Positions 1 through 64,000 of a stretch of DNA of 64,000 nucleotides are shown here, one piece after another; position 1 is the first letter of the stretch, and the number at the start of each line of letters is the position of its first letter. The DNA lies in NCBI GenBank assembly GCA_042568285.1, contig JBHPIX010000002.1, positions 783-64,782 of the forward strand, written 5' to 3'. Source of the DNA: Patescibacteria group bacterium. GTDB lineage: Bacteria > Patescibacteriota > Patescibacteriia > JAZDEU01. Position numbers and translations under genes: made by a program. The notes beneath the pieces are model-generated. The model was not told where the DNA came from. It made no database searches and saw nothing but the letters and a program-made list of their open reading frames with translations.

Positions 1-2
1 CA

Positions 3-545
3 ATGAGAATTGGATTAGCGGCGCTAAAATTTATGTTGCTAAAAGTAAGCCCAAATAAAAATATAATGTTTAATCCTGAAGAAGCTATTTCATTTGAGGG
101 CGACACAGGCCCTTATGTTATGTATTCTTATGTTAGAATTAAGAGCATATTAAGGAAAGCTGGAAAAGACGGTTTCATAGTCCCGACAGAGGAGGGCTGT
201 GAAACTGAGATTCAACATTTGAAAAATGGAACAAGCGCAAAAATATCTGATGAAGAAATGAAATTAGCAAAACTAATCTACGAATTTCCTGACATATTAT
301 CTAAATCAGTCATAGGAATAATAACAAAAAACAAAGCTACTGAAAATTCAGTTAATCCAGCCTTTCTTGCGAATTATCTATTAGAATTATCTGGCGCGTT
401 TAATCATTTTTATCATATACACAAAGTAATAGATGCTGAGACAAAAGAATTAAAACATACGCGATTAGCATTGATAAATTCTGTCGCCATTGTTCTAAAA
501 AAAGGAATGGAAATTTTGGGAATTGATATGGTAGAGGAAATGTAG
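3..545 (+). CDS. argS: Arginyl-tRNA synthetase, C-terminal part (5' end lies outside the window)
   Basis: The ORF is open to the window edge. It has ArgRS-like C-terminal anticodon-binding sequence (GPYVMYSYVRIKSILRKA ... HTRLALINSVAIVLKKGMEILGI) and stops at TAG 543-545. Confidence 0.8.
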   Translation: MRIGLAALKFMLLKVSPNKNIMFNPEEAISFEGDTGPYVMYSYVRIKSILRKAGKDGFIVPTEEGCETEIQHLKNGTSAKISDEEMKLAKLIYEFPDILSKSVIGIITKNKATENSVNPAFLANYLLELSGAFNHFYHIHKVIDAETKELKHTRLALINSVAIVLKKGMEILGIDMVEEM

Positions 546-730
546 ACTTCGTCACGCAGATAAATCACGGATTTGCTACGCGGATCAGTCGCGGAACCTA
601 TTTGTCGGTGACTGTCACCAAACAAATTAATTTTTAAATAAAAAGTCTAAAGTTTATCTTAATCTATCTTTCTCTTTTTAAAATTAGACATTAAATATTT
701 TTTTAAAATTTGAAATTTAAAATTAAACTT

Positions 731-2497
731 ATGTTACGAACACACACTTGCGGTGAATTAAATAAAAAAAATAAAGGCGAAAAAGTTATCTTATGCGGAT
801 GGGTTAATAGCAGAAGGGACCATGGCGGACTTATTTTTATTGATTTGAGAGATAAATATGGGATAACTCAAATTAATTTTGATCCAAAAAATTCAAAAAA
901 AGCTTGGACGATTGCTGATACAACAAGGAATGAATTTGTAATAAAAGTGACTGGAAAAACAGTTATGCGACCTGAGAATATGGTTAATAAAAAACTTGCT
1001 ACTGGCGAAATTGAAATTGAAGCTAAAGAGATTGAAATTTTGAGTGAAGCGGAAACTCCTCCTTTTGAAGTTCATGAAGAGAAGGGCAACGAAGTTAAGG
1101 AAGAATTGAGAATGAAATACCGCTACATTGATTTGAGAAAACAAAACATCAAAGAAGCGATAATTAAGCGCCATCAATTTGTTAAACTTATTCGCGACTA
1201 TCTATCAGATAAAGAATTTTTGGAAATTGAAACTCCAATTCTGGGAAAAAGCACTCCTGAGGGAGCGCGCGATTTTTTGGTTCCCTCTCGGTTGCATGAA
1301 GGGGAATTTTATGCTTTGCCTCAGTCCCCGCAGCAATACAAACAATTTTTGATGATCGGTGGCATGGATAAATATTTTCAGATTGCCCGATGTTTTAGAG
1401 ATGAAGACACCCGTGGAGATAGACAAGCTGAGTTTACTCAGTTGGATATGGAAATGTCTTTCATTGAACGTGATGATATTTTGGATTTAACAGAAGACAT
1501 GATAACAAAGGCGATTAAAAAATTGTTTCCAGAAAAAAAGCTACTATCATCTCCGTGGCCACGACTTGATTATGAAGATGTAATGTTAAAATATGGGACA
1601 GATAAACCAGATTTGCGGTTTGGGATGAAAATTAAAGATGTTACAGATTTAGTTAATGATTGCGGATTCAAAGTATTCTCTGATGTTGCGTCTAATCATA
1701 ATGTAGTGAGAGCAATCTGCGCTACTGGCGCCGCTAAGTTCAGTCGCTCCCAAATTGATGACTTGACCGAGCTAGTTAAAAAATCTGGCGCTAAAGGGCT
1801 GGCGTATATACTATTGAAAGAAGATGGAACGTTGCAGTCTCCAATTGTGAAATTTCTCGGCGAAAATCTTGCGCAAAAAATAGTGAAACGAGTTGAAGCT
1901 AAAGCAGGTGATATAATATTTTTTGGAGCTGACACCAAAAAAGTTGTATGTGAAAGTTTGGCAAGTTTGAGGAATGAATTAGGAAAACTTCTTATTAAAA
2001 TTAACCCTGATTTAATCGCCATGGCATTTGTGATAAATTTCCCATTATTTGAAGAAGGGTTGCAAGACGGACATTATGCGCCAAATCATCATATGTTTAC
2101 TTCTCCAAGAGATGAGGATATTAAATTATTAGAAACAGATCCTGCAAAAGCGAAATCTTATCAGTATGACATGATAGGCAATGGGTACGAATTAGGAGGC
2201 GGAAGCATAAGAATTCATAATGCGAAAATTCAAGAAAAAATATTTAATTTAATAGGATTTGATAATGCAAGAAAAAAATTATTCAGCCATTTTTTGAGAG
2301 CGTTCAAATTCGGCGTTCCTCCTCACGGAGGAATAGCGCCAGGCATTGATAGAATGTTAATGGTGTTCATGAACAAAAATAGCATTCGCGATGTAATGGC
2401 ATTTCCTAAAACTGGAGATGGCAGAGATCTTGTAATGGAAGCTCCTAGTGAAGTTGAAGCAAAACAACTAAAAGAACTTGGAATTAAAATTGTATAA
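731..2497 (+). CDS. aspS: Aspartyl-tRNA synthetase (bacterial type)
   Basis: Class II motifs are present: FRDEDTRGDRQAEFTQLDMEMSF, GGGSIRIH and GIAPGIDRMLM. The ORF track starts at TTG 710; ATG 731 (MLRTHTCGEL) is the more likely start. Confidence 0.93.
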   Translation: MLRTHTCGELNKKNKGEKVILCGWVNSRRDHGGLIFIDLRDKYGITQINFDPKNSKKAWTIADTTRNEFVIKVTGKTVMRPENMVNKKLATGEIEIEAKEIEILSEAETPPFEVHEEKGNEVKEELRMKYRYIDLRKQNIKEAIIKRHQFVKLIRDYLSDKEFLEIETPILGKSTPEGARDFLVPSRLHEGEFYALPQSPQQYKQFLMIGGMDKYFQIARCFRDEDTRGDRQAEFTQLDMEMSFIERDDILDLTEDMITKAIKKLFPEKKLLSSPWPRLDYEDVMLKYGTDKPDLRFGMKIKDVTDLVNDCGFKVFSDVASNHNVVRAICATGAAKFSRSQIDDLTELVKKSGAKGLAYILLKEDGTLQSPIVKFLGENLAQKIVKRVEAKAGDIIFFGADTKKVVCESLASLRNELGKLLIKINPDLIAMAFVINFPLFEEGLQDGHYAPNHHMFTSPRDEDIKLLETDPAKAKSYQYDMIGNGYELGGGSIRIHNAKIQEKIFNLIGFDNARKKLFSHFLRAFKFGVPPHGGIAPGIDRMLMVFMNKNSIRDVMAFPKTGDGRDLVMEAPSEVEAKQLKELGIKIV

Positions 2498-2520
2498 AAT
2501 AGCGATGAAACATATTTTTA

Positions 2521-2630
2521 TGTCATTCCGTGCTTGACGAAGTTATTATAACTGGATCCCGCTCGTCTCGCTTCGCAAGCCGAAGCGGACATCAAGTGCC
2601 GTGCCTACCGGCAGGCAGGCGGGATGACAT
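2521..2630. repeat. GC-rich palindromic element, composite copy (tgtcatYccg ... cgggatgaca termini)
   Basis: Its termini, tgtcattccgtgcttgac and gcgggatgaca, are inverted. The nested module gatcccgctcgtctcgcttcgcaagccgaagcggacatcaagtgc recurs at 27136-27176 (reverse orientation) and 61914-61955. Confidence 0.85.
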
Positions 2631-2686
2631 AAACACATAAATAACTCTGTTATAATTTTTTAAACATCATACTTGCCTATCTATAT

Positions 2687-5600
2687 ATGAAAAATAAATT
2701 TGTCCAGAACGAAGAAGATATATTAAAATTTTGGGAAAAAAATAAAACTTTTGAAAAATCAGTGCAAAAAAAAGCGCCAAAAGGCGATTATGTTTTTTAT
2801 GACGGGCCTCCTTTCGCGACAGGGCTTCCGCATTATGGACATATCGTTGCAAGTTTAATGAAAGATGTTGTTCCAAGGTATTGGACAATGAAAGGTTATA
2901 AAGTAGAAAGAAAATGGGGCTGGGACTGCCATGGATTGCCAGTTGAAAATATCGCTGAAAAAGAATTAAAAATAAAAAATAAAAAAGACATAGAAAAAAA
3001 TGGTGTCAAAAATTTCAATGAAGAATGCCGAGGTCTTGTGCTTAGATATGCTGATGAATGGAAAACAGTAATACAGAGAATTGGTAGATGGGTTGATATG
3101 GAAAATGATTATAAAACAATGGAAGCTGACTATATGGAATCAATCTGGTGGGTATTTAAATCATTATGGGATAAAAAATTGATCTATAAAGGTCATAATA
3201 GTATGCATATTTGTCCAAGATGCGGAACACCTCTATCCAATTTTGAGGTGAGTCAAAATTATCAGGACATAAAGGACTTATCTGTTATTGCTAAATTTGA
3301 ATTAGAAGACGAACCAGAAACATACATTTTAGCATGGACAACTACACCATGGACATTGCCGGGTAATGTTGCTTTAGCTATGGGCGCTAAAATTGATTAT
3401 GTAAAAATTAAAAATTTGAAGGATAATAAGCATTATATCTTAGCAAATGCAAATTTAGAACAATTATTCGCTACTGACGAATATAAGGTAGAACAAATAC
3501 TGCATGCGGAAGATTTGACAGGCAAAAAATATAAGCCTCTGTTTGATTATTTTATAAAAACAGATTTAGAAAATAAAGAAAATTTATATACAATTCAAAC
3601 TGCTAATTTTGTAATGGTTGGAGAAGGGACAGGAATAGTTCATATTGCTCCAGCATTTGGAGAAGATGATATGAATATAGGCAAAGAAAAAAAATTGCCT
3701 ATGATTCAACATGTTTCTCCAAATGGTAAATTTACGGATGATATAAAAGAATGGGCAAATGAAACTGTAAAACCAAAAGAAGATACACAAGCGACAGATA
3801 AAAAAATAGTTGATTATTTGGATAAAAAAGGATTAATTTTTAAATCAGAAGAATTTGAACATAGCTATCCATTATGCTGGCGATGCGATACGCCTCTTTT
3901 AAATTATGCCACTGACTCCTGGTTTGTAAAAGTTGCAGAAATAAAAGATAAAATGATAGCTAATAATGAAAAAATGAATTGGATGCCTAAACATATCAAA
4001 TATGGTCGATTTGGCAAATGGCTTGAGAATGCTAGAGATTGGGCTATTTCCCGCGAAAGATATTGGGGCGCTCCATTGCCAGTTTGGGAATGCGATAAAT
4101 GCGAAGAGACAGAAGTTATTGGAGATATAAAAACTTTGGAAGATAAAGCTCTTAAAAATGGAAAAGTTTATTTTATAAGACATGGAGAAGCTGACAATAA
4201 TGTAAATCAAACTTTAAATTCTAAAACAGATGATGACATTAACATAACAGAAAAAGGCATTGAAGAAATTAAAAAATCCGCGAATGAATTGAAAGATAAA
4301 AAAATAGATATTATAATTTCTTCCGACATTAATAGATCTGTTCAAAGCGCTGAAATTTTATCAAAAGAATTAGGATTAGAAATACAGTATGATAAAAGAT
4401 TACGGGAAGTAAATATAGGAGATTGGAATGGAGATTTAATGGAAGATCATAAAGATTTTATAAATAAATGGCGAGCTGGCGAATTAGTAACTTACCCTAA
4501 TGGAGAAAATTGGCTTGACGCAAAAAAAAGAATCAAATTATTCTATAATGATTTATTAAGGGACTATGGAAATAAAAATATTTTATTAGTTAGTCATGGC
4601 GATTTAAGCGTCGCTTTTGAAAGTATTTTAAAATCTAAAAATTTCCTGCAAAGCATTAAAGAAAAATTTAGTTCTTGCAAAAAACTTTCAGAAAATAACC
4701 ATAAAAATGCGGAAATAAAAATTTATGATCATAAAATTATAGATTTGCATAAACATAATATAGATTCTCTAAAATGGAAATGCGATAAATGCGATGGCGA
4801 AATGAAAAGAATTGATTCTGTTGTTGATTGCTGGTTTGAGTCAGGTTCTATGCCATACGCGCAAAATCATTATCCTTATGAAAATAAAGAAAAATTTGAA
4901 CAAAATTTTCCAGCGCAGTTTATAGCGGAAGGAATTGATCAGACAAGAGGATGGTTTTATACTCTGCTTGTTCTATCCAGCGCGCTATTTGACAAGCCGC
5001 CTGCGCTAAATGTAATTGTGAATGGAATTGTTTTAGCTGAAGATGGGCAAAAGATGGCAAAATCAAAAAAGAATTATCCTGATCCGATGAAAATTATTGA
5101 TGAATATGGAGTTGATCCATTAAGGCATTATTTATTATCATCTCCTGTTATGTCTGCCGAAGGATTAAATTTTTCAGAAAAAGGAGTTAAAGAATCTCTG
5201 CAAAAAACAGTAATGCTTATTAGTAATATCTTATCATTCTATAAAATGTATGAAGAAAAAACATCAGTAAATGAAAAAATTGATAGTTCTAATGTTCTTG
5301 ATAAATGGATAATAGCTATGCTTAATAAGCTAAATGCTACTGTTGAAAAATCTATGGATAATTATAATCTTCAAGAAGCATCGCGACCGATTGAAAAATT
5401 CATAAACGACTTTTCAACATGGTATTTGCGCCGTTCTAGAGATAGGTTTAAAGGTGATGATGAGAAAGATAAAGAATGCGCATTGCAAACAACCAAATAT
5501 GTATTAATTGAGTTGTCAAAAATAATAGCTCCTTTTATGCCGTTTATCTCTGAACAGGTTTGGCAGGAGACCACTGGTTATAATTTTAAGAATCCGGATA

Positions 5601-6124
5601 AAAGCGTGCATTTGGAGGAGTGGGCAAAGGCAGGTGAGATTGATAAAAATATTTTAGAAAAAATGGCATTAGTCCGCCAAATCGCGGAACAAGGATTATC
5701 AGCTCGCGCAGAGGCTGGTATAAAAGTTAGACAGCCACTTCAAGCATATTGCACTTCCCTAACAGATTCTCTTGAACCTGCATATATATCAATGCTTCAA
5801 GAAGAATTAAATGTTTTAGAAATAAAATTTGGCGAGGATAAATTATCTCTCAAATTAACTCCCGAATTAATTAGAGAGGGAATGGCGAGAGAATTAATTC
5901 GTCAGATAAATAACTTGCGAAAAAATCAAGGGTTAACTATAAACGACCGCGTAAAAATATATTATCAAACAAATTCTGAGGACATAAAAAATACACTTTC
6001 AAAATTAGGAGAACAAATTAAAAAAGATACTTTAGCGGATGAACTTATTTTTGGCGATGTTTTAGATGGGAAAGAGGTTAAAATTAATGGTGAGGTTGTT
6101 AGGATTGGGATAGAGAGGATATAA
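2687..6124 (+). CDS. ileS: Isoleucyl-tRNA synthetase with an inserted histidine-phosphatase-like domain
   Basis: It has a HIGH-type motif (PHYGHIVAS), a KMSKS-type motif (KMAKSKKN), WAISRERYWGAPLPVW and VVDCWFESGSMPYAQ. It is a single uninterrupted 1145-codon ORF. Confidence 0.93.
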   Translation: MKNKFVQNEEDILKFWEKNKTFEKSVQKKAPKGDYVFYDGPPFATGLPHYGHIVASLMKDVVPRYWTMKGYKVERKWGWDCHGLPVENIAEKELKIKNKKDIEKNGVKNFNEECRGLVLRYADEWKTVIQRIGRWVDMENDYKTMEADYMESIWWVFKSLWDKKLIYKGHNSMHICPRCGTPLSNFEVSQNYQDIKDLSVIAKFELEDEPETYILAWTTTPWTLPGNVALAMGAKIDYVKIKNLKDNKHYILANANLEQLFATDEYKVEQILHAEDLTGKKYKPLFDYFIKTDLENKENLYTIQTANFVMVGEGTGIVHIAPAFGEDDMNIGKEKKLPMIQHVSPNGKFTDDIKEWANETVKPKEDTQATDKKIVDYLDKKGLIFKSEEFEHSYPLCWRCDTPLLNYATDSWFVKVAEIKDKMIANNEKMNWMPKHIKYGRFGKWLENARDWAISRERYWGAPLPVWECDKCEETEVIGDIKTLEDKALKNGKVYFIRHGEADNNVNQTLNSKTDDDINITEKGIEEIKKSANELKDKKIDIIISSDINRSVQSAEILSKELGLEIQYDKRLREVNIGDWNGDLMEDHKDFINKWRAGELVTYPNGENWLDAKKRIKLFYNDLLRDYGNKNILLVSHGDLSVAFESILKSKNFLQSIKEKFSSCKKLSENNHKNAEIKIYDHKIIDLHKHNIDSLKWKCDKCDGEMKRIDSVVDCWFESGSMPYAQNHYPYENKEKFEQNFPAQFIAEGIDQTRGWFYTLLVLSSALFDKPPALNVIVNGIVLAEDGQKMAKSKKNYPDPMKIIDEYGVDPLRHYLLSSPVMSAEGLNFSEKGVKESLQKTVMLISNILSFYKMYEEKTSVNEKIDSSNVLDKWIIAMLNKLNATVEKSMDNYNLQEASRPIEKFINDFSTWYLRRSRDRFKGDDEKDKECALQTTKYVLIELSKIIAPFMPFISEQVWQETTGYNFKNPDKSVHLEEWAKAGEIDKNILEKMALVRQIAEQGLSARAEAGIKVRQPLQAYCTSLTDSLEPAYISMLQEELNVLEIKFGEDKLSLKLTPELIREGMARELIRQINNLRKNQGLTINDRVKIYYQTNSEDIKNTLSKLGEQIKKDTLADELIFGDVLDGKEVKINGEVVRIGIERI
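4105..4779 (+). other. Histidine phosphatase (PGAM/RHG superfamily)-like domain nested inside IleRS
   Basis: The segment reads VYFIRHGEADNN (RHG at 4178-4186) ... SSDINRSVQSAE ... LREVNIGDWNG ... LLVSHGD (SHG at 4592-4600). It lies between the two CDKC knuckles at 4091-4102 and 4781-4792. Confidence 0.7.
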
Positions 6125-6411
6125 ATAATAATTTTAAATGACAAATTTTAAATTTTAAAAAAATATCAAATTTTAAATGACTAAATGTTAAAATGCTATT
6201 ACTTTTTTAAAAATATCTTTATTCAAAACTATAATATTATTATTGTTTTATTGACTAACATATTACGAAATATGCCAAGTTTTAAAAATTTGTCATTTGT
6301 TATTTAAAATTGTTTTAAAATTTGAAATTTAAAATTTAAAATTATAAACTTTATTAAAATCACATACGCAGATTATTATAATAGGTAACCATATATCGCG
6401 TATGAGCCAAT

Positions 6412-7332
6412 TTACTCCCGATAATATTTTGCCGCGTCTTCTGGCGAGACTGGATTGATAACTAAGCCAGACCCGATTTCCACACCAGCCCAAACACTGC
6501 CACGGGGTGTTACTTTCATATACAAATGCTGATCCTCGTCGTTAATCACTTGATGGAAATAATAATTATAAGGTAAGCCCAAAGCGCTTATTTTTTTTAA
6601 GACTTTTTTTAAAATTTTAGCAAAAGATCCTCTTTCTTTATCTGTTAAACATGTAATATTATCTATATGCCTTATTGGCATAATCCAAATTTCATAATTA
6701 TGTATTGACGCGTAAGGAGTAAAGGCAACTACATTTTTATCTTTATAAACTAATCTTGGGCCTTTAGATTCTTTTTCTATAACATCGCAATAGACGCATG
6801 TTCCATGTCTTAACTTATATTCCTGCACCCTCTGACTCTTATCAATTAAATGCGGTGGCAAAAAAGAAGTCGCGAAAATTTGCGAATGGGAATGTATAAT
6901 AGAGGCTCCTGCTTTTCCTCCATTATTTTTAAAAATTAAAATATATTCTATTTCCTTGTCTTTTGAAATTGACTTTGTTCTTAAAGCGTAAACTTTTATC
7001 AATTCAGAAATATGATTTTCTGGCAAATCATCCAATTCCTTAAAATGATCTGGGGTTTCAATAATAACTTCCTGTGTTCCATAAGCTTTTGGATTATCCA
7101 AGCTTACAGCTGGAAAAATATTTTTTATTACCTTTACTCTCCAATCCTTTTTTGTTCCGACAGTCAATAAATCTTTAACTTTATTTACCTGCGCAGGACA
7201 AAAAACACAACTTTCACCTCGTGATGTATCTCCAATTTGAGGTTTTTCAATTTGATGAGGTCGCTTACCCCTAACAGGAGCTATAATAACATATTTTTCT
7301 TGGATATAATCTTTTCTTATTTCAGGTTTCAT
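6412..7332 (-). CDS. GalT/HIT-superfamily nucleotidyltransferase (galactose-1-phosphate uridylyltransferase or ADP-glucose phosphorylase-like)
   Basis: It has an N-terminal CVFCP zinc motif and the HSHSQ (HxHxQ) active-site motif. It is adjacent to glgA on the same strand. Confidence 0.7.
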   Translation of the reverse strand: MKPEIRKDYIQEKYVIIAPVRGKRPHQIEKPQIGDTSRGESCVFCPAQVNKVKDLLTVGTKKDWRVKVIKNIFPAVSLDNPKAYGTQEVIIETPDHFKELDDLPENHISELIKVYALRTKSISKDKEIEYILIFKNNGGKAGASIIHSHSQIFATSFLPPHLIDKSQRVQEYKLRHGTCVYCDVIEKESKGPRLVYKDKNVVAFTPYASIHNYEIWIMPIRHIDNITCLTDKERGSFAKILKKVLKKISALGLPYNYYFHQVINDEDQHLYMKVTPRGSVWAGVEIGSGLVINPVSPEDAAKYYRE

Positions 7333-7339
7333 ATATATT

Positions 7340-9010
7340 TTATTTAATTAGCTTTTTATAAATTTTTAAATATTCTTTAGCAGAACGCCCCCATGAAGAA
7401 TCCCTCTTCATTCCATTTAACATTATTTTTTCCCACATTTTTTTATTCTGATAAACCTCTAAAGCATAATCTATTATTTTTAGCATAGCATTGGTAAAAT
7501 ATCTCTCAAAAACAAATCCATTCGCAGACTTTATAGACTTTACGACTTTATGGACTTTCAACTCGTTCACCGTATCAGCAAGCCCGCCTGTCTTTCTAAC
7601 AATTGGGACTGTCCCGTATCTCATTGCAGTAAGTTGACCAAGTCCGCACGGTTCAAATTTTGATGGCATTAAAAATATATCTGATCCAGCATAAATTCGC
7701 TGGGCTATTTTTAAATCAAATTTAATAAGCGGTTTAAAATTATATGGATACTTTTTTCCTAACTCTTTTAGTTTTGTTTCATATTCAGGATTTCCTGTTC
7801 CTAAAAGAATAAAAAACAAATTCGGATATTTCTTAAACATTTGAGGAATTGCGTCAATCACTAAATCAATACCCTTTTGAGACGCGAGGCGGGATATTAG
7901 TCCAATTAGCGGCTGCGACACGGTGGCTCCAAAATATTCCTTCAGTAAATCCTCTTTATTCTTCCTCTTTCCATCCAAATCTTTCACTGAATAATTATAT
8001 TTTATAAAGGAATCCGTCTCTGGATTAAACTTATCAACATCTATACCATTTATTATACCATAAAGATCATTTTTTCTCATTTTTAAAATATTGTCTAACC
8101 CTTCTCCACATTGTTTTGTTAAAATTTCTTTAGCGTAAGTAGGACTTACTGTTGTTATAACTTCTGATGATAAAATCCCCTGCGCCATTTTATTTATATC
8201 ACCATCACGAGAATCTGCCTCCAAATGTTTACTGCTATTTAATAAAATGTTCAAAGATTTTAATTTTTTCGTGGAAAATTGTCCCTGAAACTGCAAATTA
8301 TGAATAGTTAAAACTGTTTTTATATTTAATCCTTCATTTTTTAATAAAGCTGATATAAAGGCTGTATGATTATCATTACAATGAATTATGTCAGGTCTAA
8401 CGAACGCAAATCCGCCAGCATTGCCTCTCTTAAATACAGCTTGACTGGAATCAACACGAAAATTATCAGCGATTATTTCCGCTACTGCTTTTGAAAAAAA
8501 CAAAAATTTAACTGGCGGATGATAAATATCTTTACCCCCAAAATATTTTTTATTATCTATGAAATAGATCGGGACTGAATTACAATCATGGGCTTGATTT
8601 CCTTGTGTCATCCCGCGCTTGACGCGGGATCTACTTCTGGATTCCGTATCAAGCACGGAATGACATAAAGAACTATTTTTACTATTTTCATCCGTCCTTA
8701 CAGAAGCTACAATGTCAGCCTTATAAACATTAATCTTTTCATTCTTCCCATCAAATTCAACTGTAAAATTTTCTACAACATTCTCTAATAAATATTTTTT
8801 TTCATTACATTCAATTGCCGTTAATTTTTTGTTTTTAAATATTTTTTTTATATTGCCATACAAAGGCATCATAACACTAATATCAACACCCAGATTCGCC
8901 AAAGCTGGTGGCAAAGCTCCTGCAACATCAGCAAGCCCGCCCACTTTAGCAAATGGAGCCACTTCAGCTGATATGAAAAAAACTTTTGGGTTTTTTGTCT
9001 TTTTTATCAT
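7340..9010 (-). CDS. glgA: Glycogen/starch synthase (GT5) carrying an in-frame repeat insertion
   Basis: The N-terminus has the KxGGL motif (AEVAPFAKVGGLADVAGALP). C-terminal GT-B motifs are present (PSKFEPCGLGQLTAMRYGTVPIV, TGGLADTV). Confidence 0.85.
   Translation of the reverse strand: MIKKTKNPKVFFISAEVAPFAKVGGLADVAGALPPALANLGVDISVMMPLYGNIKKIFKNKKLTAIECNEKKYLLENVVENFTVEFDGKNEKINVYKADIVASVRTDENSKNSSLCHSVLDTESRSRSRVKRGMTQGNQAHDCNSVPIYFIDNKKYFGGKDIYHPPVKFLFFSKAVAEIIADNFRVDSSQAVFKRGNAGGFAFVRPDIIHCNDNHTAFISALLKNEGLNIKTVLTIHNLQFQGQFSTKKLKSLNILLNSSKHLEADSRDGDINKMAQGILSSEVITTVSPTYAKEILTKQCGEGLDNILKMRKNDLYGIINGIDVDKFNPETDSFIKYNYSVKDLDGKRKNKEDLLKEYFGATVSQPLIGLISRLASQKGIDLVIDAIPQMFKKYPNLFFILLGTGNPEYETKLKELGKKYPYNFKPLIKFDLKIAQRIYAGSDIFLMPSKFEPCGLGQLTAMRYGTVPIVRKTGGLADTVNELKVHKVVKSIKSANGFVFERYFTNAMLKIIDYALEVYQNKKMWEKIMLNGMKRDSSWGRSAKEYLKIYKKLIK
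8606..8665. repeat. 60-bp double-hairpin palindromic element inside the glgA ORF, in frame
   Basis: The sequence is tgtcatcccgcgcttgacgcgggatc-tacttctg-gattccgtatcaagcacggaatgaca. It has the same architecture and length as the intergenic copy at 13567-13626 and encodes CHSVLDTESRSRSRVKRGMT in GlgA. Confidence 0.85.
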
Positions 9011-9313
9011 AATTCATCAGTTACTTAGTTAATTAGTTAATTAGTTCCTTGTTTACTTAGCCTGATCAACTAAGTAACTAATCTCACTATTATTATACTT
9101 CAAATCCAGCCTAACTTCAAGCGCAAATTTGACTTAACTAAAAAAATGCGATAACATCGTAGAATAGGGGGAGAATGTATATCGCACATTTTTTGTTCAT
9201 TTACAACTAAATATTAACTCGCTCAGATTGGGCAGAAAGGAGATCAAATAGATATAAAACCTAATATAACCTAATTTTTTAATACCAAATAATCTTTTAT
9301 AAGGAGTAAAAAA

Positions 9314-10084
9314 ATGTTACCAAATTTTAAAAATGTTTTAGATAGAGTAGTATTTGCAATGGATCCAAAATCTCCGACCACACCATTGACCACAGAGGAA
9401 ATAACTAACTATGCAAAAATTTTAGGCGGTAAAGTCGGAACTTTTAAAATGAATTCTGTCTTTTATGGCAAAAATAGAGATTTTGCATTAAAAACAATTA
9501 TTGATTCAGGATCTAGTCTTTGGATAGATTGTAAGGTTCATGATATACCAGAGACAGTTCTTGCTGAATGTGTTGAGATGGTGGAATTAGTAAATAATCT
9601 TGATGGGGATCTTCGTTTTATTACTGTACATACAAGCGGCACTGGGGAAATGTTAAAATATGCGGTAGATGGTCTTGATGAAAAATATGGAGAGGCAAGA
9701 CCTCTGATTTTAGGAATAACAATTCTTACCAGTATTGGACAAGATGCCTTTAATAAAGAGTTATGTATTTTCGGCTCAATTCAAGAACATGTTGTCCATT
9801 TAGCTAAAATAGCGCAGAACGTTGGAGCAGACGGAATAGTGTGTTCGCCTAAAGAAGCTTTGGCTGTTAACAAAGTTACTAGACAGGATTTGTTGCGAGT
9901 TACTCCTGGTATCCGTTTTTCTGATCAAAGCAAAGATCACCAAAAAAGAGTTACCACACCCGCTGATGCGATAAAAGTAGCTGACATGCTTGTTATGGGT
10001 TCGGCTTTAAAAAAAGGCAATCCTGCAGAAAACATTGCGCGAGTTAAAAAAGAAATTGAAATTGGTTTACAAGATCAAACTTAA
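9314..10084 (+). CDS. pyrF: Orotidine 5'-phosphate decarboxylase
   Basis: It has the DCKVHDIPETV motif (D-x-K-x-x-D-I-P) and PGIR near the C-terminus. An AAGGAG RBS lies upstream. Confidence 0.85.
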   Translation: MLPNFKNVLDRVVFAMDPKSPTTPLTTEEITNYAKILGGKVGTFKMNSVFYGKNRDFALKTIIDSGSSLWIDCKVHDIPETVLAECVEMVELVNNLDGDLRFITVHTSGTGEMLKYAVDGLDEKYGEARPLILGITILTSIGQDAFNKELCIFGSIQEHVVHLAKIAQNVGADGIVCSPKEALAVNKVTRQDLLRVTPGIRFSDQSKDHQKRVTTPADAIKVADMLVMGSALKKGNPAENIARVKKEIEIGLQDQT

Positions 10085-10098
10085 AGGAGGTAAACATA

Positions 10099-10866
10099 AT
10101 GATAAACGATATTTTATGCCTATCGCCAAAGGAAATGCCTGATTTAGTTTTACAAAAAATTTCACGCTTTGACGAAAAAACAGAACTGCCTGTTAGAAAA
10201 TTATCAGCAAAAGAAATCTTATACATTTTTAAATGTATGAACGGTTTTTGGACATACGCTTATCAATTAGCTAAAAATGGTAAGGTTGGCAAGCATGCTG
10301 AGTTAAAATCAAAACGTCACAGTGATGGATTTTTAAATTCAAAAATGGTTTTAAATTACCATAATCTCCGTTGGATAATAGCATGGCAACTCTTTCTGTT
10401 ATATAAACGACTAAATCTGACTATGCCTAATTATGTTGTTGGTGTTCCTACGGGAGCTAGTGAGTTAGGAAAGGATGTAGCGCAATTAATGCATGCTAAA
10501 AATGTTACTATGGAAAAGCAAAATGGCAAAATTAAACTTATTTCTTCTTTGGAAAAAGGCAAAACTGTACTTTTAGTGGAAGATTTTTGCACAAAAGGAA
10601 CTGGCTTCAAAGAAGCCGTTCATATACTAAAGCAGTCGGATCCTGAAGTTAATATTATCCCTTACGAATTAGTTGTCATAAATAGAGGTGGCTTAAAAAA
10701 AATAGAAGCCAACGCAACAGACAAATTTAAAATAACAGCTTTATCTGACCATCGAATAAACGACTGGCATCCTTCTGAATGCCCTTTATGTAAAATGGGC
10801 TCTATACCTATAAAACCTAAGGTTTCTAAAGAAAGTTGGATAGAACTCACCACTTCACAATTGTAA
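10099..10866 (+). CDS. Type I phosphoribosyltransferase, orotate-PRTase-like
   Basis: It has the PRPP-binding motif VLLVEDFCTKGTGF and an AAGGAGG RBS, and it sits immediately downstream of pyrF. Assigning it to pyrE is inference from context. Confidence 0.6.
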   Translation: MINDILCLSPKEMPDLVLQKISRFDEKTELPVRKLSAKEILYIFKCMNGFWTYAYQLAKNGKVGKHAELKSKRHSDGFLNSKMVLNYHNLRWIIAWQLFLLYKRLNLTMPNYVVGVPTGASELGKDVAQLMHAKNVTMEKQNGKIKLISSLEKGKTVLLVEDFCTKGTGFKEAVHILKQSDPEVNIIPYELVVINRGGLKKIEANATDKFKITALSDHRINDWHPSECPLCKMGSIPIKPKVSKESWIELTTSQL

Positions 10867-10902
10867 ATTTAAAATTAAGGAGGAAAAACTTTCAAACAAC
10901 AG

Positions 10903-10941
10903 CTCGGCAGTTTCACAAAAACGAAATTGCCGAGTTTTTTT
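10903..10941 (+). terminator. Rho-independent terminator after the PRTase gene
   Basis: Stem ctcggca (10903-10909) pairs with tgccgag (10928-10934), followed by a T7 run. Confidence 0.6.
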
Positions 10942-11013
10942 ATTAACAAAAAAACCGGGAGAAATTTAAAGTTTAAACTAAAACTTAAATTTCTCTCGGC
11001 GCAATTTAGAAGA

Positions 11014-11409
11014 CTAATTGCATAAAAAAGATCTAATAACATTCTTCAATTCCTGACATTCGAAAGGTTTTAATAATACCAGATTAATATTTTTTTTCAA
11101 TTGCCAATTATTTTCAATATCTTTAATAATTTTTCTGGAACCTGTCATTAAAATCGTAAAAAGACAAGAACAATTAAAACCATAATGCTTTCTAACCGCC
11201 TGAATCAACTGAAGACCATTTGTTTCAGCCTTTAAATCACAATCTGACAAAAGAATTATTTTTTTTATCTTTTCCTTCATTAAATCAGATATTAGATTAA
11301 ATCCTAAATCAGCGTTACAAGCTAAATGAACATTGCCCATGCTCTTTAAAATTTTTCCAATTCCATTTCGTAGACCTTCTTCATCATCTACTATAACTAT
11401 ATGTGGCAT
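11014..11409 (-). CDS. Stand-alone response-regulator receiver domain protein
   Basis: It has a CheY-like pattern: IVIVDDEEG, LLSDCDL, MTGS and LLKPF. Confidence 0.7.
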   Translation of the reverse strand: MPHIVIVDDEEGLRNGIGKILKSMGNVHLACNADLGFNLISDLMKEKIKKIILLSDCDLKAETNGLQLIQAVRKHYGFNCSCLFTILMTGSRKIIKDIENNWQLKKNINLVLLKPFECQELKNVIRSFLCN

Positions 11410-11474
11410 AATAAGCCCCCCTTCATACCATGTTGTTTATAAAATGTCCTTCTAAAAAAGGACTAATAATGAAC

Positions 11475-11506
11475 TGTTCTTCTGTTCTTCTGTTCTTCTG
11501 TTCTTC
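11475..11506. repeat. Tandem 8-bp repeat (tgttcttc x4)
   Basis: Four perfect direct copies are visible in the intergenic region upstream of the receiver gene. Confidence 0.9.
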
Positions 11507-11662
11507 TGTAAAAGAACAATTTTACACCTCTTACTTTCATAATATACTCTAAATATCTATTTTGTCAATACCTTGTTTTATTAAAAATTGTTTTTCCATT
11601 TTTATAATATTGTGCTATAATATATAAGAAGTGAATTAGTTGATTACAGATTGTCTAAGGAT

Positions 11663-11745
11663 TGTCATTCCGTGCTTGACACGGAATCCAGAAATTTTTA
11701 AATTTAACCTAAATAACTAGATTCCGCATCAAGTGCGGAATGACA
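11663..11745. repeat. Palindromic element (tgtcattccg ... gcggaatgaca family)
   Basis: The sequence is tgtcattccgtgcttgacacggaatcc ... gattccgcatcaagtgcggaatgaca, a double hairpin with a longer AT-rich spacer. Confidence 0.85.
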
Positions 11746-11802
11746 AAAGTGATTTTTTCTCAATTCTTAGACAGTAACTAATCCCTAATTAACTAATTAT
11801 AT

Positions 11803-12354
11803 ATGGCTCATATAACAGGGGGAAACGAGCTCCTTAATCCAGAAAATTTACTTAAAAAAGCAAAGATAGCTACAAGTATGCAGATAGCTGATTTTGGCTG
11901 TGGCGGACAAGGACAGTTTGTTTTAACTGCTTCAAAAATTATAGGAAACGGAGGCACAATATATGCTGTTGATATACTAAAAACAGTTTTGGAAGGTATA
12001 GAAAGCAAAGCTAAATCTCAAGGTCTCAAAAATATAAAAACAATTTGGACTAACTTGGAAATCTATAAAGCAACTAAAATTGAAGATGCTAAATTAGACC
12101 TAGGACTTTTAATAAACACTTTGTTCCAAAGTAAAAAACATTTAGAAATAATAAAAGAATGCGTAAGGATGATCAGACTGCAAGGAACTTTAATGGTTAT
12201 TGATTGGAAAAATATTCCATCAGCATTTGGGCCAGCGACAGTTGATAGAGTTAATCAAGACGCAATAAAAGCAATAGCCAACCAAATCAATCTCCAGCTT
12301 ATAGAAGAATTTGACGCAGGTCATTATCATTATGGACTTTTATTTAAAAAATAA
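11803..12354 (+). CDS. Class I SAM-dependent methyltransferase
   Basis: It has the motif I sequence IADFGCGGQGQF and a Rossmann-like downstream pattern. Confidence 0.65.
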   Translation: MAHITGGNELLNPENLLKKAKIATSMQIADFGCGGQGQFVLTASKIIGNGGTIYAVDILKTVLEGIESKAKSQGLKNIKTIWTNLEIYKATKIEDAKLDLGLLINTLFQSKKHLEIIKECVRMIRLQGTLMVIDWKNIPSAFGPATVDRVNQDAIKAIANQINLQLIEEFDAGHYHYGLLFKK

Positions 12355-12497
12355 TTCACATATTAAATTTTAGAAGAATTATTCATTTCAATAATCCGCG
12401 TCTGATCAGCGTAAAAGATCCGCACGCAGATCTGCGAGACTTAAATAAAACGATTTAAATTAAGATTATAAAAATTATTCTTCTATACTTTCTCCAT

Positions 12498-12893
12498 ATG
12501 AAACTATTTATCGCAATCTTATCTCTTTTATTCGGCATTATAATTGGAACGGCTATTACTACTTTTTTAATTGTTAAAAAAAGTCCGATGATACAAAATT
12601 TTTTATGTGTTAATTCTGAAGAACAAACTAATATAAATTCAGAATCTTTATCTGATTTTTTTAATACTATAAAAAACAATGACTCTGAAGAAACTACAAC
12701 AACAATACAAAAAGAAATCAAAGAAAACATAGAAAATATAGCGCAAGAGGGTGATGAAAATGAAATATTTACTAAAGCAGGACCAGGTGAATGTAAAACA
12801 GAAGATGAATGTTTAGAGTATTGCCTAAAATTAGAAAATTTAAAAGAATGCTTAGATTTCATTAAACAATATGGATTTGAACCGACGCAATGA
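12498..12893 (+). CDS. Hypothetical membrane-anchored small protein with a Cys-rich C-terminus
   Basis: It has an N-terminal TM helix (LFIAILSLLFGIIIGTAITTFLIV), an acidic linker and a CKTEDECLEYCLKLENLKEC tail. Its stop overlaps the next start. Confidence 0.45.
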   Translation: MKLFIAILSLLFGIIIGTAITTFLIVKKSPMIQNFLCVNSEEQTNINSESLSDFFNTIKNNDSEETTTTIQKEIKENIENIAQEGDENEIFTKAGPGECKTEDECLEYCLKLENLKECLDFIKQYGFEPTQ

Positions 12894-13528
12894 ATTATAT
12901 TCTAACAAATAATAAAAAAATAATAAATCATTATAAGCTATTGCGAAAAAAATATAAAAAGCCGCAAGAACAATGGTTTCTTTGGAGTAAAAATTCTAAA
13001 ACATTAAAAGAAAAAGAAGAAATAATTATTGGATCCATTTTAACGCAACAAACTAGTTGGAAAAATGTAGAAATTGCTATTAGCCAACTAAAAAATGCTG
13101 GAATAAATTCTATTGCCAGCATTTATGATTTAAGTAAAAAAGATAAAGCAAAATTATCAAAACTAATCAAACCATCTGGCTTTTACAATCAAAAAACTGA
13201 ATACCTTATAAACATTTGCAGTTTTATTATTAAAAAATATAAAACATTAAAAAAAATGTCAGACATACCATTTCTTCAGCTTCGCGAAGAACTCTTAAAC
13301 ATAAAAGGAATCGGCAAAGAAACTGCTGATTCCATTTTATTATACGCTATTGAAAAGCCAATATTCGTTATTGATGAATACACAAAACGATTTGTTAAAA
13401 AACATAAAATTGCAGATGAATATTCGTATGAATATTTGCGAAAACTATTTGAAACAAATCTGCCGAAAAATCACAAGCTATACCAAGACTTTCACGCGCT
13501 AATTGTTATAGATGGAAAGAAAAGTTAA
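12890..13528 (+). CDS. HhH-GPD superfamily base-excision DNA glycosylase (endonuclease III-like, no Fe-S motif seen)
   Basis: It has a helix-hairpin-helix (LLNIKGIGKETADSILLY) followed by the catalytic-Asp region VIDEYTKRF. Confidence 0.7.
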   Translation: MNYILTNNKKIINHYKLLRKKYKKPQEQWFLWSKNSKTLKEKEEIIIGSILTQQTSWKNVEIAISQLKNAGINSIASIYDLSKKDKAKLSKLIKPSGFYNQKTEYLINICSFIIKKYKTLKKMSDIPFLQLREELLNIKGIGKETADSILLYAIEKPIFVIDEYTKRFVKKHKIADEYSYEYLRKLFETNLPKNHKLYQDFHALIVIDGKKS

Positions 13529-13566
13529 TAAAAACTATATTCCAATATATCATTCCAAATTTACTT

Positions 13567-13626
13567 GTGTCATCCCGCACTTGATGCGGGATCCAGATAT
13601 AGATCCCGCATCAAGTGCGGGATGAC
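13567..13626. repeat. 60-bp double-hairpin palindromic element (canonical copy)
   Basis: The sequence is tgtcatcccgcacttgatgcgggatc-cagatata-gatcccgcatcaagtgcgggatgaca. Confidence 0.9.
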
Positions 13627-13663
13627 AAATTGAACTAATTAGTTACAATTTAATAAATTAAAA

Positions 13664-15778
<2,115 letters not shown>

Positions 15779-15929
15779 TTATTTCATACTTATATTGTAT
15801 CATACAAAAAACTATCTGTCATCTTGACAAATTCTGTATTTTGGTGTATGATTATAAATCCATTAAAAAAGGGAAAGGAGGATAGATCTTTACAATTTAA
15901 AACAATTTTTATAAGGAAAGGGAGTGGAA

Positions 15930-16427
15930 ATGAAATTTATTTTTGGAGTAAAAAAGTTAGAAATCATCAAAACAGCTGAATTTGCTGTAAAAATTTATGA
16001 AAATTTACCTTGCAATCGCAGTAACGAAAATCCCAAAAAGGGTGGAATTTTATCAATAAGAGATGAAATTAATTTTCCTAGTTTCATTGAGAAAATAGGA
16101 ACTTTTGCAAAATACAATTATAATAAATTTTTTAGTTTATCGCTAGAACAAAGCTGTAGACTAGGACTGAACGAAAATCATATAAGCAGTTTTCAAAGCG
16201 TAGATAAGCTGCAAAAAAACATGCCAGGGGCTGTTCGTTTTGATCATAAAATTCTTTCACTTGCAGGGTTTGCTCCATCAGTAAATGAATCTATAGTTCT
16301 TGTAATTGCTTTATTGCTTAGATGGGGGGATCTTGAGCAAGCTATCACTATTGCGAAATTAAGCAATAATAATTATTTTAATAAGCATTATGATAATGCT
16401 TATGATGCGATTCATACTAATAATTAA
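15930..16427 (+). CDS. Hypothetical protein
   Basis: The ORF has a GGAAAGGGAG RBS-like tract upstream of ATG 15930. No motif was recognised. Confidence 0.4.
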   Translation: MKFIFGVKKLEIIKTAEFAVKIYENLPCNRSNENPKKGGILSIRDEINFPSFIEKIGTFAKYNYNKFFSLSLEQSCRLGLNENHISSFQSVDKLQKNMPGAVRFDHKILSLAGFAPSVNESIVLVIALLLRWGDLEQAITIAKLSNNNYFNKHYDNAYDAIHTNN

Positions 16428-16447
16428 TTTTTCAGGGGGGGGAAACA

Positions 16448-16867
16448 ATGAAATTTTTTTCAGAAAGCAAAAATGATACAATAAATAGTATTTCAAAAAA
16501 AATTAATGCTTCAGAAGATTTGATCGTTCTACAAGCAATCTGCGACATTGGAATAATGGCATCTACTATCTGTAAAAAACAAGATATCGGGACACAGATT
16601 AAGGATGACTCTAAATTCTCTATTGACATAGAGTCTAGTATAGAGTTTAGTTCTGTAAATAGTTTGCTTCAGTTTACAAATAAAGTTAAAAAAATTCTGC
16701 AAACTCTAGAAAAAACTAAATGGAGCGAGGAAAAAGAAAACTTTCTGAACACAATAATTGTCATCGGAATAATCGCTGATGACAAATTAAACGCTCTTCG
16801 GAGTTGCGAAAAAAATGAAATTAAAAAATATATACCGCAACCATTGGGCAGTAAATATTACTGCTAA
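16448..16867 (+). CDS. Hypothetical protein
   Basis: The ORF is preceded by a G-rich RBS-like tract (gggggggg). No motif was recognised. Confidence 0.4.
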   Translation: MKFFSESKNDTINSISKKINASEDLIVLQAICDIGIMASTICKKQDIGTQIKDDSKFSIDIESSIEFSSVNSLLQFTNKVKKILQTLEKTKWSEEKENFLNTIIVIGIIADDKLNALRSCEKNEIKKYIPQPLGSKYYC

Positions 16868-16894
16868 AAATTAGCAATTAACAGTAAAAACCAC

Positions 16895-16937
16895 GGCGCA
16901 TAGAAAATCAACATTGATTGACTATGCGCCTTTTTTG
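16895..16937 (+). terminator. Rho-independent terminator
   Basis: Stem ggcgcatag (16895-16903) pairs with ctatgcgcc (16922-16930), followed by tttttt. Confidence 0.55.
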
Positions 16938-16958
16938 TATTATTTAATTTTCGATATT

Positions 16959-17130
16959 AGTTCCCCCTTTTATAAAGGGGGACAAGGGGGATTCTGTCTA
17001 AGTAAACATCCCCCCTGTCTCGACTGGCGCGAGCCAAGGCGGACTGTCCCCCCTCACAGAGGGGGGCACTAATGCCCAAATCCCTCACAATTCGTGTAGA
17101 TTCGTTCCTAAAATCGTGTTAATTCGTATA
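16959..17130. repeat. Cluster of GC-rich repeat modules
   Basis: It contains the cccccttttataaaggggg palindrome, cgagacagg/gtctcg-type words, cccctcacagagggggg, and the attcgtg module (caattcgtgtagattcgttcctaaaatcgtgttaattcgt). Related modules occur at 24284-24375, 28081-28147 and 49415-49597. Confidence 0.8.
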
Positions 17131-17174
17131 TTCCAATTTGCCTTTTCCACTATAATATCCTATAATTAAACTAT

Positions 17175-18077
17175 ATGAGAAATGATTTTAAATCTCCATA
17201 CCACGAATTAAGCGACGACAAACTAAACAGAGGTTACTGGTTTGTAAGCCATAAAATATTCTTAAAAAGATTAACTTATTTTATATTATTTTTTCTATTT
17301 TTTGTTTTAATCCTTTTTAATATCTATAGACTAATCAATTATTACACAACTGGTCAAAAAAAATACGAATATGAACTTCAAAAACTATATAGCCAACAAA
17401 TGGATTATGAGCGACTTAATAAAATAAGAGCTCCGCAGAATATACGGATGGGTGAAATAAAAATAATAAATAGTGGCAAAGAAATTGACGATAAAAATTA
17501 TAATCTAATCGCTAACATAGAAAATCCAAATAAAAAATTTAAAATAACATTTGATTATCAGTTCACAGCAAGCGGAAAACCTTTAAATAAATATTCATCA
17601 TTTATACTTCCTGGTCAAAAAAAAATCTTATTTGACTTTAAAAGCAATGTCCGTGGCGCTGAATCTATTAAAATAATATTAGACAATCTGAAATATAATA
17701 GAATTTCTCCAGAGATATCAAAAGATCCTGTTAGCTTTACAAATGAACATTTAATTTTTGATGTCCAAGATGTTAATCTTACTCAAATAGAAACAAAAAA
17801 TTCTTTTTCAAAAATAACATTTAATTTAACTAACAATACAGCTTATAATTATTGGGAGCCTGGGATAAATGTTATTTTATATAAAAATAAAACAATAATA
17901 GGAGTTGACTACATATTACTTAAAGAATTGCGTTCTGGAGAAACAATCCCGTTGTCTGTTAATTGGTATAATCAATTACCTTCTACAATAAAACTTTCAG
18001 TGATTCCTAATATAGATATTTTTAATCCAAACGGATATATAGATTTTACTGGCGAACAGGAAGGAATAGGGAGATAG
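17175..18077 (+). CDS. Hypothetical N-terminally anchored membrane protein
   Basis: It has a single TM helix (LTYFILFFLFFVLILFNIY) followed by a ~240-aa extracytoplasmic region. No motif was recognised. Confidence 0.45.
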   Translation: MRNDFKSPYHELSDDKLNRGYWFVSHKIFLKRLTYFILFFLFFVLILFNIYRLINYYTTGQKKYEYELQKLYSQQMDYERLNKIRAPQNIRMGEIKIINSGKEIDDKNYNLIANIENPNKKFKITFDYQFTASGKPLNKYSSFILPGQKKILFDFKSNVRGAESIKIILDNLKYNRISPEISKDPVSFTNEHLIFDVQDVNLTQIETKNSFSKITFNLTNNTAYNYWEPGINVILYKNKTIIGVDYILLKELRSGETIPLSVNWYNQLPSTIKLSVIPNIDIFNPNGYIDFTGEQEGIGR

Positions 18078-18207
18078 GGACAAATTTCTAATTTCTAATT
18101 TCTAATTTTCAATCAATTTCCAATTACTAAATTTTCAAACAGAGCCGTTTGGAAATTAAAAATTGATTATTCAATGAAAATTAAAAATTGAAATTACTAT
18201 TTGATAT

Positions 18208-19305
18208 ATGTTTCTCAAAAAAACATTCTTTCATTTAAAAAAATTTGATTGGATAACGTTCATAATCGTTATTTTTTTTATATCGTTGGGAATTATGGCA
18301 ATTTATGGTATTTCTCTAAGTAGCGGCGAGGTAGTTTTAAGTAACTTTAAAAAACAAATTATATTCGCGTGCGCAGGATTAGCAATAATATTTTTAATAA
18401 CTATTTTAGATTATAAATTGCTAAAAAACTATTCTTACTTTATTTATGGAATAGCCGTAATATTGTTAATAGCAGTTTTAATGGTGGGTAAAGTTATTAG
18501 AGGGACTAAAGGATGGTTCACTATTTACGGCTTTGGGTTCCAACCAGTAGAATTTGCAAAAATTGCTCTAATACTAATTTTAGCTAAATTTTTTAGTAAA
18601 AAAACTTATGAATCAAAACAATTTAAAACAATACTAAAAAGTGGGCTAATAACTTTACTAGTAATACTCCCTACAATGCTTCAACCTGATATGGGATCTG
18701 TGTTTATTTTATTTATGATTTGGTTTGGAATGATTTTAATGTTTGGCATTAAAAAAAGACATTTTTTTATGATAGGAATTATGATTATCATTGTGGCAAT
18801 ATGTTCGTGGATATTCCTTCTTAAGAATTACCAAAAAGACAGAATATACACATTTTTAAGCCCTGAAAATGATCCTCTAGGGAAAGGATATAACATTACA
18901 CAATCAATAATTGCGATCGGATCAGGTAAATTACTTGGGAAAGGATTGGCTTTTGGATCGCAAAGCCAATTAAAATTTCTTCCTGAAACAAAAACGGATT
19001 TTATTTTCTCAGTTATTTCAGAAGAGCTAGGATTTATTATAGCTATGTTAATTTTTCTTGGATGGGCAATTCTTTTCTATCGTCTATGTTCATTAGCAAA
19101 AAAAACTAAAAATAATTTCGCTTATTTTCTTGTTATAGGATTTTCTATATTTCTCTTTTTACATCTATTTGTAAATATTGGTGTAAGTATAGGAATATTG
19201 CCTGTAACAGGAATCCCTCTACCATTTATGAGTTATGGCGGAAGTTTCTTGCTTACATGCCTATTATCAATAGGAATTATAGAGAGCATTGCAGTGAGAA
19301 CTTAA
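18208..19305 (+). CDS. SEDS-family peptidoglycan glycosyltransferase (FtsW/RodA)
   Basis: It is multi-pass, with typical SEDS motifs: QPVEFAKI, LQPDMGS, TDFIFSVISEELG and PLPFMSYGGS. Confidence 0.85.
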   Translation: MFLKKTFFHLKKFDWITFIIVIFFISLGIMAIYGISLSSGEVVLSNFKKQIIFACAGLAIIFLITILDYKLLKNYSYFIYGIAVILLIAVLMVGKVIRGTKGWFTIYGFGFQPVEFAKIALILILAKFFSKKTYESKQFKTILKSGLITLLVILPTMLQPDMGSVFILFMIWFGMILMFGIKKRHFFMIGIMIIIVAICSWIFLLKNYQKDRIYTFLSPENDPLGKGYNITQSIIAIGSGKLLGKGLAFGSQSQLKFLPETKTDFIFSVISEELGFIIAMLIFLGWAILFYRLCSLAKKTKNNFAYFLVIGFSIFLFLHLFVNIGVSIGILPVTGIPLPFMSYGGSFLLTCLLSIGIIESIAVRT

Positions 19306-19339
19306 TTCTCCAACTCCCAAAACGGAAGAAAAAAACTTT

Positions 19340-19431
19340 TGTCATCCCGCAATCCCGCCCTGCGGGATATGCGGGATCCAGCAATTACTACTTTCTTTAT
19401 TTCTGGATCCCGTGTCAAGCACGGGATGACA
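19340..19431. repeat. Palindromic element (tgtcatcccg ... cgggatgaca family)
   Basis: The sequence runs tgtcatcccgcaatcccgccctgcgggatatgcgggatcc ... ggatcccgtgtcaagcacgggatgaca. It lies between convergent genes. Confidence 0.85.
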
Positions 19432-19463
19432 ATTTTGAGACAACCTGAAGAGGGAGTGAACCA

Positions 19464-20183
19464 CTATTTCTCCCCCACAATTATAAGGTTATTTCCTTTT
19501 GTCCATCTGACTTTTTGTCCATTCTGTTCATAATAACATTCTTTGACTTTAAAACGCGCTTTTTTAAACAATGTTTTAATGCCAAATTTCGTAAAAGCAT
19601 GGTGATAACGTTCTTTGCCTTTTCCGCTAAATGATTTTAACATTATATCGCCAAAATCTAAACCGTTAAATTTTATTGCAGAGCTAAATATATTTTTTCT
19701 ATAACGAGGTTGATATAAATTCCAATTTGACATAATTAAAATTCCATTGGTCTTTAAAACTCTTCGCATTTCTGTAATAGCTTTATATCGCAATTGCCTT
19801 GAAGGTATATGATGTAAAACAGCGACACATAGCAAAACATCAAATTGACTATCTTTAAACGGTAAATTAAGAATATCGCCAGTAATAAATTTGAAATTAT
19901 TATTTTCAGTAAGCGCAGAAGAATTAGTTGCCTGAGCCTGATCAATTAACTTATCGCTATTATCAATGCCAATATATTCCACATCTTTATTTTTTAATAA
20001 TTGCAATGTCCTTCCATTGCCACAACCAACATCTAATAGCTTATCTCCATTTTTTACATATTTTTCTGATAGGACAATAATTTCTTTCCAATTATAAGCC
20101 CGCGTTTTAGAAAATTCCTCAGCGCAAAAGTTGTAATTCTCTTTAACTTGATGTAAAATATTTCTAACAATTTCTTTTTGCAT
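19464..20183 (-). CDS. Class I SAM-dependent methyltransferase
   Basis: It has motif I (LLDVGCGNGR) and later FDVLLCVAVLHH. Confidence 0.7.
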   Translation of the reverse strand: MQKEIVRNILHQVKENYNFCAEEFSKTRAYNWKEIIVLSEKYVKNGDKLLDVGCGNGRTLQLLKNKDVEYIGIDNSDKLIDQAQATNSSALTENNNFKFITGDILNLPFKDSQFDVLLCVAVLHHIPSRQLRYKAITEMRRVLKTNGILIMSNWNLYQPRYRKNIFSSAIKFNGLDFGDIMLKSFSGKGKERYHHAFTKFGIKTLFKKARFKVKECYYEQNGQKVRWTKGNNLIIVGEK

Positions 20184-20239
20184 AATTTTGCATGCCTCCC
20201 CCCTTTAGAAGGGGGGACTAAGGGGGGTATTAACTATAT

Positions 20240-21850
20240 ATGATCCCATTTCTCTTAAAACTTAATCCAAAAACTCATAACGACTTGTCACAAGCAAAGC
20301 GGAAATTAGCGTCTAATTTTAATTCGCCTATTTTTACAAATTCAGAACTACTTGAAAAATACCATAAATATCTAAAAAATACAAATACAAAACCTAACTT
20401 AATTCTACTTTCACTCTTAAAAAGACGGCAAGTTAGAACAGGCTCAGGAGTAGCTCCAGTAGCTATTTTAACTAAACCATATCCATGTCCTGGCAAATGT
20501 ATTTATTGCCCAAACGAAAAACAGATGCCTAAAAGCTATTTATCAAATGAACCTGCTGTAATGCGAGCTATTCTAAATAAATTCAATCCTTATAAACAAA
20601 TACAATCACGACTATTGGCATTAGAAGCTAATGGACATAATACTGATAAAATAGAACTAATAATAATGGGCGGAACATGGTCTTGCCTTCCTAAAAGTTA
20701 CCAGTTGAATTATATTATAAAATGTTTTAAAGCATGTAATGAGTTTGGCAACACGCACATACCCACATCTAATATGCCCGCCGAGTCGGCGGGGCAATAC
20801 CTTAAAAAACTCCAAAAACAAAACGAAAATGTAAAACATAGAATTGTAGGACTTACTTTAGAAACTAGACCAGACTTTATAAATATAGAAGAAATAAAAA
20901 GGATGCGCGAATTCGGATGCACAAGAGTTGAATTAGGCGTTCAGGCAATTGATGACAAAATTTTATCTTTAAATAAACGAGGGCATAGAATAAAAGAAAC
21001 AATTAATGCCACTAAATTATTAAGACAAGCTGGATTTAAAATATGCTACCACTTAATGCTTAATTTGCCTGGTTCCAATCCAAGTAAAGATTTAAAAATG
21101 TTTAAAGAAATATTCTCCAACCAAAATTATCAACCAGATTTAATAAAAATTTATCCATGTGTAGTTACAAAAAATGCTCCGTTATATAACTGGGTTAAAC
21201 AAGGCAACTATATTCCTTACAGTCCTAAAATACTTACCGAACTTATCATTAAAATAAAACTAATAATTCCTTCTTACGTAAGAGTAATTAGGGTTATAAG
21301 AGACATTCCAACAACTTCTGTAATATCTGGCAACAAAATTTCAAACCTTCGGGAAAATACGCATAAAATAATGGCAAAGAGAGGTCTTCACTGTCAATGT
21401 ATAAGGTGTAGAGAAATAGGAAAATTCAAAATTCAAAATTCAAAATTCAAAATTAAAAATTATGAGACATCTTCGGGCGAAGAATATTTTTTATCTTATG
21501 AAGATTTAAAACAAAATAAATTATTAGCATTCTTGAGACTTCAAATCCCTTCAAATGATACTTTAACAGAAAATAAAAGTATATATAAATACTTTCCTTG
21601 CTTAAAAAATTCCGCAATTATTCGCGAAGTCCACACTTACGGGACATTAGTGCCAATCAATAAACGACTCAAAAGAGCTACTCAGCATATTGGATTTGGA
21701 AAAAAACTAATTAAAAAAGCCGAAAAAATCGCATTTAAAAAGGGGTATAACAAAATTGTTGTTATTGCGGGTGTTGGGGTAAGGGAGTATTATAAAAAAT
21801 TAGGGTATAAAACTCAAAACACATATATGGTTAAAAATTTGTCCTTGTAA
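20240..21850 (+). CDS. Elp3-like radical-SAM / GNAT acetyltransferase
   Basis: It has a Cys-rich radical-SAM region (CPGKCIYCPNE), ELIIMGGTWS and LETRPDFI, then a C-terminal GNAT-like segment (HIGFGKKLIKKAEKIA). Confidence 0.75.
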   Translation: MIPFLLKLNPKTHNDLSQAKRKLASNFNSPIFTNSELLEKYHKYLKNTNTKPNLILLSLLKRRQVRTGSGVAPVAILTKPYPCPGKCIYCPNEKQMPKSYLSNEPAVMRAILNKFNPYKQIQSRLLALEANGHNTDKIELIIMGGTWSCLPKSYQLNYIIKCFKACNEFGNTHIPTSNMPAESAGQYLKKLQKQNENVKHRIVGLTLETRPDFINIEEIKRMREFGCTRVELGVQAIDDKILSLNKRGHRIKETINATKLLRQAGFKICYHLMLNLPGSNPSKDLKMFKEIFSNQNYQPDLIKIYPCVVTKNAPLYNWVKQGNYIPYSPKILTELIIKIKLIIPSYVRVIRVIRDIPTTSVISGNKISNLRENTHKIMAKRGLHCQCIRCREIGKFKIQNSKFKIKNYETSSGEEYFLSYEDLKQNKLLAFLRLQIPSNDTLTENKSIYKYFPCLKNSAIIREVHTYGTLVPINKRLKRATQHIGFGKKLIKKAEKIAFKKGYNKIVVIAGVGVREYYKKLGYKTQNTYMVKNLSL

Positions 21851-22005
21851 AAACTTTTTTTTTATGATACTATATTAAATAATAGACCTGTTGCTTAATA
21901 ACTTATCCGCCCTATTAGCGGATTAGCATTGAATTATTGATCAACAGGTTTATTATTACTAACTTACTGGCTCAAAAAACGCCATAAATTTATAATATAA
22001 AAAAT

Positions 22006-22395
22006 ATGACTGAAAAAAGAAAAAAAATTCTGATCATTGAAGACGACCAAATTTTAGCTGATATGTATGGGCTAAAGTTTAAAAAAGATGGGTATGAAGT
22101 TTTAATTACAGAAAATGGAGCAGATGGATTAAATTTAGCAAAAACTAAAAAACCAACTGTAATTTTGTTAGATATAATACTGCCTCAATTAGATGGGTTT
22201 TCTATCTTAGCTGAGCTTAAAAAAAATGCGACAACAAAAAAGATACCTGTAATTCTATTAACTAATTTAGGACAAGGCGGTGATCTAGAAAAAGGTAAAA
22301 ATTTAGGCGCAGATGGATATTTAACAAAAGCTAATACTACACCAGATGAAATAATGAAACAAATAAAAAATATATTAGAAAATAGGGAGAAATAA
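22006..22395 (+). CDS. Stand-alone response-regulator receiver domain protein
   Basis: It has a CheY-like pattern: ILIIEDDQ, VILLDIILPQLDG, LLTNLG and GYLTKA. Confidence 0.8.
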   Translation: MTEKRKKILIIEDDQILADMYGLKFKKDGYEVLITENGADGLNLAKTKKPTVILLDIILPQLDGFSILAELKKNATTKKIPVILLTNLGQGGDLEKGKNLGADGYLTKANTTPDEIMKQIKNILENREK

Positions 22396-22407
22396 TTTAT
22401 AAAAACT

Positions 22408-23022
22408 ATGAAAAATAAATCAATAGAACAAACATTAGTTATCATAAAAGGAGATGGTGTCCAGAGAGGAATTGCGGGAGAAATTATAACCCGATTTGAA
22501 AAAGTTGGATTAAAATTAAAAGCAATGAAAATGGTATGGCCAAACAATGAAATGATCAATAAGCATTATGATGCTGAAAATAAAGAATGGCTTGAGAATG
22601 TAGGAATAAAAGCTATTAAAGGTTATGAAAAAAGAGGCATAAAAATTGATACAGCTCCTATTGACATTGGACTAATAGTGCAAAAAAATTTACTTTCATA
22701 TTTTTCCGCTGGTCCTGTCATAGCTATAGTTTTAGAAGGATCGCACGCCATTGAAATGGTAAGAAAAATAGTCGGACCAACAGATCCATTTAGCGCTGCT
22801 CCCGGAACAATCAGAGGAGACTATTCTATGGACTCGTTCCAAATGAGCGATGTTGAAGACAGAACAATAAGAAACCTTATCCATGCTTCCGGAGACGTTG
22901 AAGACGCAAAAAAAGAAATAGAAATATGGTTTGATAAATCAGAACTTCATACTTATATTATGCCTATTGAAGAAATTTTATACAGCAAAGACTGGGAAAA
23001 AAAACAGGCAATTATAGAATAA
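22408..23022 (+). CDS. ndk: Nucleoside-diphosphate kinase, long form
   Basis: It has the TLVIIKGDGV, RFEKVGLKLKAMKM, GPVIAIVLEG and TIRGDY motifs and the active-site His region NLIHASGD. Confidence 0.75.
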   Translation: MKNKSIEQTLVIIKGDGVQRGIAGEIITRFEKVGLKLKAMKMVWPNNEMINKHYDAENKEWLENVGIKAIKGYEKRGIKIDTAPIDIGLIVQKNLLSYFSAGPVIAIVLEGSHAIEMVRKIVGPTDPFSAAPGTIRGDYSMDSFQMSDVEDRTIRNLIHASGDVEDAKKEIEIWFDKSELHTYIMPIEEILYSKDWEKKQAIIE

Positions 23023-23066
23023 TGACATTCTATAATATCTATAACAATAATTTATAAATCACAAAA

Positions 23067-23094
23067 AACACCCTCCTACCTAAGAGGGTGTTTT
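23067..23094. terminator. Bidirectional terminator-like hairpin between convergent genes
   Basis: Stem aacaccctc pairs with gagggtgtt, flanked by an A-run upstream and a T-run downstream. Confidence 0.55.
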
Positions 23095-23117
23095 AAATAT
23101 TATGTTTGCCAGTACTT

Positions 23118-24137
23118 TTAATGTCCAAACTTTGCGCGCGCTTTAATCCATGCTGGAAAATCTTTTACTGTTCGTTCAATTTTACTCAAAACAGTTGTTC
23201 TAGATGTTAACTTTTTAAAAAATATAATCCAGCTTGACCATTGATAAACTGACAATACTGCTCCCGCAAAAGCCACTATGGCAACAATTATAAAAAGCAT
23301 CATAATAATAGCTGTCCAAAAAGCATAAGAAAGTCCTGCGGCTGAATATATTATTGCCATTGTAATAAATGGCAATGAAATTATTATTACCGCGAATAAA
23401 GCTACAAGTCCAACAATGAAATTTAATAAAAATAGAAAAAATGCCATTTCTAAGCTCACAATCCAATTGTCAAGAAATAAATGCCATCCTTTATTAATTG
23501 ATTCAAAAAAATTCTTATTTTTTAAAACAACAAATGCAGAAGCGTATTTAGCTATAAATGAAATTATTATTGCTATTGGAATAAGAATAAGAAATGCTAA
23601 AATATACAAAATTAAACTTAAAATTGATTCAGATCTTCTTGCTAAAAATAATAGTGGCAACCCTGTTAAAACCAACATTAAACAAATCAATGACTTTGAT
23701 ATAAAATTTATTCCTAAAATAGAAGAAAATTTTTCTTTTCCTAAATTAATGCCTTCTTGAAATGTTATTTTTTTATTTGAAATTCCTTTATCTGCTCCTG
23801 CGATTAAAGAAACTTGGAAAACCACAATAAGCCAGATAAGAAAACCTATTAAAAATAAAATTGAAAAAACAGCTACTAAGATTAAAATAAATTCTGTTGG
23901 GTTATAAAGAGATAAATTATATAAACCTTTTAAAAATCCTCCTGAAAAAGTTTGACTAGCTGAATTTAAAACTACATTTCGCGCTATATGAAATTTATCA
24001 AATGTTTTAACTAAAATTTGATATTCTCCACCATTGCCAAGTAAAGCCGCAAAAAGACCAAAAACCCAAAGGATTTTATTATTCTTTGTGATTTCCCAAG
24101 CATTTTTTAATACGTCGCGATAAATATTTTTTTTCAT
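23118..24137 (-). CDS. Hypothetical multi-pass membrane protein
   Basis: About 7 hydrophobic helices are visible. ATG 24137 is preferred over the ORF-track start at 24182 because an AGGAGG site sits directly upstream (forward cctcct, 24139-24144). Confidence 0.5.
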   Translation of the reverse strand: MKKNIYRDVLKNAWEITKNNKILWVFGLFAALLGNGGEYQILVKTFDKFHIARNVVLNSASQTFSGGFLKGLYNLSLYNPTEFILILVAVFSILFLIGFLIWLIVVFQVSLIAGADKGISNKKITFQEGINLGKEKFSSILGINFISKSLICLMLVLTGLPLLFLARRSESILSLILYILAFLILIPIAIIISFIAKYASAFVVLKNKNFFESINKGWHLFLDNWIVSLEMAFFLFLLNFIVGLVALFAVIIISLPFITMAIIYSAAGLSYAFWTAIIMMLFIIVAIVAFAGAVLSVYQWSSWIIFFKKLTSRTTVLSKIERTVKDFPAWIKARAKFGH

Positions 24138-24283
24138 ACCTCCTGTTAAATTTCGTTCGCTTTTTATTTTGGTAGAGAACAATAATTATTGTTCCCTACT
24201 AATTATAAACATCCCAAAACAAAAACCTCCACGAAAATAATTTTATTTTTTTATATTGTTATTAGAGAAAAAGATAAAAATTT

Positions 24284-24375
24284 GCCTTCCCCCCATTCGC
24301 GCTTTTCGTCCGCCTCGGATCGACCGAGTCGAGACGGGTGTTGCCCCTGTTCTCATTCGTGTTTTTCGTGTTCCT
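24284..24375. repeat. GC-rich repeat modules (attcgtg, cgagac and related words)
   Basis: The sequence is ccccccattcgcgcttttcgtccgcctcggatcgaccgagtcgagacgggtgttgcccctgttctcattcgtgtttttcgtgttcc. ORF 24189-24377 lies mostly within this repeat cluster. Confidence 0.75.
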
Positions 24376-25009
24376 AATTATTATAACACTTTTTTAAAAA
24401 AACGCCAAACGATTTTTTAAAAATGTTCGCTTTTGATTTATCTGGAATATTTTTAAATTCTTTATACTCGCTCGGAGTCATACCAAAAGTAGCCTTAGAT
24501 ATTTCAGCAGTTAAAATGGCATAATCTTTTTTACTGACAACGCCACGATCTTGCCATTCATCAGTTAAATTTTGCCTAATCGCCATCCCGCGCAATCTTT
24601 TGTCTATCCAATCTTTTGGGTATCCTTTTTTCTCGTATAATTCTTTCATTCTCTCCTGCGCTAACTCTGGATTTTCAATTTCATCAAGCCTGTCTTTTCC
24701 TACTTGCGCTAACCAAAGTTTGAACGGCTCGGCTTTTGGCGATGGAATTGATTGGATTAAACGAAAAACATTTTTTGTGTTAACGCAATCTGTGGCGTAT
24801 TTCTTACCATCAGTGCTCTACAATTTCAGTTGTAAACAAATTGTTAACAACTGGACATCTCGTTGCTTCAAAACCCCCCAATACTGCCTAGGCGCAGAAC
24901 TTTCCGATAACACTTCCACAATATCAACCACTGAATAAAACCATTCATCATTATGCCAAATTCGTCTAATTTTCTGTTTTTAAAATAAAATTAATTTTTC
25001 TCCATTCAT
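24374..25009 (-). pseudogene. Bro-N / DinD-like (phage antirepressor-type) gene with two in-frame stops and a truncated C-terminus
   Basis: A single reading frame gives MNGEKLILF*KQKIRRIWHNDEWFYSVVDIVEVLSESSAPRQYWGVLKQR...LQLKL*STDGKKYATDC...IPSPKAEPFKLWLAQVGKDRLDEIENPELAQERMKELYEKKGY...LTDEW. The TAA is at 24982-24980. Confidence 0.65.
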
Positions 25010-25089
25010 ATTTTTAAAATAATACTTGCAATTAAATCCTATCTATATTATATCACAACATTTCTAAAATCCGAAAACAAAATAAAAAA

Positions 25090-25115
25090 ACACCTGCGGA
25101 ATGCAGGTGTTTTTT
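25090..25115. terminator. Bidirectional rho-independent terminator (serves ftsH on the minus strand)
   Basis: Stem cacctgc (25090-25096), loop ggaat, stem gcaggtg (25102-25108). An A-run precedes it and a T-run follows. Confidence 0.65.
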
Positions 25116-25235
25116 TATAAAACGTGTAATATGTAAAGCATTCTGGGTATCACAGCCCTGCTGGGACTATGATACCCTCACAAAACATCCCCCTGGGAGG
25201 AATGGGCACTAATTCCCACAGTCCTGCAGAAACAT

Positions 25236-27062
25236 TTAAGCAAATATCCCCTCAAATTCTTTCCTTTCAATAGTTTCCTTTTTAATTAAAATGTCAACTA
25301 TCTTTTCTAAATATTCTTTTTTCTCAGTTATAATTTTTTTCGCTGTTGCTTTCGCTTCAGATACTAATTTATGAATCTCGCTATCTATAACTTCAGCTGT
25401 CTTTTCGCTGTAATCTCGCTGTTCATGAATTTCCTTGCCTAAAAATATCATATCATCAGTTGAACCAAATGTTCTTGGTCCTAATTTTTCGTTCATCCCA
25501 TATTGCGTAATTATACTTTTAGCTATATTTGTAGCTCGTTTTAAATCATTAGAAGCGCCTGTTGTTATTTCATTAAAAATTTCTTCTTCTGCTGTCTGCC
25601 CTGCTATTAAAACCGCAAGATCATCAATGAAATCTTTTTTGCTGTGCAAATGTTTATCTTCAATAGGAAGTTTTAAAGTATATCCAGCCGCCTGTCCTCT
25701 GGAGATTATTGACACTTTATGAACAGGATCAGCATTAGGTAAAATATGCGCCACTAACGCATGTCCAGCTTCGTGATAAGCTGTAATCTTTTTTTCTTTC
25801 TCGCTTAAAATATGACTTTTCCTTTCAGGGCCTAACAGAACTTTCTCTATACTTTCTAAAGTGTCATCTTTTTCAATTTTAGTTTTATTTTTCTGCGCCG
25901 CCAAAATCGCCGCCTCATTTAATAAATTTGATAAATCAGCCCCAGAAAATCCAGGAGTCCGTTCTGCTATTGCTCTTAATGAAACATCTTTAGCTAAAGG
26001 TTTCTTTTTCGCATGAACTTTAAGAATATGTTCTCTTTCATTTATATCAGGTAAATCTATAAAAATTCTTCTATCAAATCTGCCAGGTCTCAATAATGCT
26101 GGATCTAAAACATCAGGCCGATTAGTAGCGGCTAATACAATTATATTAGCGTTTGGTTCAAACCCATCCATCTCAACTAAAATTTGGTTTAAAGTCTGTT
26201 CCCTTTCATCATGAGATCCTCCTAAACCAGCTCCTCTTCTTCTGCCAACAGCGTCTAACTCATCTATAAAAATAATGCATGGCGCGCTTTTTTTAGCTTT
26301 TTTGAATAAATCTCTAACGCGCGAAGCGCCCACGCCGACAAACATCTCAACAAATTCAGAACCTGAAATGTGAAAAAAAGGAACATTAGCCTCGCCAGCG
26401 ACCGCTCTTGCCATTAATGTTTTTCCTGTACCCGGAGCTCCTACTAATAAAGTGCCTTTGGGTATCTTAGCTCCCATATCAATAAATTTCTTAGGGCTTT
26501 TCAAAAATTCAACAACCTCCATAAGTTCTTTCTTCGCCTCCTGATTTCCAGCAACATTTTTAAAACTTACTTTATCTTTACCATTTTCAGCATCCACTTG
26601 CTTAGCGCCAGACTGACCAAACATTATTGCCTTAGAATTAGCGCCCTGCACCTGTCGCATCATAAGCCAAATTAAACCTACTATAAGTAAAAATGGTATT
26701 AGAAAAGGTAAAATAGCTGTTAAAAATATTGTCCAAGCATTTTTTTCTTTATATATAATATCAATTTTACTAACTGTTCCTAAATTGATGCCATAATTTT
26801 TAACTATATCTCCAAATGATTCTCTCAGATCTTTCTGCACTTCCTCTTTATTGCCATTTTTTAATTCAACTTCTATTTTTTCATCACTCACAACGATTTT
26901 TAAAACTTCTTCATTATCAATCTGCTGTATCATCCTGCTAATATTACTTTTTTCAGGTTCCACTTTTCCAAAAGGAGCTTTAGAAGAATAGACAGAATAT
27001 AATCCGCCCACAATTAAAAAAATAACGAATAATATTAAAAAATTTTTGATTAAATTCTTCAT
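25236..27062 (-). CDS. ftsH: ATP-dependent zinc metalloprotease FtsH
   Basis: It has N-terminal TM helices, Walker A (GAPGTGKT), Walker B (IIFIDELD), an SRH region and the HEAGHAL zinc motif. Confidence 0.95.
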
Positions 27063-27120
27063 AGATTTAAATATGCTTTTATAGTGGTCTTACTTAAAAT
27101 TGTGACTACTGAATCCAATA

Positions 27121-27231
27121 TGTCATCCCGCACTTGATGTCCGCTTCGGATTGCCCAAAGCGAGACGAGCGGGATCTATTCTGGATTCCGCGTCAAGCCT
27201 CGCCGAATCGGCGGGCAAGCGCGGAATGACA
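27121..27231. repeat. Palindromic element, composite copy with nested modules in both hairpins
   Basis: The sequence is tgtcatcccgcacttgat[gtccgcttcggattgcccaaagcgagacgagc]gggatc ... ggattccgcgtcaag[cctcgccgaatcggcgggc]aagcgcggaatgaca. Confidence 0.85.
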
Positions 27232-27319
27232 AAAGGGATGTAATTTAAAATTTAAGATGTATAACAATTAACTCTTAATTAACTTATACATAAAAAAATA
27301 CTATTTAAAAAATTAGCTT

Positions 27320-27595
27320 TTATTTTCCTGTATTACTCATCCCATTGATTTTCTTCATTAAAGCAGACTTTTTTCTTGCTCCAGTATTTTTCTTTAAAAC
27401 TCCTTTTTGGATAGCTTTATCTATTACTTTAATAGCCTCAAAAGAATACTTCTTTGCATTCTCATCATTTTTAGAGATAACTGCTTTTACTGTATCTTTA
27501 GATAAACTTTTAATGTTGCGTTTAATTTTTGAATTAAGAAATGCTCTTTTTTTAGATTGCTTTAAAGCCTTTTTAGCTGATTTTTTATTAGCCAT
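27320..27595 (-). CDS. rpsT: 30S ribosomal protein S20
   Basis: It has the typical size and a basic N-terminus (MANKKSAKKALKQSKKRAFLNSKIK). Confidence 0.88.
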   Translation of the reverse strand: MANKKSAKKALKQSKKRAFLNSKIKRNIKSLSKDTVKAVISKNDENAKKYSFEAIKVIDKAIQKGVLKKNTGARKKSALMKKINGMSNTGK

Positions 27596-27714
27596 ATTTA
27601 GTTAAAAAAATAACGAGAAAGAATCCCTACAATATGGTTGGGAAACATATCGTATTAATTAATTATAATTTAAATTATAAACTACTATATCTACTATATT
27701 AAAACACAAAATCT

Positions 27715-28776
27715 TTAAAATTTCAACCCCTTGACAACTTTATACATATTATACCAAATTTTTCTTAAAATAACATCATAAGTCCCTGCATAATGCGCTT
27801 CAAATCCGCCAAACCCCTTTTTAAACCGTGTAATCCCCTGCCATTCACCTTTTTGCGTTTCAACACCTCCAAAATTATAATATTTATATTGCTTTTCAAT
27901 AGCATCTTGAATTATTTGCCATTGTAATAAATAAGTAGCCATTAAATTGCGATTTTCATAATCAGATCCTCCATGCATATATGTCGCAGTGTCGCCAAAA
28001 TAACTTACCATATTAGAAGCTATAATTTTTCCTTCATATTCAGCAACCCATAATTTAACATCGCCATCAACACAAAAAACGCTCGCCCCCCCTTCCCCTA
28101 TTCGTGTTGATTCGTTTTTAGATTCGTGTTCATTCGTATTCCCCCCTAAAATCCCATTATAATATTCTTTAGTATGAGTATTTATATTTTTTCTATTATA
28201 CGTATTAGAAATCAACTCCCAAAATTTCTCAAAATCATTATTATTATTCGCAAGTCTAATCTTAACACCTTTCTTTTTTGCTAACATAATATTATATCTT
28301 GTCTTATGATGCATACCAGCTAATAATTCTTCCTTATTTTTTTTCAAATCTAACACCCAGTCATTTTCAGGCTGGACAGATTTCACCCGCCTGCCTATTC
28401 TTAAATCGTTTTCATCAGATTCAGCTGACAATTCAACTCTAACAAACATGCTCTTTTCTTCTTTCGCCAATTCTTTAATTTTTTTTAAAAAAATATTCCA
28501 TGACTTTGGACTTCTTGCCCCGTGTTCATCACTGGGGTGGACTTTGGACTTTGGATTTACTCCCGGTCCCCTTGGACAATATAAATAATTCTGCCCAAAA
28601 GGCAGACTATATTTTATAATTTGAGCTACCACACCATCCACTACAACTCGCCAAACTTTCCTCCCCATTTTTTTATGAAATTCTCCCCATTCCCAAGACT
28701 GCAAAAATTGAGCATTTTTTTGGCTAGCAACAAGTTCATTCCATTTATTTTTATCTGTAATTTCTGTTATATTCAT
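27715..28776 (-). CDS. FemAB/FemX-family peptidoglycan peptide-bridge transferase with two repeat-derived in-frame segments
   Basis: It has FLQSWEWGEFHKKMGRKVWR, YCPRGP, HKTRYNI and the C-terminal FKKGFGG motif. The likely start is ATG 28776 (MNITEI). Confidence 0.78.
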   Translation of the reverse strand: MNITEITDKNKWNELVASQKNAQFLQSWEWGEFHKKMGRKVWRVVVDGVVAQIIKYSLPFGQNYLYCPRGPGVNPKSKVHPSDEHGARSPKSWNIFLKKIKELAKEEKSMFVRVELSAESDENDLRIGRRVKSVQPENDWVLDLKKNKEELLAGMHHKTRYNIMLAKKKGVKIRLANNNNDFEKFWELISNTYNRKNINTHTKEYYNGILGGNTNEHESKNESTRIGEGGASVFCVDGDVKLWVAEYEGKIIASNMVSYFGDTATYMHGGSDYENRNLMATYLLQWQIIQDAIEKQYKYYNFGGVETQKGEWQGITRFKKGFGGFEAHYAGTYDVILRKIWYNMYKVVKGLKF

Positions 28777-28849
28777 ATATAAACTTTTACACACCCCTGC
28801 CCCCTCTCATAGAGGGGAACTAACTGACACATTCTCTCATACTTTCCAC

Positions 28850-28913
28850 ATCCGCGTTAAATCCGCGTAACAATCCGCGACTAATCCGCGTAACAATCCG
28901 CGACTAATCCGCG
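28850..28913. repeat. Six ATCCGCG heptamers at alternating 11/12-bp spacing (23-bp unit)
   Basis: The heptamers start at 28850, 28861, 28873, 28884, 28896 and 28907. They lie between the rmuC stop and the femX-like start. Confidence 0.9.
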
Positions 28914-28970
28914 GGGCGTATCTTAATCCAGACATATTTCGTCAATTAATCTATCATACTTAATCCAAAA

Positions 28971-29933
28971 TTACTCCTTCAACAACCTAACATCATCAAT
29001 CTTGCCACTCAACTTTGAATACTCATTATTAACTGTGTCAACAGATGCTTTTGCGTGAGTAATATGAGAAGTTAAAACTCCTAAATGTTTGGAAAATTTA
29101 TCATTGTCAACTTTTATCGCAGAAAGAGTTTGTAAAATCTGTTGCGCGACCGCCTCAATCTTTTTACCCTCTAGTCCAATCATAATTACTCTTAAAAAAT
29201 AATAAAAACTATTTGGAGATACTGGGAAAACTTTCTTTTCGCAAGCATAATTATTTATATCCTCGCTATGTCTAATGACTTCATAATATACTGTTTCAGA
29301 TGGCACATACATAACTGCAAAATCTACTGTTCCTTCTGCTGGCAAAATATATTTTTTAGAAATGCTATCAATATGCTTCCTAACATCTTTTGCAAATTCA
29401 TGAAAAAATTTATTCTTTTCTTCCTCTATCTCAGATTTCATTGCTTTCTGAAAATTCTCCATTGGAAATTTTGAATCAATTGGAATAATGCCTTTATCAG
29501 TTTTTATAATCGCGTCAACCCGTTCTCCAGTTTTAAATTGGTGTTGTATTTCAAAATGCCCTCTTGAAAAACATTGCTCTAAAATATCCCGCAAAACCTG
29601 CTCTCCTATGTTGCCACGCAATTTAGGAGATCTTAAAAAATCCTGTAAGTCTTTCATGTTCCGTCCAATTTCTTTTACTTTACCTAATTCACTGCTAACA
29701 CCTGAGATAACATTAGCCGCTTTATCAAGGCGCGCGCTAATCGCTTCTGTTGTTTTGTCTATCCTTTGCTGAACTCCCTGCATATTTTGGTTTAACATCA
29801 TAAGCCCCTGATCATTTTTTTGATTTTTAACAGTTTCATTTAATTCCGCAATTTTTTTGCTCAAAAAAATGTATGTCAAACCGCCTACGATAAGAATAGA
29901 TACTACTGTTGTGATTATAATTGTTATTTGCAT
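28971..29933 (-). CDS. rmuC: DNA recombination protein RmuC
   Basis: It has an N-terminal TM helix and coiled coil, then an RmuC-type region (GNIGEQVLRDILE, IIPIDSKFP, DFAVMYVPSE). The likely start is ATG 29933. Confidence 0.82.
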   Translation of the reverse strand: MQITIIITTVVSILIVGGLTYIFLSKKIAELNETVKNQKNDQGLMMLNQNMQGVQQRIDKTTEAISARLDKAANVISGVSSELGKVKEIGRNMKDLQDFLRSPKLRGNIGEQVLRDILEQCFSRGHFEIQHQFKTGERVDAIIKTDKGIIPIDSKFPMENFQKAMKSEIEEEKNKFFHEFAKDVRKHIDSISKKYILPAEGTVDFAVMYVPSETVYYEVIRHSEDINNYACEKKVFPVSPNSFYYFLRVIMIGLEGKKIEAVAQQILQTLSAIKVDNDKFSKHLGVLTSHITHAKASVDTVNNEYSKLSGKIDDVRLLKE

Positions 29934-30028
29934 ATATATAAACTTATCATATCCACAAGAGATTATCAAGTCATTATTTAGCTATCAGTTATTTGATTTT
30001 TTAATCATACCGTAGTAAAATATGATAT

Positions 30029-30772
30029 ATGAAAAGAATTATACTAACAATACTAATAATTTTTTTGATCATTACACCTGCCTTAGCTGATGGATTATCA
30101 GATATGGACAAAGACGGCATTCTTGATCAAGATGAAATAGAAATATATAAAACAAATCCTGAAAATTCTGACACTGATGGAGATGGATTTAATGATTGGA
30201 TAGAATTAAATAACGGATATTCTCCTCTTGATTCAAATCCTATAAAATTGGAAGACGCAGATTATGATAATGACGGATTATCAGATAGAATGGAGCTAAA
30301 TTTCCATACTGATCTAAGTAAAGCAGACACTGACAGCGATGGACATACAGATGGGGAAGAAATACAAAATGGATATGATCCTCTTAATAATAGTAATGGC
30401 AAATTAGAAAAAAGAATTGAAATTAACACAGGTTCTCAAGAATTAAGCTACTTTCTTGGAGGAGTACGGATGGAAACATTTATTGTTTCAACAGGCAAGC
30501 CGTCTATGCAGACTCCAAAAGGGCATTTTAATATAGATGATAAAAATCTAAAAGCATGGTCAGCTAATTATGGGTTATGGATGCCTTATTGGATGTCTTT
30601 AAGCAACGGGTATTTCGGCATTCATGAATTACCTGAATGGCCAAATGGATATAAAGAAGGCGCTGATCATTTGGGACAGCCAGTCTCTCATGGATGTATT
30701 CGCCTTGGTATAGGAGATGCTGAATTTTTATATAATTGGGCTGAGATTCAGACCGCTGTATTTATTTATTAG
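30029..30772 (+). CDS. Secreted L,D-transpeptidase (YkuD domain) with N-terminal thrombospondin-type-3-like Ca-binding repeats
   Basis: It has a signal peptide, DTDGDGFND / DYDNDGLSD / DTDSDGHTDGEE repeats, and the YkuD catalytic motif SHGCIRL. Confidence 0.85.
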   Translation: MKRIILTILIIFLIITPALADGLSDMDKDGILDQDEIEIYKTNPENSDTDGDGFNDWIELNNGYSPLDSNPIKLEDADYDNDGLSDRMELNFHTDLSKADTDSDGHTDGEEIQNGYDPLNNSNGKLEKRIEINTGSQELSYFLGGVRMETFIVSTGKPSMQTPKGHFNIDDKNLKAWSANYGLWMPYWMSLSNGYFGIHELPEWPNGYKEGADHLGQPVSHGCIRLGIGDAEFLYNWAEIQTAVFIY

Positions 30773-30821
30773 TTGTATTTGACTTATATAAAAAAATAAA
30801 CTAAAATCTTAACTAATGAGG

Positions 30822-30846
30822 ACTGTCGGATGAGGGACAGTTTTTT
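30822..30846 (+). terminator. Rho-independent terminator
   Basis: Stem actgtc pairs with gacagt, followed by tttttt. Confidence 0.5.
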
Positions 30847-30915
30847 GTTTGGTCTTTTATAAACAACACTATATAGTGTTCATAACGACTAACCATCAAA
30901 AAAAGGAGAAAAAAG

Positions 30916-31605
30916 ATGGAACAAGTAAAATTAGTATTGATATTGTCTGGCAGAGGGTCTGACGCGGCATCTATATTAGCTACGCATCAAGAAGGAAAAA
31001 TTCCAGAGGTAGACGAGATAATTTTAATTTCAACTGTTGAAGGAGCGGGAGAATGCGTCAAAAAATTTATATCTATTAAGATGAAAGTAATTGATTATGA
31101 AGCAACTACATACGATAATTCTTTATATTTTGACAACCAAGTAAAACTTTTTTTACAAGAAAATCATATTGAACTTGTTTTCGCTGTAGGGTGCATACAC
31201 CTTCTTCCTATTCTCACAGGAATAGATGGATATAATATCCATCCTGCTGACATTGAAGAACATGGAGGCAATACAATGTATGGATTGGCAGTTCATCAAC
31301 ATGCGCTAAATAGCATTATGGATCAAATAAAACGAGGGAGAGGAAATGTTAATACGCAATTCTTTACAAAAATCGTAATCCATAAAATTGGAAAAGAATA
31401 TGATAAGGGAAATATTTTTAAAATAATCAATATCCCTATCCCAACAGAAATTGTATTAGCTTTACACAAAAAGATTGCAACAATAGAAGAAGCCGCAAAA
31501 AATCTTCAAAAACATGTCATTCAATTTGAACATATTGAATTGCCGTCTGCGGTAAGATCAGCGGCAAGAATAATTTTAGAAAGAAAGGAAGGGAAAGGGG
31601 TATGA
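30916..31605 (+). CDS. Divergent formyltransferase-fold protein (PurN-like), translationally coupled to purL
   Basis: It has an LILSGRGSDA N-terminal pattern and a later NIHPAD region, resembling the GAR-transformylase ILISG.GSN / NIHPSLLP motifs but divergent. ATGA overlaps the purL start. Confidence 0.45.
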   Translation: MEQVKLVLILSGRGSDAASILATHQEGKIPEVDEIILISTVEGAGECVKKFISIKMKVIDYEATTYDNSLYFDNQVKLFLQENHIELVFAVGCIHLLPILTGIDGYNIHPADIEEHGGNTMYGLAVHQHALNSIMDQIKRGRGNVNTQFFTKIVIHKIGKEYDKGNIFKIINIPIPTEIVLALHKKIATIEEAAKNLQKHVIQFEHIELPSAVRSAARIILERKEGKGV

Positions 31606-34600
31606 ACGGATATTTTTATAAATTTTTCAAAAGACCATTTTTGTCAAAAGAAAAAACTGAAGATTTGCTTAAACAAATTCAAAAAATAAAACCGCTAATT
31701 GAAAAAATTGAAACTGAAACAGTCTTTTATGTTCAAACTTCACGCAAACTTAATACAGACGAGCTTGAAAAATTAAAATGGTTTTTAATGGACGAGCATT
31801 ATCCTCAAAATTTTAAAGATTTATCTTTTTTGAGCGCCAGCAATGCTAACTTGTTTAATGTATCTCCGCTATCGCATTTTGAAACTCCTGAATCCACTAA
31901 CAGAACGGCAATATGTCAATTATGCGGGATTCCAGTTATAAAATTAGAGGTTGGAAAAAGATATTGGATTATGAAGAAATCTAGTTTTATAGGGGCTCAA
32001 ACAAGAAAACTAATTGCTAATCTGTTGCATGACAAAATGCTTGAATATGAGCATGAACAAATTCTGAAATCTTTTGGCATTGAAAAAAAACCTGAACCTC
32101 TTAAATATATTCCTGTTTTACAACAAGGAATACAATCTTTAAAACAAGCAAATGAAAAATATGGCACTGGAATGGATGAGCAGGATATAAACTATTATTA
32201 TTATCTTTTCACTGAACTATATAAACGAAATCCTACTGACGTTGAATTTTGCGGACTTGGAAACGCTAATTCAAACCACTCGCGACATTTTGATTTTAAC
32301 GCGAAAATTATTATTGACGGAAATGAAATGCCTTTTACTTTAATGGAAATTCTAAAAAGCACATTGAAAGATATAAATAAAAATAGTATTATTGCTTTCC
32401 ACGACAATCTATCAGCTATTCATGGTTTTCCTATTGATATACTTATTCCTCAAAAACCTGGTTTTTCATCATCAATGAGAATGGCTAATATTCTTTTGCA
32501 TTTAACGCTCACATGTGAAACTCATAATCATCCTTGCTTAATAGCGGCTTATCCCGGAGCGGCAACAGGTGGCGGAGGAGGCAGAAGAGACGGAGCAGCT
32601 GGAGGAAAAGGCAGTATGGTTGTATGCGCGTCAGCTGGTTTTTTATGCGGAAATCTTCTGCTACCAAATTATATTATGCCTTGGGAAGATGAATCTTTTC
32701 TTTATGATCATACTTTAGAATCTCCTTTAAGTTTTTTAATAAAAGCCACTAATGGATGTTATAACGACGGCAATGAATTTGGAGAGCCTGTAATTAGCGG
32801 CATCACTGATAGTTTTGGAATGTTAGTTGGAAAGGAAAGATGGGAATATATAAAGCCGGTTATGTTCACTGGAAGGTTCGGCGCCATTGATGACAAGCAT
32901 ACAAAAAAAGAGGAACCACAAAAAGGATGGTTTCTTATACATCTTGGAGGATTTGCGTATAGGGTAGGAGTATGCGGTGGATCAGCTTCCAGTATGATTA
33001 AAGGCGAAAATAAAGATGACCTTGATTTTAACTCTGTTCAGAGAGCCAATGGAGAAATGGCAAAAAAGGCTGATAATGTAATAAGGATGTGTGTTCAAAT
33101 GGGAGATGATAATCCTATAGCAAGTATACATGATCAGGGTGCTTGTGGAAAATTTAATTGCTTGCTAGAGCTTATGGGAAATCAAGGCGGTGAGATTAAG
33201 CTTCGCCAAATTCCTATTGGAGATAATACACTATCTCCTCTTGAAATTTTGGTAGCTGAATATCAAGAGAATTTTGGAATTCTTATTAAGCCTGGAAGAT
33301 GGGAAGAGTTTAAGAGAATTTGTGATCGTGAAAGATGTCCTTGCGCTATTTTGGGAACGATAACAGGAGACGGAAAAGCGATTGTTATTGATGAAAAAAA
33401 TGAAACTGTTCCAGTTGATCTTGAATTAAAACATGTATTTGCTGATTATCCGCAAAAAATTATTCATGACGAACATAGAAAACTTGATTTAAAACCTCTT
33501 GAAATTCCTGCTGACTTAACTTTCCGTAAAGCATTGGATTTAATTTTTCGGCATTTGGGAGTAGCGTCAAAAGCATGGGCTGTTCATAAAGTTGACCGAT
33601 CTGTAACAGGAAAAGTAAATCAACAGCAATGTGTCGGCCCGCTTCAGATTCCGCTTTCTAATTATTCTGCTATACAATTTAGTCCGTTTTCTAATGTTGG
33701 TGAAGCGAATTCACACGCTGTTCGTCCGAGAATTGGATTTATTTCCGCTGGGGCAATGGTAAGAATGACATTAGCTGAAGCAATGATTAAACTAATGCTT
33801 ATAAAGGTAACCGACAGAAAGGACATAAAAATTTCTGGTAATTGGATGCTCGCGGCAAAACTTCCCGGAGGAATGGCTTGGTTATATGACGCTACTGTTG
33901 CTTTAAGAGACGCTCTTGAAGCGACTGGAATTGACGAAGATGGCGGAAAAGATTCTTCTTCAATGGCAGCGAAAACTCCATCTGGCGACGGTTCTACTGA
34001 AATAGTAAAATCCCCAAGCACTTTTGTACTGTCAACTTATGTTGGTTGTCCTGATCTTACTAAAAAATTAACTCCTGACATTAAGGAGCATGGAAACAGC
34101 AGGCTCATATTTATTGATATTGCAAAAGGAAAAATGAGATTGGGAGGAAGCGTATTTGCTCAATGTTTAAATCAAATTGGACTAAAATGCCCTGATATTG
34201 ATGATAATAACTTCGACACTATAAATAAAACATTTGATCTTTTTCAAAAACTGCTTGACGAAAATCTAATTCTTAGCGCGCACAAAAAAAGCAAAGGAGG
34301 ATTGATAACTACTTTATGCGAAATGGCGTTTGGAGGGAACTGCGGGATTGAAATTGAATTAAAGCATCAGACAGCTTCGGTATTTGAAATGTTCCTTAAT
34401 GAAGAAGCTGGGCTAATTATTGAATGTCTTATTGGAGATGAAAGTGACATTTATCAGTATTTTTATGAGGTAGGATTAGGAGATATAATTTATACCCTAG
34501 GGCATACGACCACTGAAAAGAAAATTACCGTTATTTATAATGGTGAAAATGAAATCACAGAGTCTACAGACGACTTGCGAGCGCTTTGGAGCGAAACTTC

Positions 34601-35540
34601 TTATAATTTGGAGCTTATTCAATCTACTGTTTCTTGCGCGAATTCTGAAAGAAGAAACACCTATACTCGTTCTGGCGCGAATTATAAATTAACTTTTGAT
34701 CCTGATAAATATCCTTTAATATTAGACCAGAATATTAATAGACACAATGTAGCAATTATTAGAGAAGAAGGTTGCAACAGTGATGAGGAAATGAAAAATG
34801 CGTGCTTTGCCGCTGGGCTTATGCCATGGGATGTAACAATGACAGATTTAATAGAAGAAAGAATAAATTTAGATAATTTTGCTGGAATTGGATGGGTTGC
34901 GGGTTTTTCTTTTAAGGATGTGTTTGGCGCCGCTAAAGGATGGGCTGGAATTATAAAATATAATCCGCAAGCAGCAGAACAAATTGAAAAATTCTATTTA
35001 CGTGAAGATACATTTAGCTTTGGATTTTGCAATGGCGCGCAGTTGATGCTTGAATTAGGATTAGTTCCATATAAAATGGCTGCAAACATACAGCCAAAAT
35101 TCATAACAAACGACAGCGAAAAATTTGAGTCAAGATTTGTATCAGTTAGAATTGGTAATTCTCCCGCTATTATGCTTAATGGGATGGAAGGATCTATTCT
35201 GGGAGTTCACGCGGCGCATGGACAAGGAAAATTTTACACACTCAACTATGTATTATCATATATACTTCACGCGAATTTAGCTCCTATAAAATATGCTGAT
35301 GACGGTGGTAATCCCACAATGGTTTATCCTTTTAATCCTAATGGATCGTTAGAAGCTATCGCGGCATTATGTAGTGCTGATGGAAGGCATTTAGCTTTTA
35401 TGCTTCATCCTGAAAGAACCGCGTTTAAATTTCAATGGCACTATTGGCCAAAAGAATGGAAGCGCATTATAAACTCGCCATGGATTCGCATGTTCCAAAA
35501 CGCGAGACTATGGAGGGATAAATACGATAATTCGCATTGA
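31602..35540 (+). CDS. purL: Phosphoribosylformylglycinamidine synthase, large single-chain form
   Basis: It is 1312 aa, with TCETHNHP and duplicated AIR-synthase-like domains. The C-terminal glutaminase has catalytic GFCNGAQLM and HPER. Confidence 0.9.
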   Translation: MNGYFYKFFKRPFLSKEKTEDLLKQIQKIKPLIEKIETETVFYVQTSRKLNTDELEKLKWFLMDEHYPQNFKDLSFLSASNANLFNVSPLSHFETPESTNRTAICQLCGIPVIKLEVGKRYWIMKKSSFIGAQTRKLIANLLHDKMLEYEHEQILKSFGIEKKPEPLKYIPVLQQGIQSLKQANEKYGTGMDEQDINYYYYLFTELYKRNPTDVEFCGLGNANSNHSRHFDFNAKIIIDGNEMPFTLMEILKSTLKDINKNSIIAFHDNLSAIHGFPIDILIPQKPGFSSSMRMANILLHLTLTCETHNHPCLIAAYPGAATGGGGGRRDGAAGGKGSMVVCASAGFLCGNLLLPNYIMPWEDESFLYDHTLESPLSFLIKATNGCYNDGNEFGEPVISGITDSFGMLVGKERWEYIKPVMFTGRFGAIDDKHTKKEEPQKGWFLIHLGGFAYRVGVCGGSASSMIKGENKDDLDFNSVQRANGEMAKKADNVIRMCVQMGDDNPIASIHDQGACGKFNCLLELMGNQGGEIKLRQIPIGDNTLSPLEILVAEYQENFGILIKPGRWEEFKRICDRERCPCAILGTITGDGKAIVIDEKNETVPVDLELKHVFADYPQKIIHDEHRKLDLKPLEIPADLTFRKALDLIFRHLGVASKAWAVHKVDRSVTGKVNQQQCVGPLQIPLSNYSAIQFSPFSNVGEANSHAVRPRIGFISAGAMVRMTLAEAMIKLMLIKVTDRKDIKISGNWMLAAKLPGGMAWLYDATVALRDALEATGIDEDGGKDSSSMAAKTPSGDGSTEIVKSPSTFVLSTYVGCPDLTKKLTPDIKEHGNSRLIFIDIAKGKMRLGGSVFAQCLNQIGLKCPDIDDNNFDTINKTFDLFQKLLDENLILSAHKKSKGGLITTLCEMAFGGNCGIEIELKHQTASVFEMFLNEEAGLIIECLIGDESDIYQYFYEVGLGDIIYTLGHTTTEKKITVIYNGENEITESTDDLRALWSETSYNLELIQSTVSCANSERRNTYTRSGANYKLTFDPDKYPLILDQNINRHNVAIIREEGCNSDEEMKNACFAAGLMPWDVTMTDLIEERINLDNFAGIGWVAGFSFKDVFGAAKGWAGIIKYNPQAAEQIEKFYLREDTFSFGFCNGAQLMLELGLVPYKMAANIQPKFITNDSEKFESRFVSVRIGNSPAIMLNGMEGSILGVHAAHGQGKFYTLNYVLSYILHANLAPIKYADDGGNPTMVYPFNPNGSLEAIAALCSADGRHLAFMLHPERTAFKFQWHYWPKEWKRIINSPWIRMFQNARLWRDKYDNSH

Positions 35541-35561
35541 TCATTAACTTAAAATAAAAGA

Positions 35562-35600
35562 GGCGGAATATGTTTAATACATTTTCCGCCTTATTTTTTT
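35562..35600. terminator. Hairpin plus T-run between convergent purL and the pyrB fragment
   Basis: Stem ggcggaa (35562-35568) pairs with ttccgcc (35584-35590), followed by ttatttttttt. Confidence 0.5.
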
Positions 35601-35606
35601 TGGTAA

Positions 35607-36046
35607 TTACGTCAACAACATTTTTAAAAGAGCCATACGAACATATAATCCATTTTGTATCTGGCGAAAATATGCCGCGCGAGGATCAAGATCAACCTCT
35701 GATAAAATTTCTCCTGAACGGGGGAATGGATGCATAATAATTGATTTCTCTTTCATAATATCCAAAATACTTTGATCAATAATATATTTGCCATAAGCTT
35801 TTTCATATTCAGAGAGGTTTTCAAAACGTTCTCTTTGAATTCTGGTTTGATAAATCACATCTACTTCTTTTGCGACTTTTCGCAAATCAGATTCTTCTAT
35901 AAAAGTCGTATTATGCTTTAACAAATATTCTTTAACATCATCTTTCATTTTAACAACATCTGGCGCGACAAAATAAATTTTAATTCCATCAAATTTAGTA
36001 AGCAAATATGACAAAGAACGAACTGTCCTGCCAAATTTTAAATCTC
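35607..36046 (-). pseudogene. pyrB: Aspartate carbamoyltransferase, 3' half only (truncated at the IS boundary)
   Basis: The frame reads (R)DLKFGRTVRSLSYLL ... YQTRIQRERF ... IMHPFPRSGEI ... LLT*. The N-terminal carbamoyl-phosphate domain is absent. The reading frame runs straight into the left IR of the IS at 36047. Confidence 0.8.
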
Positions 36047-37139
36047 GGTTTAATAGACAAAAAGTGTTGGTAAAATTACCGTTTTTGTTGTAAGATTAGC
36101 TATAAACCAATAACAAATTTAAAATGATTTAAATTTATGGCTAATCTATCAAAAAAAACACTGTCTTTTTTGTAAAAAATCATCCGTTATTAAGTGGGGA
36201 AAAAAGAATAAAAAACAAAGATGGAAATGTAAAATTTGTAATAAAACTTTCTTTTGGACAAATGTTGGTACGAAACGAAATCAACAATTAAAAATATTCC
36301 AAAGATGGATAATTGGAAAAAGAACATTACAAGAATTATCAGACGAAAACGGAAAGTCAGTTCGCACTTTACAAAGATTATTTGAATATTTTTTAAACAA
36401 TCCACCTGTGTTGAAAATAAGACAAAATAATAATTGTCATTTATTTATCGATGGGACATATTTTACAAGAAAATTTTGTTTATTAAATTATTCTGATAAC
36501 GATTTGAAATATTTACAATTACAGACAATAGTTGAACGTGAAAATTATGACAATTATTTAACTGACTTAAAGTTATTAAAACATTCAGGTCTAACAATAG
36601 CCTCTATCACTTCAGATGGACAAAAAGGGCTAATTAAAGCAATAACTGAGGTATTCCCTAATGTAATTCATCAGCGATGTATTATTCATATATAGAGAAT
36701 GTGCTTAATATATTTAACACGACATCCGAAAACTTGGGCTGGCGAACAATTGCGAGATTTAGTAAGAGGATTGCATCAGATAAAAACTTTCCAAGAAAAG
36801 GATAAATGTATCCGTGAATTTAACAGCTGGAACAGAGTGTGGGATAAATTTTTAAAACAGAAAAGTGAAAGTCCGTCAGGTAGAAAATGGTATACTCATA
36901 AATTACTTCGTCGCGCAAGATCGTTAATACAAAATGCATTACCAGATATGTTTCATTATTTAGAAAATTCTAAGATTCCAAAATCAACAAATGGATTAGA
37001 AACTAAATTTTCTTATCTAAAAAATAATTTAAAAATTCACCGTGGTTTAATTGAAAAGAACAGAAAAAAATTCATTCTTTGGTATAATTATTTTAAGTAT
37101 AATTAACAAATTTTACCAACACTTTTTGTCTATTAAACC
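36047..37139 (+). mobile_element. 1093-bp insertion sequence with perfect 31-bp terminal inverted repeats and a decayed transposase
   Basis: The left IR is ggtttaatagacaaaaagtgttggtaaaatt (36047-36077). It is the exact reverse complement of 37109-37139. The immediate flanks (aaatctc | caaaacta) show no direct duplication. Confidence 0.85.
36137..37106 (+). pseudogene. DDE transposase (IS256/Mutator-like core with N-terminal zinc ribbon; family tentative), one frameshift plus one in-frame TAG
   Basis: MANLSKK runs into an A8 tract (36151-36158). The +1 frame continues HCLFCKKSSVIKWG...WKCKICNKTF...LFIDGTYF...ITSDGQKGLIKAITEVFPNVIHQRCIIHI, then TAG (36696-36698), then ...STNGLETKFSYLKNNLKIHRG. 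Confidence 0.75.
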
Positions 37140-37350
37140 CAAAACTACTATCCCTGAAAATATAATCTATCTTGTCTACATCAAAAGGGCCATTTATGAT
37201 ATGGGCAAGAAAAAGCTTTGATGGCTCTTTAGTCTTTCCTATAATATACTTAGCTACTGTATCCAAATCTATTGATATAGGATAATTTGACTCAATGTTT
37301 TTATGGATTAATCCAACACAAGACTTTAATTCTCTGGGAAGTGGATTGTC
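37140..37350 (-). pseudogene. HD-domain (dGTPase/SAMHD1-like dNTP triphosphohydrolase) fragment abutting the right IS end
   Basis: The minus-strand frame reads ...LIHKNIESNYPISIDLDTVAKYIIGKTKEPSKLFLAHIINGPFDVDKIDYIFRDSSF and then enters the IS IR. It has no start codon and overlaps the 5' end of the LamG ORF. Confidence 0.45.
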
Positions 37351-40300
37351 TTACGAGCAGATATTTATAAGTAAGTCTCCTACAAATGGCGCAGAAGAAG
37401 GAAGTTTTATTTTTAAAATTGATACAGATACAGATAAATTGCAATTTGGCGCGTTTGATAATGCAGGCGATGTTGTTGTTAATATTTTTGGTACGAATAC
37501 ATCTTGGAATGCTAATCAATGGTATCAAATAGCAATTACATTTAATGGGGCAGGTTATGAAGTTTATTTAGACGGTCAGTCGGATGGGTACACTACAGAT
37601 TCAGATTCGTTTGGTTCAACAGATCAAACATATTACATTGGAAGAGCTGGAAATGATGTAAATCCTCAATATTTCGACGGCCTCATAGACTCTGTCAGAA
37701 TATACAACCGAGCCCTAACCGCGAATGAAATAAGGGCGCATTATGATTTGGGAAGCCATATACAAGATGGGGATATGGAGGATGCTTCTGGCAGTCGTGT
37801 TGTTGGAGAATGGAATCAGTCAAGCGAGGGAGCGGAACTTTTAACAAATGGAGGATTTGAAACAGCTGGCGGTGGCGGAGCAGATGTTTGGGGAACATGG
37901 GCGGAAAACGCTGGGGATGGCGGGTTGGCGAATGAGACAAGTATAAAATACGCTGGTTCGGATGCGGCATCAACAACTGCTGGAAGTTTAACAGACACTT
38001 TTGTCAAACAAGCCGCGGCAGTTACCACTGGCAATATGTATAAGGCGACATTTTATACAAGAGGCGATGGAACATATTCAGGACAATACGCGATTTGGGA
38101 TGCCACAAATGATGCTGTTATAACAGCCACAACAACAGCTGGAATTACTGGAACAACATACACTAAATTTACAAAATATTTCACAGCGCCATCCAGTTGC
38201 GCGTCAGTTGATCTGCATTTATACGCGCCATCAACTGAAGGCGGAACCGCGTATTTTGACGATGCGTCTGTCATAGCCGCCCAAGTGGCGTCACCCGAAT
38301 CTGGAATTGTTCGCGCGGAAGATGGGCTTGTCGGGGGGTGGAATTTTAGTGGAACATCCGGGACATCCGCGGATGGGGATACTTTGACAGATGTGTCTGG
38401 AAACAGCAATGATGGAACAGGCGTTGATGGAGCTAATAATACTGGTTTAGGATTTGTGAGTGGTCGGTTTGGGACTGCGATTGAGTTTGATGGGGTGGAT
38501 GATTATGTTGATTGTGGAACGAATAGTAGTTTATTACCAAATATATTTACAGCCATAGCATGGGTTAAATATGATGGAAGTCAGACAGATGCACCTTTGA
38601 TTACTTGGGCTACAACTCAACCCGGGATTTATATCGAGTTCTTGAACGTCGGTCCACTTATCTATATTGGTGTTGAAAATTTTAGATACTTTGAAAAAGA
38701 TAGTCCAGTTGATGTATTTAATAATAAATGGCATCAGCTTGCTTTTGTAGTAACAGGTAATGCCCAAAACGATATTGATAATTCAAAATTATATGTTGAT
38801 GATAGAGAACAAGATATTAGGACTACTAACAATACTGGTACGCCCGACACAAAAACTTTTCTTAGAATTGGAGTTGGGCATTCGAATTATTTCAACGGCG
38901 CCATAGACTCCGTTCGCGTATATAACCGCGCCCTATCTGCAGGTGAAATAGTGGCGCATTATTCGTCCACACGAGGGAAGTTTGGGGAGTATTCCGCGAA
39001 GATAAAATTAGTAGATGATAATAGCAACAGTTATTTAGATGAAATATTAACTGATGATCAAGATTATCTGCTGTCATATTGGTATAAAGCAGGAGAAGAC
39101 AATGCTAATCCGATAAATTTTACAGCGTCTGGCACTGCCATAATGCTTCCTGAACAAAACATAATGGCTTCGTCCACAACCGGACTTGTGGGAGCTTGGA
39201 ATTTTGAGGAAGCGGCGACACCATCGGTAGATGTATCTGGAAATGGACATTCATTAACATGGAACGGAACAGCGGCAAAATCAACATCTGGAAAATTCGC
39301 AAACGCGATAGACTTAGATGGCGATAGCGATTATTTAAATAAAACAGATTCAGATAGTTTAGATTTAGCATCAGCCGCAACAATATCAGCATGGGTATAT
39401 TTAGATGATCTTGCTGCCCAACACTGCATTGCGGACAAAGGAACAAATTACGGAGTTCATATAGATACTTCAGGATATTTAACATGGGATAATGGAACAG
39501 AATATAAAGACACAACAGCAATAGCGGCAACAACATGGACGCATGCAGTAGTAGTTAATGATGGAACAACAGCAAGTTATTACATCAATGGAACTTACTC
39601 AAGCAATGACACAGCAGGATTCGCGGCTATAAACGCAAGCGATTTAAGAATAGGATATGATGGAACAAATTATTACCAAGGATTGATAGATAATTTGAGA
39701 ATATATAATAAAGCCCTAACTGCCTCTGAAGTGTATGAAAGCTATAAAGCAGGAGATTGGAGACAATATGAACTGTCATTTGAAGCAGACGCTGGAGTAG
39801 CAGGAGTCCATGCTTTTAGCTTTATTCAAGATGGAACAACAGCCGGCAACAGCATCGTTTATGTGGATAACTTTAGATTGGATAAAAATTTAGCGGATAA
39901 AGGTTCGTTTGAAGCTTTTTCCGGCGGAGACCCTGACATTCCAACTGGATGGGTAAATGAAAGTTTGTCAGCAGGAGAAGGGGACGAAGGCGATGAGGAA
40001 ATACATTCTGGAAGCAAAAGTTTTGAACTCATTGACGCCGACGATGGAGAAGGAATTATGCAGGGGATTACTGTGACATCTGGCAATTGGTACACATTTG
40101 GAATGTGGGCAAAAAATAATAATCAAGATGTGGAAGCAATAATAGGAGGAACAGCTCTCGCAAGCACAACCATTGATTTGACGACCGCGGGAAATATTTG
40201 GACAAAATTTAATAAAACATTTATCGCAAGCAGTACAGATTTGGCGATTTTAATTTCTGCCGGAGCCGCAACCCAAGACGGATATTTTGACGATGTAAGT

Positions 40301-42757
40301 CTGGTAGAGCTGGACTCCTACTCTGGCGCGGCAACTGCCACAACAACAACACCATCGTCTGCCGCAAACTCATACAGCTATGGCAGATGGGGAGAATCTT
40401 CTGGCTCGTTGATGATGGATGGAGGGGATACTTTAACATACCCGACAGCGAATAATATGTATGCTGATCAAGGATCATTCAGCTTTTGGATAAAGCCGTC
40501 TATGGACTATGACGACTATGCGGAAAATAAATACCTTTGGGATGTTTCAGACGGAACAAATAACGCCATAAGATTATATTACAATTATTCTGACTATAAA
40601 TTCTATTTTGAAATATACGACGGAGCGTCTTGGACATCTGTGCAAGCAGCTTCTTCTGCTCAATCTTTTACAGAAGACACGTGGATACATTTGGCAGGCA
40701 CATGGAACGACAGAAAAAATTTGGTTTATTTATATGTGAACGGCGCGAATGACGGATCATCGGATTGGGGTTGGTACGCGCAAACATTGCCGACTAATAT
40801 GTATTTTGGATCTGATTACAGCGGAACAAATAACGCTGATATGTATATTGACGATTTGCGGGTTTATGAATACGCGCTTTCAGCGGAAGATATTAGCCGA
40901 ATGTACGGCTCTCTTCCAGATCCGTCTGCTGACAATTTAAGAGTATCAATCCCATTCACATCAGGAGGAATTGGCATAGACGGAACTGGATTATTTGATC
41001 TCACTGGAACGTTTACTGCTGGGTGGGGATACCGAACTGGAAAAGTGTCTGGAGAAAACGCCATGCTCTTCGCTGGTTCCGACGATCTGCAGTTTTCACG
41101 TGGAGACCAGCTGGACGGCAACATTTATGAATATATTAGCCCGTATCAGGGCACGATTAAAACTTGGGTTAGATCTGGATTTGATGGATCAGATTCTACA
41201 ACAAATTACATTTTCCAAAATGGAAGCACAAGCTACATCAAACTGTACTCCAGTTCAGGAACTCTATATTTTGACATAGCAACAACAACAGGCGCTGTTA
41301 TTAGCAGAGTATCAAATGACATTTCTGGCTGGACAGCGGGAGAGTGGCATCATATTGCCGCAGTTTGGAGCAATGAAAATACTGTTTCAACAAGTTCCAC
41401 TCAATATTTAATGGAACTATATGTGGACACTGCCATCGCTGGAAATACTTATACTAATGCCACATTTAACACAAATTTTTGGGCATCGTTCGCCCCCGGA
41501 ACATCTTTTATTGGAGAAGATTCAGATTCAGCAAATCAGTGGGATGGATTGATTGGAGGATTTGTTTTGGAAAATCGGGCTTGGAGCGGGAATGAAGTGT
41601 CTGACGACTATAATTCTGGAACAGGCACTGCGGTTGCGGTTAATCAATCAACCATTATGTCCCTGCCATTTGATTCAGCTGATCTTGACGGATTGGTAAC
41701 TTGGGCAACCTCTACACAAAATGTGGTGGCTGATTGGAATATGGAAGATGGGGATGCGGGGGAATGGACAGATACGTTAAACGCTTCCAGCTCCGCAGAA
41801 TCAGGAATCGTAACAGCAGAGGATGGGTTGGTGGGGGGATGGAATTTTGAGGATGATTTAACAGATGATAGCGGGAATAGCAAGACAGGCGTTTCTCATA
41901 CAGATCCAGACTGCCCGACAGGCTATGTATTTGTTCCCGGTAATTCAACTTATAGCACAAGCGATTTCTGTGTAATGCAATATGAAGCGAAGTATGATTC
42001 TAATGACGACGGGACAGGGGATGACGCGCCAACAGAATGTAAATATAACACAGATTATGATACTTGGGACTGGGGGAAAGATGTAGCGACAGAATGCGGG
42101 TATGATGTAAATGAAACAGCAAGAGTAGTATCAACAGCGGCAGGATCTCCAATAGCTGGCATTACGCATACAGAAGCGTTAAGCGCCTGTCCCTCTGGGG
42201 ATCATATAATAACAAATGACGAATGGATGACAATCGCAAGAGACGCGGAACAAGTGAATGCTAACTGGACAGGCGGAGAAGTCGGTTCGGGGTGTTTGTT
42301 TGCAGGGAATAATGGAGACGCGACTTGCGGGTATAATGGCGATGATCCAGAAAAAGGAACTGGAAGAAACGCGAGAGCTAAATTTATTCTTTCCAGCGGA
42401 GAAGAAGTTTATGATATATCAGGAAATGTTTGGGAACATGTAAAAGTTGATGCAAGTGATACTTTAATTGATGACACTCCTACTGACGGCGGGGCGGCTG
42501 AATGGCGTTGGATTGAATTTACAGCTATTACAGGCTATGGCGATCTTAGTTATGATCAAATTAGACCTTCTAATTCTTCTTGGAATGCTGATCAAGGGAT
42601 GGGGCGATTATATACCTATAATGGCGTGAGTAGCAACCGCGTGTTTCTTCGTGGTGGCATGTGGTCCGATGATACTAACGCCGGCGCGTTCACGTTGAGC
42701 TTGAATTGGACGGCGAGCACTCAGCATTATACTGTTGGTGTGCGGTGTGCCAGGTAG
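37295..42757 (+). CDS. DGR target protein: multi-LamG (concanavalin-A-like) repeat protein with CBM-like modules and a C-terminal C-type-lectin/FGE-sulfatase-fold variable domain; apparently 5'-truncated
   Basis: The LamG signature recurs (F(D/N)G.IDSVRIYNRAL(T/S)A.EI..HY) along with NGGFE...YFDD modules. The C-terminus reads CPTGYVFVPG...DISGNVWEHV...VFLRGGMWSDDTNAGAFTLSLNWTASTQHYTVGVRCAR. There is no signal peptide or RBS, and the ORF begins inside a LamG domain (MFLWINPTQ). Confidence 0.85.
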   Translation: MFLWINPTQDFNSLGSGLSYEQIFISKSPTNGAEEGSFIFKIDTDTDKLQFGAFDNAGDVVVNIFGTNTSWNANQWYQIAITFNGAGYEVYLDGQSDGYTTDSDSFGSTDQTYYIGRAGNDVNPQYFDGLIDSVRIYNRALTANEIRAHYDLGSHIQDGDMEDASGSRVVGEWNQSSEGAELLTNGGFETAGGGGADVWGTWAENAGDGGLANETSIKYAGSDAASTTAGSLTDTFVKQAAAVTTGNMYKATFYTRGDGTYSGQYAIWDATNDAVITATTTAGITGTTYTKFTKYFTAPSSCASVDLHLYAPSTEGGTAYFDDASVIAAQVASPESGIVRAEDGLVGGWNFSGTSGTSADGDTLTDVSGNSNDGTGVDGANNTGLGFVSGRFGTAIEFDGVDDYVDCGTNSSLLPNIFTAIAWVKYDGSQTDAPLITWATTQPGIYIEFLNVGPLIYIGVENFRYFEKDSPVDVFNNKWHQLAFVVTGNAQNDIDNSKLYVDDREQDIRTTNNTGTPDTKTFLRIGVGHSNYFNGAIDSVRVYNRALSAGEIVAHYSSTRGKFGEYSAKIKLVDDNSNSYLDEILTDDQDYLLSYWYKAGEDNANPINFTASGTAIMLPEQNIMASSTTGLVGAWNFEEAATPSVDVSGNGHSLTWNGTAAKSTSGKFANAIDLDGDSDYLNKTDSDSLDLASAATISAWVYLDDLAAQHCIADKGTNYGVHIDTSGYLTWDNGTEYKDTTAIAATTWTHAVVVNDGTTASYYINGTYSSNDTAGFAAINASDLRIGYDGTNYYQGLIDNLRIYNKALTASEVYESYKAGDWRQYELSFEADAGVAGVHAFSFIQDGTTAGNSIVYVDNFRLDKNLADKGSFEAFSGGDPDIPTGWVNESLSAGEGDEGDEEIHSGSKSFELIDADDGEGIMQGITVTSGNWYTFGMWAKNNNQDVEAIIGGTALASTTIDLTTAGNIWTKFNKTFIASSTDLAILISAGAATQDGYFDDVSLVELDSYSGAATATTTTPSSAANSYSYGRWGESSGSLMMDGGDTLTYPTANNMYADQGSFSFWIKPSMDYDDYAENKYLWDVSDGTNNAIRLYYNYSDYKFYFEIYDGASWTSVQAASSAQSFTEDTWIHLAGTWNDRKNLVYLYVNGANDGSSDWGWYAQTLPTNMYFGSDYSGTNNADMYIDDLRVYEYALSAEDISRMYGSLPDPSADNLRVSIPFTSGGIGIDGTGLFDLTGTFTAGWGYRTGKVSGENAMLFAGSDDLQFSRGDQLDGNIYEYISPYQGTIKTWVRSGFDGSDSTTNYIFQNGSTSYIKLYSSSGTLYFDIATTTGAVISRVSNDISGWTAGEWHHIAAVWSNENTVSTSSTQYLMELYVDTAIAGNTYTNATFNTNFWASFAPGTSFIGEDSDSANQWDGLIGGFVLENRAWSGNEVSDDYNSGTGTAVAVNQSTIMSLPFDSADLDGLVTWATSTQNVVADWNMEDGDAGEWTDTLNASSSAESGIVTAEDGLVGGWNFEDDLTDDSGNSKTGVSHTDPDCPTGYVFVPGNSTYSTSDFCVMQYEAKYDSNDDGTGDDAPTECKYNTDYDTWDWGKDVATECGYDVNETARVVSTAAGSPIAGITHTEALSACPSGDHIITNDEWMTIARDAEQVNANWTGGEVGSGCLFAGNNGDATCGYNGDDPEKGTGRNARAKFILSSGEEVYDISGNVWEHVKVDASDTLIDDTPTDGGAAEWRWIEFTAITGYGDLSYDQIRPSNSSWNADQGMGRLYTYNGVSSNRVFLRGGMWSDDTNAGAFTLSLNWTASTQHYTVGVRCAR
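42635..42756 (+). other. DGR variable region (VR)
   Basis: It is 122 nt and 109/122 identical to 43199-43320, with 11 mismatches opposite TR adenines. It covers the last 40 codons of the target ORF. Confidence 0.88.
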
Positions 42758-42801
42758 TTTGTAGATATCTGGTATCTGAAATTTAGGTATCTGGTAAAAT
42801 T

Positions 42802-43134
42802 ATGATAAATGATTTAATACTTTTTCAAAAATTTTATGATTTTATCCTTTGGATTTATCCTACGGTCAACAAATTTCCCAAAACCCAAAGATTTGTTTTA
42901 GGACAGCAAATTTCAAATACGGTTTTAGATATTTTAAAAAATATAATTCAGGGAAATTCTGAACGATATAAATTACCATATCAAAAACAGGTAAGTGTTG
43001 ATCTGGATAAATTAAGGATTCTAATTCGTCTTTCAAAAGATTTAAAATTTATAAGTATAAAGCAATATGGATTTGCTTCGGATAAAATTAATGAGATTGG
43101 AAGATTGTTGGGTGGTTGGATAAAAAATACTTAG
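42802..43134 (+). CDS. avd: DGR accessory variability determinant (Avd-like four-helix-bundle protein)
   Basis: It is 110 aa and lies between VR and TR. Avd-like features are YPTVNKFPKTQRFVLGQQI and the C-terminal EIGRLLGGWIKN. Confidence 0.8.
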   Translation: MINDLILFQKFYDFILWIYPTVNKFPKTQRFVLGQQISNTVLDILKNIIQGNSERYKLPYQKQVSVDLDKLRILIRLSKDLKFISIKQYGFASDKINEIGRLLGGWIKNT

Positions 43135-43198
43135 AACATATAAACTTGAAGTTATTTAGGTTTATGCGTTTTAGGACGCAGAAGGGGTAAAGTCGCAT

Positions 43199-43320
43199 AA
43201 CCGCGTGTTTCTTCGTGGTGGCAAATGGAACAATGAAACTAACGCCGGCGCGTTCACGTTGAACTTGAATTGGAATGCGAGCAATCAGAATTATAATGTT
43301 GGTTTGCGGTGTGCCAGGTA
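43199..43320 (+). ncRNA. DGR template repeat (TR)
   Basis: It is a non-coding copy of the VR, rich in AAY codons when read in the VR frame (NRVFLRGGKWNNETNAGAFTLNLNWNASNQNYNVGLRCAR). It has 32 adenines, 11 of them substituted in the VR. Confidence 0.88.
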
Positions 43321-43483
43321 TTTCTCAATTTGGTCTGAGTGAAATGCTTACGGGCATAAGTCCGAGCCAGAAAACTACTGATTTTATTCCATCCTTGAAA
43401 AAGGAAAATACTTGGCTTTTACCTCAAGGCGGTGAGAGTATTTTCTTTAGAAAAGAAATTTCCGTCTTGAGCATTAAGCCATT

Positions 43484-44515
43484 ATGAAATCACACAAGAA
43501 TTTATTTTTAAAATTTTGTTCTTTTGAAAATCTATATAGCGCATACTTAAAAGCAAGAAGTTGTAAACGATATAAAGAGTATGTTTTGGAATTTAGCTAT
43601 AATTTAGAGCAAAATTTATTCTTTTTACAAGATGAATTAATAACTCAAAAATATCATTGTGGAAAATATAATGAATTTATTGTTAATGATTCAAAAAAGC
43701 GACTTATTAAAGCGCCTGATTTTAGAGATAGAATTGTCCATCACGCGTTATGTAATATTATTGAACCGATTTTTGACAATAGTTTTATTCACGATAGTTA
43801 TGCCTGCAGAAAAAACAAAGGAACGCATAAAGCGATTTTGAGATTAAAGGGTTTTTTAAAAAATAAAGAAAATGTTTATTGTTTACAATGTGATGTTAGA
43901 AAATTTTTCGCGAGTATAGATCAGAATATTTTAAAAGAATTGACAAAGAAGAAAATAGCGGATAAAAAAATTTTGAAAGTTATAAATTTAGTAATAGATA
44001 GTAGTTTTGACAATAAAATTTATGAAAATTTATTTGATTTTCGTTTAACAGGAGTTCCTTTAGGAAATCTTACAAGCCAGCTTTTTGCTAATATTTATTT
44101 GAACGAATTAGATCAATTGGTAAAGCATAAACTAAAAGCAAAATATTATATTCGCTATATGGATGATTTTTTAATTTTGGGGTATAATAAAAAGAGATTG
44201 CAACAGCAAAAAGAAGAAATATATTATTTTTTGAAGAATAGCTTAAAATTAGATTTGCATCCTAAGAAATGTAATATGTTTACTGTAAAAAGTGGAATTG
44301 ATTTTCTTGGTTATAGAATTTTTGCAAATTATCGTTTGTTAAGAAAAAGCACAGTGAAAAGATTTATAAAGAGGACAAGAGTTTATAAACGGAAAGTAGA
44401 TAGCGATTTGATGTCATTAGAAAAATTTAATCAATCTTTGCAGTCATGGCTTTCTTACGCTAAATTTGGGAATTCATGGGGGTTGATTGGAAGTTTGGTT
44501 GAGCTTTGGAATTAA
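43484..44515 (+). CDS. DGR reverse transcriptase
   Basis: RT motifs include GVPLGNLTSQLFANIYL (44051-44086; the (I/L)GxxxSQ signature typical of DGR RTs) and YMDD (44156-44167). It starts 164 nt downstream of the TR. Confidence 0.9.
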   Translation: MKSHKNLFLKFCSFENLYSAYLKARSCKRYKEYVLEFSYNLEQNLFFLQDELITQKYHCGKYNEFIVNDSKKRLIKAPDFRDRIVHHALCNIIEPIFDNSFIHDSYACRKNKGTHKAILRLKGFLKNKENVYCLQCDVRKFFASIDQNILKELTKKKIADKKILKVINLVIDSSFDNKIYENLFDFRLTGVPLGNLTSQLFANIYLNELDQLVKHKLKAKYYIRYMDDFLILGYNKKRLQQQKEEIYYFLKNSLKLDLHPKKCNMFTVKSGIDFLGYRIFANYRLLRKSTVKRFIKRTRVYKRKVDSDLMSLEKFNQSLQSWLSYAKFGNSWGLIGSLVELWN

Positions 44516-44586
44516 GGCGAGATTGATAGTTTTTCATTGTTTTTTTATCAAAACTATGATATAATTCTGATATAAATAAGAAATAT

Positions 44587-45849
44587 ATGATTCAAAGAGA
44601 AGCGTTGCAAAAAATTAAAAAATGGCTTGGTAAAGAAAAAATCTTGATTATTAAAGGCGCTAGGCAAGTTGGCAAAACGTTTTTACTCAAAGAAATTAAA
44701 AAAGATTTAGAAAATACAGGAGCCAAAGTTGTCTATTTATCAGCAGATGAAATTGACAATAAATTAATATTAAAAAGTTCTGATAGTCTAAAATTATATT
44801 TAGAGCAATATTTTAATTTTCCCAATGAGTTTATTTATTTAATGATTGATGAGTTTCAAGTAATAGAAGAAGCTGGGATTTTGCTCAAAAATATTTTTGA
44901 CAAATATAAAAATAAAATTCAGCTGATTGTTAGCGGATCAAGCGCGTTAGAGATAAATAAAAATTCGGAATATTTAACAGGCAGAGCTATTCATTTTAAT
45001 ATTGATAGGATTAATCTTAAAGAATATTTTGATTATCACGAAGACATAAATACTAAGAGATATAAACTTGCCCAATTTAATGAATTAAAAATATTTTTTG
45101 AAACCTTCAAACCAAAATTGGAATTGAGTCTTGGAGAATATCTGTCTTATGGAGGTTATCCAGAAGTTTTGACAACTCAAAATGTGGAAGAAAAAGAGGA
45201 GGTACTTAAATCTATTATCAAAACATATATTGACAAAGATATTATCAATCAGTTGAACGTGGAAAATATCACTGGCTTTAATAATTTGATAAAAATTTTA
45301 GCCGGGCAAATAGGGCAATTAACAAATAACAATGAACTTGCAAATACATCCAATATATCTATCAATACTTTAAAAAAATATTTAGAAATTTTGGTAGGCA
45401 CTTATGTTATTGATTTAGTTACCCCATATTTTAAAAATATTCGTTCAGAAATTTCCAAAATGCCAAAAGTTTATATTTTGGATATTGGTATTAGAAATTA
45501 TCTTTTGCGAACTTTTGAAATAAATTTGGATGGGCAAGGATCAGTAATTGAAAATTTTGTTTATAATACTTTGCTAACTCAATATGCCAAAGAATATATC
45601 CATTTTTATCGCACTTCTGCCGGAGCGGAAATTGATTTTGTGATTGAAGATAAAAATAATAAATTAACACTTTGCGAGGTAAAGTATAGAAATAAAATAA
45701 ATGTGCCAGTGATAATGAAAAATTTTGAGGAAAGATATACCAATGTTGGAAAAAAATTGATTATAACAAAAGATTTATTGAAAATAGAAAAAAGTGTTTA
45801 TTTTATTCCAGTCGCGCTTTTACCGTTTGTGGATTTAGGATTATTATGA
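44587..45849 (+). CDS. AAA-family ATPase of the COG1373 type (AAA_14 + DUF4143-like C-terminus)
   Basis: It has Walker A (GARQVGKTFLL) and Walker B-like (LMIDEFQ) motifs, and the C-terminal half is typical of this family. Its stop overlaps the start of the next gene (ATGA). Confidence 0.75.
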   Translation: MIQREALQKIKKWLGKEKILIIKGARQVGKTFLLKEIKKDLENTGAKVVYLSADEIDNKLILKSSDSLKLYLEQYFNFPNEFIYLMIDEFQVIEEAGILLKNIFDKYKNKIQLIVSGSSALEINKNSEYLTGRAIHFNIDRINLKEYFDYHEDINTKRYKLAQFNELKIFFETFKPKLELSLGEYLSYGGYPEVLTTQNVEEKEEVLKSIIKTYIDKDIINQLNVENITGFNNLIKILAGQIGQLTNNNELANTSNISINTLKKYLEILVGTYVIDLVTPYFKNIRSEISKMPKVYILDIGIRNYLLRTFEINLDGQGSVIENFVYNTLLTQYAKEYIHFYRTSAGAEIDFVIEDKNNKLTLCEVKYRNKINVPVIMKNFEERYTNVGKKLIITKDLLKIEKSVYFIPVALLPFVDLGLL

Positions 45850-48428
45850 AAAAATACACAATAACAATTTTATTTTGCATATCTGCTTTGGGAGGACTTT
45901 TCCTTTTTTCTAAACCCGCAAACGCCGCTTCTTACATTACCGGTCGTTTTGGGCAGGCGCTTTCTTTTGATGGTAGCGGAGATTATATTGATATGGGAGA
46001 TGTTTCAGCGACTGTAAAAACAGTTAGTTTTTGGGTTAGCCCAAATAGTACGACTGAAAAATTTCTGGAACTTAACGGTGAGGCGTATATAGACGCAACA
46101 AGTGGAACAGTGGCGGCAACTGGTTTTACAAGTCCAACTATTTATGTGGATGGCGCGGAATCTTCAACATTAAGTACTGGTTGGCATTATGTGGCGGTTA
46201 CAACTGGAACAGCGATAAATGCCAATTCTGTGATTGTCGGAAAAATTTCTACAACATATTTCACTGGATCTATGGATTCTATTAGAATCTACAACCGAGC
46301 CCTGTCCGCCTCAGAAATAGCAAATCATTATTTCTCTGGCAGAGGGAAGTTTGACGATTATTCAGCGAAGATCAGACTAATGGCAGATGATGCTGATAGT
46401 TATTTAGATGAAAATTTAACATTAAATCAAGATTATCTGCTGTCATATTGGTATAAAGTAGGACAAGATAATGCTAATCCGATAAATTTCACTCTTTCAG
46501 GTTCTGGAACTATAGTAGCAGAAGAAAATATAATGGCTTCGTCCACAATGGGACTGGTGGGAGCTTGGAATTTTGAGGAGGGCGGATCATCTGCTACTAC
46601 TGCTGACCTTTCTGGAAACAACAATACTGGAACATTACAAGCAGGAGATGATACTGGAAGTAATGATTCTGCTACTGATATGTGGACAGGTGGTGTATCT
46701 GGAAAGTTTGGACAGGCGATTGAGTTTGATGGGACGAATGATTATGTTGATATAAATAATCCTGTTTTAGGAGCAACAGAAATGACAGTTTGCGCGTGGG
46801 TAAAAAAAGTAGGATTTGTAAGATATGCAGGGATTGTTGCTGATTATAATACAGAAGGTTATAAAAATTTTATGTTAGGATACGAAAATCCAGAAAATAC
46901 TTTAAAATTTTATGTTGGAGATGGTTCTAATATGGATTCTATTGCAAAAACAGGTTTAACACAAGATGTATGGCATTATGTTTGCGGAGTTTTTATCGGT
47001 TCCCAAACTGTAAGCATTTACATAGATGGTGCGGGTAGTACAGAAAGCACTTCAATCACGAATATAGGTTTAACACAAAGTGCGAGCTGTGATATAGGGC
47101 GATATCATGGTAGCTATGAGTTCAACGGCCTAATAGATTCCGTCCGTATCTACAACCGCGTCCTCACAGCAAGCGAAGTATATGAACATTACAAAGCGGG
47201 AGACTGGAGACAATATGAACTATCATTTGAAGCAGATCAGACAGGCGCGCATCTGTTCAAATTTATACAAGACGGATCCACATCTGGAAATTCTATTGTT
47301 TATGTGGATAATTTTAGGGTGGATACTAATTTGACGGAAGACGGAGATTTTGAAAGTTTTCAAGGAGGAAATCCTGACATTCCTACGAGTTGGACTAATG
47401 ATGGTTTAGATTCTGGTGAGGGGGTAGAAGGGGTGGAACAGATTCATTCAGGGAGTAATAGTTTGAAATTAGTCGCGGCAGATGCGGATGAAGGAATTTA
47501 TCAAGATGTTACAGTAGAATCAGGAAAATTTTATACCCTTGGAATATGGGCGAAAAATGACAATCAAGATGTGGATGTTGTTTTGAGCGATGCAGTTTCT
47601 GCTACTGTTGATTTAACAACAAGTAATAATAATTGGACTAAATTTAATTATACATTAAAATCAGGTGGAACTACTTTAAGGATTACAATTATATCCGGCG
47701 CCACGGATCAGACAGGATATTTTGACGATGTTAGTCTGGTAGAGCTGGATTCATATTCAACAAACACAGATCCGACAACAACAACACCGTCTGCGACAGC
47801 AAATTCATATAGCACAGGAAAATGGGATGGAGCGAGTAAAGCCTTCTTATTAGATGGCGCGGATGATTTAGAATATAATGCTTCTGGCGTTTTATCAACT
47901 GCAAGCGGAACAGTATCAATGTGGTGGAAACCGATGTGGGATTATGATGCTTATGATGAAGATGCATATATTTTTAACAGCGAAGACGGAACGAATAATT
48001 TTATGAGAGTATATTTTGACGCTTCAGAAGATAAAATTATCGCCAATCTGTATGATGGAACAAATTGGACAAATGTTACAGCAACATCTTCAGCGTTAAC
48101 ATTCGCGGAAGATGTATGGCAACACATTGGAATAATTTATGGAAATGATACTGGAACAGTTCGTATCCTTTTGGACGGCGCGGAATCTGGGACAGATTAT
48201 GATGGATCAAGCTGGACAGAACAAACTGTGCCAACATATTTTTATCCGGGTTCCCTTTACGGCGCGTCCGCGAACACAAACCAAGCGGACGGATGGATAG
48301 ATGACATCCGAATATATGACACAGCATTGGCGACATCATCCTTAAATGATCTTTACACAATTGATCCAAACCCGCCGACAAACGCCACATGGAATCGGAA
48401 TTTGGCAGATCCTATTATTGATGGATGA
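45846..48428 (+). CDS. Secreted LamG-repeat protein, paralog of the DGR target, without a VR
   Basis: It has a signal peptide (ILFCISALGGLFLFSKPANA). It is colinear with the target at ~38.9-40.9 kb (for example DYLLSYWYK.G.DNANPINF, LTASEVYE.YKAGDWRQYELSFEAD, GYFDDVSLVELDSYS). It has no C-type-lectin tail and no TR match. Confidence 0.8.
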   Translation: MKKYTITILFCISALGGLFLFSKPANAASYITGRFGQALSFDGSGDYIDMGDVSATVKTVSFWVSPNSTTEKFLELNGEAYIDATSGTVAATGFTSPTIYVDGAESSTLSTGWHYVAVTTGTAINANSVIVGKISTTYFTGSMDSIRIYNRALSASEIANHYFSGRGKFDDYSAKIRLMADDADSYLDENLTLNQDYLLSYWYKVGQDNANPINFTLSGSGTIVAEENIMASSTMGLVGAWNFEEGGSSATTADLSGNNNTGTLQAGDDTGSNDSATDMWTGGVSGKFGQAIEFDGTNDYVDINNPVLGATEMTVCAWVKKVGFVRYAGIVADYNTEGYKNFMLGYENPENTLKFYVGDGSNMDSIAKTGLTQDVWHYVCGVFIGSQTVSIYIDGAGSTESTSITNIGLTQSASCDIGRYHGSYEFNGLIDSVRIYNRVLTASEVYEHYKAGDWRQYELSFEADQTGAHLFKFIQDGSTSGNSIVYVDNFRVDTNLTEDGDFESFQGGNPDIPTSWTNDGLDSGEGVEGVEQIHSGSNSLKLVAADADEGIYQDVTVESGKFYTLGIWAKNDNQDVDVVLSDAVSATVDLTTSNNNWTKFNYTLKSGGTTLRITIISGATDQTGYFDDVSLVELDSYSTNTDPTTTTPSATANSYSTGKWDGASKAFLLDGADDLEYNASGVLSTASGTVSMWWKPMWDYDAYDEDAYIFNSEDGTNNFMRVYFDASEDKIIANLYDGTNWTNVTATSSALTFAEDVWQHIGIIYGNDTGTVRILLDGAESGTDYDGSSWTEQTVPTYFYPGSLYGASANTNQADGWIDDIRIYDTALATSSLNDLYTIDPNPPTNATWNRNLADPIIDG

Positions 48429-48483
48429 CAAATAACATCCGCCAAATCGGCGGATTAAAACAATAATAAATTTACAAATGACA

Positions 48484-48640
48484 AAAGAATCCCCCTCGTC
48501 TCGCCTTTCCGCTTCGGGCTCGAATCGAGACGAGCGGCAAGCCGAAGCGGACTGACCCCCTTTTGAAAAGGGGGAACTAGAGGAATTAATTTAGCAAGTG
48601 CCCCCCTCTGGAGGGGGGATAGGGGGAAGGTTAAATTTTA
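48484..48640. repeat. GC-rich modular repeat cluster (intergenic)
   Basis: The sequence aaagaatccccctcgtctcgcc...ggcaagccgaagcggactgacccccttttgaaaagggggaacta is followed by the gtgcccccctctggagggggg palindrome. The first module recurs inside the giant ORF at 51956-52024. Confidence 0.85.
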
Positions 48641-48709
48641 AATTTTAAAAAAACCTGCCCGACTTTGTCATTCAGGCGGGTATCAAATAACAAATTTTAA
48701 AAGGGCTCT

Positions 48710-48786
48710 GGATTCCCGCCTTCGCGGGAATGACAAAAACGCATTCGTGGGGAATGACAAAGAGGCTTCGCGGGAATGACAAAAAC
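48710..48786. repeat. Three tandem half-elements ending in gggaatgacaaa
   Basis: The sequence is ggattcccgccttcgcgggaatgacaaaaac / gcattcgtggggaatgacaaagag / gcttcgcgggaatgacaaaaac. It generates the artificial MTK...GMTK N-terminus of ORF 48730. Confidence 0.8.
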
Positions 48787-48816
48787 GGGAGGGGAGGGAA
48801 TAATTTCAAATTAGTT

Positions 48817-49350
48817 ATGGTTATAAATATGCTTAAAGAAGAAAACAATTTAGCTTTTGTTGACGGACAGAATTTATATTTAGGGACAACAAAGTCAAAA
48901 AACAGGTGGAAAGTTGATTTAGCTAAGTTTAGAATTTATTTGAATAAAAAATATAAAGTTGATAAAGCTTATTATTTTTTGGGGTGCGTTAATGATAATT
49001 ACCAAGATTTGTATGACGAAATTCAAGAAGCTGGTTTTATTTTGAAATTTAGAGAACATAATACTGTTATGTTGGGGAAGAAAAAAGGCAATGTTGATTC
49101 AGATATTATATTTTTTATTATAGAAAAAATGTATAGAAAAGAAAAATTTGATAAAATTATTTTAGTCTCTGGCGATGGTGATTATAGAAAATTAGTTGAT
49201 TTTTTGATTGAAGAAAATAGGTTTGAGAAAATTCTTTTTCCAAATAAGAAATTCGCGTCTTCCTTGTATAAAAAATTATCAAGCAAATATTATGACCATT
49301 TAGGAAACGAGGAAATAAAAGCGAAAATAAAAAAGGGTCCCCTTAGGTAG
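48817..49350 (+). CDS. NYN/LabA-like (PIN-like) domain protein
   Basis: It has LAFVDGQNLY, GNVDSDIIF and ILVSGDGDY motifs. The start is moved to ATG 48817 because the first 29 codons of the tracked ORF are repeat sequence. Confidence 0.7.
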   Translation: MVINMLKEENNLAFVDGQNLYLGTTKSKNRWKVDLAKFRIYLNKKYKVDKAYYFLGCVNDNYQDLYDEIQEAGFILKFREHNTVMLGKKKGNVDSDIIFFIIEKMYRKEKFDKIILVSGDGDYRKLVDFLIEENRFEKILFPNKKFASSLYKKLSSKYYDHLGNEEIKAKIKKGPLR

Positions 49351-49414
49351 TTAGCCGTTCGGATTCCCTTCGTCTTGATAGTTATATTGTAGCATATTTA
49401 ACATTTATGTCAAG

Positions 49415-49597
49415 GGTGTGGGGGGGGATCCTTGTCAACCCTGTTTCTGCTGGAATACACGAAGGGGGGAACACGAATCTTGAGAGTGGGGACAGTCCGC
49501 CTTTCCGCCTCGGCTCGCTCCGCTTCGGATTGCCTAAGGCGAGACGGGAGCTCAGCGAGACAGGGGCTCGACAGCAAAGTCGAGACAGGGGGTGTGT
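49415..49597. repeat. GC-rich modular repeat cluster
   Basis: It contains acacgaa modules, gtccgcctttccgcctcggctcgctccgcttcggattgcctaaggcgagacgg, and cgagacagg words. The overlapping ORFs 49382-49609 (-) and 49407-49631 (+) are probably artefacts. Confidence 0.8.
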
Positions 49598-49785
49598 AAA
49601 ATTTGGCAAGGAATTTATAAATATGGTATAATAATTGGGGAATGAATTTTAAATTTTAAATTTAAAAAAAATAATCAATAATAAATATCAAATAACCAAA
49701 CGGGAAAATCAAATCCAAATGTCAAAAATGGAAATGGGAATTTAAAATGTTTAAAAGAAATATAAAATTAAAAAATAAAAATAGC

Positions 49786-49815
49786 AAATTAAAAACTGCT
49801 CTGTTAAAAGCAGTT
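49786..49815 (-). terminator. Rho-independent terminator of the tRNA gene
   Basis: On the minus strand the stem is AACTGCT / AGCAGTT (forward 49809-49815 and 49794-49800), followed by TTTAATTT. Confidence 0.6.
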
Positions 49816-49823
49816 CTTAGGTG

Positions 49824-49895
49824 TGGACATGACGGGAATCGAACCCGTACGACTACCTGTCAAGAGCAGCATGCTACCATTAACATTACATGCCC
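49824..49895 (-). tRNA. 72-nt class I tRNA with anticodon UGA in the best fold; acceptor carries G3:U70 and A73; identity uncertain
   Basis: The fold is GGGCATG TA ATGT TAATGGTA GCAT G CTGCT CTTGACA GGTAG TCGT ACGGG TTCGATT CCCGT CATGTCC A. The T-arm is canonical, and U8, G18G19 and U33 are present. Oddities are U14 and C37. No CCA is encoded. Confidence 0.65.
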
Positions 49896-49910
49896 ATGTC
49901 CACAAGATTT

Positions 49911-49939
49911 ATTATAAAGCAAAAAGAACCCTTTTTCAA
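49911..49939 (-). promoter_or_regulatory. Sigma-70-type promoter for the tRNA gene
   Basis: On the minus strand: TTGAAA (forward 49934-49939), a 17-nt spacer, then TATAAT (forward 49911-49916). The -10 box ends 15 nt upstream of the mature 5' end. Confidence 0.55.
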
Positions 49940-50082
49940 GGATCCTTTTTGTTGACAGGTAGTAATGCCTGTAATGTATAGGCATACTGCTCTTAATGTT
50001 TAAAGTATAGCATAAATTAAAAAAATGTCAAGTGTTAAAAAATTTTATGGAATTAGGTAGTTAATTAGAGAGATAAATTATA

Positions 50083-53000
50083 ATGCAAAAAAATATAAAA
50101 AATAAAAATCACAGACCCCCCCCTACCCCCCCCTTAGTAAGGGGGGGAGCGAATAACCTCCCCCCTGCCAAGGGGGGAAGCAGGGGGGTAGAAAAGAGGG
50201 GAATTATATTGTTGTTAACAGCTATTTTTGTTGTGAGTGGAATTTTTGGCGGTCTGCTGAAAACGAAAAAAGTAAATGCGCAAAATTTTATAGATACGGC
50301 TGCTCTGCAACAACGAGAAAGAGACTATCAGACTCACCTTGCAGAGGAAGCAGCAGACAAAGCTAAAGAGTTGAAGTGGAAGGCATTTAAGACGGCGACT
50401 TATAATATAATAGTTAGCATGGCAAATAATTTTACTCAAAGCCTTGCTTATAATTCAGCTGTATTTATAGCAGAAGGCGGGAAAGGCAGACAAGGTTTAG
50501 GTTGGAGTGAAAGTTGGAGTAAATATTTGAACGATGCAAAAGATGCCGCTCTTGGCGACTTTATTGGTTCAATTAGCCAAGTATGGGGAGTAGATTTTTG
50601 CGATCCCGGAGCGCTTGAAAAAATAGATATAACATTTGGGTTAATCGCAAGTATTCAAAAACCGCCTAAACCGAGATGCGATTGGAAAGATATAAAAAAC
50701 AGTTGGGACAAATTAGATGACAATGATTTTACTACAAAATTAGGATTTATGTTTAATCCAAAAGTTAATTATTTAGGAAGCAGTTTTGCTCTTAAGTCAG
50801 AAATGGAGCAGTCAGCAAAAGATAATGAAAACTTAGCTAAAATGGTCAGAGGAATACCAACAGAAACAGGATTTAAAAGTATCAATGATACTGTGTCAGG
50901 GTATATACAAACTCCTGATAGTATAATTAAAGAGATGGCATGGTATCCTGCGGATGAAGCGGCAAGAAATAGGCAAACAGAGGGGATCGGTAACGCTCTT
51001 ATGGCAGATCTTGTTGTCCCAACATTTAAGACATTTTTTAGCACCCTCACTGGAAAGTTAATGGAAAAATGGGCAAACAAAGGAATGTTTCAAAAAAGTT
51101 CTGGAAGCAGATCTATAACTGATCCAGAATCATCTGCCACATTAGTTGCGTCGCAAAATGACACAAAAGCGATGTATGGAGATTTAATGGAATCTGAGTT
51201 TGGAGCTGGAGGTAATTATGATATTTTATCTGATTTTGTTTCTTGCCCTGTTATGCCTCAAAATTTAAAAAATGGACCAACAAATTGTGTTATTGACAAC
51301 GGTTTTAGAATGGCTATTGAAGAAGGATTGACAGTTGGACAGGCTATAAATAATAATTATTTAAAAAAAGATAATATTTTTGGGTTTAAATCTGACGGGC
51401 AAACCCCAGATTATAAAGAAGGATATTCTTTGCGGAATATGATTATTTTAAGGAGCTATCGCATATTGCCAGTTGGCTGGGAAATAGCGACGCAATATAT
51501 TGAAAAATACATTGAAAGTGAAGCATATACTTTAGGCGAAATGGTTGCTTGTTATTCTATTGATGATAATTGGACAGGAGTTGAAGAAAGTTGGTGCAGA
51601 GGTATGGTTGATCCATCATGGGTTTTGAAAGCTCCAGCGAATAATTGTGATAAAATGGCTTATGGCCAAGAAATAATAAGTAAATCTACTAGTAAAGGAA
51701 TAGATATGAATAAAGACGGGAAATATTATAATTTTAATAAAGATAAAGATGATCCGTTAAATGAATTAGATGATAATGACAGTCCGCCAATAATGAACAT
51801 AACCCGCAATGAATTCTGCGCGGAAACTCAAAGTTGTTTAATGGAACGGGATGATGGCAGTTGTTTGAAATGGGGGACTTGTTTGGAGGAAAAGCGGATA
51901 TGGGAATTTGAAGGTGATAAATGCGATGCTATATATAATAGTTGCATGGAATATGAAAGAATCCCCCTCGTCTCGCCTTCGGCAAGCCGAAGCGGACTGA
52001 CCCCCTTTACAAAAGGGGGAACTAACACCACCTCGTCAACACGGGGAGGAATTGCGTATTTGAAAAATAGTTTGGATTATGGGGTTTGCGGAGCGAATAA
52101 TGCTGGATGTTCTTGGTTATGCCAATATTATGATAAAGAAAAAGAAGAATGGACATGTGGAATGGATCCAGCTTCGCCTTTAGCGTTTCCAGAAGGATAT
52201 AGTTTGCCAGCTCCGACGACTGGCGCGTTATTTTTTGATAATTCTGTCCAAGAATGCGAACAAGCGGATGAAGGATGTCATAAATATATTAGATTGACAG
52301 ACGGAGCGAATTTAGTTTTTAATGGCGGATTTGAAAAGGGCGCTGAAACAGCTTTAAATTTAGATGGTCAGCCCGCCAATTCTTCTGTAATAATCAAATT
52401 TAATGATTGGCCTATTGAAAAAAGTTCTGGAGATAATTTTGAAATTGAAAAGATGATTGATAATGAAAAAGGAGGCTGGGTTTATAAAATAACAACAAAT
52501 GGTGGAAATAATGGATTATATTTTTATGATAATTCTAAAAAAGATTTAACATTGATGCCAAGTAATTACAGATTTGATTTGTATAAAAATTACGTGTTTT
52601 CCGTTGATGTAAAAGTGATTTCTGGAAAGGTTGAGATCGGGCTTACAGACGGATCTGCACGGATTGTAAACGGATCTTCACGGATAGGTGAATGGGAAAG
52701 AATAGTTGTTGAATTGCCAAAGGAAGAAATGATTATCAATAAAGCTTTTATACATAGTGTTGGAGGATCGGAATTTTATTTAGATAATGTTCAATTGGAG
52801 GAGGTACAGACGGATTTGCACGGATTGGGAACGGATGGGGACGGATATGCGTATAAGGAGTATGGAGATTATAGCAGAGTAGCTTATATTAAAAAAGCTC
52901 CTGATTATTTAGATTGCGCGAATAATATAAAGTTATTTAAGCAAGGAGTGGAAAATGGGACTCTTACACCAACTGAACTGGAAAATTATGAAAACATTTT

Positions 53001-56000
53001 ATCAGAGTGCTCTAATTACGCTATGGAATGTTCTGAAGAACAGGTCGGTTGCCAAAAATATTCTCCTGTAAATGGAGATCCATGGATACCTGCTATTATT
53101 TCGGAAGAAGATACATGCGATTATGAATGTGTTAATTATAAATCATATAAACAAAGCGCGACTAATTTTTCAACGGCTATAATGAATGTCAATTTTATTG
53201 CAGATAGTCCTTATTTGGGCTCCGCACCACCCCCTAACCCCCTCCTCGGGGAGGAGGGGGGCATCGCGCCACCGCTCGGTGGAGCTGGCTCGGGGGGGAG
53301 GTTATGTCCTGCTTCAACGTCTGGATGTACAGAATTTACTAATTTAGATGAATTAGAACAAGAAGGCGAATCAAAAGAATATTATAGTTTTTTAAAGCGA
53401 TGCGTTAAACCAGATGACGCAGGAGTGTCTTGTGGAACATTTTATACATGGATAGGAAGCGATACAGCCGGGTATCAATTAAAAGAATATTATTTAGAGA
53501 AAGCTGGTGATGGCGTTAGAGAAATAAATAATCCGCAGGATTTTGGAGAATGTAATAATCAGCAGGACGCTATAGATAATTCAGCTAATTGTAAGGAATT
53601 TTATAGTGAAGATGGAACTGTCTATTATGCTATTTATCAAAATACAGTGACTTGTAGCGAAAACTGTCATCCTTATCGTCAAACTAGCGATAGAATAAAT
53701 AAATCAGAATGCGTTTTTTATGGAAGTACATGGAATAATGGACTAGATGTATGTAATTTAGAAAAAGAAAATTGCGATAATAGCGGAGGTATATGGGATA
53801 CTAATGAAAAAGCTTGTATGTATCAAGCAGTTCCAGAAGAGGGGATAGTTTGTTCAGTTGAAAATGTAGGGTGCAGGGAATATAAAGGAACAACTAGCGC
53901 GAATGTTAAAATTATTCTTAGAGATGAGTTTGAAGGCATGGACAGTGATGGATGGGAAAATTCTGAACAAAGCAACAGATCAAGTTATTTTACTGGTCAT
54001 TCAATAACACCTACTGGAGCGAATGACATAATCAAAACCCTGTCTGGCGAATCTAATTTGCAAATCGGCAAAGAATATAAAGTGTCATTTTTGGCTAATT
54101 ATAATTCAAATAACAGCAGGACAGTGAGAATTCAATTAAGGGGAATAAATTTTATTGCTGAAAGAACATTGGAAATAAAAAATAACGAGACTGATGATTG
54201 GAATATATATCAGGCAGGTCCAATGGTTTTAACAGGAGATTTAGATGAAAATGGGGCGCTTGAAGGAAGAGATGCGAATATTATGAATGCTATTATCAGC
54301 AATCCAGCCAGCGCCACTGCCAAGCAGGTGGAACTTGCTGACATAAACGGCGATGGCATAGTGAACATCACAGATCGTGACATTTTTAATAATTATAGAA
54401 ATAACCCGAGCCAAGTTCAAGAAATAGTAATCAAAGACGTCAACAATAATTTATATTTTGATAATATAATTGTTAAGGAAGTTTTAGAAAATAGTTATTT
54501 AATAAAAGATTCTTGGACTGTTCCTGAAAAATGCGATGAACCTATTTCAGGGTTCCAACTGGGATGTGAAGAATACAAAAATATTGCAGGAGATTTTGTT
54601 CAGTTAAAATCTTTCACTGACATCTGTCCATCAGAAGCAGTTGGATGTTCGCGAATGATTGATACTTATAATTCAGATACTGTTTTAAAACAAGTTTTTA
54701 ATGAAAGCGATGAAAGTCAGATAATCGTCCCTGCTGATGAAGTGGTTTATTTTATTGATGATTTCTCAAAAGAATGTCATCTTGAAGATAAAGGGTGCCA
54801 GCGACTTGGCGTTCCTCAGTTTAATAAAGATAGAACAGCATTAGATGTTGATGCAGGCGGATATAGCGGAGATGTTTATCTAATAAATAATCCTGATAAT
54901 TATGGAAGTATATTATGCGAATATGAAGCTGTTAATTGTTCTGAATTTGAAGATAGCGATGGTAATAAAAATTATTTTAAGGATCCTGGGGATAAAGTGT
55001 GCCAATACGCAAATGGTCAATGGTTGAAAAATGGTACAGAAGAAGCATGTCCTACAGAAATAAATTTTGATTTCACTATTGGCGCTAATGGAATAGATGT
55101 TCCTATGCCTACAAACGGATGGGCTGGATTATGCCCTTCTTCTCAAAGTGGATGCTTAGAATATATAGATCCTTTAAGTGATAATAATCCCAACTTAATT
55201 TTAAATGGAGATATTGAACAGGATATTGATAAAAATGGGCGACCTGATGAATGGAATAATTGCTTATCTATTCCTTTTGGGTATGGAGATAGTAAAGCGA
55301 TTAGCTCAAATTGCAATCAAACTATTTTATTTAAAAAACCTGGATTATATACATTATCCGCTTTAGTAAGAGGCGCTGGAATACTTACTATACAGGGATG
55401 TTATACAAGTTCGCCTGATAATAGCATGGTAATAGAGCCAGACGGAGCATTGACTAAAGCAAATTTAATATTTTTTATGGAAGGCGCTAATCCTGATACG
55501 CCGTTAGAGATAAGAAGTGGAAGATTTTATGTTTATGAGCCTGATTTGGAATGTGAATTGATTGCGCGAAGCGATTTAGGAATAGGGGCAGATCCAACTA
55601 TGGATGAAATTAGCATAAGGGAAACAGGAGTTTATTATAATTTAGATGATACAGTTAATGGATGTTCAGAGTATTCTAATTATGAAGGATGCGTTTTGGT
55701 TAATCAAAGAAATTTATTGCAGACTGAATGGAATGAAAATAATGAGATTAAGCCTGTTTATAATGATTTAATATATAGTTCTAATCTAGCTGTTAGCGGA
55801 AAAAATAACATTACATGCGATATACAAAAAAATGAATTAGCAAATTATTGCGATGATAATTATATAGATGGAACACCTGCTTTTGAGAATTGCGCAAAAA
55901 TAATCGCGCAAACTCAAAAAGGTTTTTGCAGCGCGAATAAATTGATTAAAGCAAAACAAGATAGAGTTTGTGATAGGTGGCTATATGATATGACATCTGA

Positions 56001-58368
56001 AAAAATCACAAACACGAAAGGCGAGACTGAGATAAAAGTTTGGAATGTAGGGGAATGCAACGCTCTTGATGAATCAGGTCAATGTATAAGAAAGGTGGAA
56101 AGCCCAAAAGAGAATATTGAATTTTCTTTTGTTAATATTGATTTAATGAATAATATTTCAGGCATGAGTAAAGTTGGATTTCAATGGGATAACAACCATA
56201 AAATAGAAGGCAATTATTCTATAAGCAATATGTCGCAGTTTGGACAGATGATAAATTTTCAAGGAGGATTTGAAATGTCAACACCTGTTGGACAGCCAGT
56301 AGGATGGGAGAGCGAAGCTGAAATAGAGTATGGAGAAGCTTGGAGTCCTATTTATTTTCAAGTTATAAATAATCCAGTTGACTCTCAACTTGAATTAGGA
56401 TTAGACTCAATATCAGCTCCTGAAGGAAAAAATTTCTTAAAGATTAATAGAGATTATAAGGCATTTACTAAATATTTTCCAGCTTATGACAACATGGAAT
56501 ATGTTATAAGCGGATCAATTAATAGTATTAACTCTGGCGCAAATGCTTCTGCTCAAATACAAGTTTTAGTTTATGGACAAAATAAAAATAGATTACAAAT
56601 AAATAATCATGATGGAGAGAGGATTATATTATCGTTAGATGGTGGCAAGCAGTGGACTTTTTTATCAAAAAGATTTACAATTAATAATAGCGAAGCCGCA
56701 TTTTTGAGAATTGAACTGATTAATTATTTAGGTTCTGAAGATGATTCTGCGTATTTTGATGACATTACTATCCTGCCTGCTTTAGAATTAAGAGATAGCG
56801 AGGACATCTCCGCAATGGCTCCGTCAATATGCAAGATATATCCGCAAGAAGATTCTTTAGCTTGCGAGTATGTTGGGGATGAAGGATTATCTTATAGAGG
56901 AGAAAGAGGATATTGTCTTGAATATGACAGAGCGCCTGGAAATCCAGATGTGTGTATAAACTGGTTCCCTACTAATGTCATTAGAGGCGACGAGGAAATT
57001 GAAATGCCATTATTCAATGAAGGAATACCTTTATTTTATTGCGCTGAAGTCCAGCTTTTGGAATATAGGAAGACAACAAATGCTCCGCTATGTGTCAATT
57101 GTAATAACCAATGCCCAGTAGAAGGAGGTTATGTATGTAGTGGCTGTCATGGCGATCATGGAGGTGGCAGGGGCAATGGAAGGTGTATTCCTAGTGGAGA
57201 AATTATAATACAAGATAATGATGGAGACGCTAAGTCTGGCTGGTATGATTATAATGGGACAATTCGCTATGGAGAATATGCTAATGACACGGGAGGTAGA
57301 ACTAGAATATATTCTGAAGAATTGTTAGCGCGATGCGTTAAAATTATACAAGTTGCTAAATTAGGAGGAGAGAACAGGGCTTGGTTTGATAGAATGATTT
57401 CAAATACTGATTATGCGGGAGTTCCTGATTTGATGTATAACGATGAAAATTATAAATATAATAGTTTTAATTCGCCTTATGGCGCGATGATAAGTCCAGA
57501 TGGCGAGATTATTTATAATATTACTGAATTAGAGGGAAATGAAGATACTATAGATGGAAAAGATGCTTTGATGATTTTAAGAACTACTAACGGCGAGTAT
57601 ATTGGAATGCCTGAATGGGGGTTGCCTTATTCTGCCAGTAGCACTCATTTTTCTACCGCGTATTATAACGTTAATGGCGATGATTTACAGTTTATTGAAT
57701 TTGGAGTTCCTGTTCAAAATAGTATAGAGGGAGCTACGGATCGTTTGAAAAATTTATTCGCGGAAAGTTATCTTGCTTGGGAATGGGATGATAGATTAAA
57801 AAAATATCTTGTAGCGCCAGAATTTATATGGGGACCGCCAGAAAATATATGCGCTGGAAACAGAAGAACCGAAGCTATGACAGTAACAGAACAATTTTGC
57901 GGTATTCCTCCTATTATAGATAATATAAAAATTGGCAATTCTTCAGGAGGACAAATAGAAATTGGAAGGAATAGCAGTGTTTTATTGAAATTTACAAGCG
58001 AAATAAATAAAGAACAGACTCCTCTTACCGCTTATTATATTGATTGGAGAGATGGGACAGATAGTATCGCGGAAGAATTAAAGGTTATGGATAAACCGCA
58101 TATTACTAATCCGCATAGTTTTAGTCATTTTTATAGTTATGATGATGTGTATAAAAATAGAAATTTAACAGGAATAAATTGTTATGATTTTGACGATCCT
58201 GAGTGCGCCATTTATGAAAGAGGAGATTGCTGTTTAGTAAAACCGAGAATAAGAATAACCGATAATTGGGATTGGTGCAGTGATGGAATAGACGGATCTC
58301 CTTGTCCTTCTAATAATAAAGCTAATTGGGATGAGTTTGGCGGGTTGATTGTTGTTAGTGAGAGGTAG
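50083..58368 (+). CDS. Giant (2761-aa) Cys-rich secreted or surface protein with CBM-like modules and a dockerin-like EF-hand pair
   Basis: It has an N-terminal TM/signal helix (IILLLTAIFVVSGIFGGLL) and NGGFE...FYLDNVQL / YFDDITILP jelly-roll-like modules. A dockerin-like segment is DLDENGALEGRDANIM...ADINGDGIVNITDRDIF. Three GC-rich repeat modules sit in frame. The start is uncertain (ATG 50083 or TTG 50209). Confidence 0.8.
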   Translation: MQKNIKNKNHRPPPTPPLVRGGANNLPPAKGGSRGVEKRGIILLLTAIFVVSGIFGGLLKTKKVNAQNFIDTAALQQRERDYQTHLAEEAADKAKELKWKAFKTATYNIIVSMANNFTQSLAYNSAVFIAEGGKGRQGLGWSESWSKYLNDAKDAALGDFIGSISQVWGVDFCDPGALEKIDITFGLIASIQKPPKPRCDWKDIKNSWDKLDDNDFTTKLGFMFNPKVNYLGSSFALKSEMEQSAKDNENLAKMVRGIPTETGFKSINDTVSGYIQTPDSIIKEMAWYPADEAARNRQTEGIGNALMADLVVPTFKTFFSTLTGKLMEKWANKGMFQKSSGSRSITDPESSATLVASQNDTKAMYGDLMESEFGAGGNYDILSDFVSCPVMPQNLKNGPTNCVIDNGFRMAIEEGLTVGQAINNNYLKKDNIFGFKSDGQTPDYKEGYSLRNMIILRSYRILPVGWEIATQYIEKYIESEAYTLGEMVACYSIDDNWTGVEESWCRGMVDPSWVLKAPANNCDKMAYGQEIISKSTSKGIDMNKDGKYYNFNKDKDDPLNELDDNDSPPIMNITRNEFCAETQSCLMERDDGSCLKWGTCLEEKRIWEFEGDKCDAIYNSCMEYERIPLVSPSASRSGLTPFTKGGTNTTSSTRGGIAYLKNSLDYGVCGANNAGCSWLCQYYDKEKEEWTCGMDPASPLAFPEGYSLPAPTTGALFFDNSVQECEQADEGCHKYIRLTDGANLVFNGGFEKGAETALNLDGQPANSSVIIKFNDWPIEKSSGDNFEIEKMIDNEKGGWVYKITTNGGNNGLYFYDNSKKDLTLMPSNYRFDLYKNYVFSVDVKVISGKVEIGLTDGSARIVNGSSRIGEWERIVVELPKEEMIINKAFIHSVGGSEFYLDNVQLEEVQTDLHGLGTDGDGYAYKEYGDYSRVAYIKKAPDYLDCANNIKLFKQGVENGTLTPTELENYENILSECSNYAMECSEEQVGCQKYSPVNGDPWIPAIISEEDTCDYECVNYKSYKQSATNFSTAIMNVNFIADSPYLGSAPPPNPLLGEEGGIAPPLGGAGSGGRLCPASTSGCTEFTNLDELEQEGESKEYYSFLKRCVKPDDAGVSCGTFYTWIGSDTAGYQLKEYYLEKAGDGVREINNPQDFGECNNQQDAIDNSANCKEFYSEDGTVYYAIYQNTVTCSENCHPYRQTSDRINKSECVFYGSTWNNGLDVCNLEKENCDNSGGIWDTNEKACMYQAVPEEGIVCSVENVGCREYKGTTSANVKIILRDEFEGMDSDGWENSEQSNRSSYFTGHSITPTGANDIIKTLSGESNLQIGKEYKVSFLANYNSNNSRTVRIQLRGINFIAERTLEIKNNETDDWNIYQAGPMVLTGDLDENGALEGRDANIMNAIISNPASATAKQVELADINGDGIVNITDRDIFNNYRNNPSQVQEIVIKDVNNNLYFDNIIVKEVLENSYLIKDSWTVPEKCDEPISGFQLGCEEYKNIAGDFVQLKSFTDICPSEAVGCSRMIDTYNSDTVLKQVFNESDESQIIVPADEVVYFIDDFSKECHLEDKGCQRLGVPQFNKDRTALDVDAGGYSGDVYLINNPDNYGSILCEYEAVNCSEFEDSDGNKNYFKDPGDKVCQYANGQWLKNGTEEACPTEINFDFTIGANGIDVPMPTNGWAGLCPSSQSGCLEYIDPLSDNNPNLILNGDIEQDIDKNGRPDEWNNCLSIPFGYGDSKAISSNCNQTILFKKPGLYTLSALVRGAGILTIQGCYTSSPDNSMVIEPDGALTKANLIFFMEGANPDTPLEIRSGRFYVYEPDLECELIARSDLGIGADPTMDEISIRETGVYYNLDDTVNGCSEYSNYEGCVLVNQRNLLQTEWNENNEIKPVYNDLIYSSNLAVSGKNNITCDIQKNELANYCDDNYIDGTPAFENCAKIIAQTQKGFCSANKLIKAKQDRVCDRWLYDMTSEKITNTKGETEIKVWNVGECNALDESGQCIRKVESPKENIEFSFVNIDLMNNISGMSKVGFQWDNNHKIEGNYSISNMSQFGQMINFQGGFEMSTPVGQPVGWESEAEIEYGEAWSPIYFQVINNPVDSQLELGLDSISAPEGKNFLKINRDYKAFTKYFPAYDNMEYVISGSINSINSGANASAQIQVLVYGQNKNRLQINNHDGERIILSLDGGKQWTFLSKRFTINNSEAAFLRIELINYLGSEDDSAYFDDITILPALELRDSEDISAMAPSICKIYPQEDSLACEYVGDEGLSYRGERGYCLEYDRAPGNPDVCINWFPTNVIRGDEEIEMPLFNEGIPLFYCAEVQLLEYRKTTNAPLCVNCNNQCPVEGGYVCSGCHGDHGGGRGNGRCIPSGEIIIQDNDGDAKSGWYDYNGTIRYGEYANDTGGRTRIYSEELLARCVKIIQVAKLGGENRAWFDRMISNTDYAGVPDLMYNDENYKYNSFNSPYGAMISPDGEIIYNITELEGNEDTIDGKDALMILRTTNGEYIGMPEWGLPYSASSTHFSTAYYNVNGDDLQFIEFGVPVQNSIEGATDRLKNLFAESYLAWEWDDRLKKYLVAPEFIWGPPENICAGNRRTEAMTVTEQFCGIPPIIDNIKIGNSSGGQIEIGRNSSVLLKFTSEINKEQTPLTAYYIDWRDGTDSIAEELKVMDKPHITNPHSFSHFYSYDDVYKNRNLTGINCYDFDDPECAIYERGDCCLVKPRIRITDNWDWCSDGIDGSPCPSNNKANWDEFGGLIVVSER

Positions 58369-58385
58369 GGACACGAATTATAAAA

Positions 58386-58775
58386 ATGTCAAATAACAAA
58401 GTTCAAATGTCAAATCAAGCTCAAAATTCAAAGGTCAAAAAAAACTATAATTTAGGAGAACGAACAGCAAAATTTGGGGAAGATATTATTGTATTTTCTA
58501 AGTCTATATCACATAATGCAGTGCATAATCCGCTTATAAGTCAAATAGTAAGATCAGGAACGAGTATAGGCGCAAATTATATGGAAGCAGATGGCGCAGA
58601 ATCAAAAAAAGATTTTAGACATAAAATAGCAATAGTAAAAAAAGAATCAAAAGAAACAATGCATTGGCTTAGGATGATTGCCAAAGCTAATCCAGAAAAA
58701 GCGCAAGAGTGTAGAAAATTATGGAAAGAAGCTCACGAATTTGCTTTAATTTTTTCTTCTATACTTAGGAAATAG
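58386..58775 (+). CDS. Four-helix-bundle protein of the 23S-rRNA-IVS / S23p family (Avd-related), orphan
   Basis: It has the family core QIVRSGTSIGANYMEADGAESKKDFRHKIAIVKKESKETMHWLRMI. The first ~20 codons overlap caaatgtcaaat-type repeat words. Confidence 0.75.
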   Translation: MSNNKVQMSNQAQNSKVKKNYNLGERTAKFGEDIIVFSKSISHNAVHNPLISQIVRSGTSIGANYMEADGAESKKDFRHKIAIVKKESKETMHWLRMIAKANPEKAQECRKLWKEAHEFALIFSSILRK

Positions 58776-58839
58776 TTTGACATTTGAGCTTTGGATTCCC
58801 GCCTGAACGAGCCATTCGGGCAGGTGATTTGACATTTGG
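58776..58839. repeat. 64-bp repeat, left copy of an inverted pair
   Basis: The sequence is tttgacatttgagctttggattcccgcctgaacgagccattcgggcaggtgatttgacatttgg. It is the reverse complement of 63373-63436 with one mismatch. Confidence 0.9.
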
Positions 58840-58869
58840 ATTTTGAAATTTGAAATTTTATAAAATTAT

Positions 58870-61839
58870 ATGCGTAAAATAATATCAATATCAATAATCA
58901 TAATAGCGACCTATTTTGTAATCGGCACTGCTTTTAGTCAAAAAAAAGACGCTATAGGTGTTAAAATTATTAAAAATCCTGAACATTCTCCTGTTTTAGT
59001 TTGGTATCAAAATCAGAATTTTATAAAAGGCAGTCCGCAACCAATGTTAGTTGATGGATATGACGGAGTTAAAGATGGTAATACTGTATATGTAAATGTA
59101 GCTAATGTGGTAAATCCTTCTAATGAAAGTTTTACTAATAATGTTTATACTAATATTTATGTTATTTCATATAATGAAGGCGCAGGCGAGGATGTATCTG
59201 GAATTTTTGATCAGATTATTAGTAATTGGAAATTTAACAGTAATATAAGCGATGGAGCTGTTACAAGGCTTAATGTTTCTATGAAAGAAGCATTAAGAAG
59301 AGATACAAGAAGATTAGCGGATATGTCTTTTATAAATAATACATTGAATAGTTATTATACTGCGTATGGCAAATATCCAGATTTATTAGCTGGAACATAC
59401 ATTAAAGGAGAATCAATGAGTAAATGGCCAAGCTGGCAAGCGAGTTTAGGCAATACTTTAGGTGTTGCTATGCCTGTTGATCCATTAAATACATTTTATG
59501 CTTTTGATATATGTCCAATAGCTAATTGTCAATGTGAAAAAATAAGCGAATTTTATGATACTGAAACTTGCTGGAATCAGCAGAGAAAAGAATTTAACGG
59601 AGAAAATAATGTCGCGGATGGATTAAATAATAATAATTTTTTTAATGCTTTTGTGTATTATTATAAGTCAAGCGATAATGGCATGAATAGCTATATTGAA
59701 GTTTCACATTGGGAAACCCCGTATCTTGATAATAGCGCGTTTAATGATTATCCTTCATTAACAGTTCAAAATAATAATCCTGTTATAGAATCAGTTGAGA
59801 CAGTAAAAATGAATTATAATGAAGAAAATATTATTGGAATGAAAGCTTATGATAAAGACATCTCAACAACAGATATATCATGGACTTTGCAAAATTATTC
59901 AGCATGTTTAAATAATGTTAGTTTAGAAGATGTTAGTCATAAGACGGATGGCTGGTCAGATAATGCAAATAGATTTGAAAGTTATAAAAATGTAAAAATA
60001 CAAAGTAAATCTATAGATTGCGATGGAGAAATAAGGTTAACAGCTACTGATGGAGATGGTGGATCATATAATTACGACATTAATGTCGATGTGAAAAATA
60101 TGCCAGCGCTTATTAATAGATTAAGCAATGACACAGGAATCGTGGACACAGGAAATGGAGATGTTGCGTTCACAACGGAAATTTTAACTAAAAATAAAGA
60201 TGGAAATAATCTTACTTGGAGCACAAGCGGATTTTCTGATGCTGGAATAGCAGATCTTAATAATAGTTCAAGTAATATAATAAGCGGTATATTTAATCAA
60301 GCTGGAGTCTGGTCAATTAGAATAAATGTAAAAGACCAATATGATGTTATTTCAACATATCAAACACAGGTGATGTCTATAAATAATTCGCCTGTAATTA
60401 CAAGCCCTAATACCTCATCTATGATTTTAGAACAGCCTAATTGGAGTTTTTCTATAGAAGCTCATGACAATGCGCCATATTATGATGTTGACGGAAAAGC
60501 GCATCCTCATTTGCCAATAACTTATGGTTTAATTGATAATCCAAATTGGGTTAATTTAACTGGTAATAAAATGACTGTTCTTCCATCAAATGATATTGAT
60601 GTTGGCGATTATAATTTCACAATAAAGGCAACAGATTCTAAAGGAGCTTTCTCTACTCAAAATTTTTCGTTAATAACTTTTAATAATCCGCCTGTAATAA
60701 CAGATTATCCAAAAGATGGAATTGTTATGCGAGCTAGAGGCAATTTTTCTTATCAAATAAAAGCTTCGGATCCTGATGGGCATAGTTTAACTTATAGTAT
60801 AGATTATAGTATAGACAATAATAATCTGTTACAAATAAGTCAAGCAGGAGTTATAACTGGAGGGGCTTTTAACATTGATGACGGGGGAATATATAAGATA
60901 ACCATTGTTGTAAATGATGGGTATAAAGGAGGAATAACAAAAGAAAGTTTCACTTTACAGTTAAATAGTTTTTGCGGGGATGGAAAAAGGCAGGAGCCAA
61001 ATATGGAAAAATTAGGAGGACAGGAGAATGACGGGTATGAACAATGCGATTATATAAATTATAATGCTCCTAGTAATCCAACAGAAAGTTCAAAGGCTAA
61101 GCAGTATATATGTTATTCTGATTGTTCTTTTTCTATCAATGGAATATATAGCGGATGGTGCGGGGATGGAACAGTTCAGAGCGCAAGAGGCGAGAATTGC
61201 GATCCTGAAGAAACAAAAGAAAAATATGAAGAAAGAATGGGGTATGAATTTGGAATAAGCGATGCGGATTTTGAGGGTATTCTTGCTTCATGCACACCTG
61301 AGTGTGAGATAGGGTGCGAAGGAGAAGAAGCCTCTGAACTTGGAAAAGGATGTTATATAGGCGCTAATGAGTGTCTGAAAGGAAAAATGGAGTGTCTTAA
61401 TAATGAAGCAATTTGTGTAGATGTATTTACTCCGAAAGATGGGATTGGAATTTATGATTATTGTTGCCAGTCAATTGAAGAAACAGGAGATGTGTTAAAA
61501 GCCCAACAGGATTTAGCAGAACTTAGAAATACAGGAATTCTTACTAGAGTTAAACCATCTGTTGCTGAAACTGGGATTGGAAGAGGTTCGTATTATTGTG
61601 AGGATGTTTGTAAGCAATCAAATCAGATATGCGTTGGAGTAGCTATAACTGATTGGCCACAACATTTTTGTTATGCTGTAAAATGTGATGCGGGAAAAGT
61701 GTGCACTAACTCTGGGAATACTAAATTAAATGATTGCAGAACACAATATCCATTTGGCTCATGGGATGGAGATGATTGCACAGAACCCGAAAAATATTTT
61801 GTTGGATATACTTCTTGTCTTTGTTATAGAGAGAATTAA
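58870..61839 (+). CDS. Secreted 989-aa protein with a pilin-like RDxxR...YP segment, Ig/cadherin-like repeats and a Cys-rich C-terminus
   Basis: It has a signal peptide (IIIIATYFVIGTAFS) and RRDTRRLADMSFINNTLNSYYTAYGKYPD. Repeats of the form NSPVITSP.../NNPPVITDYP...ASDPDGHSLTYSI are present, and the last ~250 aa contain many Cys. Confidence 0.7.
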   Translation: MRKIISISIIIIATYFVIGTAFSQKKDAIGVKIIKNPEHSPVLVWYQNQNFIKGSPQPMLVDGYDGVKDGNTVYVNVANVVNPSNESFTNNVYTNIYVISYNEGAGEDVSGIFDQIISNWKFNSNISDGAVTRLNVSMKEALRRDTRRLADMSFINNTLNSYYTAYGKYPDLLAGTYIKGESMSKWPSWQASLGNTLGVAMPVDPLNTFYAFDICPIANCQCEKISEFYDTETCWNQQRKEFNGENNVADGLNNNNFFNAFVYYYKSSDNGMNSYIEVSHWETPYLDNSAFNDYPSLTVQNNNPVIESVETVKMNYNEENIIGMKAYDKDISTTDISWTLQNYSACLNNVSLEDVSHKTDGWSDNANRFESYKNVKIQSKSIDCDGEIRLTATDGDGGSYNYDINVDVKNMPALINRLSNDTGIVDTGNGDVAFTTEILTKNKDGNNLTWSTSGFSDAGIADLNNSSSNIISGIFNQAGVWSIRINVKDQYDVISTYQTQVMSINNSPVITSPNTSSMILEQPNWSFSIEAHDNAPYYDVDGKAHPHLPITYGLIDNPNWVNLTGNKMTVLPSNDIDVGDYNFTIKATDSKGAFSTQNFSLITFNNPPVITDYPKDGIVMRARGNFSYQIKASDPDGHSLTYSIDYSIDNNNLLQISQAGVITGGAFNIDDGGIYKITIVVNDGYKGGITKESFTLQLNSFCGDGKRQEPNMEKLGGQENDGYEQCDYINYNAPSNPTESSKAKQYICYSDCSFSINGIYSGWCGDGTVQSARGENCDPEETKEKYEERMGYEFGISDADFEGILASCTPECEIGCEGEEASELGKGCYIGANECLKGKMECLNNEAICVDVFTPKDGIGIYDYCCQSIEETGDVLKAQQDLAELRNTGILTRVKPSVAETGIGRGSYYCEDVCKQSNQICVGVAITDWPQHFCYAVKCDAGKVCTNSGNTKLNDCRTQYPFGSWDGDDCTEPEKYFVGYTSCLCYREN

Positions 61840-61858
61840 GGGGAAGGTCGATTTTTTC

Positions 61859-61965
61859 TGTCATTCCGCGCTTGCCTCGCCGATTCGGCGGGCTTGACGC
61901 GGAATCCAGTATAGATCCCGCTCGTCTCGATTCGAGCCGAAGCGGACATCAAGTGCGGGATGACA
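61859..61965. repeat. Palindromic element, composite copy
   Basis: The sequence is tgtcattccgcgcttg[cctcgccgattcggcgggc]ttgacgcggaatcc ... gatcccgctcgtctcgattcgagccgaagcggacatcaagtgcgggatgaca. It supplies the ATG at 61960. Confidence 0.85.
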
Positions 61966-61977
61966 AATATATTTTAT

Positions 61978-63318
61978 ATGAATAAAACAAAAAAAATTAT
62001 TTTAGCGATTATATTTATAATATTAGCGATAGCTGTATTTTTAATGTTTTTTAAAAAAGATATTGCTACTTTGTTGAAAGGCAATAAAACAAGCAGTGAA
62101 CTCGGGGAAAAATTTGTTTTTCCAGCCCAAAAACAAGATGAAGTTTCAAGAATTCTTCCAGTAATTGAAGAAAGATGTTCAGGTGAACAAAATGAACAAG
62201 ATAAACAAAAATGTTTTAACCAATTAAGTTTAGAAAAAGCTCTTTTTGGAAAAAATCTGCAAGGATGTATTAAGATAATTGGAGATATTGATAAAAGGGA
62301 TGAATGTGTAATGGCTATCGCGAAACAAAGCGAGAATGAATTGGGTTCAGAAGATTTATGTGATCGCATTGCGAATAAAAAAAGAAGAAATGAATGTTTT
62401 TCCGTTATGGCTATTTTTAGACCTTATAATTTAGAAAATAATATTTGCCAAATTCATGATGATGAGCCGTTTGAGGTGAAAGAATGTCAGGATAGAAGAG
62501 TTGCGATGCAAATAGCTGATATGATAAATGATGCTAAAAGCGAAGAAGAAAAAGTAGAAGCGATTGCTAATTGTAAAGAAGATATGGCATTGGAATATGG
62601 GAGTTTGTGTTTAAATTACGGGTTAGGGGCGTTGAATTTTCAGTGTGATTTACTTCCTGAAGGGAGAATTAAAGATTATTGTATAACAATAAATATTAAA
62701 AAAAATGCCGAGGACTTTATTTCTGAAAAAGATTGCAATGATATGCCGATAGAAGTTCATAGAAAAGTTTGTTTATCTGAAATTGAAACACAAAAGGATA
62801 GATATGAGATAGATTCTGATAATGACGGAAAAAGCAATGGTAGTGAATTGTTTTTTCAGACAGATCCTTTTAATCCAGACAGCGACGGCGATGGGCTTTC
62901 TGATGGGGATGAACTTGAAAAATACAGATGCAGTCCTTTACATTATGATACAGACAACGATGGGTTATCTGACAGCGAGGAATTTAAGCTTGGCACTCAT
63001 GTTCATAAACCAGATACAGATGGCGATGGCATTATAGATAGTAAAGATGATAATCCTTTTTCTGAAGATAGTGATGGCGATTGGCTTAGCGACGATGATG
63101 AAAAAAAATGGGGGACTGATCCGAATAATAAAGACACGGACGGCGATGGTATTGATGACAGAACTGAAATTAAAAATACAACTAATCCGTTAGGAGAAGG
63201 ATGGATGCATGATACTGATAAAGATGGGCTGATTGATGTTGATGAAAGATTTTATCTTACTGATCCGTTAAATCCAGATACAGATGGAGATGGGGTTTTG
63301 GATGGGGATGAATACTAA
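61978..63318 (+). CDS. Membrane-anchored Cys-rich protein with C-terminal thrombospondin-type-3-like Ca-binding repeats
   Basis: It has a TM helix (IILAIIFIILAIAVFLMFF), and Cys residues recur through the helical-looking central region. C-terminal repeats are DSDNDGKSNG, DSDGDGLSDGDE, DTDNDGLSDSEE, DTDGDGIIDS and DTDGDGIDD. The start is moved from 61960, which lies inside a repeat, to ATG 61978. Confidence 0.7.
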   Translation: MNKTKKIILAIIFIILAIAVFLMFFKKDIATLLKGNKTSSELGEKFVFPAQKQDEVSRILPVIEERCSGEQNEQDKQKCFNQLSLEKALFGKNLQGCIKIIGDIDKRDECVMAIAKQSENELGSEDLCDRIANKKRRNECFSVMAIFRPYNLENNICQIHDDEPFEVKECQDRRVAMQIADMINDAKSEEEKVEAIANCKEDMALEYGSLCLNYGLGALNFQCDLLPEGRIKDYCITINIKKNAEDFISEKDCNDMPIEVHRKVCLSEIETQKDRYEIDSDNDGKSNGSELFFQTDPFNPDSDGDGLSDGDELEKYRCSPLHYDTDNDGLSDSEEFKLGTHVHKPDTDGDGIIDSKDDNPFSEDSDGDWLSDDDEKKWGTDPNNKDTDGDGIDDRTEIKNTTNPLGEGWMHDTDKDGLIDVDERFYLTDPLNPDTDGDGVLDGDEY

Positions 63319-63372
63319 AGCTCAAAGCTCCCGCCAACACGGCCGTGCCTACCGGCAGGCAGGCAAAGTATT

Positions 63373-63436
63373 CCAAATGTCAAATCACCTGCCCGAATGG
63401 CTCGTTCAGGCGGGAATTCAAAGCTCAAATGTCAAA
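63373..63436. repeat. 64-bp repeat, right copy of the inverted pair
   Basis: The sequence is ccaaatgtcaaatcacctgcccgaatggctcgttcaggcgggaattcaaagctcaaatgtcaaa. It matches the reverse complement of 58776-58839 at 63/64 positions. Confidence 0.9.
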
Positions 63437-63444
63437 AATATCCT

Positions 63445-63506
63445 TGTCATCCCGCACTTGATGCAGGATCCAGAAATTTAGATCCCGCATCAAGTGCGGG
63501 ATGACA
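63445..63506. repeat. Double-hairpin palindromic element
   Basis: The sequence is tgtcatcccgcacttgatgcaggatc-cagaaattta-gatcccgcatcaagtgcgggatgaca. Confidence 0.9.
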
Positions 63507-63555
63507 ACTGTATCATTTTTTGGATTTTGAAATTTGAAATTTTATAAAAAAAAAT

Positions 63556-64000
63556 ATGTTTGAAGATTTAAAACAACAAAATAAGGTTGATGGCGCGACA
63601 GCGCATGGATCTGATTCCTCTGTATCTTCTGACAAAGATATGGCGGGCGAGGCAGATAAGCATAATGATGATAATAAAGTTCCTGAGTTATCAGATGCAA
63701 CTACTTCTGCTAATGAAGTTGACATGCATAGATTAGCTCATACTGGTAATATTGAAAAAAATGATAAAGTTGAAGATATTTTTGAAAAAATTAAAGATGG
63801 CGATAACGTTCAAGAATCTAAAAGTCAAATCCCTGTTTTAAAAGAAGTAAATGAAAAAAAACAAGAGATAGAAGATGAGAAAGATGGCAAAAGAATCAAA
63901 AAGAGGATATTTTTTATAGTTTTGATAGTTGTAATTATAGTTGGCGCAATATTATTATTATTATTTTTAAATAGAAATATTGATTTTGCTGTTGAGGACG
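63556..64000 (+). CDS. Hypothetical membrane-anchored protein, 3' end outside the window
   Basis: This ORF is absent from the supplied track because it is open to the window end. It reads MFEDLKQQNKVDG...KRIKKRIFFIVLIVVIIVGAILLLLFLNRN, an acidic N-terminal region followed by a TM helix. The same 28-bp leader that precedes the ORF at 58870 precedes it. Confidence 0.55.
   Translation, partial: MFEDLKQQNKVDGATAHGSDSSVSSDKDMAGEADKHNDDNKVPELSDATTSANEVDMHRLAHTGNIEKNDKVEDIFEKIKDGDNVQESKSQIPVLKEVNEKKQEIEDEKDGKRIKKRIFFIVLIVVIIVGAILLLLFLNRNIDFAVED

Follow-up and report, generated by a model that had tools for sequence, protein, structure and literature searches.

Can a bacterial isoleucyl-tRNA synthetase (IleRS) hold a second enzyme within its chain, and what would that enzyme do there? 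The question is raised by one gene of the 64-kb window (the whole stretch of DNA analysed), in which an earlier note had claimed a histidine phosphatase nested in IleRS. The claim was borne out: one and the same protein passes the isoleucine-tRNA ligase equivalog TIGR00392 (866.6 bits, cut-off 621.4) and the phosphatase family PF00300 (116.3 bits with the full protein, 120.4 bits with the insert by itself, cut-off 21.7). Coordinates below are those of the window, and all features lie on the forward strand.

The host synthetase and its insert

The complete ileS frame (2687..6124), assigned by profile and fold, encodes 1145 aa, a type-2 IleRS with the nested phosphatase domain, and has no interruption, as had been reported. 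It is preceded by aspS (AspRS; open reading frame 710..2497) and by the 3' end of argS (3..545), which encodes the C-terminus of ArgRS and has 63% identity to aa449-664 of the ArgRS of L082, a syntenic, 82%-identical relative. In the lineage of the window aspS stands between argS and ileS, and this gene order is repeated in L082.

Apart from the insert, the host protein is a normal type-2 IleRS. It contains the Pfam domains tRNA-synt_1, Anticodon_1 and DUF5915, and the TIGR00392 match consists of two stretches split by the insert. The AF2 model of the whole protein (pLDDT 92.6, pTM 0.85) has Priestia megaterium IleRS2 (8C8V) as its top fold match in the PDB; the target-normalised TM is 0.82 to 8C8V and to 8WND_A, and 0.92 to 1ILE. 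The full domain order is that of the type-2 enzymes of P. megaterium (8C8V) and Thermus thermophilus (1ILE): the Rossmann fold with the HIGH and KMSKS signatures, the CP1 editing domain, CP2, CP3 with two Cys pairs, the anticodon-binding domain and the C-terminal DUF5915 region. The HIGH signature of the synthetic site reads HYGH (aa49-52; 2831..2842), the KMSKS signature reads KMAKS (aa789-793; 5051..5065), and the CP1 editing motifs are WTTTPWTLPGN and GTGIVHIAPAFGEDD. The IleRS motifs around the insert had been described as normal, and the translation confirms it: WAISRERYWGAPLPVW (aa452-467) is found before the insert, DLHKHNID (aa686-693) and VVDCWFESGSMPYAQ (aa712-726) after it. Two special classes of IleRS were rejected: the mupirocin-resistance enzymes MupA/MupB (741 and 739 bits with the exception models, cut-off 1900) and ileS_w_GNAT (NF040702; 297 bits, cut-off 1999), and the Pfam GNAT domain is absent. 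Its sequence is that of NCBI protein P0267 (100% identity). The case is relevant to annotation: the IleRS profile match is broken in two by the insert, and NCBI names P0267 no more precisely than "class I tRNA ligase family protein".

The insert (about aa487-684; 4145..4738) is a complete branch-1 histidine phosphatase domain of the small PhoE/CobC/PspA/GpgP type; its limits follow from the alignment with insert-free IleRS, PF00300 and the domain model. In the alignment it stands where insert-free IleRS has a linker of about 5 residues, of the GKKIT type seen in P0024. A profile search, which had been named as a possible refutation, places it in the histidine-phosphatase superfamily far above the threshold: the PF00300 match covers aa494-640 with E=1.8e-33. 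The domain model (pLDDT 93.1, pTM 0.90) is matched by Foldseek to 9MMH, 4QIH, 1H2E and 4IJ6 with E about 1e-13 and TM 0.7-0.78. The superfamily signature had been called complete, and indeed every quoted motif and catalytic residue is found: FIRHGEADNN (aa496-505), SSDINRSVQSAE (aa545-556), LREVNIGDWNG (aa572-582) and LLVSHGD (aa633-639). R498, H499, R550, E574 and H637 are all present and align with PhoE, in which LREIHLGDWEG corresponds to LREVNIGDWNG of the insert.

Conservation of each residue was counted over the nested copies that have a residue at the given column, from 221 nested copies. In the RHG motif (4178..4183), Arg498 is retained in 215/215 copies and His499, the predicted phospho-accepting nucleophile, in 214/215. 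Asn505 of the phosphate pocket (4199..4201) is Asn in 201 of 215. The second catalytic Arg, Arg550 (4334..4336), and the second catalytic His, His637 of VSHGD (4595..4597), show no exception (220/220 and 218/218), and Glu574 (4406..4408), the predicted proton donor in LREVNIGDWNG, is replaced by something other than Asp only once (E or D in 220/221).

The mutase-type (dPGM) substrate signature of the superfamily is ERHYG. The insert belongs to the phosphatase type, not the mutase type, because it has the PhoE-like E-x3-G-x-W-x-G motif and fails the dPGM and CobC equivalogs. Identity as dPGM was rejected on NF038349 (92.5 against 225), on TIGR01258 (33.7 against 81.7) and on EVNIGDWNG, which is as in PhoE; identity as alpha-ribazole phosphatase CobC on TIGR03162 (90.5 bits against 162.9); and identity as phosphoserine phosphatase PspA on NF045917 (75 against 350). 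The small branch-1 phosphatases include Geobacillus stearothermophilus PhoE/YhfR (1EBB/1H2E), the glucosyl-3-phosphoglycerate phosphatase Rv2419c (4PZ9), the riboflavin-pathway HFP (9MMH), CobC and PspA. The insert has their fold (TM 0.7-0.78), their length (about 190-210 aa), the R-H...R...E...H set and the E-x3-G-x-W-x-G motif; however, identity in structural alignment is only 24-26%, and none of their equivalog models is passed. They are free-standing, whereas the phosphatase of the window is nested in another enzyme.

The phosphatase domain sits at the tip of the zinc-knuckle subdomain CP3 (aa462-711; 4070..4819), delimited by the alignment with insert-free IleRS and by the published definition of CP3 and of the Zn motif in T. 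thermophilus (PMC7191050). Solved IleRS structures show three different kinds of CP3 topology (PMC7191050) and have only a short linker here, while CP3 of the window protein is longer by about 195 residues, which form a second enzyme domain. The preceding CP2-CP3 linker, ARDWAISRERYWG in the translation (aa449-461; 4031..4069), is homologous to the segment of yeast IleRS that lines the pocket for tRNA-CCA and reveromycin (PMC7955072). The two Cys pairs are CDKC at aa469-472 (4091..4102) and at aa699-702 (4781..4792). They were noticed to lie unusually far apart; the separation is 226 residues against about 34 in insert-free relatives (P0024, alignment). Among nested homologues both pairs are retained in 123/155 and both are gone in 22/155.

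A direct repeat encoding CDKC and bracketing the insert had also been pointed out. It exists and is exact, with 16 nt instead of the 15 given: AATGCGATAAATGCGA is found at 4089..4104 over the first CDKC and at 4779..4794 over the second, has no other site and no reverse-complement copy. The repeat is identical because the same CDKC peptide is encoded twice in a strongly codon-biased gene (TGC 13/14, GAT 64/82, AAA 121/132); under this bias the chance of identical DNA for the two peptides is about 0.4. The repeat is not conserved in L082, which has CDKC at both knuckles and spells the first one TGT GAT AAG TGT. It is a codon-bias coincidence without mechanistic meaning, not a scar of recombination or assembly.

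Nested, adjacent and absent forms in relatives

A survey of IleRS orthologs found the architecture to be widespread in Patescibacteria, so it is not unique to the window; it is already present, unremarked, in public databases. Relatives of the query segment were found by tblastn in at least 264 GTDB species loci, and the best 80 of them all contain one phosphatase copy in a stop-free IleRS frame (80/80). An exhaustive protein search gave the nested form in 116 of 146 clusters (50% identity), and 77 of the best 120 full-length homologues have it. The nested phosphatase is also present in L082.

The nested phosphatase is an old, inherited feature under selection in many Patescibacteria. Selection is seen because the catalytic Arg/His/Arg/Glu/His set is near-invariant in 221 nested copies, although overall identity among them is only about 30-40%, the insert has a dN/dS of 0.10 between the window and L082, much as the IleRS core does (0.086 and 0.18 in its two halves), and the distances of insert and IleRS core co-vary (Mantel r=0.56, with 0/999 permutations as high). 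Judging by this catalytic set and by dN/dS, the domain appears to be maintained as active, which agrees with the description "apparently catalytically intact". Some relatives have 2-4 tandem phosphatase copies. The complete ones retain all catalytic residues, with single substitutions only at the non-catalytic Asn and GE columns. A NUDIX, GNAT or rhodanese domain is added to the phosphatase-bearing IleRS in some relatives; P0382 and P0201 combine phosphatase and GNAT in one IleRS, where GNAT lies within the CP1 region and not in CP3. The added GNAT is of the RimL/MccE type (Acetyltransf_3).

The closest free-standing homologues are encoded in other Patescibacteria by a gene of about 190 aa, usually between argS and ileS in one operon (e.g., P0094, P0398 and P0471), with intergenic gaps of 2-7 nt at the loci with called genes. 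A metagenome scan, built on a narrow alignment of free-standing phosphatases, found an insert-free IleRS frame immediately downstream in 39/45 free-standing loci and ArgRS immediately upstream in 30/32. For the nested loci, argS is directly upstream in 18/24 of one set and in 23/64 of another. Nested and free-standing forms were never found in one locus (0/160 loci examined), and phmmer of the insert against all open reading frames of at least 80 aa gave no second phosphatase gene in the window. The nested domain is an alternative genomic state of the free-standing phosphatase gene. There is also an absent state: four insert-free IleRS that are about 60% identical to that of the window have no phosphatase neighbour. 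P0442 is a free-standing homologue away from any aaRS gene. P0248 is a single ArgRS-phosphatase fusion, which may have arisen by loss of a stop codon or through a mistake in sequencing; the search for further fusions gave only free-standing phosphatases and ArgRS fragments.

In neighbour-joining trees without bootstraps (IleRS core; phosphatase domain) the nested, adjacent and absent states interleave. At least one transition between nested and adjacent forms occurred, and the trees suggest that there were probably several. The move may have gone from adjacent to nested or the reverse.

To our knowledge, no synthetase with a nested histidine phosphatase has been described, and extra catalytic domains in bacterial synthetases are rare, editing domains aside. 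The earlier note knew of no aaRS with a nested phosphatase of this family either, and a full-text literature search, with few subscription-journal papers in it, gave no published description of such an IleRS or of any such synthetase; among the matches listed there is no NCBIfam model for a phosphatase-bearing IleRS. Three partial parallels can be named. The catalogued ileS_w_GNAT (NF040702) is an IleRS with an extra enzymatic domain, but the domain is GNAT, which the IleRS of the window does not have. In the RNase H/acid phosphatase of the Rv2228c type (PRK07238) a branch-1 phosphatase is joined to a nucleic-acid enzyme, as here; it is an end-to-end fusion with a different partner enzyme, and the insert scores 81.5 bits on PRK07238, below the cut-off of 326. 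Nested second active sites have a precedent in this very enzyme class, since IleRS, ValRS and LeuRS contain the hydrolytic editing domain CP1 within their Rossmann fold. Unlike CP1, which is found universally and has mischarged tRNA as its target, the nested phosphatase is lineage-restricted and has an unrelated fold.

What the phosphatase may act on

We presume, with fair but not full confidence, that the insert is a PhoE-like phosphomonoesterase tethered to IleRS, with a small phosphomonoester as substrate and a role accessory to aminoacylation. IleRS would still charge tRNA-Ile, because the HIGH, KMSKS and editing motifs are intact, and the nested domain would fold on its own and form a second active site, tethered to IleRS. 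By analogy with the established chemistry of the superfamily, His499 would attack the phosphomonoester and become phospho-His499, the phosphate would be held by Arg498, Asn505, Arg550 and His637, Glu574 would protonate the leaving group, and water would then free the phosphate. The most likely substrate would be a nucleotide or a sugar or acid phosphate; the choice of a small molecule is extrapolated from the nearest characterised relatives, which are only 24-26% identical when structurally aligned. Nesting would make a phosphatase that already shared a transcript with the synthetase follow it in amount and in location. The domain would be accessory and dispensable for aminoacylation itself, since the insert-free IleRS at about 60% identity have no phosphatase neighbour and the states are scattered on the IleRS tree. 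Co-expression alone does not explain why the domain is nested in CP3 in place of an end-to-end fusion, nor why some relatives have 2-4 intact copies.

It is tempting to propose that the phosphatase is an unrecognised partner of class I synthetases in Patescibacteria, dedicated to something that IleRS (perhaps ArgRS) handles; we consider this rather unlikely, yet worth attention. The candidates are a 2'/3'-phosphate or cyclic-phosphate at the tRNA 3' end (to be healed ahead of charging), a nucleotide that arises as a by-product of aminoacylation, and a phosphorylated or phosphoramidate aminoacyl-adenylate mimic, an antimetabolite to be detoxified in cis. Conserved adjacency with repeated physical linkage is a classic signature of direct functional partnership. 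Such linkage would favour this explanation: argS, phosphatase and ileS follow one another in a conserved order and are separated by 2-7 nt, the adjacent and nested forms exclude each other among the loci examined and would be two ways of keeping the phosphatase at the synthetase, and P0248 offers one fusion with ArgRS. CP3 of IleRS begins right after the linker that in yeast lines the tRNA CCA pocket. A 2'/3'-phosphatase activity is known from the HD domain of the E. coli CCA-adding enzyme. MccE/RimL acetylate aminoacyl-adenylate mimics, and the NUDIX, GNAT (RimL/MccE-type, Acetyltransf_3) and rhodanese additions would belong to the same accessory toolkit on IleRS. Nevertheless, many close IleRS relatives have no linked phosphatase, P0442 lies away from aaRS genes, 2-4 tandem copies speak against one precisely positioned site, the nearest characterised relatives all use small metabolites, and the search gave no ArgRS fusion beyond P0248.

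That the domain is catalytically dead, and acts as a spacer in the structure or regulates IleRS by sensing a phospho-ligand, seems very improbable to us. CP3 is a variable and permissive location, with three topologies in solved IleRS, and the phosphatase is dispensable in relatives; yet the catalytic residues, the proton-donor Glu included, are near-invariant over 221 copies of about 30-40% identity, complete tandem copies keep them, and dN/dS is 0.10. As for an assembly chimera or a recent mobile insertion between the two repeats, only the exact 16-nt direct repeat around the insert speaks for it, and we give it practically no credence: the repeat is absent from L082 and accounted for by codon bias, and insert and host diverge together. 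An artefact between the repeats, which had been named as another possible refutation, is excluded, because 80 of 80 independent GTDB assemblies and the syntenic L082 share the in-frame architecture, which many metagenome contigs also contain.

Significance

Aminoacyl-tRNA synthetases are among the best-studied enzymes, and here one of them has a nested phosphatase conserved across a large radiation of ultra-small bacterial symbionts, for which genomes are the main source of biological knowledge. The contrast of nested, adjacent and absent forms is a direct experimental handle on the role of the domain. Should tRNA ends or adenylate-like toxins prove to be its substrates, the phosphatase would represent a novel type of synthetase-attached quality control or self-protection; should it be a mere housekeeping phosphatase, it would be a clear case of reduced genomes nesting one enzyme within another.

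A phosphatase domain in the CP3 subdomain of IleRS

The window encodes a normal type-2 isoleucyl-tRNA synthetase (IleRS) with a complete histidine phosphatase domain, maintained by selection, nested in its CP3 subdomain. Its gene, ileS (2687..6124, forward strand), encodes 1145 residues; the frame is uninterrupted, as the earlier note reported, and every motif quoted there is in its place. The protein passes TIGR00392, the NCBI equivalog model for isoleucine-tRNA ligase (866.6 bits; cut-off 621.4), in two stretches broken at about residues 499 and 700. Profile models place it near the type-2, MupA-like enzymes; the HYGH and KMAKS signatures and the CP1 editing motifs are all present. The AlphaFold2 model of the whole protein (115-sequence alignment; pLDDT 92.6, pTM 0.85) finds its best PDB fold matches in P. 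megaterium IleRS2 and the yeast IleRS-tRNA complex.

When aligned with insert-free relatives, the insert (about residues 487-684) stands in place of a linker of about 5 residues, between VxGSxxELE and DLHKHxVD, and its flanking linkers are each at most about 5 residues long. Published domain definitions put this site in CP3, the subdomain that carries a zinc motif in T. thermophilus IleRS (PMC7191050). Immediately ahead of CP3 in the window enzyme lies the segment ARDWxxSRxRYWG, whose counterpart in yeast IleRS lines the tRNA-CCA/reveromycin pocket (PMC7955072).

The histidine-phosphatase assignment made from the motifs held in the profile search: residues 494-640 match Pfam His_Phos_1 (E=1.8e-33 in the full protein, E=9.7e-35 for the insert alone). 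PhoE/YhfR of G. stearothermophilus is the nearest solved sequence (E=2.5e-13); next come 9MMH (a histidine phosphatase annotated as phosphoglycerate-mutase), glucosyl-3-phosphoglycerate phosphatase, PspA and CobC. No specific equivalog model is passed by the insert (dPGM 92.5 vs 225, CobC 90.5 vs 162.9). The acid-catalyst motif, LREVNIGDWNG, resembles LREIHLGDWEG of PhoE, which rules out a mutase and makes the insert a small phosphatase-type member. AlphaFold2 confidence over the insert, by blocks of the whole-protein model, is 83-98, all except one block being at least 91. Modelled alone, the domain has pLDDT 93.1 and pTM 0.90, and TM scores of 0.7-0.78 against small histidine phosphatases.

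The catalytic residues are almost unvarying among 221 nested copies that are about 30-40% identical. Counting only copies with a residue at the given column, the RHG motif retains Arg in 215/215 and His in 214/215, the second Arg is found in 220/220, Glu or Asp at the acid position in 220/221, and the second His in 218/218. Against the 82%-identical relative on contig L082, dN/dS is 0.10 for the insert, 0.086 for the N-terminal half of IleRS and 0.18 for the C-terminal half.

Occurrence, inheritance and surroundings

The nested phosphatase is inherited across many Patescibacteria. In a scan with one genome per GTDB species, tblastn found relatives of the query segment at a minimum of 264 loci; in the best 80 of these, the IleRS orthologs, whose survey the earlier note had proposed, all carry the same insertion, the phosphatase occurring once within a stop-free IleRS frame (80/80). 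Their titles include Zambryski-, Taylor-, Nomura-, Kaiser-, Adler-, Wildermuth- and Nealsonbacteria and Paceibacteria; one is titled Gracilibacteria and is a complete chromosome. Of the 120 best full-length homologues, 77 also have the nested form, as do 116 of 146 new top matches when 1.84 billion cluster representatives are searched exhaustively with HMMER. The same nested frame in the 80 GTDB loci and in the syntenic L082 (a JGI contig) excludes an assembly artefact.

Distances of insert and core are correlated in 72 full-length carriers (Mantel r=0.56, 0/999 permutations), which indicates that the two were inherited together and that the insert evolves the faster. A direct repeat does lie at both CDKC Cys pairs (residues 469-472 and 699-702), as the earlier note claimed, but it is exact over 16 nt rather than 15 (4089-4104 and 4779-4794; both copies are found nowhere else in the window). 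Judged by codons, it is a by-product of codon usage, since both knuckles read CDKC and the gene uses TGC, GAT and AAA near-exclusively. L082 has the CDKC peptide at both knuckles, the first spelled with different codons. With insert and core co-inherited and the repeat so explained, a recent mobile insertion is excluded.

The gene order in L082 is argS-aspS-ileS-...-galT-like-...-glycogen synthase. Convergent with ileS in the window are a GalT/HIT-superfamily nucleotidyl-transferase-like gene (6412-7332, reverse strand; weak HIT and DcpS_C matches) and an adjoining glycogen/starch synthase (7340-9010, reverse strand); the pair also follows ileS in L082. On another relative's 61-kb contig, L001, the phosphatase-bearing ileS (4745-8243) is broken into three successive ORFs (431, 526 and 205 aa), probably through frameshift errors or as a pseudogene.

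Elsewhere in the window, the sole tRNA (49823-49895, reverse strand, 73 nt) is called by ARAGORN as tRNA-Ser with anticodon UGA. Its variable loop of just 5 nt without a long arm, C at position 37 and modest Rfam tRNA score (48.3 bits) are unusual for a bacterial tRNA-Ser. Exact 15-mer runs recur with a constant 564-nt spacing at 42635-42757 and 43199-43321, at and past the 3' end of the 1820-aa ORF 37295..42757, and suggest a duplicated segment. This ORF is one of three very large ones, with 50083-58368 (2761 aa) and 31602-35540 (1312 aa). An intergenic stretch at 28860-28913 holds 2.3 perfect tandem copies of a 23-nt unit.

The free-standing form and variant architectures

A separate gene just upstream of ileS otherwise takes the place of the nested domain; the two are interchangeable. 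Among free-standing homologues the closest is P0094 (189 aa), whose gene begins 2 nt past argS and ends 4 nt ahead of a type-2 ileS; P0398 and P0471, two more independent cases, show the order argS-phosphatase-ileS-x-recO, and recO also follows the nested ileS of L001. With free-standing homologues as seeds, a metagenome scan recovered 80 loci, 49 of them free-standing and 31 nested. Downstream sequence reaches 400 nt or more at 45 of the free-standing loci, and in 39 of these an insert-free IleRS frame starts within -200 to +60 nt; upstream sequence is sufficient at 32, of which 30 have ArgRS directly upstream. Nested and free-standing copies occur together in none of the 80 metagenomic and 80 genomic loci. 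The phosphatase-ileS link is not universal; one free-standing homologue adjoins secA, and four insert-free IleRS that share about 60% identity with the window enzyme lack a neighbouring phosphatase. Nested, free-standing and absent states are intermixed on neighbour-joining trees of the IleRS core and of the phosphatase domain; there were probably several transitions between them. The free-standing P0419 (194 aa, JGI) bears the source name 'isoleucyl-tRNA synthetase', presumably carried over from nested homologues.

Two, three or four tandem phosphatase domains occupy the same CP3 site in P0121, P0147, P0136, P0153, P0160, P0193, P0146 and P0167. All complete copies retain the catalytic Arg, His, Arg, Glu and His, the sole substitutions being Asn-to-Ala in copy 3 of P0121 and Glu-to-Gln at the GE position in copy 1 of P0160. 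In other relatives (P0281, P0304, P0386, P0382, P0201) the phosphatase is accompanied by a further domain, either NUDIX or Acetyltransf_3-type GNAT within the CP1 region, or rhodanese at the C-terminus. L167 has rhodanese as a separate gene (6953-7315), which starts 4 nt past an insert-free ileS and precedes thiI. In P0248 (689 aa) the fusion partner is the upstream neighbour rather than the downstream one: the C-terminal Met of ArgRS is joined straight to the phosphatase (…APEHM-FNNSYFFLRHGE…). It is the single such fusion in the homologue search and may have arisen through loss of the stop codon or through an error in sequencing.

Possible function and novelty

We consider it fairly probable, and the likeliest reading, that the substrate is a small molecule and that nesting serves co-expression and co-localisation. 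By analogy with its superfamily, the domain would be an active phosphomonoesterase with His499 as the nucleophile, tethered to IleRS and presumably dispensable for charging. A non-catalytic role is unlikely, because the catalytic residues are invariant. The main rival, a direct action of the phosphatase on the ends of tRNA, on nucleotide products or on toxins resembling adenylates, is supported by the adjacency-plus-fusion pattern of the phosphatase and synthetase genes, by an insertion site chosen beside the CCA pocket and by the NUDIX and GNAT domains co-nested in relatives; we nevertheless hold it to be rather improbable, and favour the small-molecule substrate.

Phosphatase-bearing IleRS sequences are already public with automatic annotation only; P0267, 100% identical to the window protein, is named 'class I tRNA ligase family protein [Patescibacteria group bacterium]' at NCBI. 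IleRS carrying a GNAT domain has its own exception model in NCBIfam, so nested enzymes within IleRS are already recognised; among the NCBIfam models matching the window protein, none is for a phosphatase-bearing IleRS. The earlier note knew of no aminoacyl-tRNA synthetase with a nested histidine phosphatase, and the full-text literature searched (mostly outside subscription journals) likewise describes none, IleRS included. The window enzyme combines a synthetase with an accessory domain of a known superfamily; specialists would be surprised by the breadth of its occurrence, the tandem amplification and the alternation of operon form and nested form.

Follow-up and report, generated by a model that had tools for sequence, protein, structure and literature searches.

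A TGTC-tagged inverted repeat dimer in frame within glycogen synthase of a Patescibacteria group bacterium

A 60 bp palindromic repeat is located within the glycogen synthase gene (glgA) of a Patescibacteria group bacterium, in the reading frame of the gene. It is probably a gene-less inverted dimer of the TGTC-REP/SRM type that is tolerated in GlgA and would have spread by means of an Ssn-like nuclease. The repeat is one of eight two-hairpin elements which, together with one degenerate cluster, are present in the 64 kb stretch of contig analysed here (the window). The host belongs to the candidate phyla radiation (CPR), bacteria whose very small genomes are regarded as streamlined. By its sequence, the repeated unit belongs to the class known as CGTC/TGTC-tagged REPs, Neisseria dRS3/NTS or Ssn-related motifs (SRMs). 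A translated, in-frame repeat dimer in a housekeeping enzyme is already known from Rickettsia and other bacteria, and it is the Patescibacteria, as a host group of this class, that are apparently new. An earlier note on this DNA had held such behaviour to be undescribed for this kind of genome, which seems correct for Patescibacteria as far as literature searches reach.

The host gene (7340–9010, minus strand) encodes a glycogen/starch synthase of 556 aa, as identified by Pfam (PF08323 and PF00534) and TIGR02095 (488 bits), and the earlier placement of an element of exactly 60 bp, in frame, in glycogen synthase is borne out. The ORF is intact and retains the catalytic residues, as well as every column without variation in an alignment of 16 homologues (alignment A1). 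The element (8606–8665; TGTCATCCCGCGCTTGACGCGGGATCTACTTCTGGATTCCGTATCAAGCACGGAATGACA) consists of two TGTC-tagged hairpin units that form an inverted dimer around an 8 nt spacer, and is bordered by glgA sequence ...AGTTCTTTA on one side and CAAGGAAAT... on the other. Each strand of the 60 bp is free of stop codons in frame 1 only, and this is the frame used by glgA, in which the element reads CHSVLDTESRSRSRVKRGMT on the minus strand (codons 116–135 of GlgA). Two predicted tryptic peptides include element-encoded residues, one ending in ...NSSLCHSVLDTESR and one starting with GMTQGNQAHDCNSVPIYFIDNK.

Alignment of GlgA with its orthologues, a check proposed in the earlier note, confirmed at the protein level that the repeat is an insertion relative to them. 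Five orthologues (P0004, P0005, P0007, P0008 and P0009) have no residues at the alignment columns of the element, and in insert-free orthologues the host loop is just 2–3 residues long. The nearest orthologue (64% identity) has a different insert in the same loop, as do sister lineages, and in-frame GC-rich inserts in glgA loops were also found in orthologues from five independent assemblies. The insertion is read from the protein alignment because a strain-level empty site at the DNA level was not recovered; in a metagenome scan with GlgA, the best relative was only 46% identical. In the AlphaFold model (mean pLDDT 83.7), residues 104–143 fall below 50 and lie between strands 89–101 and 145–152, and the remainder is well folded. 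According to this model, the insert is disordered and lengthens, by 20 residues, a surface loop that connects two beta strands. Survival of the copy in glgA would be favoured by its length (60 bp, or 20 codons), by its position in the single stop-free frame of its strand, and by a host loop that is short without the insert and variable among sister lineages. Length, open frame, loop position and the other inserts of sister lineages together suggest that the enzyme most likely tolerates the insert as a disordered 20-residue loop extension.

The element consists of an inverted pair of a 29 nt oriented unit with a TGTC head, an 8 bp AT-led stem (AT-YCCGYR / YRCGGR-AT), a 5 nt loop of sequence CTTGA and a tail reading ATC(CAG); the DNA sequence of the CTTGA-loop unit is TGTCATTCCGCACTTGATGCGGAATCCAG. 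The head is TGTC in every intact unit, and most units end in ATC-CAG. The left half of the glgA copy (8606–8634, plus strand) has the stem ATCCCGCG/CGCGGGAT, a CTTGA loop and the variant tail C-TAC, and scores 47.9 bits (E 5.8e-11) with a covariance model. The right half (8637–8665, minus strand; TGTCATTCCGTGCTTGATACGGAATCCAG) has a G-T pair at one stem position and scores 47.6 bits (E 7.2e-11). As single-stranded DNA, the whole copy has a predicted folding energy of −16 to −18 kcal/mol (z −4 to −5).

Several lines of evidence show that the unit recurs more often than expected in the window. The TGTCATYCCG terminus gives 20 matches at ≤1 mismatch, compared with 4.0 expected and a shuffle maximum of 10. 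The covariance model, which the earlier note had recommended and which was built for the 29 nt half unit, retrieved nine intact units at E ≤ 2e-10 from the window, plus two at E < 0.005. It also shows that the unit is oriented, with 46–50 bits on one strand versus 9–10 bits on the other. The published SRM pattern, HGTCWYN(0-2)YYVSBRHN(0-5)WNVSBRGN(0-2)RNCYNB (Chenal et al. 2025), has five matches in the window, including the left half of the glgA copy, whereas 100 simulated sequences have 0.09 on average; variants with a TCCG stem, being one stem pair short, narrowly miss the pattern. Among 136 units from other genomes, the three stem pairs left free by the pattern are Watson–Crick in 133, 134 and 131 cases, and both alternatives are common. 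Pairing holds for 99.2% of cells in alignment A4, with changes on both sides in six of the eight pairs, and none of 500 shuffles matched this. The hairpin is under selection, its stem being kept by compensatory changes across genomes. A search of Rfam returned a single tRNA only; the element is not a curated RNA family. The peptides encoded by the element matched no RPE or other NCBIfam model at E ≤ 10, and a 40-residue profile of concatenated element peptides, run against a protein collection with an ill-suited word-index search, gave eight candidates with one weak match.

All eight two-hairpin copies of the earlier note are present in the window, seven at the coordinates given there and one displaced by a single base. 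The latter (13568–13627, rather than 13567–13626) is a 60 bp homodimer with identical halves that lies between convergent genes and forms a single 26 bp hairpin (−34.9 kcal/mol). This and the glgA copy are exactly 60 bp, in agreement with the minimal form proposed before, and a third copy of 62 bp (63445–63506) has two intact units and is positioned 3′ of ORF 61960–63318. The description of longer copies as modular, with nested inserts, applies to four of them. The 110 bp copy (2521–2630) has units interrupted by other GC-rich modules and is found between ORFs of 595 aa and 1145 aa, which by synteny with a related genome (L001) are aspartyl- and isoleucyl-tRNA synthetases. The copy at 19340–19431 (92 bp, between convergent genes) has an intact right unit, whereas a GC-rich insert is nested in its left unit. 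Both hairpins of the 111 bp copy (27121–27231) are interrupted by nested modules (27140–27169 and 27199–27215) of repeat families D20, I6 and I24, and the 107 bp copy (61859–61965) contains the same nested modules (I6, I24) in the opposite orientation. The description does not hold for the 83 bp copy between divergent genes (11663–11745), which has two intact units and owes its size only to a 25 nt spacer that is an AT-rich stretch.

The density of units in the contig is about 1 per 7 kb, and they are nearly always just 3′ of genes; six of the seven intergenic dimers follow a stop codon at a distance of 20–130 nt. Although coding sequence makes up 87.5% of the window, a single dimer of the eight is genic (P = 3e-6), which is evidence of selection against genic copies.

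The repeat family is not special to the source genome. An identical 26 nt unit was found across more than 15 phyla, with at least 13 loci in the CPR. Dimers of the superfamily are also present in the syntenic relative L001, where they occupy other sites; one is 27 nt upstream of the glgA start, and none is inside glgA. The wide occurrence of the unit and the different sites in L001 speak for mobility. Further in-frame copies, counted among the loci analysed and with host proteins checked against Pfam, were found in MurB of Candidatus Daviesbacteria, also of the CPR (L088), HemN of a Bacteroidales MAG (L071), an NAD_binding_4 reductase of a Nitrospirae MAG (L062) and a Wzy_C (Wzy-like) protein of an unclassified bacterial MAG (L060). 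Matches in viral contigs were limited to six stretches on four contigs; there is therefore no sign of phages as the main carriers.

The CGTC-tagged REP superfamily (Di Nocera, De Gregorio & Rocco 2013, BMC Genomics 14:522, PMC3733652) is defined by a CGTC head (variants TGTC and CCTC), a stem of 8–9 bp with A-T in the first two pairs, a loop of 4–5 nt and a CCA tail. Its members are mostly inverted homo- or heterodimers, located mainly 3′ of ORFs between unidirectional or convergent genes, and intragenic dimers encoding 20–30 residues have already been published (PMC3733652). The window element agrees in head, AT-led stem, loop, tail, inverted dimers, 3′ location and intragenic coding, and its CTTGA loop and 8 bp stem fit family 2 of that study by geometry, a likeness drawn from the description of the family. 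Its reported hosts came from five phyla (Proteobacteria, Chlorobi, Bacteroidetes, Spirochaetes and Thermotogae) when the superfamily was described, in contrast to Patescibacteria here and the more than 15 phyla with the unit. The superfamily also includes Neisseria dRS3 and the Rickettsia conorii elements RPE-4 and RPE-6 (PMC3733652), so that the resemblance to Rickettsia palindromic elements seen earlier is more than an analogy. With the NTS/SRM repeats (Chenal et al. 2025, Nat Commun 16:2388, PMC11893778) the unit shares a GTCAT head, an AT-led palindrome and the C directly after the palindrome, a base on which binding was found to depend critically (PMC11893778). The common window unit differs in its 5 nt CTTGA loop and in a stem that is one base pair shorter than that of NTS. 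The text of PMC11893778, with a survey of RefSeq reference and representative genomes, makes no mention of gene-less dimers within coding regions or of the CPR.

Rickettsia palindromic elements (Ogata et al. 2000, Science 290:347; summarised in PMC10969869) are likewise inserted in frame in housekeeping genes, at sites compatible with the protein fold, and in small genomes of host-dependent bacteria. Classic RPE-1 is about 150 bp long with a conserved peptide, whereas the window peptides match no NCBIfam model, and 44 insertions in genes have been reported for R. conorii compared with one genic dimer of eight in the window. The window element stands outside the RPE family, its host being a member of the Patescibacteria, and the link to RPE-4 and RPE-6 runs through their assignment by Di Nocera et al. 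(PMC3733652). Neisserial intergenic mosaic elements (NIMEs; Bentley et al. 2007, PMC1797815) also have hairpin repeats (dRS3) around variable spacers and join other repeat families in mosaics, but they are long arrays, thought to be Neisseria-specific, whereas the window copies are mostly isolated dimers with spacers of 8–25 nt. REP/REPIN/BIME repeats and MITEs (ERIC, Correia, Coxiella QMITE1) are, like the window copies, small, structured and non-coding, and REPINs are inverted doublets; in-frame fusions with host ORFs have occasionally been reported for several of these families (PMC3733652; summarised also in PMC10969869). REPINs are distinguished by a GTAG head and a tyrosine transposase, and MITEs by target-site duplications, neither of which was found for TGTC dimers. 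In a set of 70 dimers drawn from many genomes, the flanks were identical at k = 1–3 no more often than in the permuted expectation, and the inverted repeat extends by one further base (T at −1 and A at +1).

The 2013 survey described the CGTC repeats without a dedicated mobilising enzyme (PMC3733652). Ssn nucleases are small GIY-YIG proteins that bind and cut NTS/SRM repeats as single-stranded DNA, and the SRM typically flanks a single-domain GIY-YIG gene of the cd10448 type (Chenal et al. 2025, PMC11893778). The activity demonstrated for Ssn is DNA cutting rather than transposition, and its role in Neisseria is the restriction of incoming transforming DNA (PMC11893778), a function that is not known to extend to the window repeats. 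The window unit occurs in the same arrangement in Seonamhaeicola sediminis (L118), with a unit on the plus strand (6674–6697), a GIY-YIG gene (6705–7004; protein P0122) and a unit on the minus strand (7013–7036), and the layout is repeated in a Bacteroidales MAG (L036). No GIY-YIG/Ssn gene was detected in the 64 kb window or in the CPR loci examined by motif regular expression, by tblastn with three small GIY-YIG proteins of other loci, or by a profile HMM built from five. Against a large protein collection, the best 120 of at least 8000 matches to the GIY-YIG profile were Flavobacteriaceae and similar, with no CPR among them, a result that is uninformative for the source genome. We infer the means of spread, because no nuclease gene lies in the window. 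Ssn, to which the flanked GIY-YIG genes are related, binds hairpins of this type in single-stranded form and makes its cut a few bases to their 5′ side. In an inverted dimer, the 5′ end of each strand holds one unit in the correct orientation, so that an enzyme of this kind would nick both outer borders. This would be compatible with the dimer being excised or copied without target-site duplication. The dimer would then be the non-autonomous partner of the unit–nuclease–unit cassette.

Other explanations of the dimers were weighed against an Ssn-like nuclease. The terminal inverted repeats (TGTCAT...ATGACA), small size, lack of coding capacity and many dispersed copies recall a classical MITE, i.e., a deletion derivative of a DDE-transposase IS that moves by cut-and-paste via its ends. 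This is very unlikely, as the 70 dimers show no target-site duplications, the window has neither a transposase gene nor a longer element with the same ends, and the whole element is made up of two self-folding units rather than two ends around a remnant. A REPIN-type doublet, moved as single-stranded hairpins by a RAYT or another IS200/IS605 tyrosine (HUH) transposase, would share the inverted hairpin structure, the absence of target duplication and the position 3′ of genes, and Di Nocera et al. left room for such enzymes moving CGTC repeats (PMC3733652). However, RAYT-associated REPs are GTAG-headed rather than TGTC/CGTC-headed, none of the RAYT/IS200 genes examined in 2013 was flanked by CGTC units (PMC3733652), and the gene that the unit flanks in L118 and L036 is a GIY-YIG nuclease. 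A RAYT-like ORF was not noticed in the window either, which was looked over for this in passing only, and a tyrosine transposase as the agent is improbable.

The 3′ position of six of the seven intergenic dimers could also indicate non-mobile host signals, either mRNA 3′-end hairpins or terminators, or nuclease tags against incoming single-stranded DNA like those of Neisseria, with the glgA copy having arisen by recombination or gene conversion. The class reportedly lies for the most part after ORFs and probably acts as RNA (PMC3733652), and the sole demonstrated function of a unit–Ssn pair is the restriction of transforming DNA (PMC11893778). Such signals leave unexplained the copy well within a coding region, the modules nested in hairpins and the different sites in syntenic L001, and the hairpins are not followed by a T-run, making this explanation rather unlikely. 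A signal role and mobility can coexist. As the contig comes from a metagenome-assembled genome, and repeats can make chimeric joins, the glgA copy might be a mis-assembly through the repeat, or the gene a decaying pseudogene. An artefact of this kind is extremely unlikely: glgA sequence in one and the same frame lies on either side and aligns collinearly with orthologues, 60 bp is less than a typical read length, the 556 codons are uninterrupted with all invariant residues and a confident predicted fold, and the inserts in glgA loops recur in the five independent assemblies.

A dimer of the TGTC-REP/SRM type, putatively spread by a nuclease, remains the preferred reading. The finding extends to the CPR a repeat class that was earlier catalogued in five phyla and has lately been tied to a single-strand nuclease. 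One and the same unit both makes up dimers that lack a gene and borders a GIY-YIG gene on its two sides, and nuclease-driven spread of the repeats is therefore directly testable. A broader proposal, which is possible but tentative, is that the dimers are the non-autonomous form of a pan-bacterial element whose autonomous form is unit–GIY-YIG nuclease–unit, and that palindromes remodel protein loops in the CPR. It has two parts: there may be a class of mobile DNA that is driven by GIY-YIG nucleases, without a transposase, and TGTC dimers together with at least two other GC-rich palindrome families may repeatedly remodel the protein loops of Patescibacteria. Examples of the latter would be a surface protein of 2761 residues in the window and, in one CPR clade, the loops of glgA. 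If this proposal is true, palindrome insertion would be a regular source of variation in protein length. Stretches such as CHSVLDTESR...GMT, VIPHLMRDP and VIPAKAGIQ in CPR proteins are to be read as translated repeats and not as lineage-specific motifs. Translated repeats inflate protein length and split domain matches, and GlgA matches its family model in two pieces.

The earlier note gave at least nine copies and listed eight dimers plus a set of half-elements. The latter is a degenerate cluster (48666–48781) that contains one intact unit (48708–48735, minus strand; TGTCATTCCCGCGAAGGCGGGAATCCAG) and two more GGGAATGACA ends. The intact unit is identical to the Neisseria NTS consensus (taken from PMC11893778) at 27 of 28 bases. 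The surrounding region (48487–48790) resembles a small mosaic of repeat families of the NIME kind.

The window carries a repeat family in numbers far above chance: the terminus TGTCATYCCG, allowing at most one mismatch, occurs 20 times against 4.0 expected, and the shuffle maximum was 10. Each of the eight two-hairpin copies listed in an earlier note on this DNA was found; the copy placed near 13567 exists but was one base off, its actual position being 13568-13627. A degenerate repeat cluster lies at 48666-48781. The element is an inverted pair (dimer) of a single 29-nt unit, made up of a TGTC head, an 8-bp stem (AT-YCCGYR/YRCGGR-AT) with a CTTGA loop, then C and, in most cases, CAG. A covariance model of the unit detects nine intact units in the window at E ≤ 2e-10, and also recovers an NTS-like unit (48708-48735) and an interrupted unit (19340-19380). 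On the opposite strand the unit sites score only 9-10 bits, so the unit is oriented. Since the heads of a dimer face outward, each DNA strand has a single unit in the correct orientation, on its 5′ side.

A pattern that placed no demand on complementarity retrieved 136 units in other genomes; Watson-Crick pairing holds at the three freely varying stem positions in 133, 134 and 131 of them, with both alternatives common. In an alignment of 16 unit sequences, 99.2% of cells are paired and both members have changed in six of the eight pairs; among 500 shuffles none matched this pairing and covariation, and shifted registers brought pairing down to 12-47%. Covariation and strand asymmetry indicate a hairpin that is maintained and oriented. 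The family is also modular and nested, as had been proposed, with the copies at 2521, 19340, 27121 and 61859 holding other GC-rich modules within their hairpins. Three of the longer copies share one module at one position, which shows that composite variants, too, have spread. A survey of 70 dimers in many genomes gave lengths between 36 and 196 bp, most of them 54-123 bp, with no preference for multiples of three.

One dimer (8606-8665; TGTCATCCCGCGCTTGACGCGGGATCTACTTCTGGATTCCGTATCAAGCACGGAATGACA) lies within a minus-strand ORF of 556 residues (7340-9010) encoding a glycogen/starch synthase, GlgA (Pfam PF08323 and PF00534; NCBIfam TIGR02095, 488 bits in two stretches). The window is AT-rich (29-43% G+C in 2-kb steps) and comes from a 67-kb contig labelled 'Patescibacteria group bacterium' at NCBI, with a 100% protein match (record P0001). 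The 60-bp form has one stop-free frame per strand, and the glgA copy occupies the open one, its 60 bases being translated as CHSVLDTESRSRSRVKRGMT. Two different stem variants make up this heterodimer, whose folding energy as ssDNA is -16 to -18 kcal/mol, weaker than that of the intergenic homodimers, each of which forms one long hairpin (-30 to -35 kcal/mol).

The suggestion that this copy is an in-frame insertion is borne out at protein level in an alignment with 15 homologues. The columns holding the 20 residues are empty in five of the eight nearest relatives (P0004, P0005, P0007, P0008 and P0009) and in all seven more distant homologues; insert-free relatives join the flanking beta strands by a linker of 2-3 residues. 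All columns invariant in the GlgA family are retained, and the best metagenomic relative is 46% identical. In an AlphaFold model (mean pLDDT 83.7, pTM 0.83), confidence falls below 50 only at residues 1-4, 104-143 and 188-202, and the element-encoded residues 116-135 lie between strands 89-101 and 145-152. Experimental structures of glycogen synthases give good alignments over residues 10-54 and 201-554, and none across the insert region. Alignment and model together point to a 20-residue insertion in a tolerant, predicted disordered loop, in the only open frame, and the decorated GlgA is presumably produced and active.

Such genic copies are the exception. Only one of the eight dimers is genic although 87.5% of the window is coding (P = 3e-6), a depletion showing that copies in genes are strongly selected against or avoided. 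Outside the window, seven of about 130 sampled units lie inside long open frames. Four of the seven are unambiguous in-frame insertions into genuine proteins: MurB (Candidatus Daviesbacteria genome), HemN with two inserts (Bacteroidales MAG), a NAD_binding_4 reductase (Nitrospirae MAG) and a Wzy_C protein.

The repeats show every defining feature of the CGTC-tagged REP superfamily defined by Di Nocera et al. 2013 (PMC3733652), whose members have loops of 4-5 nt and a tail fitting CCA, and occur mostly as inverted dimers and mostly downstream of ORFs. By these sequence features they can be assigned to the CGTC/TGTC-tagged REP class. The superfamily was reported from five phyla with 'no dedicated transposase', and includes dRS3 of Neisseria (CGTC-1) and, in Rickettsia conorii, the Rickettsia palindromic elements RPE-6 (CGTC-1) and RPE-4 (CGTC-4) (PMC3733652). 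In-frame small palindromic repeats are established in Rickettsia, Wolbachia, Coxiella, enterobacteria and others. For CGTC-REPs themselves, intragenic copies are documented in several species, more than half being dimers or groups that encode 20-30 residues (PMC3733652). The Rickettsia-like behaviour ascribed to the glgA copy is therefore real, RPE-4 and RPE-6 being members of the same superfamily. The accompanying claim that it is undescribed for this kind of genome appears right, as literature searches found no such elements in the candidate phyla radiation (CPR); the host group is apparently new for in-frame palindromic repeats.

Also apparently new is how widely the identical unit is spread across phyla. 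In a one-genome-per-species collection, the pattern of the exact 26-nt unit gave at least 119 matching stretches. Hosts among the listed matches include Patescibacteria (at least 13 loci), Bacteroidota (with cultured Flavobacteriaceae), Pseudomonadota, Campylobacterota, Nitrospirota, Planctomycetota, Chloroflexota, Cyanobacteria and others. In the majority of loci it forms the left half of a dimer, the right half being another variant, often with a GAAAG loop. A Methanosarcinales archaeon MAG has a single exact unit (L017, 366-391) with no recognisable partner, which may reflect either contamination during binning or genuine transfer. The unit is rare in viral contigs, with only four having it; a few IMG/VR contigs (L143 and L146, from one 42-kb contig, and L147) have two to four units each.

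A possible route of spread is offered by the Ssn proteins, GIY-YIG single-strand nucleases. In Neisseria the NTS (CGTCATTCCCGCGMAVGCGGGAATCYRG, dRS3 included) and, across bacteria, 'Ssn-related motifs' border small GIY-YIG genes (Chenal et al. 2025, PMC11893778). The hairpin is bound by Ssn proteins solely as ssDNA, and cleavage falls a few bases upstream of it; for cutting, the most important bases are those just 5′ of the palindrome, and for binding the C directly after it (PMC11893778). Their role in Neisseria is restriction of transforming DNA, and the authors likened NTS-ssnA-NTS to an insertion sequence (PMC11893778); the activity demonstrated for Ssn is cutting, not transposition. Their text does not deal with CPR genomes or intragenic copies. 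The published motif pattern has five matches in the window, where 0.09 would be expected, and unit 48708-48735 matches the NTS consensus at 27 of 28 bases. In Seonamhaeicola sediminis W255 (L118, 6674-7036), a GIY-YIG gene of 100 residues lies between two inverted TGTC hairpin units; the unit directly 5′ of the gene is identical to that at window 11717-11745, and the second, inverted, is directly downstream. A Bacteroidales MAG (L036, 5285-5644) has the same layout, the genes of both loci being 100-106 residues. The cassette form is thus present elsewhere, and the window dimers look like its gene-less counterpart. A GIY-YIG single-strand nuclease would nick 5′ of each outward-facing unit, and nicking at both units may drive dimer spread. 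Motif regex, tblastn and profile HMM searches found no GIY-YIG nuclease gene in the 64-kb window or the examined CPR loci. A GIY-YIG profile gave at least 8000 matches in a large protein collection, with no CPR entry among the best 120, a result uninformative on CPR. The scientific value of the repeats lies chiefly in providing a concrete test case for GIY-YIG nucleases as their spreaders, and their practical value chiefly in CPR protein annotation.

Other origins were considered. Mobilisation as a classical MITE is very improbable, being contradicted by the lack of any target-site duplication in the 70 dimers, whose inverted repeat is longer by just one base (T at -1, A at +1). A REPIN moved by a RAYT is improbable, since the head of the window units is of the wrong type and no RAYT is known with flanking CGTC units (PMC3733652). 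That the repeats are host signals is plausible for the intergenic copies, but leaves the genic and nested ones unexplained, and we regard it as an unlikely account of the family. An artefact in glgA is hardly credible, because both flanks are collinear with glgA. Movement of the dimers fits the comparison with a syntenic relative (L001), where TGTC/CGTC-class dimers occupy sites other than those of the window, 27 nt upstream of the glgA start and at 5429-5509, under conserved gene order; none of this class lies inside L001 glgA. L001 also has a 23S_rRNA_IVP-family gene (11828-12217) between glgA and a galT-like gene, which are adjacent in the window without it.

Orthologous glgA genes in five independent assemblies of one clade carry other GC-rich in-frame inserts, in the same loop and in others: CCCCCCC-TTATAAA-GGGGGGG types in P0002, a GTCATTCC...GGAAT type in P0003 and a 38-residue composite in P0005. 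Such recurrent decoration of glgA loops within a single CPR clade, involving several repeat families, is, as far as can be judged, new. At the decorated loci L001 (10001-11749), L138 (657-2339), L139 (8001-9698) and L140 (839-2425), the proteins range from 484 to 582 residues because of different in-frame GC-rich inserts at several loops.

Within the window, a 2761-residue ORF (50083-58368) contains three in-frame GC-rich palindromic segments of other families: 50106-50196 (residues 8-38), of the family of the P0002 insert and possibly upstream of the true start codon; 51958-52051 (residues 626-657), with a near-identical intergenic twin at 48487-48580; and 53209-53315 (residues 1043-1078). 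A small mosaic of about 300 bp (48487-48790) brings together at least four families of GC-rich repeats, with the NTS-like unit among its parts; it lies immediately upstream of a NYN-domain gene (48730-49350), overlaps its start, and is reminiscent of a NIME array in miniature. A 65-nt inverted repeat (58776-58840 and 63372-63436, 98% complementary) surrounds 4.5 kb with two surface-protein genes (He_PIG/cadherin-like; bacterial TSP3 repeats). Each arm is a hairpin-containing element with borders TTTGACATTT, and the right arm adjoins the dimer at 63445. The first ATG of ORF 61960-63318 is that of an element terminus, ATGACA (61960-61965); this listed start is probably a repeat artefact, the true one likely being the second Met at 61978 (MNKTKKIIL..., signal-peptide-like). 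The very large ORFs 37295-42757 and 45846-48428 share, within and between them, diverged direct repeats (75-300 nt, 61-77% identity; 37670-39745 and 46257-47192) that look like repeated protein domains, not mobile DNA. Short AT-only repeats of AAATTT/TAAAATT type occur in several intergenic regions (6119-6354, 21408-21459, 49644-49699 and 63523-63550), those at 6119-6354 forming a 75-nt imperfect inverted repeat.

Follow-up and report, generated by a model that had tools for sequence, protein, structure and literature searches.

The locus is, with high confidence, a canonical chromosomal diversity-generating retroelement (DGR) of a Patescibacteria (CPR) bacterium. A DGR is a reverse-transcriptase (RT) cassette that rewrites the tip of a binding protein at adenine-templated positions, and the Patescibacteria, or CPR, are ultra-small bacteria. 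The system is genuine but ordinary, its sole oddity being a target gene without an export signal. Since the host chromosome belongs to a lineage with a well-established record of such DGRs (PMC8144416, PMC5758913), the locus represents a further case of a known kind. The window, i.e. the whole 64-kb stretch of DNA that was analysed, carries the following features, all on the + strand.

37295-42757, +: target (variable-protein) gene, 1820 aa; five LamG/ConA-like domains, then a C-terminal FGE-sulfatase/C-type-lectin-fold domain (about aa 1512-1820)
42635-42756, +: VR; last 40 target codons and the first two bases of the stop codon
42755-42760, +: IMH-like recognition site TAGTTT, stop codon included; its sense DNA is complementary to the Sp primer strand AAACUA
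42761-42794, +: VR-adjacent cis element GTAGATATCT, then three ATCTG(G/A) units GTAGATATCTGGTATCTGAAATTTAGGTATCTGG; candidate target-marking element
42802-43134, +: avd, accessory variability determinant, a four-helix-bundle protein of 110 aa
43183-43194, +: predicted upstream strand of the long-range RNA duplex, AGGGGUAAAGUC, pairing with Sp 43380-43391 (RNAalifold)
43199-43320, +: TR, the invariant donor copy, with 32 adenines, 10 AAY codons and one AAA codon
43331-43369, +: predicted stem-loop about 10 nt past the TR
43370-43377, +: predicted Sp primer strand GAAAACUA, pairing with the TR 3' flank (43319-43326)
43380-43391, +: predicted downstream strand of the cPRT-Stop-like duplex (RNAalifold, 11 loci)
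43392-43395 / 43402-43405, +: predicted small hairpin (RNAalifold, 11 loci)
43406-43411, +: A-rich run, part of the 43380-43411 element
43413-43481, +: predicted long 3' stem-loop, stopping 2 nt ahead of the RT start codon
43484-44515, +: DGR RT, 343 aa, with LGNLTSQ at aa 193-199 and YMDD at aa 225-228

The initial annotation had read these elements as a DGR, and its coordinates for the target, avd and RT reading frames are exact. The TR/VR pair, Avd, RT, VR fold and gene order each passed a direct test. It had also called the DGR complete, which holds in that every DGR part was found, but the target gene is missing the signal peptide that its closest co-linear homolog carries.

Repeat pair and variable domain

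The VR and TR align without gaps at an offset of 564 nt with 109 of 122 positions identical, and a repeat search lengthens the pair to 125 nt (42635-42759 and 43199-43323, 89%). Adenines make up 32 of the 122 TR bases and account for 11 of the 13 mismatches (hypergeometric P for at least 11 of 13 at A = 4.9e-6). Specifically, these are A>T at 43224, 43229 and 43237, A>G at 43225, 43232 and 43263, and A>C at 43230, 43275, 43284, 43289 and 43296. The two others lie at TR thymines (43276 T>G, 43304 T>G) and could reflect post-homing drift; similar fractions of non-adenine mismatches are common among related loci. Re-alignment and tabulation by TR base thus reproduced the adenine bias claimed initially, base for base, with the same position and substitution at all 13 sites and the same TR and VR translations. 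In the VR frame, 30 of the 32 TR adenines occupy codon positions 1 or 2. No further VR-like copies were found in the window. These adenine-biased differences are best read as a record of past homing, while ongoing activity is putative.

The same signature recurs in relatives, most of them from aquatic and engineered metagenomes. An adenine-biased TR/VR pair lies on the same contig in about 34 of the 85 fetched metagenomic loci with related RTs. Among them, L001, whose RT is 80% identical, serves as an independent replicate, with 19 of its 22 mismatches at A. In another pair of loci (L076 and L080) the TRs are identical and the VRs differ at 11 sites, all of them TR adenines. The TR itself is conserved at 78-89% nucleotide identity in L001, L003 and L004.

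For the target protein, Pfam reports five Laminin_G_3 domains, and the C-terminal domain searched alone matches FGE-sulfatase at 25.7 bits (cut-off 23.3). The AF2 model of this domain is confident (pLDDT 90.5), and its top Foldseek match is the Thermus aquaticus protein TaqVP (PDB 5vf4), followed by FGE, TvpA and Mtd. The CLec/FGE-type fold proposed initially is therefore borne out by Pfam, AF2 and Foldseek alike, and the VR is predicted to terminate an FGE-sulfatase/C-type-lectin-fold domain whose model resembles TaqVP best. No sequence match of this domain to any PDB chain was detectable.

Predicted DGR RNA and the VR flank

The non-coding RNA between avd and the RT gene appears to carry helices matching those reported in the BPP-1 DGR RNA, with covariation support from 11 related loci. 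Using RNAalifold on these loci, and counting pairs on the same alignment that yielded the structure, we found 91.3% of cells in the helices paired, against 36-52% in slid registers, and 25 pairs with compensatory changes; none of 500 shuffles scored as high. The long-range duplex is 95.5% paired, with four pairs altered on both sides. Its strand at 43183-43194 would correspond to the "cPRT Stop" avd:Sp duplex of BPP-1, where reverse transcription terminates on the TR 5' side (bioRxiv 10.1101/2023.10.23.563531). Helices 2 and 3, in the stem-loop past the TR, are 93-98% paired with six compensatory pairs, and this element may be the positional analogue of the Avd-binding stem-loop in the BPP-1 spacer RNA. 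Helices 5 and 6, in the long 3' stem-loop, show compensatory changes in 13 of 14 pairs, and by position the element probably corresponds to the bRT-binding stem-loop. Between these stem-loops, the order of duplex, stem-loop and adenosines in 43380-43411 agrees with the BPP-1 RNA as described (bioRxiv 10.1101/2023.10.23.563531).

By analogy with BPP-1, the candidate for the priming adenosine is A43377, which lies within an invariant UAC. Since the primer strand pairs with 43319-43326, templating would begin at G43318; the BPP-1 counterpart of this pair is Sp A56 and TR G117 (bioRxiv 10.1101/2023.10.23.563531). Across the 11 loci, in-register pairing of primer and TR reaches 6.5 of 10, compared with 3.3 in slid registers, and the template base 5' of the primer duplex is G in all of them.

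The primer strand also matches the VR flank, where TAGTTT offers six contiguous Watson-Crick pairs with Sp 43372-43377. In six lineages this complementarity spans 5-9 contiguous pairs, against 2.8 in cross-locus comparisons, and only 2 of 720 permutations reach the observed sum. Such complementarity is found in BPP-1 too, and a model of pairing between primer strand and IMH was proposed by Naorem 2017.

Past this site, a conserved GTAG-NN-ATCT block and short ATCTG-type tandem repeats mark VR 3' ends throughout the clade, as judged from sequence; we found no description of either at VR 3' ends in the literature. As a separate observation, GTAG-NN-ATCT has 18 matches in 555 kb, and 14 of these, in sense orientation, follow a VR stop codon by 2-6 nt. 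Short-range repeats are commoner after VRs (5.7 vs 2.0), the enrichment in the window taken alone not being significant (p about 0.11).

Target truncation, genomic setting and RT identity

The target reading frame is open across all 1820 codons. Its M1 aligns with residue 31 of the closest co-linear homolog, P0244 (N-terminus MKKQITTILLALTAILLLPKFVMA), so that about 30 N-terminal residues, the signal peptide among them, are missing, and an in-frame TAA stands upstream of the start at 37283-37285. The four other large proteins of the window keep hydrophobic N-termini. Upstream lies a scar composed of half a carbamoyltransferase gene, a 1.1-kb IS256-type remnant 150 nt from the target in which a stop codon interrupts the transposase, and one more fragment. 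Because the signal peptide is absent, the diversified protein may no longer reach the cell surface; together with the adjoining gene-fragment mosaic and broken transposase, this means that it may be non-exported or a young pseudogene. The truncation, the scar and the two non-adenine mismatches would all fit a relic, that is, a once active DGR now decaying, its target 5' end and export signal lost in an IS-associated rearrangement and its VR frozen and drifting. We consider this possible, though clearly the less likely reading. However, avd and the RT are full-length with intact catalytic motifs, the RNA helices, primer strand and primer/VR-flank complementarity are all preserved, the long target frame is uninterrupted, and relatives commonly show comparable non-adenine fractions. 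The truncation could also be very recent, or the protein could use another export route.

The nearby IS256-type remnant, together with a target GC of 0.41-0.43 above the window average of about 0.33, might suggest that a phage or mobile element carries the DGR. This is very unlikely, as the flanks hold housekeeping genes (AspRS, IleRS, GyrB, FtsH, FtsW and PurL) and other giant surface proteins, domain and family searches of the window revealed no phage structural, integrase or terminase genes, and DGRs of the CPR are reported to be nearly all cellular (PMC8144416).

The canonical chromosomal DGR is further identified by its two proteins. The Avd called initially scores 119.6 bits on the NCBI curated DGR-Avd model NF033474 DivGenRetAVD, whose cut-off is 80, and 90.8 bits on Pfam bAvd (cut-off 40). 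The RT, likewise called DGR-type, has as its top PDB match 8ub7_A (E 8.5e-57), a chain with 100% identity to BPP-1 Brt; the RTs of group II introns (1e-25) and retrons are far more distant. Across 29 RT relatives the G-N-L-T-S-Q and Y-x-D-D columns are without variation. The RT matches an NCBI Patescibacteria protein at 100% identity, and its closest database relatives are Patescibacteria proteins. An RT of another retroelement (group II intron, retron or defence-associated), with the 122-nt repeat an ordinary duplication or gene-conversion tract, was rejected as having next to no probability: the top NCBIfam model is group_II_RT_mat (157.7 bits) with weaker Drt3a, Drt2 and retron RT matches, and some database sources name relatives "retron-type reverse transcriptase", but all these matches fall far under the curated cut-offs (300, 200, 390 and 235 bits), an Rfam search of the whole window shows neither group II intron nor retron RNA, Brt leads the structural relatives by 30 orders of magnitude, the mismatches are adenine-specific, the gene separating VR from TR encodes a dedicated DGR Avd, and the RT relatives repeatedly carry A-biased TR/VR pairs.

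Proposed cycle and comparison with known systems

Sequence anatomy, family memberships, fold, RNA covariation and the adenine-specific trace of past homing are shown by the analysis; the other steps below are modelled on the BPP-1 prototype by analogy. The avd-TR-spacer region would be transcribed into a structured DGR RNA, on which Avd and RT would assemble at the stem-loop just past the TR and the long stem-loop just ahead of the RT gene, with the long-range duplex bracketing the TR. The spacer strand would fold back onto the TR 3' flank, and A43377 would prime cDNA from G43318. Copying of the TR by the RT would be faithful except at adenines, where any base could be inserted. The RNA-linked cDNA would then be placed on the VR through homology and through pairing of the RNA primer strand with TAGTTT just 3' of it, replacing roughly 40 codons at the 3' end of the target gene. 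Up to 18 codons could thereby vary, giving about 1.8e17 possible proteins, and the variation would fall on the ligand-binding face of the C-type-lectin-fold domain borne by a giant multi-LamG adhesin-like protein.

Compared with the CPR DGRs ("DGR clade 2", Roux et al. 2021, PMC8144416; "CPR set", Wu et al. 2018, PMC5758913), the system appears alike in its cellular, low-GC CPR host, its nearest RTs from Patescibacteria, its Avd and its CLec/FGE-type VR domain. Unlike most homologs of that type, in which the VR domain sits on proteins of about 450-525 aa with a prepilin-type N-terminus (PF07963), it caps a giant LamG-repeat protein here, as it does in L001, P0244 and P0185.

Two solved DGR variable proteins, TaqVP and Treponema denticola TvpA (2y3c), rank at or near the top when the modelled domain is compared by structure (E 6e-9 and 1.7e-4 in Foldseek, probability 0.99-1.0), and in them too the VR is a C-terminal segment ending ...RCAR. 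They differ in N-terminal context and share only about 13-17% sequence identity, with TM-scores of 0.32-0.50.

The window DGR is chromosomal in a CPR bacterium and diversifies an 1820-aa multi-LamG protein, whereas that of Bordetella phage BPP-1 is phage-borne and targets a tail-fibre protein. In the window, TR/VR homology stops 2-5 nt past the predicted initiation site (about 17 nt further in BPP-1), and the upstream duplex strand lies in the avd-TR intergenic region rather than inside avd. Instead of a GC-rich hairpin 3' of the VR, which was looked for and is absent, there are the GTAG-NN-ATCT block and short direct repeats. The two systems nevertheless share the gene order target-Avd-TR-RT (mtd-avd-TR-brt in BPP-1), claimed initially as canonical, and a VR at the 3' end of a C-type-lectin-fold domain. 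The BPP-1 RT is the closest solved relative, with I/LGxxxSQ and YMDD motifs common to both. As in the BPP-1 spacer RNA, a stem-loop follows the TR, the primer strand ends in an adenosine 2 nt before the long-range duplex strand, a small hairpin with an A-run and a long 3' stem-loop come after, the first templated base is G, and the RNA primer finds a better pairing partner in the VR flank (IMH) than in the TR flank (IMH*).

The TR/VR pair and the proteins of the cassette

The initial annotation had read this locus as a complete diversity-generating retroelement (DGR), with an invariant template region (TR), a recipient variable region (VR), an Avd gene and a DGR-type reverse transcriptase (RT). 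This reading proved correct as a whole, since the canonical parts are present, with a target protein that lacks an N-terminal export signal. The coordinates of all three ORFs were exact, and the parts are arranged as follows.

37295-42757, plus strand, target gene encoding the variable protein (1820 aa)
42635-42756, plus strand, VR, the last 40 codons of the target ORF
42802-43134, accessory variability determinant (Avd), 110 aa, 119.6 bits against the NCBIfam DivGenRetAVD equivalog (cut-off 80)
43199-43320, plus strand, TR, 109/122 identical to the VR in an ungapped comparison at an offset of 564
43484-44515, RT, 343 aa, with LGNLTSQ at aa 193-199 and YMDD at aa 225-228

All 13 previously listed mismatches between VR and TR were recovered on ungapped re-alignment, together with the reported identity, and a repeat finder lengthened the repeat to 125 nt at 89%. 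The claimed bias of these mismatches was also borne out: 11 of the 13 lie at TR adenines, of which there are 32 in the 122 TR nucleotides (hypergeometric P = 4.9e-6 for at least 11 of 13), and the remaining two lie at TR thymines (43276 and 43304, both T>G). Nearly all TR adenines (30/32) occupy codon positions 1 or 2 of the VR frame, in which the TR reads NRVFLRGGKWNNETNAGAFTLNLNWNASNQNYNVGLRCAR and the VR reads NRVFLRGGMWSDDTNAGAFTLSLNWTASTQHYTVGVRCAR. The TR could thereby vary 18 codons and specify ~1.8e17 proteins, with one AAA as its sole codon able to mutate to a stop. No further copy of the VR was found within the window.

Avd is present in most DGRs, and the four-helix-bundle gene proposed to encode it between VR and TR scored above the cut-offs of both the DGR-Avd equivalog and Pfam bAvd (90.8 bits, cut-off 40). 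Brt, the RT of the Bordetella phage BPP-1 (mtd-avd-TR-brt), is the prototype of DGR reverse transcriptases. While the match of the window RT to Pfam RVT_1 was generic only, its best relative among solved structures was 8ub7_A (E 8.5e-57 over residues 2-334), whose sequence is 100% identical to BPP-1 Brt by tblastn; the best group II intron RT structure reached 1e-25, and retron-type RTs were weaker. The LGNLTSQ and YMDD columns, which fit the I/LGxxxSQ and YxDD motifs of DGR-lineage RTs, were invariant in an alignment of 29 RT relatives. The DGR-type assignment, which thus held, rests on similarity, these motifs and the neighbouring TR/VR pairs. On the group II intron model TIGR04416 the RT scored 157.7 bits against a cut-off of 300, and no group II intron RNA was found in the window at Rfam gathering thresholds. 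The retron St85 model gave 45.9 against a cut-off of 235, with no retron RNA in the window by Rfam, and Drt3a (69.8 against 200) and Drt2 (47.3 against 390) fell equally short of their cut-offs.

The target holds five Laminin_G_3 domains, followed by ~310 residues for which no sequence match was found in the PDB. Taken alone, this C-terminal domain matched Pfam FGE-sulfatase at 25.7 bits (cut-off 23.3), with the match reaching the profile end. An AlphaFold2 model built with 45 homologs was confident (pLDDT 90.5, pTM 0.89), and its best Foldseek matches in the PDB were TaqVP (5vf4, E 6e-9), itself a DGR variable protein, followed by formylglycine-generating enzymes, TvpA (2y3c) and Mtd (1yu4). 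Taken together, the profile match, the model and the structural matches place the VR at the C-terminal end of a domain with the C-type-lectin/FGE fold, in line with characterised DGRs and with the scaffold expected in the initial annotation. The target is an unusual carrier of this domain. Proteins of ~450-525 aa with a prepilin-type N-terminus hold most VR-domain homologs, and the LamG-repeat carrier is a minority architecture, found in the related metagenomic locus L001 and the target homologs P0244 and P0185. The GC content of the target gene (0.41-0.43 over 38001-42000) is well over the window average of ~0.33. Its Gly/Thr/Ser/Ala/Asp-rich composition may account for the difference, as may a foreign origin.

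An RT-alignment scan of metagenome contigs yielded 80 more loci, and a uniform census was taken on 85 fetched loci; a single-protein scan of genome contigs returned one distant locus only. The exact Avd and target of the window were not found on other contigs. Contigs with the closest RTs (70-81% identity) share the same layout, and L001 serves as an independent replicate: its VR (1098-1217) and TR (1660-1779) differ at 22 positions, 19 of them at TR adenines, and its target is likewise a LamG-plus-CLec protein, with a VR different from that of the window. Across the census, ~34 of the 85 loci carry a same-contig TR/VR pair with at least 70%, mostly more than 90%, of mismatches at TR adenines. 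Two loci from different samples, L076 and L080 (4938-5050 in each), have identical TRs and VRs that differ at 11 positions, 11/11 at TR adenines. Their RTs are ~42% identical to that of the window. The pair shows adenine-directed diversification under way in nature, in distant members of the RT family and not at the window locus itself.

Several contigs start at or just after the 3' end of a VR (L003 at 1-20, L004 at 1, L013 and L016), and another, L086, ends just before one. These ends are consistent with assemblies breaking at a hypervariable repeat, as assemblers do at hypervariable or repeated sequence, and are therefore indirect evidence of VR heterogeneity in those samples.

Two neighbouring genes were considered as further parts of the system. 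An AAA_14/DUF4143 ATPase (44587-45849) directly follows the RT in the window, as does a homolog with 36% identity in L004 (2519-3324). As a conserved DGR partner it was rejected, because among the 85 loci such a gene stands beside the RT only in L004, and L039 carries it in the opposite orientation; its place next to the RT is probably a coincidence. The four-helix-bundle ORF at 58386-58775, directly after a 2761-aa ORF, was dismissed as either another Avd or the remnant of a DGR: it matches only the generic TIGR02436 (23S rRNA-intervening-sequence protein family) and not the DGR-Avd model, shows no similarity to the window Avd, and has no RT or TR nearby.

The DGR RNA, priming and recognition of the VR flank

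Loci with 70-81% protein identity between their RTs are 78-89% identical in the DNA from the Avd stop to the RT start, and this segment folds better than its shuffles (z = -4.7). A consensus structure obtained with RNAalifold from 11 loci gave the following elements.

43183-43194 (four bases upstream of the TR) with 43380-43391 (spacer), long-range duplex of 12 bp
43331-43369, stem-loop ~10 nt downstream of the TR
43392-43395 with 43402-43405, small hairpin followed by an A-run
43413-43481, long stem-loop ending 2 nt before the RT start codon

Counted on the same alignment that yielded the structure, standard pairs filled 91.3% of the alignment cells, compared with 36-52% when the 3' partners were slid by 1-3 columns, and 25 of the 44 pairs had changed on both sides (shuffle mean 13.2); none of 500 shuffles reached the observed pairing values. 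The 3' end of the TR and the spacer are also overlapped by an ORF of 59-70 codons (43275-43487 in the window, 1640-1840 in L001, 564-743 in L003), which gene callers predict in relatives. It is probably spurious, since the stretch is a covarying structured RNA.

Upstream of the spacer strand of the long-range duplex, at a distance of two bases, is an invariant UAC with A43377 as its A. The spacer bases before A43377 pair in register with the TR 3' flank at 43319-43326; over the 11 loci, this pairing between primer and TR averaged 6.5 of 10 positions, compared with 3.3 in slid registers, the sequences varying while the pairing was kept. The template base just 5' of the primer:TR duplex is G in 11/11 loci. 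By analogy with A56 of the spacer RNA (Sp) and G117 of the TR in BPP-1, we infer A43377 as the candidate adenosine for priming, with G43318 as the candidate first base to be templated. The resemblance extends to the structural elements of the RNA: a cPRT-Stop-like duplex, stem-loop and adenosines, together with counterparts of the Avd-binding and bRT-binding stem-loops, follow the order and position known from the BPP-1 DGR RNA. Similar RNA elements in CPR DGRs have been reported by the authors of that work (bioRxiv 10.1101/2023.10.23.563531). The present alignment adds covariation support for the BPP-1 RNA architecture, and does so from a clade that is roughly the most distant from BPP-1 among DGRs.

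The GC-rich end GCGGTGTGCCAGGTA is the same in VR and TR, because VR/TR identity stops 2-5 bases past the predicted initiation site; what distinguishes the two copies is the flank. There we identified the IMH, the recognition site at the VR 3' end, whose TR counterpart is termed IMH*.

42755-42760, sense strand, TAGTTT at the VR stop codon, putative IMH

The primer strand of Sp forms 6 contiguous Watson-Crick pairs with TAGTTT, whereas with the TR flank the helix is interrupted at position 3. The window locus thereby behaves like BPP-1, in which Sp48-56 is perfectly complementary to the VR IMH (9 pairs) and imperfectly to the TR IMH*. Six independent lineages showed VR-side pairing of 5-9 contiguous pairs, with a mean of 6.3 compared with 2.8 in mismatched combinations of loci, and only 2 of 720 permutations reached the observed sum. 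Such complementarity is not a new mechanism: Naorem et al. 2017 noted it in BPP-1 and suggested that homing takes its direction from base pairing between the IMH and the RNA primer linked to the cDNA (PMC5703328). The function of TAGTTT would follow from that proposal, and the six lineages provide comparative support, from a very distant clade, for an RNA primer that recognises the VR flank.

The final incorporation of cDNA in DGRs has been linked to replication direction in recent work (PMC12875486). A replication origin at ~30 kb, where the GC skew flips, would have made the target co-directional with replication and close to oriC. This placement was not supported: the skew simply follows gene orientation, DnaA-box-like sites in the window are at chance level (22 compared with 19.9 expected) and unclustered, and no evidence for an origin was found there.

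A repeat element 3' of the VR

When the DNA 3' of the VR was searched for a GC-rich inverted repeat, neither the window nor 11 relatives showed a significant hairpin. Such a hairpin or cruciform 3' of the IMH occurs in only ~34% of DGRs and is not universal (PMC5758913). The VR flank holds a repeat element at this place.

42761-42794, VR-adjacent element, GTAGATATCT plus ATCTG repeats in the VR 3' flank

Its block GTAG-NN-ATCT lies 2-6 nt past the VR stop codon and is followed by units of the ATCTG, ATCTA or TCTT type every ~7-10 nt. In the 555 kb of the window and related loci the block occurs 18 times, with ~20 expected anywhere by chance, and 14 of the 18 directly follow the end of a VR, each in sense orientation, with both L039 targets included.

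GTAG-NN-ATCT block sites in related metagenomic loci
L001, 1222
L003, 25
L004, 1
L012, 229
L013, 44
L016, 40
L028, 5174
L031, 350
L039, 6525 and 7833
L041, 3236
L056, 3646
L060, 8921

Short-range recurrence of 4-mers in the 50 nt after VRs averaged 5.7, compared with 2.0 in other 50-nt windows of the same loci; within the window alone, this enrichment was not significant (p ~0.11). More distant loci have other tandem units, YCTG or CTTGG, at the same VR-adjacent place. The element is not an avd promoter feature, because it travels with the VR whatever the gene order. In the DGR surveys consulted, we found no description of it.

One speculative reading, which we consider rather improbable, is that GTAG-NN-ATCT and the ATCTG repeats of this CPR DGR subclade form a distinct element that marks the target and takes the place of the GC-rich hairpin/cruciform of BPP-type DGRs, acting perhaps as a binding array or as a site of replication pausing. 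If so, the array or pausing site would make the VR accessible to the RNA-linked cDNA. As a sequence feature shared across the clade at VR 3' ends, the element is a testable candidate for a homing determinant.

In L004, a PDDEXK_3-domain gene sits between the VR-adjacent repeats and avd, flanked by a 120-nt direct repeat (38-157 and 561-680, 98% identical). This arrangement resembles a small insertion into the DGR cassette that came with duplication of its flank.

The target N-terminus and the cellular setting

The target ORF starts MFLWINPT..., and its first residue aligns to residue 31 of P0244, the closest co-linear homolog, with 51% identity from residue 76/89 onward. P0244 begins MKKQITTILLALTAILLLPKFVMA, of which the first ~24 residues look by inspection like a signal peptide, so that ~30 residues, the signal peptide plus ~6 more, are missing from the target. 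No signal peptide or transmembrane segment was found at the target N-terminus, and no upstream frame encodes a hydrophobic leader; an in-frame TAA lies at 37283, four codons upstream of the ATG. Four other large proteins of the window (starts at 45846, 50083, 58870 and 61960) all open with hydrophobic leaders. A larger loss of 60-75 residues of the first LamG domain, suggested by comparison with the target's own internal repeats, was dismissed because P0244 showed that in this family the first domain natively starts there. A signal peptide or transmembrane segment is present in most cellular DGR targets (PMC8144416). Since the export signal is absent here, though most such targets carry one, the target may be a recently disabled gene. 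A target without export signal is a natural case bearing on how fast a DGR cassette decays after its target is disabled.

The stretch between purL and the target (35607-37294) is a scar zone, with the following remnants.

Minus strand, C-terminal half of an aspartate/ornithine carbamoyltransferase gene, ending ...GDLKFGRTVRSL at the IS boundary
36047-37139, 1093 bp, IS256-family (Zn-variant) remnant with 31-nt perfect terminal inverted repeats

The IS256-type transposase is broken into at least two ORFs. A short minus-strand fragment in the scar (~55 codons) is HD-domain-like by eye and gave no Pfam match.

Downstream, plus-strand genes at 45846-63318 encode a series of giant proteins, secreted or anchored, in what looks like a surface-protein island.

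860 aa, three LamG_3 domains, no VR
2761 aa, weak CBM_4_9 and dockerin matches
989 aa, He_PIG/Ig-like domains
452 aa, bacterial TSP3 repeats

NCBI lists proteins of a 'Patescibacteria group bacterium' that match the RT and the target at 100% identity; their public annotation is only 'reverse transcriptase domain-containing protein' for the former and 'LamG-like jellyroll fold domain-containing protein' for the latter. The window, with a GC content of ~0.33, encodes housekeeping functions (AspRS, IleRS, GyrB, FtsH, FtsW, RmuC, PurL and one tRNA-Ser) as well as several giant surface-type proteins, and the DGR is therefore chromosomal and cellular. Patescibacteria DGRs are described as almost entirely cellular, in a mostly aquatic clade (PMC8144416).

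The locus is thus a DGR with the full set of canonical parts, located at base resolution. Its value is that of a clean example, in which the VR, IMH, Avd, TR, spacer-RNA helices, candidate priming adenosine and RT are each placed to the base. Hundreds of chromosomal DGRs have already been catalogued in Patescibacteria, and since the cellular DGRs of this group are well documented, the locus is a new member of them and not a new system.

Follow-up and report, generated by a model that had tools for sequence, protein, structure and literature searches.

Natural tRNAs whose identity elements disagree with their anticodon are rare, and they bear directly on how the genetic code is kept fixed or deliberately bent. 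In bacterial tRNA-Ser, the long variable arm is the main determinant for SerRS, which needs it. In staphylococci, FemXAB uses a non-proteinogenic tRNA-Gly that keeps its cognate anticodon, while an altered T stem and D loop let it escape translation; we know of no antisense RNA against this tRNA. Antisense RNAs that control plasmid copy number dock on a U-turn loop. The G3:U70 pair is sufficient for recognition by AlaRS (PMC11415595), and allo-tRNAs with G3:U70 insert alanine in E. coli (PMC11415595, PMC10404621, PMC5389517).

We analysed a 64-kb stretch of Patescibacteria DNA (the window) and found two RNA genes that form a compact module, about 210 bp long, which recurs in Patescibacteria. 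The locus adds a conserved bacterial tRNA family in which a plain cloverleaf of alanine identity carries a Ser anticodon (or, in one relative, a Pro anticodon). More unexpected is a co-evolving small RNA (sRNA) that seems to be devoted to pairing with that tRNA. Among open-access papers and bioRxiv preprints, we found neither this tRNA family nor a tRNA-directed sRNA described.

The tRNA gene and its family

The sole tRNA called by ARAGORN in the window lies at 49823-49895 on the minus strand and is labelled tRNA-Ser with anticodon tga. Rfam RF00005 matched 49824-49895 on the same strand along the full model (1-71), scoring 48.3 bits where the gathering score is 29 and placing the cloverleaf above the threshold for the tRNA family, and no non-canonical pair was flagged. 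The gene and its signals are as follows.

49824-49895, minus strand: tRNA gene, 72 nt, with AlaRS identity elements and a Ser anticodon (ARAGORN, Rfam)
49893, 49827 and 49824, minus strand: G3, U70 and A73 of the tRNA
49862-49860 and 49859, minus strand: anticodon UGA and C37 of the tRNA
49911-49939, minus strand: tRNA promoter, TTGAAA-17-TATAAT (promoter scan, 11/12)
49896-49903, minus strand: predicted 5' leader of the pre-tRNA, GUGGACAU, complement of tRNA positions 67-74
49790-49819, minus strand: terminator-like hairpin of the tRNA (terminator scan, 13 pairs and then a U-run)

The tRNA reads GGGCAUG UA AUGU UAAUGGUA GCAU G CUGCU CUUGACA GGUAG UCGU ACGGG UUCGAUU CCCGU CAUGUCC A. It has the canonical 7/5 geometry of acceptor and T stem, with a 7-bp acceptor that includes G3:U70, followed by A73, and with G18G19, a 4-nt variable loop and a canonical T loop; CCA is not encoded. 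In the anticodon loop, U33 is followed by U34, G35 and A36, and then by C37. The initial annotation had described a 72-nt minus-strand tRNA with a canonical fold, anticodon UGA, a short variable loop, G3:U70 and A73, together with its own promoter and hairpin terminator. All of these features were recovered here by the ARAGORN and Rfam calls, the sequence itself, and the promoter and terminator scans. The pairing of the leader with the 3' acceptor strand, also pointed out there, proved to be perfect, as GUGGACAU is fully complementary to the acceptor 3' strand, A73 and C74. The duplex search gave seven Watson-Crick pairs, and pairing of G(-8) with C74 brings them to eight. This helix appeared in the predicted minimum-energy precursor fold at all five loci tested, and the complementarity was also recognisable in L014, L040, L022 and L167.

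The elements of an AlaRS substrate, G3:U70, A73 and G2:C71, can be read directly from the sequence, but the alanine anticodon (NGC) is absent: the window gene and nine homologues have UGA, and the relative L177 has UGG. Conversely, a serine anticodon occupies positions 34-36, but the long variable arm of bacterial tRNA-Ser and its discriminator G73 (in E. coli) are replaced by a 4-nt loop and A73. The gene is thus a genuine stand-alone tRNA that combines the AlaRS identity set with a Ser (UGA) anticodon and has no long variable arm. For the mature tRNA alone, RNAfold gave a minimum-energy structure other than the cloverleaf; we accepted the cloverleaf because both the covariance model and the covariation support it. 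Other readings of the anticodon loop were considered and dropped. The stems do not support a register shift giving GAC or GGC, the quadruplets of an 8-9-nt loop differ in meaning between relatives, and TTGACA in the loop is not followed by the -10 box that an internal promoter would have.

Comparison of orthologous loci, which the initial annotation had proposed, yielded nine distinct homologues from Patescibacteria MAGs and metagenomes, all retaining the cloverleaf and the alanine identity set. In this small family (nine sequences plus one), covariation over nine sequences showed 96% of cells paired and double changes at 14 of 21 pairs, and none of 500 shuffles was as good. G1-C72, G2-C71, G3:U70 and A73 were invariant in all nine distinct members, while pairs 4-7 co-varied. 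This invariance among co-varying neighbours argues that recognition by AlaRS is under selection. Of the two positions singled out as unusual in the initial annotation, C37 stood the comparison: both C37 and A38 were invariant in the family, although the genome scan left them free. U14 did not, being part of a common compact D-arm type (RUGN-UAAYGGUA-GCAY) found in well over 100 phage tRNAs of many isotypes. The 31-39 pair was always weak, being U:G, G:U, U:U, C:C or, in one case, U-A, and G-C did not occur there. Against a library of 1153 tRNAs, the tRNA body was closest to tRNA-Ala(UGC) in seven of the eight members tested; the eighth gave a Val/Ala tie at 0.77 with Val first in the list, and Ser was never among the top five isotypes. 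A -10 box comparable to that of the tRNA promoter was present upstream of every homologous tRNA.

The family is sporadic. A permissive pattern gave six species hits among 185,579 GTDB species genomes, or about seven with a non-patescibacterial look-alike, and a metagenome scan added only two further distinct members. Among viral contigs (IMG/VR), a search for short-arm tRNAs with the CUUGACA loop gave 11 chance matches and no tRNA. The large scans required YTTGA or YTTGACA, so the invariance of U33-A36 is partly by design. An anticodon-free pattern combining the D arm and the T arm was kept off the large collections because it was swamped by ordinary compact phage tRNAs.

The nearest relative, L177, has at the syntenic site a tRNA-like gene with G3:U70 and A73, C37 and A38, and the anticodon UGG (Pro), which had been overlooked in the initial annotation. 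The family is therefore not tied to Ser codons. The L177 gene has a degenerate D loop without G18G19 and a non-canonical T loop, in which we take it to resemble the non-proteinogenic tRNA-Gly of staphylococci, and it may be nonfunctional on the ribosome.

No conserved protein neighbour was found across the loci, where DnaX, topoisomerase I, NUDIX, an M16 peptidase and unknown proteins were seen. Neither a synthetase gene adjoining the module nor a linked transferase gene was present in any locus, and no recombinase linked to the module was found. The window also encodes a FemAB-family protein (27715-28794). We dropped a connection with the DGR reverse transcriptase, which lies 5 kb off, as ORF inspection and Pfam on ten flanking proteins showed no reverse transcriptase beside the module in other loci.

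The antisense RNA gene and its pairing with the tRNA

Directly upstream of the tRNA gene, on the same strand, lies a second gene that the initial annotation had missed and that alters how the locus is read. Its terminator overlaps the tRNA promoter, with the -35 box of the latter sitting in the terminator loop.

50004-50031, minus strand: sRNA promoter, TTGACA, 16 nt and a TG-extended TATACT (promoter scan, 11/12 plus the TG extension)
49920-49997, minus strand: antisense ('anti-tRNA') sRNA of about 80 nt (ends deduced from the -10 box (5') and the terminator (3'))
49982-49996, minus strand: block a of the sRNA, UUAAGAGCAGUAUGC, antisense to tRNA positions 22-36
49967-49977, minus strand: block c of the sRNA, ACAUUACAGGC, antisense to tRNA positions 3-13
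49952-49963, minus strand: block b of the sRNA, ACUACCUGUCAA, antisense to tRNA positions 33-44
49920-49951, minus strand: intrinsic terminator of the sRNA (terminator scan, 14 pairs and then a U-run)

Only one other TTGACA-N-TGnTAnAnT site occurs in the 64 kb besides the sRNA promoter, which is conserved at equal distance in L014, L040, L022, L023, L025 and L167. The terminator hairpin contains G:U pairs, which would be A:C on the other strand, and this fits transcription of the minus strand. A sequence model built from seven loci matched 49920-50000 with 73.8 bits, and it found one match per locus and no other in the window. Rfam gave no family match for the sRNA, and neither a T-box nor any other cis-regulatory family was matched over 49500-50200 at E-values up to 10. 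On the plus strand, a promoter at 49603-49632 would give an antisense transcript across the whole module.

Three antisense blocks make up nearly the whole sRNA. Block a targets the 3' strand of the D stem, the 5' strand of the anticodon stem and the loop through A36, in a duplex of 15 bp of which 13 are Watson-Crick, and it co-varies with the tRNA in other loci. Block c faces the acceptor 5' strand, U8, A9 and the D-stem 5' strand with 10 of 11 Watson-Crick pairs, and is found in the other six loci with G:U-compatible changes. Block b carries a UCA 'codon' facing the anticodon and a G facing C37. Its 12 pairs are all Watson-Crick, with a duplex energy of -18.6 kcal/mol that drops to -12.4 with A at position 37, and its GUCAA is unpaired in the predicted free sRNA. 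The predicted energies were -36.8 kcal/mol for the duplex of blocks a and c, -7.9 kcal/mol for loop docking (-1.8 with A37), and -5 to -19 kcal/mol for the gain of the heteroduplex. In a contiguous antisense, block b would have another place in the order, and no simple linear geometry allows a single tRNA to pair with all three blocks.

This layout recurs in seven loci, where the sRNA gene keeps its promoter and terminator, and at each locus the blocks co-vary with the tRNA encoded there. Over 29 intermolecular pairs, 95.6% were paired and 15 of the 29 showed double changes; none of 500 shuffles was as good. The fixed blocks gave 187 Watson-Crick, 27 G:U, 3 A:C and 14 other pairs. The excess of G:U over A:C (27:3, p = 8e-6) fits selection on RNA pairing in this orientation and is not expected from DNA identity alone. 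The complementarity to the product of the neighbouring gene is extended, conserved and co-varying, as in antisense-RNA toxin-antitoxin pairs of the type I or type VIII kind. The tRNA's own sRNA was the best partner in five of seven cases, with cross-matching among three closely related modules. RNAalifold of the sRNAs alone gave a weak hairpin only, which suggests that the target, and not a structure of its own, constrains the sRNA. L177 has its own antisense sRNA, downstream of the tRNA-like gene, with 12 of 12 Watson-Crick pairs across the anticodon loop. No recognisable sRNA was found for two family members, L168/L170 and L029. The homology to L014, L040 and L022 begins at or just inside the sRNA promoter in otherwise unrelated contexts; it ends at the tRNA 3' end for L040 and L022 (81-82% identity), and the L014 alignment is about 100 nt longer.

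Possible functions of the module

The reading we prefer, tentatively, is one that may hold: a mistranslating Ala-tRNA would be kept in check by a dedicated antisense RNA, as a toxin-antitoxin-like pair or a conditional switch. Since AlaRS would not read the anticodon, the tRNA would be charged with alanine. Free Ala-tRNA(UGA) would then compete with the normal Ser-tRNA and place alanine at UCA, possibly at all UCN codons. The sRNA would dock its exposed UGUCAA onto the anticodon loop, and the G facing C37 would let it tell its target from the normal tRNA-Ser(UGA), which in well-studied, non-patescibacterial species has a modified A37. Next, it would invade the weak anticodon stem, and pairing would extend zipper-like into the D arm and along the 5' strand of the acceptor. 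The acceptor helix would be destroyed, and the tRNA or its precursor could be neither charged nor used; a fall in the sRNA level would set the stable tRNA free. Pairing of the precursor leader with the acceptor 3' strand may be a second lock. Mature tRNAs resist unfolding, which counts against an sRNA that unfolds its target. According to Konevega 2004 (as cited in PMC10543346), codon-anticodon pairing is more stable with a purine at position 37. C37 should therefore weaken decoding, and this weighs against mistranslation.

In a more specific form, which is possible but doubtful, the module would be an RNA-only system of the toxin-antitoxin or abortive-infection type that moves among Patescibacteria. 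The toxin would be a deliberately mis-identified tRNA with alanine identity and a Ser or Pro anticodon, differing from relative to relative, and the antitoxin an sRNA that recognises the anticodon loop and unfolds the tRNA. In yeast, Ser-to-Ala is the best-tolerated alanine substitution (PMC10543346), which would make this toxin a weak one.

Alternatively, the tRNA might be an alanine donor outside the ribosome, although we consider this unlikely. Charged by AlaRS and barred from translation by C37, it would feed a tRNA-dependent transferase, such as a peptidoglycan branch enzyme of the FemX/FemAB type, or alanine tailing of the RqcH type, and the sRNA would tune the supply. The strictly conserved alanine identity set, the FemAB-family gene in the window and the loss of G18G19 and of a canonical T loop in L177 are consistent with such a role, and so is C37, which disfavours decoding (Konevega 2004, as cited in PMC10543346). 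The change of A36 to G, which switches the codon family, would also be easier to tolerate if decoding were irrelevant. However, an idle anticodon loop should drift, and yet even the divergent L177 copy retains U33-G35, C37 and A38. Why a harmless donor should need an inhibitor RNA of its own is hard to explain, and a linked transferase gene is missing from every locus. Moreover, Fem-type enzymes in other bacteria are served by ordinary tRNA-Ala.

Quite unlikely, in our view, is a pair of regulatory tRNA-like RNAs in which aminoacylation and decoding are incidental. The two RNAs could act as sponges or decoys for each other or for a protein, or the upstream RNA could be a cis leader or attenuator that senses tRNA and controls read-through. 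The position of the sRNA terminator directly on the tRNA promoter would suit such control, as would the codon-like UCA of block b beside the terminator, which loosely recalls a T-box specifier, the sequestration of the acceptor 3' strand by the precursor leader, and the plus-strand promoter antisense to the module. Against a cis leader, every tRNA copy has its own -10 box, the distance from the sRNA terminator to the tRNA varies, and the sRNA of L177 lies downstream, all of which points to action in trans. The fixed G3:U70 and A73 among co-varying neighbours argue that recognition by AlaRS is selected, and the region has no T-box or other Rfam match.

We regard as improbable a feature of the DNA itself, without RNA-RNA pairing: the tRNA gene would have been duplicated in inverted and partly permuted form, and the copy would stay similar through gene conversion or serve as a recombination or inversion site. 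Block b and tRNA positions 33-46 do form perfect inverted repeats of 12-15 bp at several loci, and anticodon stem-loops are known integrase target sites. The deviations, however, are predominantly wobble-compatible, and only in one orientation (the G:U excess given above). In addition, one strand carries the conserved promoter, the terminator and the three blocks in collinear order, and no linked recombinase was found.

It is highly improbable that UCA is reassigned to alanine, or that the gene is a genuine UCA decoder, that is, a tRNA-Ser with an aberrantly short arm, as the ARAGORN label and its standing as the only tRNA in 64 kb could suggest. UCA is frequent in the window (235 of 15,370 codons). 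In alignments of five conserved proteins with E. coli, UCA faced Ser in 26% and Ala in 20% of cases. This resembles the other Ser codons (32% and 15%) but not the Ala codons, for which the figures were 4.5% and 48% (p = 1e-5 and 2e-4). UCA thus behaves as serine in the window, so the code is not reassigned and the tRNA at most competes with the normal Ser decoder. Such a sporadic family cannot be a general UCA decoder, and the long arm required by SerRS is absent. Finally, a decaying tRNA-Ala(UGC) pseudogene, the fallback of the initial annotation, or a chance tRNA-like sequence is scarcely credible despite the modest Rfam score (48 bits), the unusual C37 and the missing CCA, and decay is refuted because compensatory changes have preserved all four stems in several lineages of Patescibacteria, with promoters and terminators retained and a co-evolving partner gene.

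If a mistranslating tRNA is indeed checked by its antisense RNA, the module would offer an on/off switch for proteome-wide mistranslation and would define a new class of RNA-RNA modules, whether toxin-antitoxin or regulatory. It would also provide a natural design for the sequence-specific inactivation of one tRNA species, with uses in synthetic biology. Read as a toxin, the tRNA would be the first in such a system, and the sRNA the first natural one with a tRNA as its sole target. The 'tRNA-Ser' labels given to these Patescibacteria genes by annotation pipelines would then be mislabelling.

Comparison with known systems

The best overall sequence match is canonical bacterial tRNA-Ala(UGC), including its compact phage type, which shares G1-C72, G2-C71, G3:U70, A73, the 7/5 cloverleaf, the compact D arm and the 4-nt variable loop. 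The tRNA described here differs by UGA in place of UGC, C37 in place of A, the weak 31-39 pair and the dedicated antisense RNA; its loop reads like UUG-A-CA where tRNA-Ala(UGC) has UUG-CA. A mismatch between identity set and anticodon in a conserved gene family is shared with tRNAProX of Streptomyces, which occurs with ProRSx, and with the G3:U70 allo-tRNAs (PMC11415595, PMC10404621, PMC5389517). However, tRNAProX has a tRNA-Pro body, A33/A34 and a dedicated synthetase, a co-encoded ProRS paralogue, whereas here the body is of the Ala type with U33 and U34, and the partner is an antisense RNA without a protein. The allo-tRNAs have an 8/4 or 9/3 geometry and a long variable arm (PMC5389517), in contrast to 7/5 and a 4-nt loop.

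The staphylococcal non-proteinogenic tRNA-Gly is an extra, normally charged tRNA that may be diverted from translation, as the tRNA described here might be, and a FemAB-family gene lies in the window. T-box leader RNAs resemble the predicted module in having a codon-like triplet near a terminator that reads the tRNA anticodon. In contrast to them, the sRNA is without Stem I and the T-box sequence, its complementarity of about 35 nt would unfold the tRNA, and it would act on a tRNA gene and not on an operon for an aminoacyl-tRNA synthetase or amino acid.

Type I and type VIII RNA toxin-antitoxin systems such as CreTA (PMC8501985, PMC10097628, PMC12283969) also use a small RNA whose complementarity to the neighbouring gene's product is extended. 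Their target is an mRNA and not a tRNA, and their genes overlap on opposite strands, whereas here the two genes lie side by side on one strand; CreA works through Cascade at a promoter and does not pair with the toxin RNA. With antisense-RNA control systems in general, the module shares its compact, protein-free form, patchy distribution, varied contexts and, as predicted here, strong expression of the sRNA and a YUNR-type loop at which docking would start.

The tRNA(UGA) gene and its family

The only tRNA that ARAGORN detected in the 64 kb lies on the minus strand (49823-49895) and was called tRNA-Ser with anticodon tga. The Rfam tRNA model matched 49824-49895 over its whole length, with 48.3 bits where the gathering score is 29. 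Read against the Rfam alignment, the acceptor stem was GGGCAUG/CAUGUCC with G3:U70, and the discriminator was A73. The D stem has 4 bp with G18G19 in its loop, the anticodon stem is CUGCU/GGUAG, the variable loop has 4 nt and the T arm is canonical. The anticodon loop CUUGACA provides U34, G35 and A36, followed by C37. The site scans placed the following signals around the gene.

49939..49911, minus strand: tRNA promoter, TTGAAA-17-TATAAT (promoter scan)
49819..49790, minus strand: terminator-like hairpin of the tRNA (terminator scan)

The fold, anticodon, G3:U70, A73, promoter and terminator hairpin of the initial annotation were thus all recovered. The U14 that it regarded as unusual proved ordinary, since more than 100 phage tRNAs of many isotypes share this compact D arm.

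With each GTDB species represented by one genome, we searched for short-variable-arm tRNAs with YUUGA at the anticodon-loop position. This yielded 34 loci, six of them in candidate-phyla genomes, all carrying clear homologues (MAGs labelled Saccharibacteria, Komeilibacteria, 'Patescibacteria group', Peribacteria in two cases, and one uncultured bacterium). A metagenome scan provided two further distinct homologue sequences. Over nine distinct sequences, 96% of the cloverleaf cells held standard pairs and 14 of the 21 pairs showed compensatory double changes, a result equalled in none of 500 shuffles. A decayed tRNA-Ala, the fallback suggested earlier, is contradicted by such a conserved family. 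G1-C72, G2-C71, G3:U70 and A73 were invariant, while acceptor pairs 4 to 7 co-varied freely. C37 and A38 were also invariant, although neither was demanded by the pattern of the genome scan. The 31-39 pair was weak throughout (U:G, G:U, U:U, C:C and one U-A, never G-C). An Endomicrobiaceae MAG (locus L026, 2152-2222, minus strand) has another tRNA that combines a short variable arm with anticodon UGA, here in the loop CUUGAGA; its acceptor stem differs, and it has no evident kinship to the patescibacterial family.

When set against 1153 tRNAs predicted in the retrieved loci, seven of the eight members tested were closest to tRNA-Ala(UGC) and the eighth was a Val/Ala tie; Ser was absent from the top five isotypes in every case. 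The Ala-type acceptor identity elements proposed initially are supported by the invariance of G3:U70 and A73. SerRS requires a long variable arm, which is absent here. G3:U70 suffices for recognition by AlaRS (PMC11415595). Given these two features, the expected charge of the tRNA would be alanine.

UCA is common in the window ORFs (235 of 15,370 codons). We aligned the window IleRS, GyrB, FtsH, PurL and AspRS to their E. coli K-12 orthologues and compared the residues opposite each codon class.

Residues of E. coli opposite window codons in the five-protein alignment
UCA codons: Ser 26%, Ala 20%
Other Ser codons: Ser 32%, Ala 15%
Ala codons: Ser 4.5%, Ala 48%

The UCA profile was statistically indistinguishable from that of the other Ser codons and clearly distinct from that of the Ala codons (p = 1e-5 for Ser, 2e-4 for Ala). 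Judged by this alignment behavior, UCA is serine in the window organism. A normal Ser decoder presumably sits elsewhere in the genome, and tRNA(UGA) would be at most its competitor.

The antisense small RNA and its predicted pairing with the tRNA

Alignment of the homologue flanks revealed that conservation extends past the tRNA into a transcription unit directly upstream on the same strand, encoding a small RNA (sRNA) of about 80 nt as predicted from its promoter and terminator.

50031..50004, minus strand: sRNA promoter, near-consensus (TTGACA, 16 nt, TG-extended TATACT)
49996-49982, minus strand: block a, antisense to tRNA 22-36 (15 bp, 13 Watson-Crick)
49977-49967, minus strand: block c, antisense to tRNA 3-13 (10/11 Watson-Crick)
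49963-49952, minus strand: block b, antisense to tRNA 33-44 (12/12 Watson-Crick)
49951..49920, minus strand: intrinsic terminator of the sRNA (terminator scan)

Without its terminator the sRNA consists almost wholly of the three antisense blocks, and the -35 box of the tRNA promoter falls in the terminator loop. The same layout of promoter, blocks in the order a-c-b, and terminator precedes the tRNA at six other loci (L014, L040, L022, L023, L025 and L167). Searching with a model trained on the sRNA sequences of all seven loci gave exactly one match in each locus and none elsewhere. Apart from L168/L170 and L029, where the model search found no recognisable sRNA partner, the family tRNAs are accompanied by a predicted matched antisense RNA.

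The window has just one other site of the sRNA promoter type (49413..49386, TTGACA-16-TGnTACAAT, minus strand). It heads a unit of about 55 nt that terminates with a small hairpin and a U-run, promoter and unit together falling within 49325-49413, and there is overlap with the NYN-domain gene, on the opposite strand, at its 3' end. The unit includes UAUCAAGA, a potential match to a CUUGAUA anticodon loop, and L177, the syntenic locus of the closest relative, has a positional analogue at 3949..3922 (minus strand). We also noted a TG-extended promoter-like site on the plus strand (49603-49632, TTGGCA-18-TATAAT), whose transcript would cross the whole module antisense toward the giant gene at 50083; by eye, L177 has similar sequence around 3967-4000.

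In the joint alignment 95.6% of 203 intermolecular cells were paired, a raw percentage inflated by locating the blocks through the best diagonal of each sRNA; locus-specific covariation is unaffected by this. Intermolecular double changes occurred in 15 of 29 pairs, and none of 500 shuffles did as well. The window tRNA and four more divergent tRNAs found their best partner in their own sRNA, while for the L014 and L040 tRNAs the window's sRNA paired at least as well as their own. Within fixed block ranges there were 187 Watson-Crick, 27 G:U, 3 A:C and 14 other combinations. The excess of G:U over A:C (p = 8e-6) is as predicted by selection for RNA-RNA pairing in the sRNA/tRNA orientation.

In cofolding, pairing of the two RNAs gained a predicted 5 to 19 kcal/mol over their separate folds. 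Blocks a and c with the tRNA 5' half gave -36.8 kcal/mol, and block b alone gave -18.6 kcal/mol. The GUCAA of block b is single-stranded in the predicted free sRNA fold. Docking of CUGUCAAC on the anticodon loop was predicted at -7.9 kcal/mol, compared with -1.8 kcal/mol with A at position 37, the residue of normal tRNA-Ser(UGA) in well-studied bacteria. This difference might explain C37, which would let the sRNA distinguish the family tRNA from the essential Ser tRNA. The weak 31-39 pair would likewise facilitate strand invasion by the sRNA. In addition, the predicted 8-nt precursor leader, GUGGACAU, is complementary to tRNA positions 67-74, in keeping with the earlier remark that the leader could pair with the 3' acceptor strand. 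In the predicted precursor fold this helix displaced the acceptor stem at all five loci tested, and it may provide a second means of keeping the tRNA inactive.

Distribution and genomic setting

No conserved protein neighbour was found among the flanks of the module, which comprised DnaX, topoisomerase I, a NUDIX protein, an M16 peptidase and unknowns. Homology of the window with L014, L040 and L022 (81-82% identity) starts at or just inside the sRNA promoter; it ends at the tRNA 3' end for L040 and L022 and about 100 nt beyond it for L014. L177 is from the closest available relative, with a giant protein 64% identical and syntenic downstream genes, but its DNA is not alignable with that of the window at the module's intergenic site. 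There, L177 has a tRNA-like gene (Rfam 39.4 bits, missed by ARAGORN) with G3:U70, A73 and an encoded CCA. Its loop UUUGGCA gives anticodon UGG (proline), followed by C37 and A38 as in the family, and its D and T loops are degenerate. Its own antisense sRNA lies downstream on the same strand. This sRNA matches positions 31-42, across the anticodon loop, with 12/12 Watson-Crick pairs, positions 13-21 with 9 bp and, more weakly, positions of about 3-12. No tRNA/sRNA genes of this kind were present in more distant homologues of the locus. The patchy loci and the UGG copy thus indicate a family with fast turnover that is not bound to one anticodon.

The intergenic region of L177 (3883-4787, minus strand) is a one-strand array, in which the first and last units had no obvious local target.

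About 4612-4533, minus strand: sRNA-like unit
4484-4412, minus strand: tRNA-like gene, anticodon UGG
About 4345-4265, minus strand: cognate antisense sRNA
About 4230-4150, minus strand: further promoter-plus-terminator unit

The window is a bacterial chromosome segment of low GC content (about 33%), encoding the housekeeping proteins ArgRS, AspRS, IleRS, GyrB, FtsW, FtsH and PurL. A diversity-generating retroelement is also present, as are several genes for giant surface proteins. Comparison of its GyrB and 2761-aa protein with NCBI proteins placed Falkowbacteria and Magasanikbacteria as the nearest named relatives. IleRS (2687-6124, plus strand, 1145 aa) has 810 residues alignable with the 938-aa E. 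coli IleS; around residues 490-680 its translation carries an insert that, by eye, looks like a histidine-phosphatase (phosphoglycerate-mutase-like) domain. The retroelement is complete (37295-44515), and nearly all mismatches between its repeats fall on template adenines.

37295-42757: target gene, FGE-sulfatase/C-type-lectin-like C terminus
42635-42759: variable repeat
42802-43134: bAvd
43199-43323: template repeat, 89% identity to the variable repeat
43484-44515: reverse transcriptase

A G/C-homopolymer-rich inverted repeat (50116-50147, reading CCCCCCCTTACTAAGGGGGGGGTAGGGGGGGG on the minus strand) falls within codons 1-25 of the 2761-aa gene, and the L177 orthologue has a comparable G-run motif upstream. 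Direct repeats of about 200 nt, roughly 1 kb apart (within 48450-48800 and 49400-49700), lie on either side of the NYN-domain gene (48730-49350) and include stretches of 55-63% GC in a region otherwise of 20-30% GC. Rfam gave no family matches to these repeats. They may mark the NYN-domain gene as an inserted cassette, or may themselves be a structured element that was duplicated.

Possible functions of the module

The anatomy of the module is established: a tRNA whose identity is that of alanine but whose anticodon is not, and an antisense RNA that is dedicated to it and co-evolves with it. As the most economical mechanism we tentatively propose a toxin-antitoxin-like or conditional-mistranslation switch. 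AlaRS would charge tRNA(UGA), which would then mis-insert alanine at UCA/UCN, and the sRNA would neutralise it by pairing with and unfolding the anticodon arm, the D arm and the acceptor 5' strand. Against this, C37 should weaken decoding, according to Konevega 2004 as cited in PMC10543346, and among alanine substitutions in yeast Ser-to-Ala was the mildest (PMC10543346). With block b permuted, simultaneous pairing of all three blocks with one tRNA is also geometrically awkward, and the L177 copy seems a poor fit for the ribosome.

A non-ribosomal alanine donor seems unlikely, though the window does encode a FemAB-family (tRNA-dependent peptidoglycan aminoacyl-transferase-like) protein (27715-28794, minus strand, Pfam E-value 2e-41), 21 kb distant from the tRNA. 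Slightly less likely still is a purely regulatory tRNA-like pair or cis-acting leader. An inverted repeat maintained at the DNA level is improbable, as plain homogenisation would not produce the 27 to 3 bias toward G:U. We consider codon reassignment or a genuine tRNA-Ser very improbable, the former in view of the serine-like alignment of UCA in five proteins, the latter for want of the variable arm. A pseudogene is the least probable, given the compensated cloverleaf of nine sequences.

Among known systems, the tRNA finds its company in the rare natural hybrid-identity tRNAs, such as tRNAProX with ProRSx and the G3:U70 allo-tRNAs (PMC11415595, PMC10404621, PMC5389517), but it lacks the defining structural features of both. 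By its pairing pattern, the sRNA resembles the antisense partner of type I and type VIII toxin-antitoxin systems (PMC12283969, PMC8501985), from which the module differs in that the predicted target is a tRNA. We found no account of such a tRNA/antisense pair in the open-access papers and bioRxiv preprints searched.
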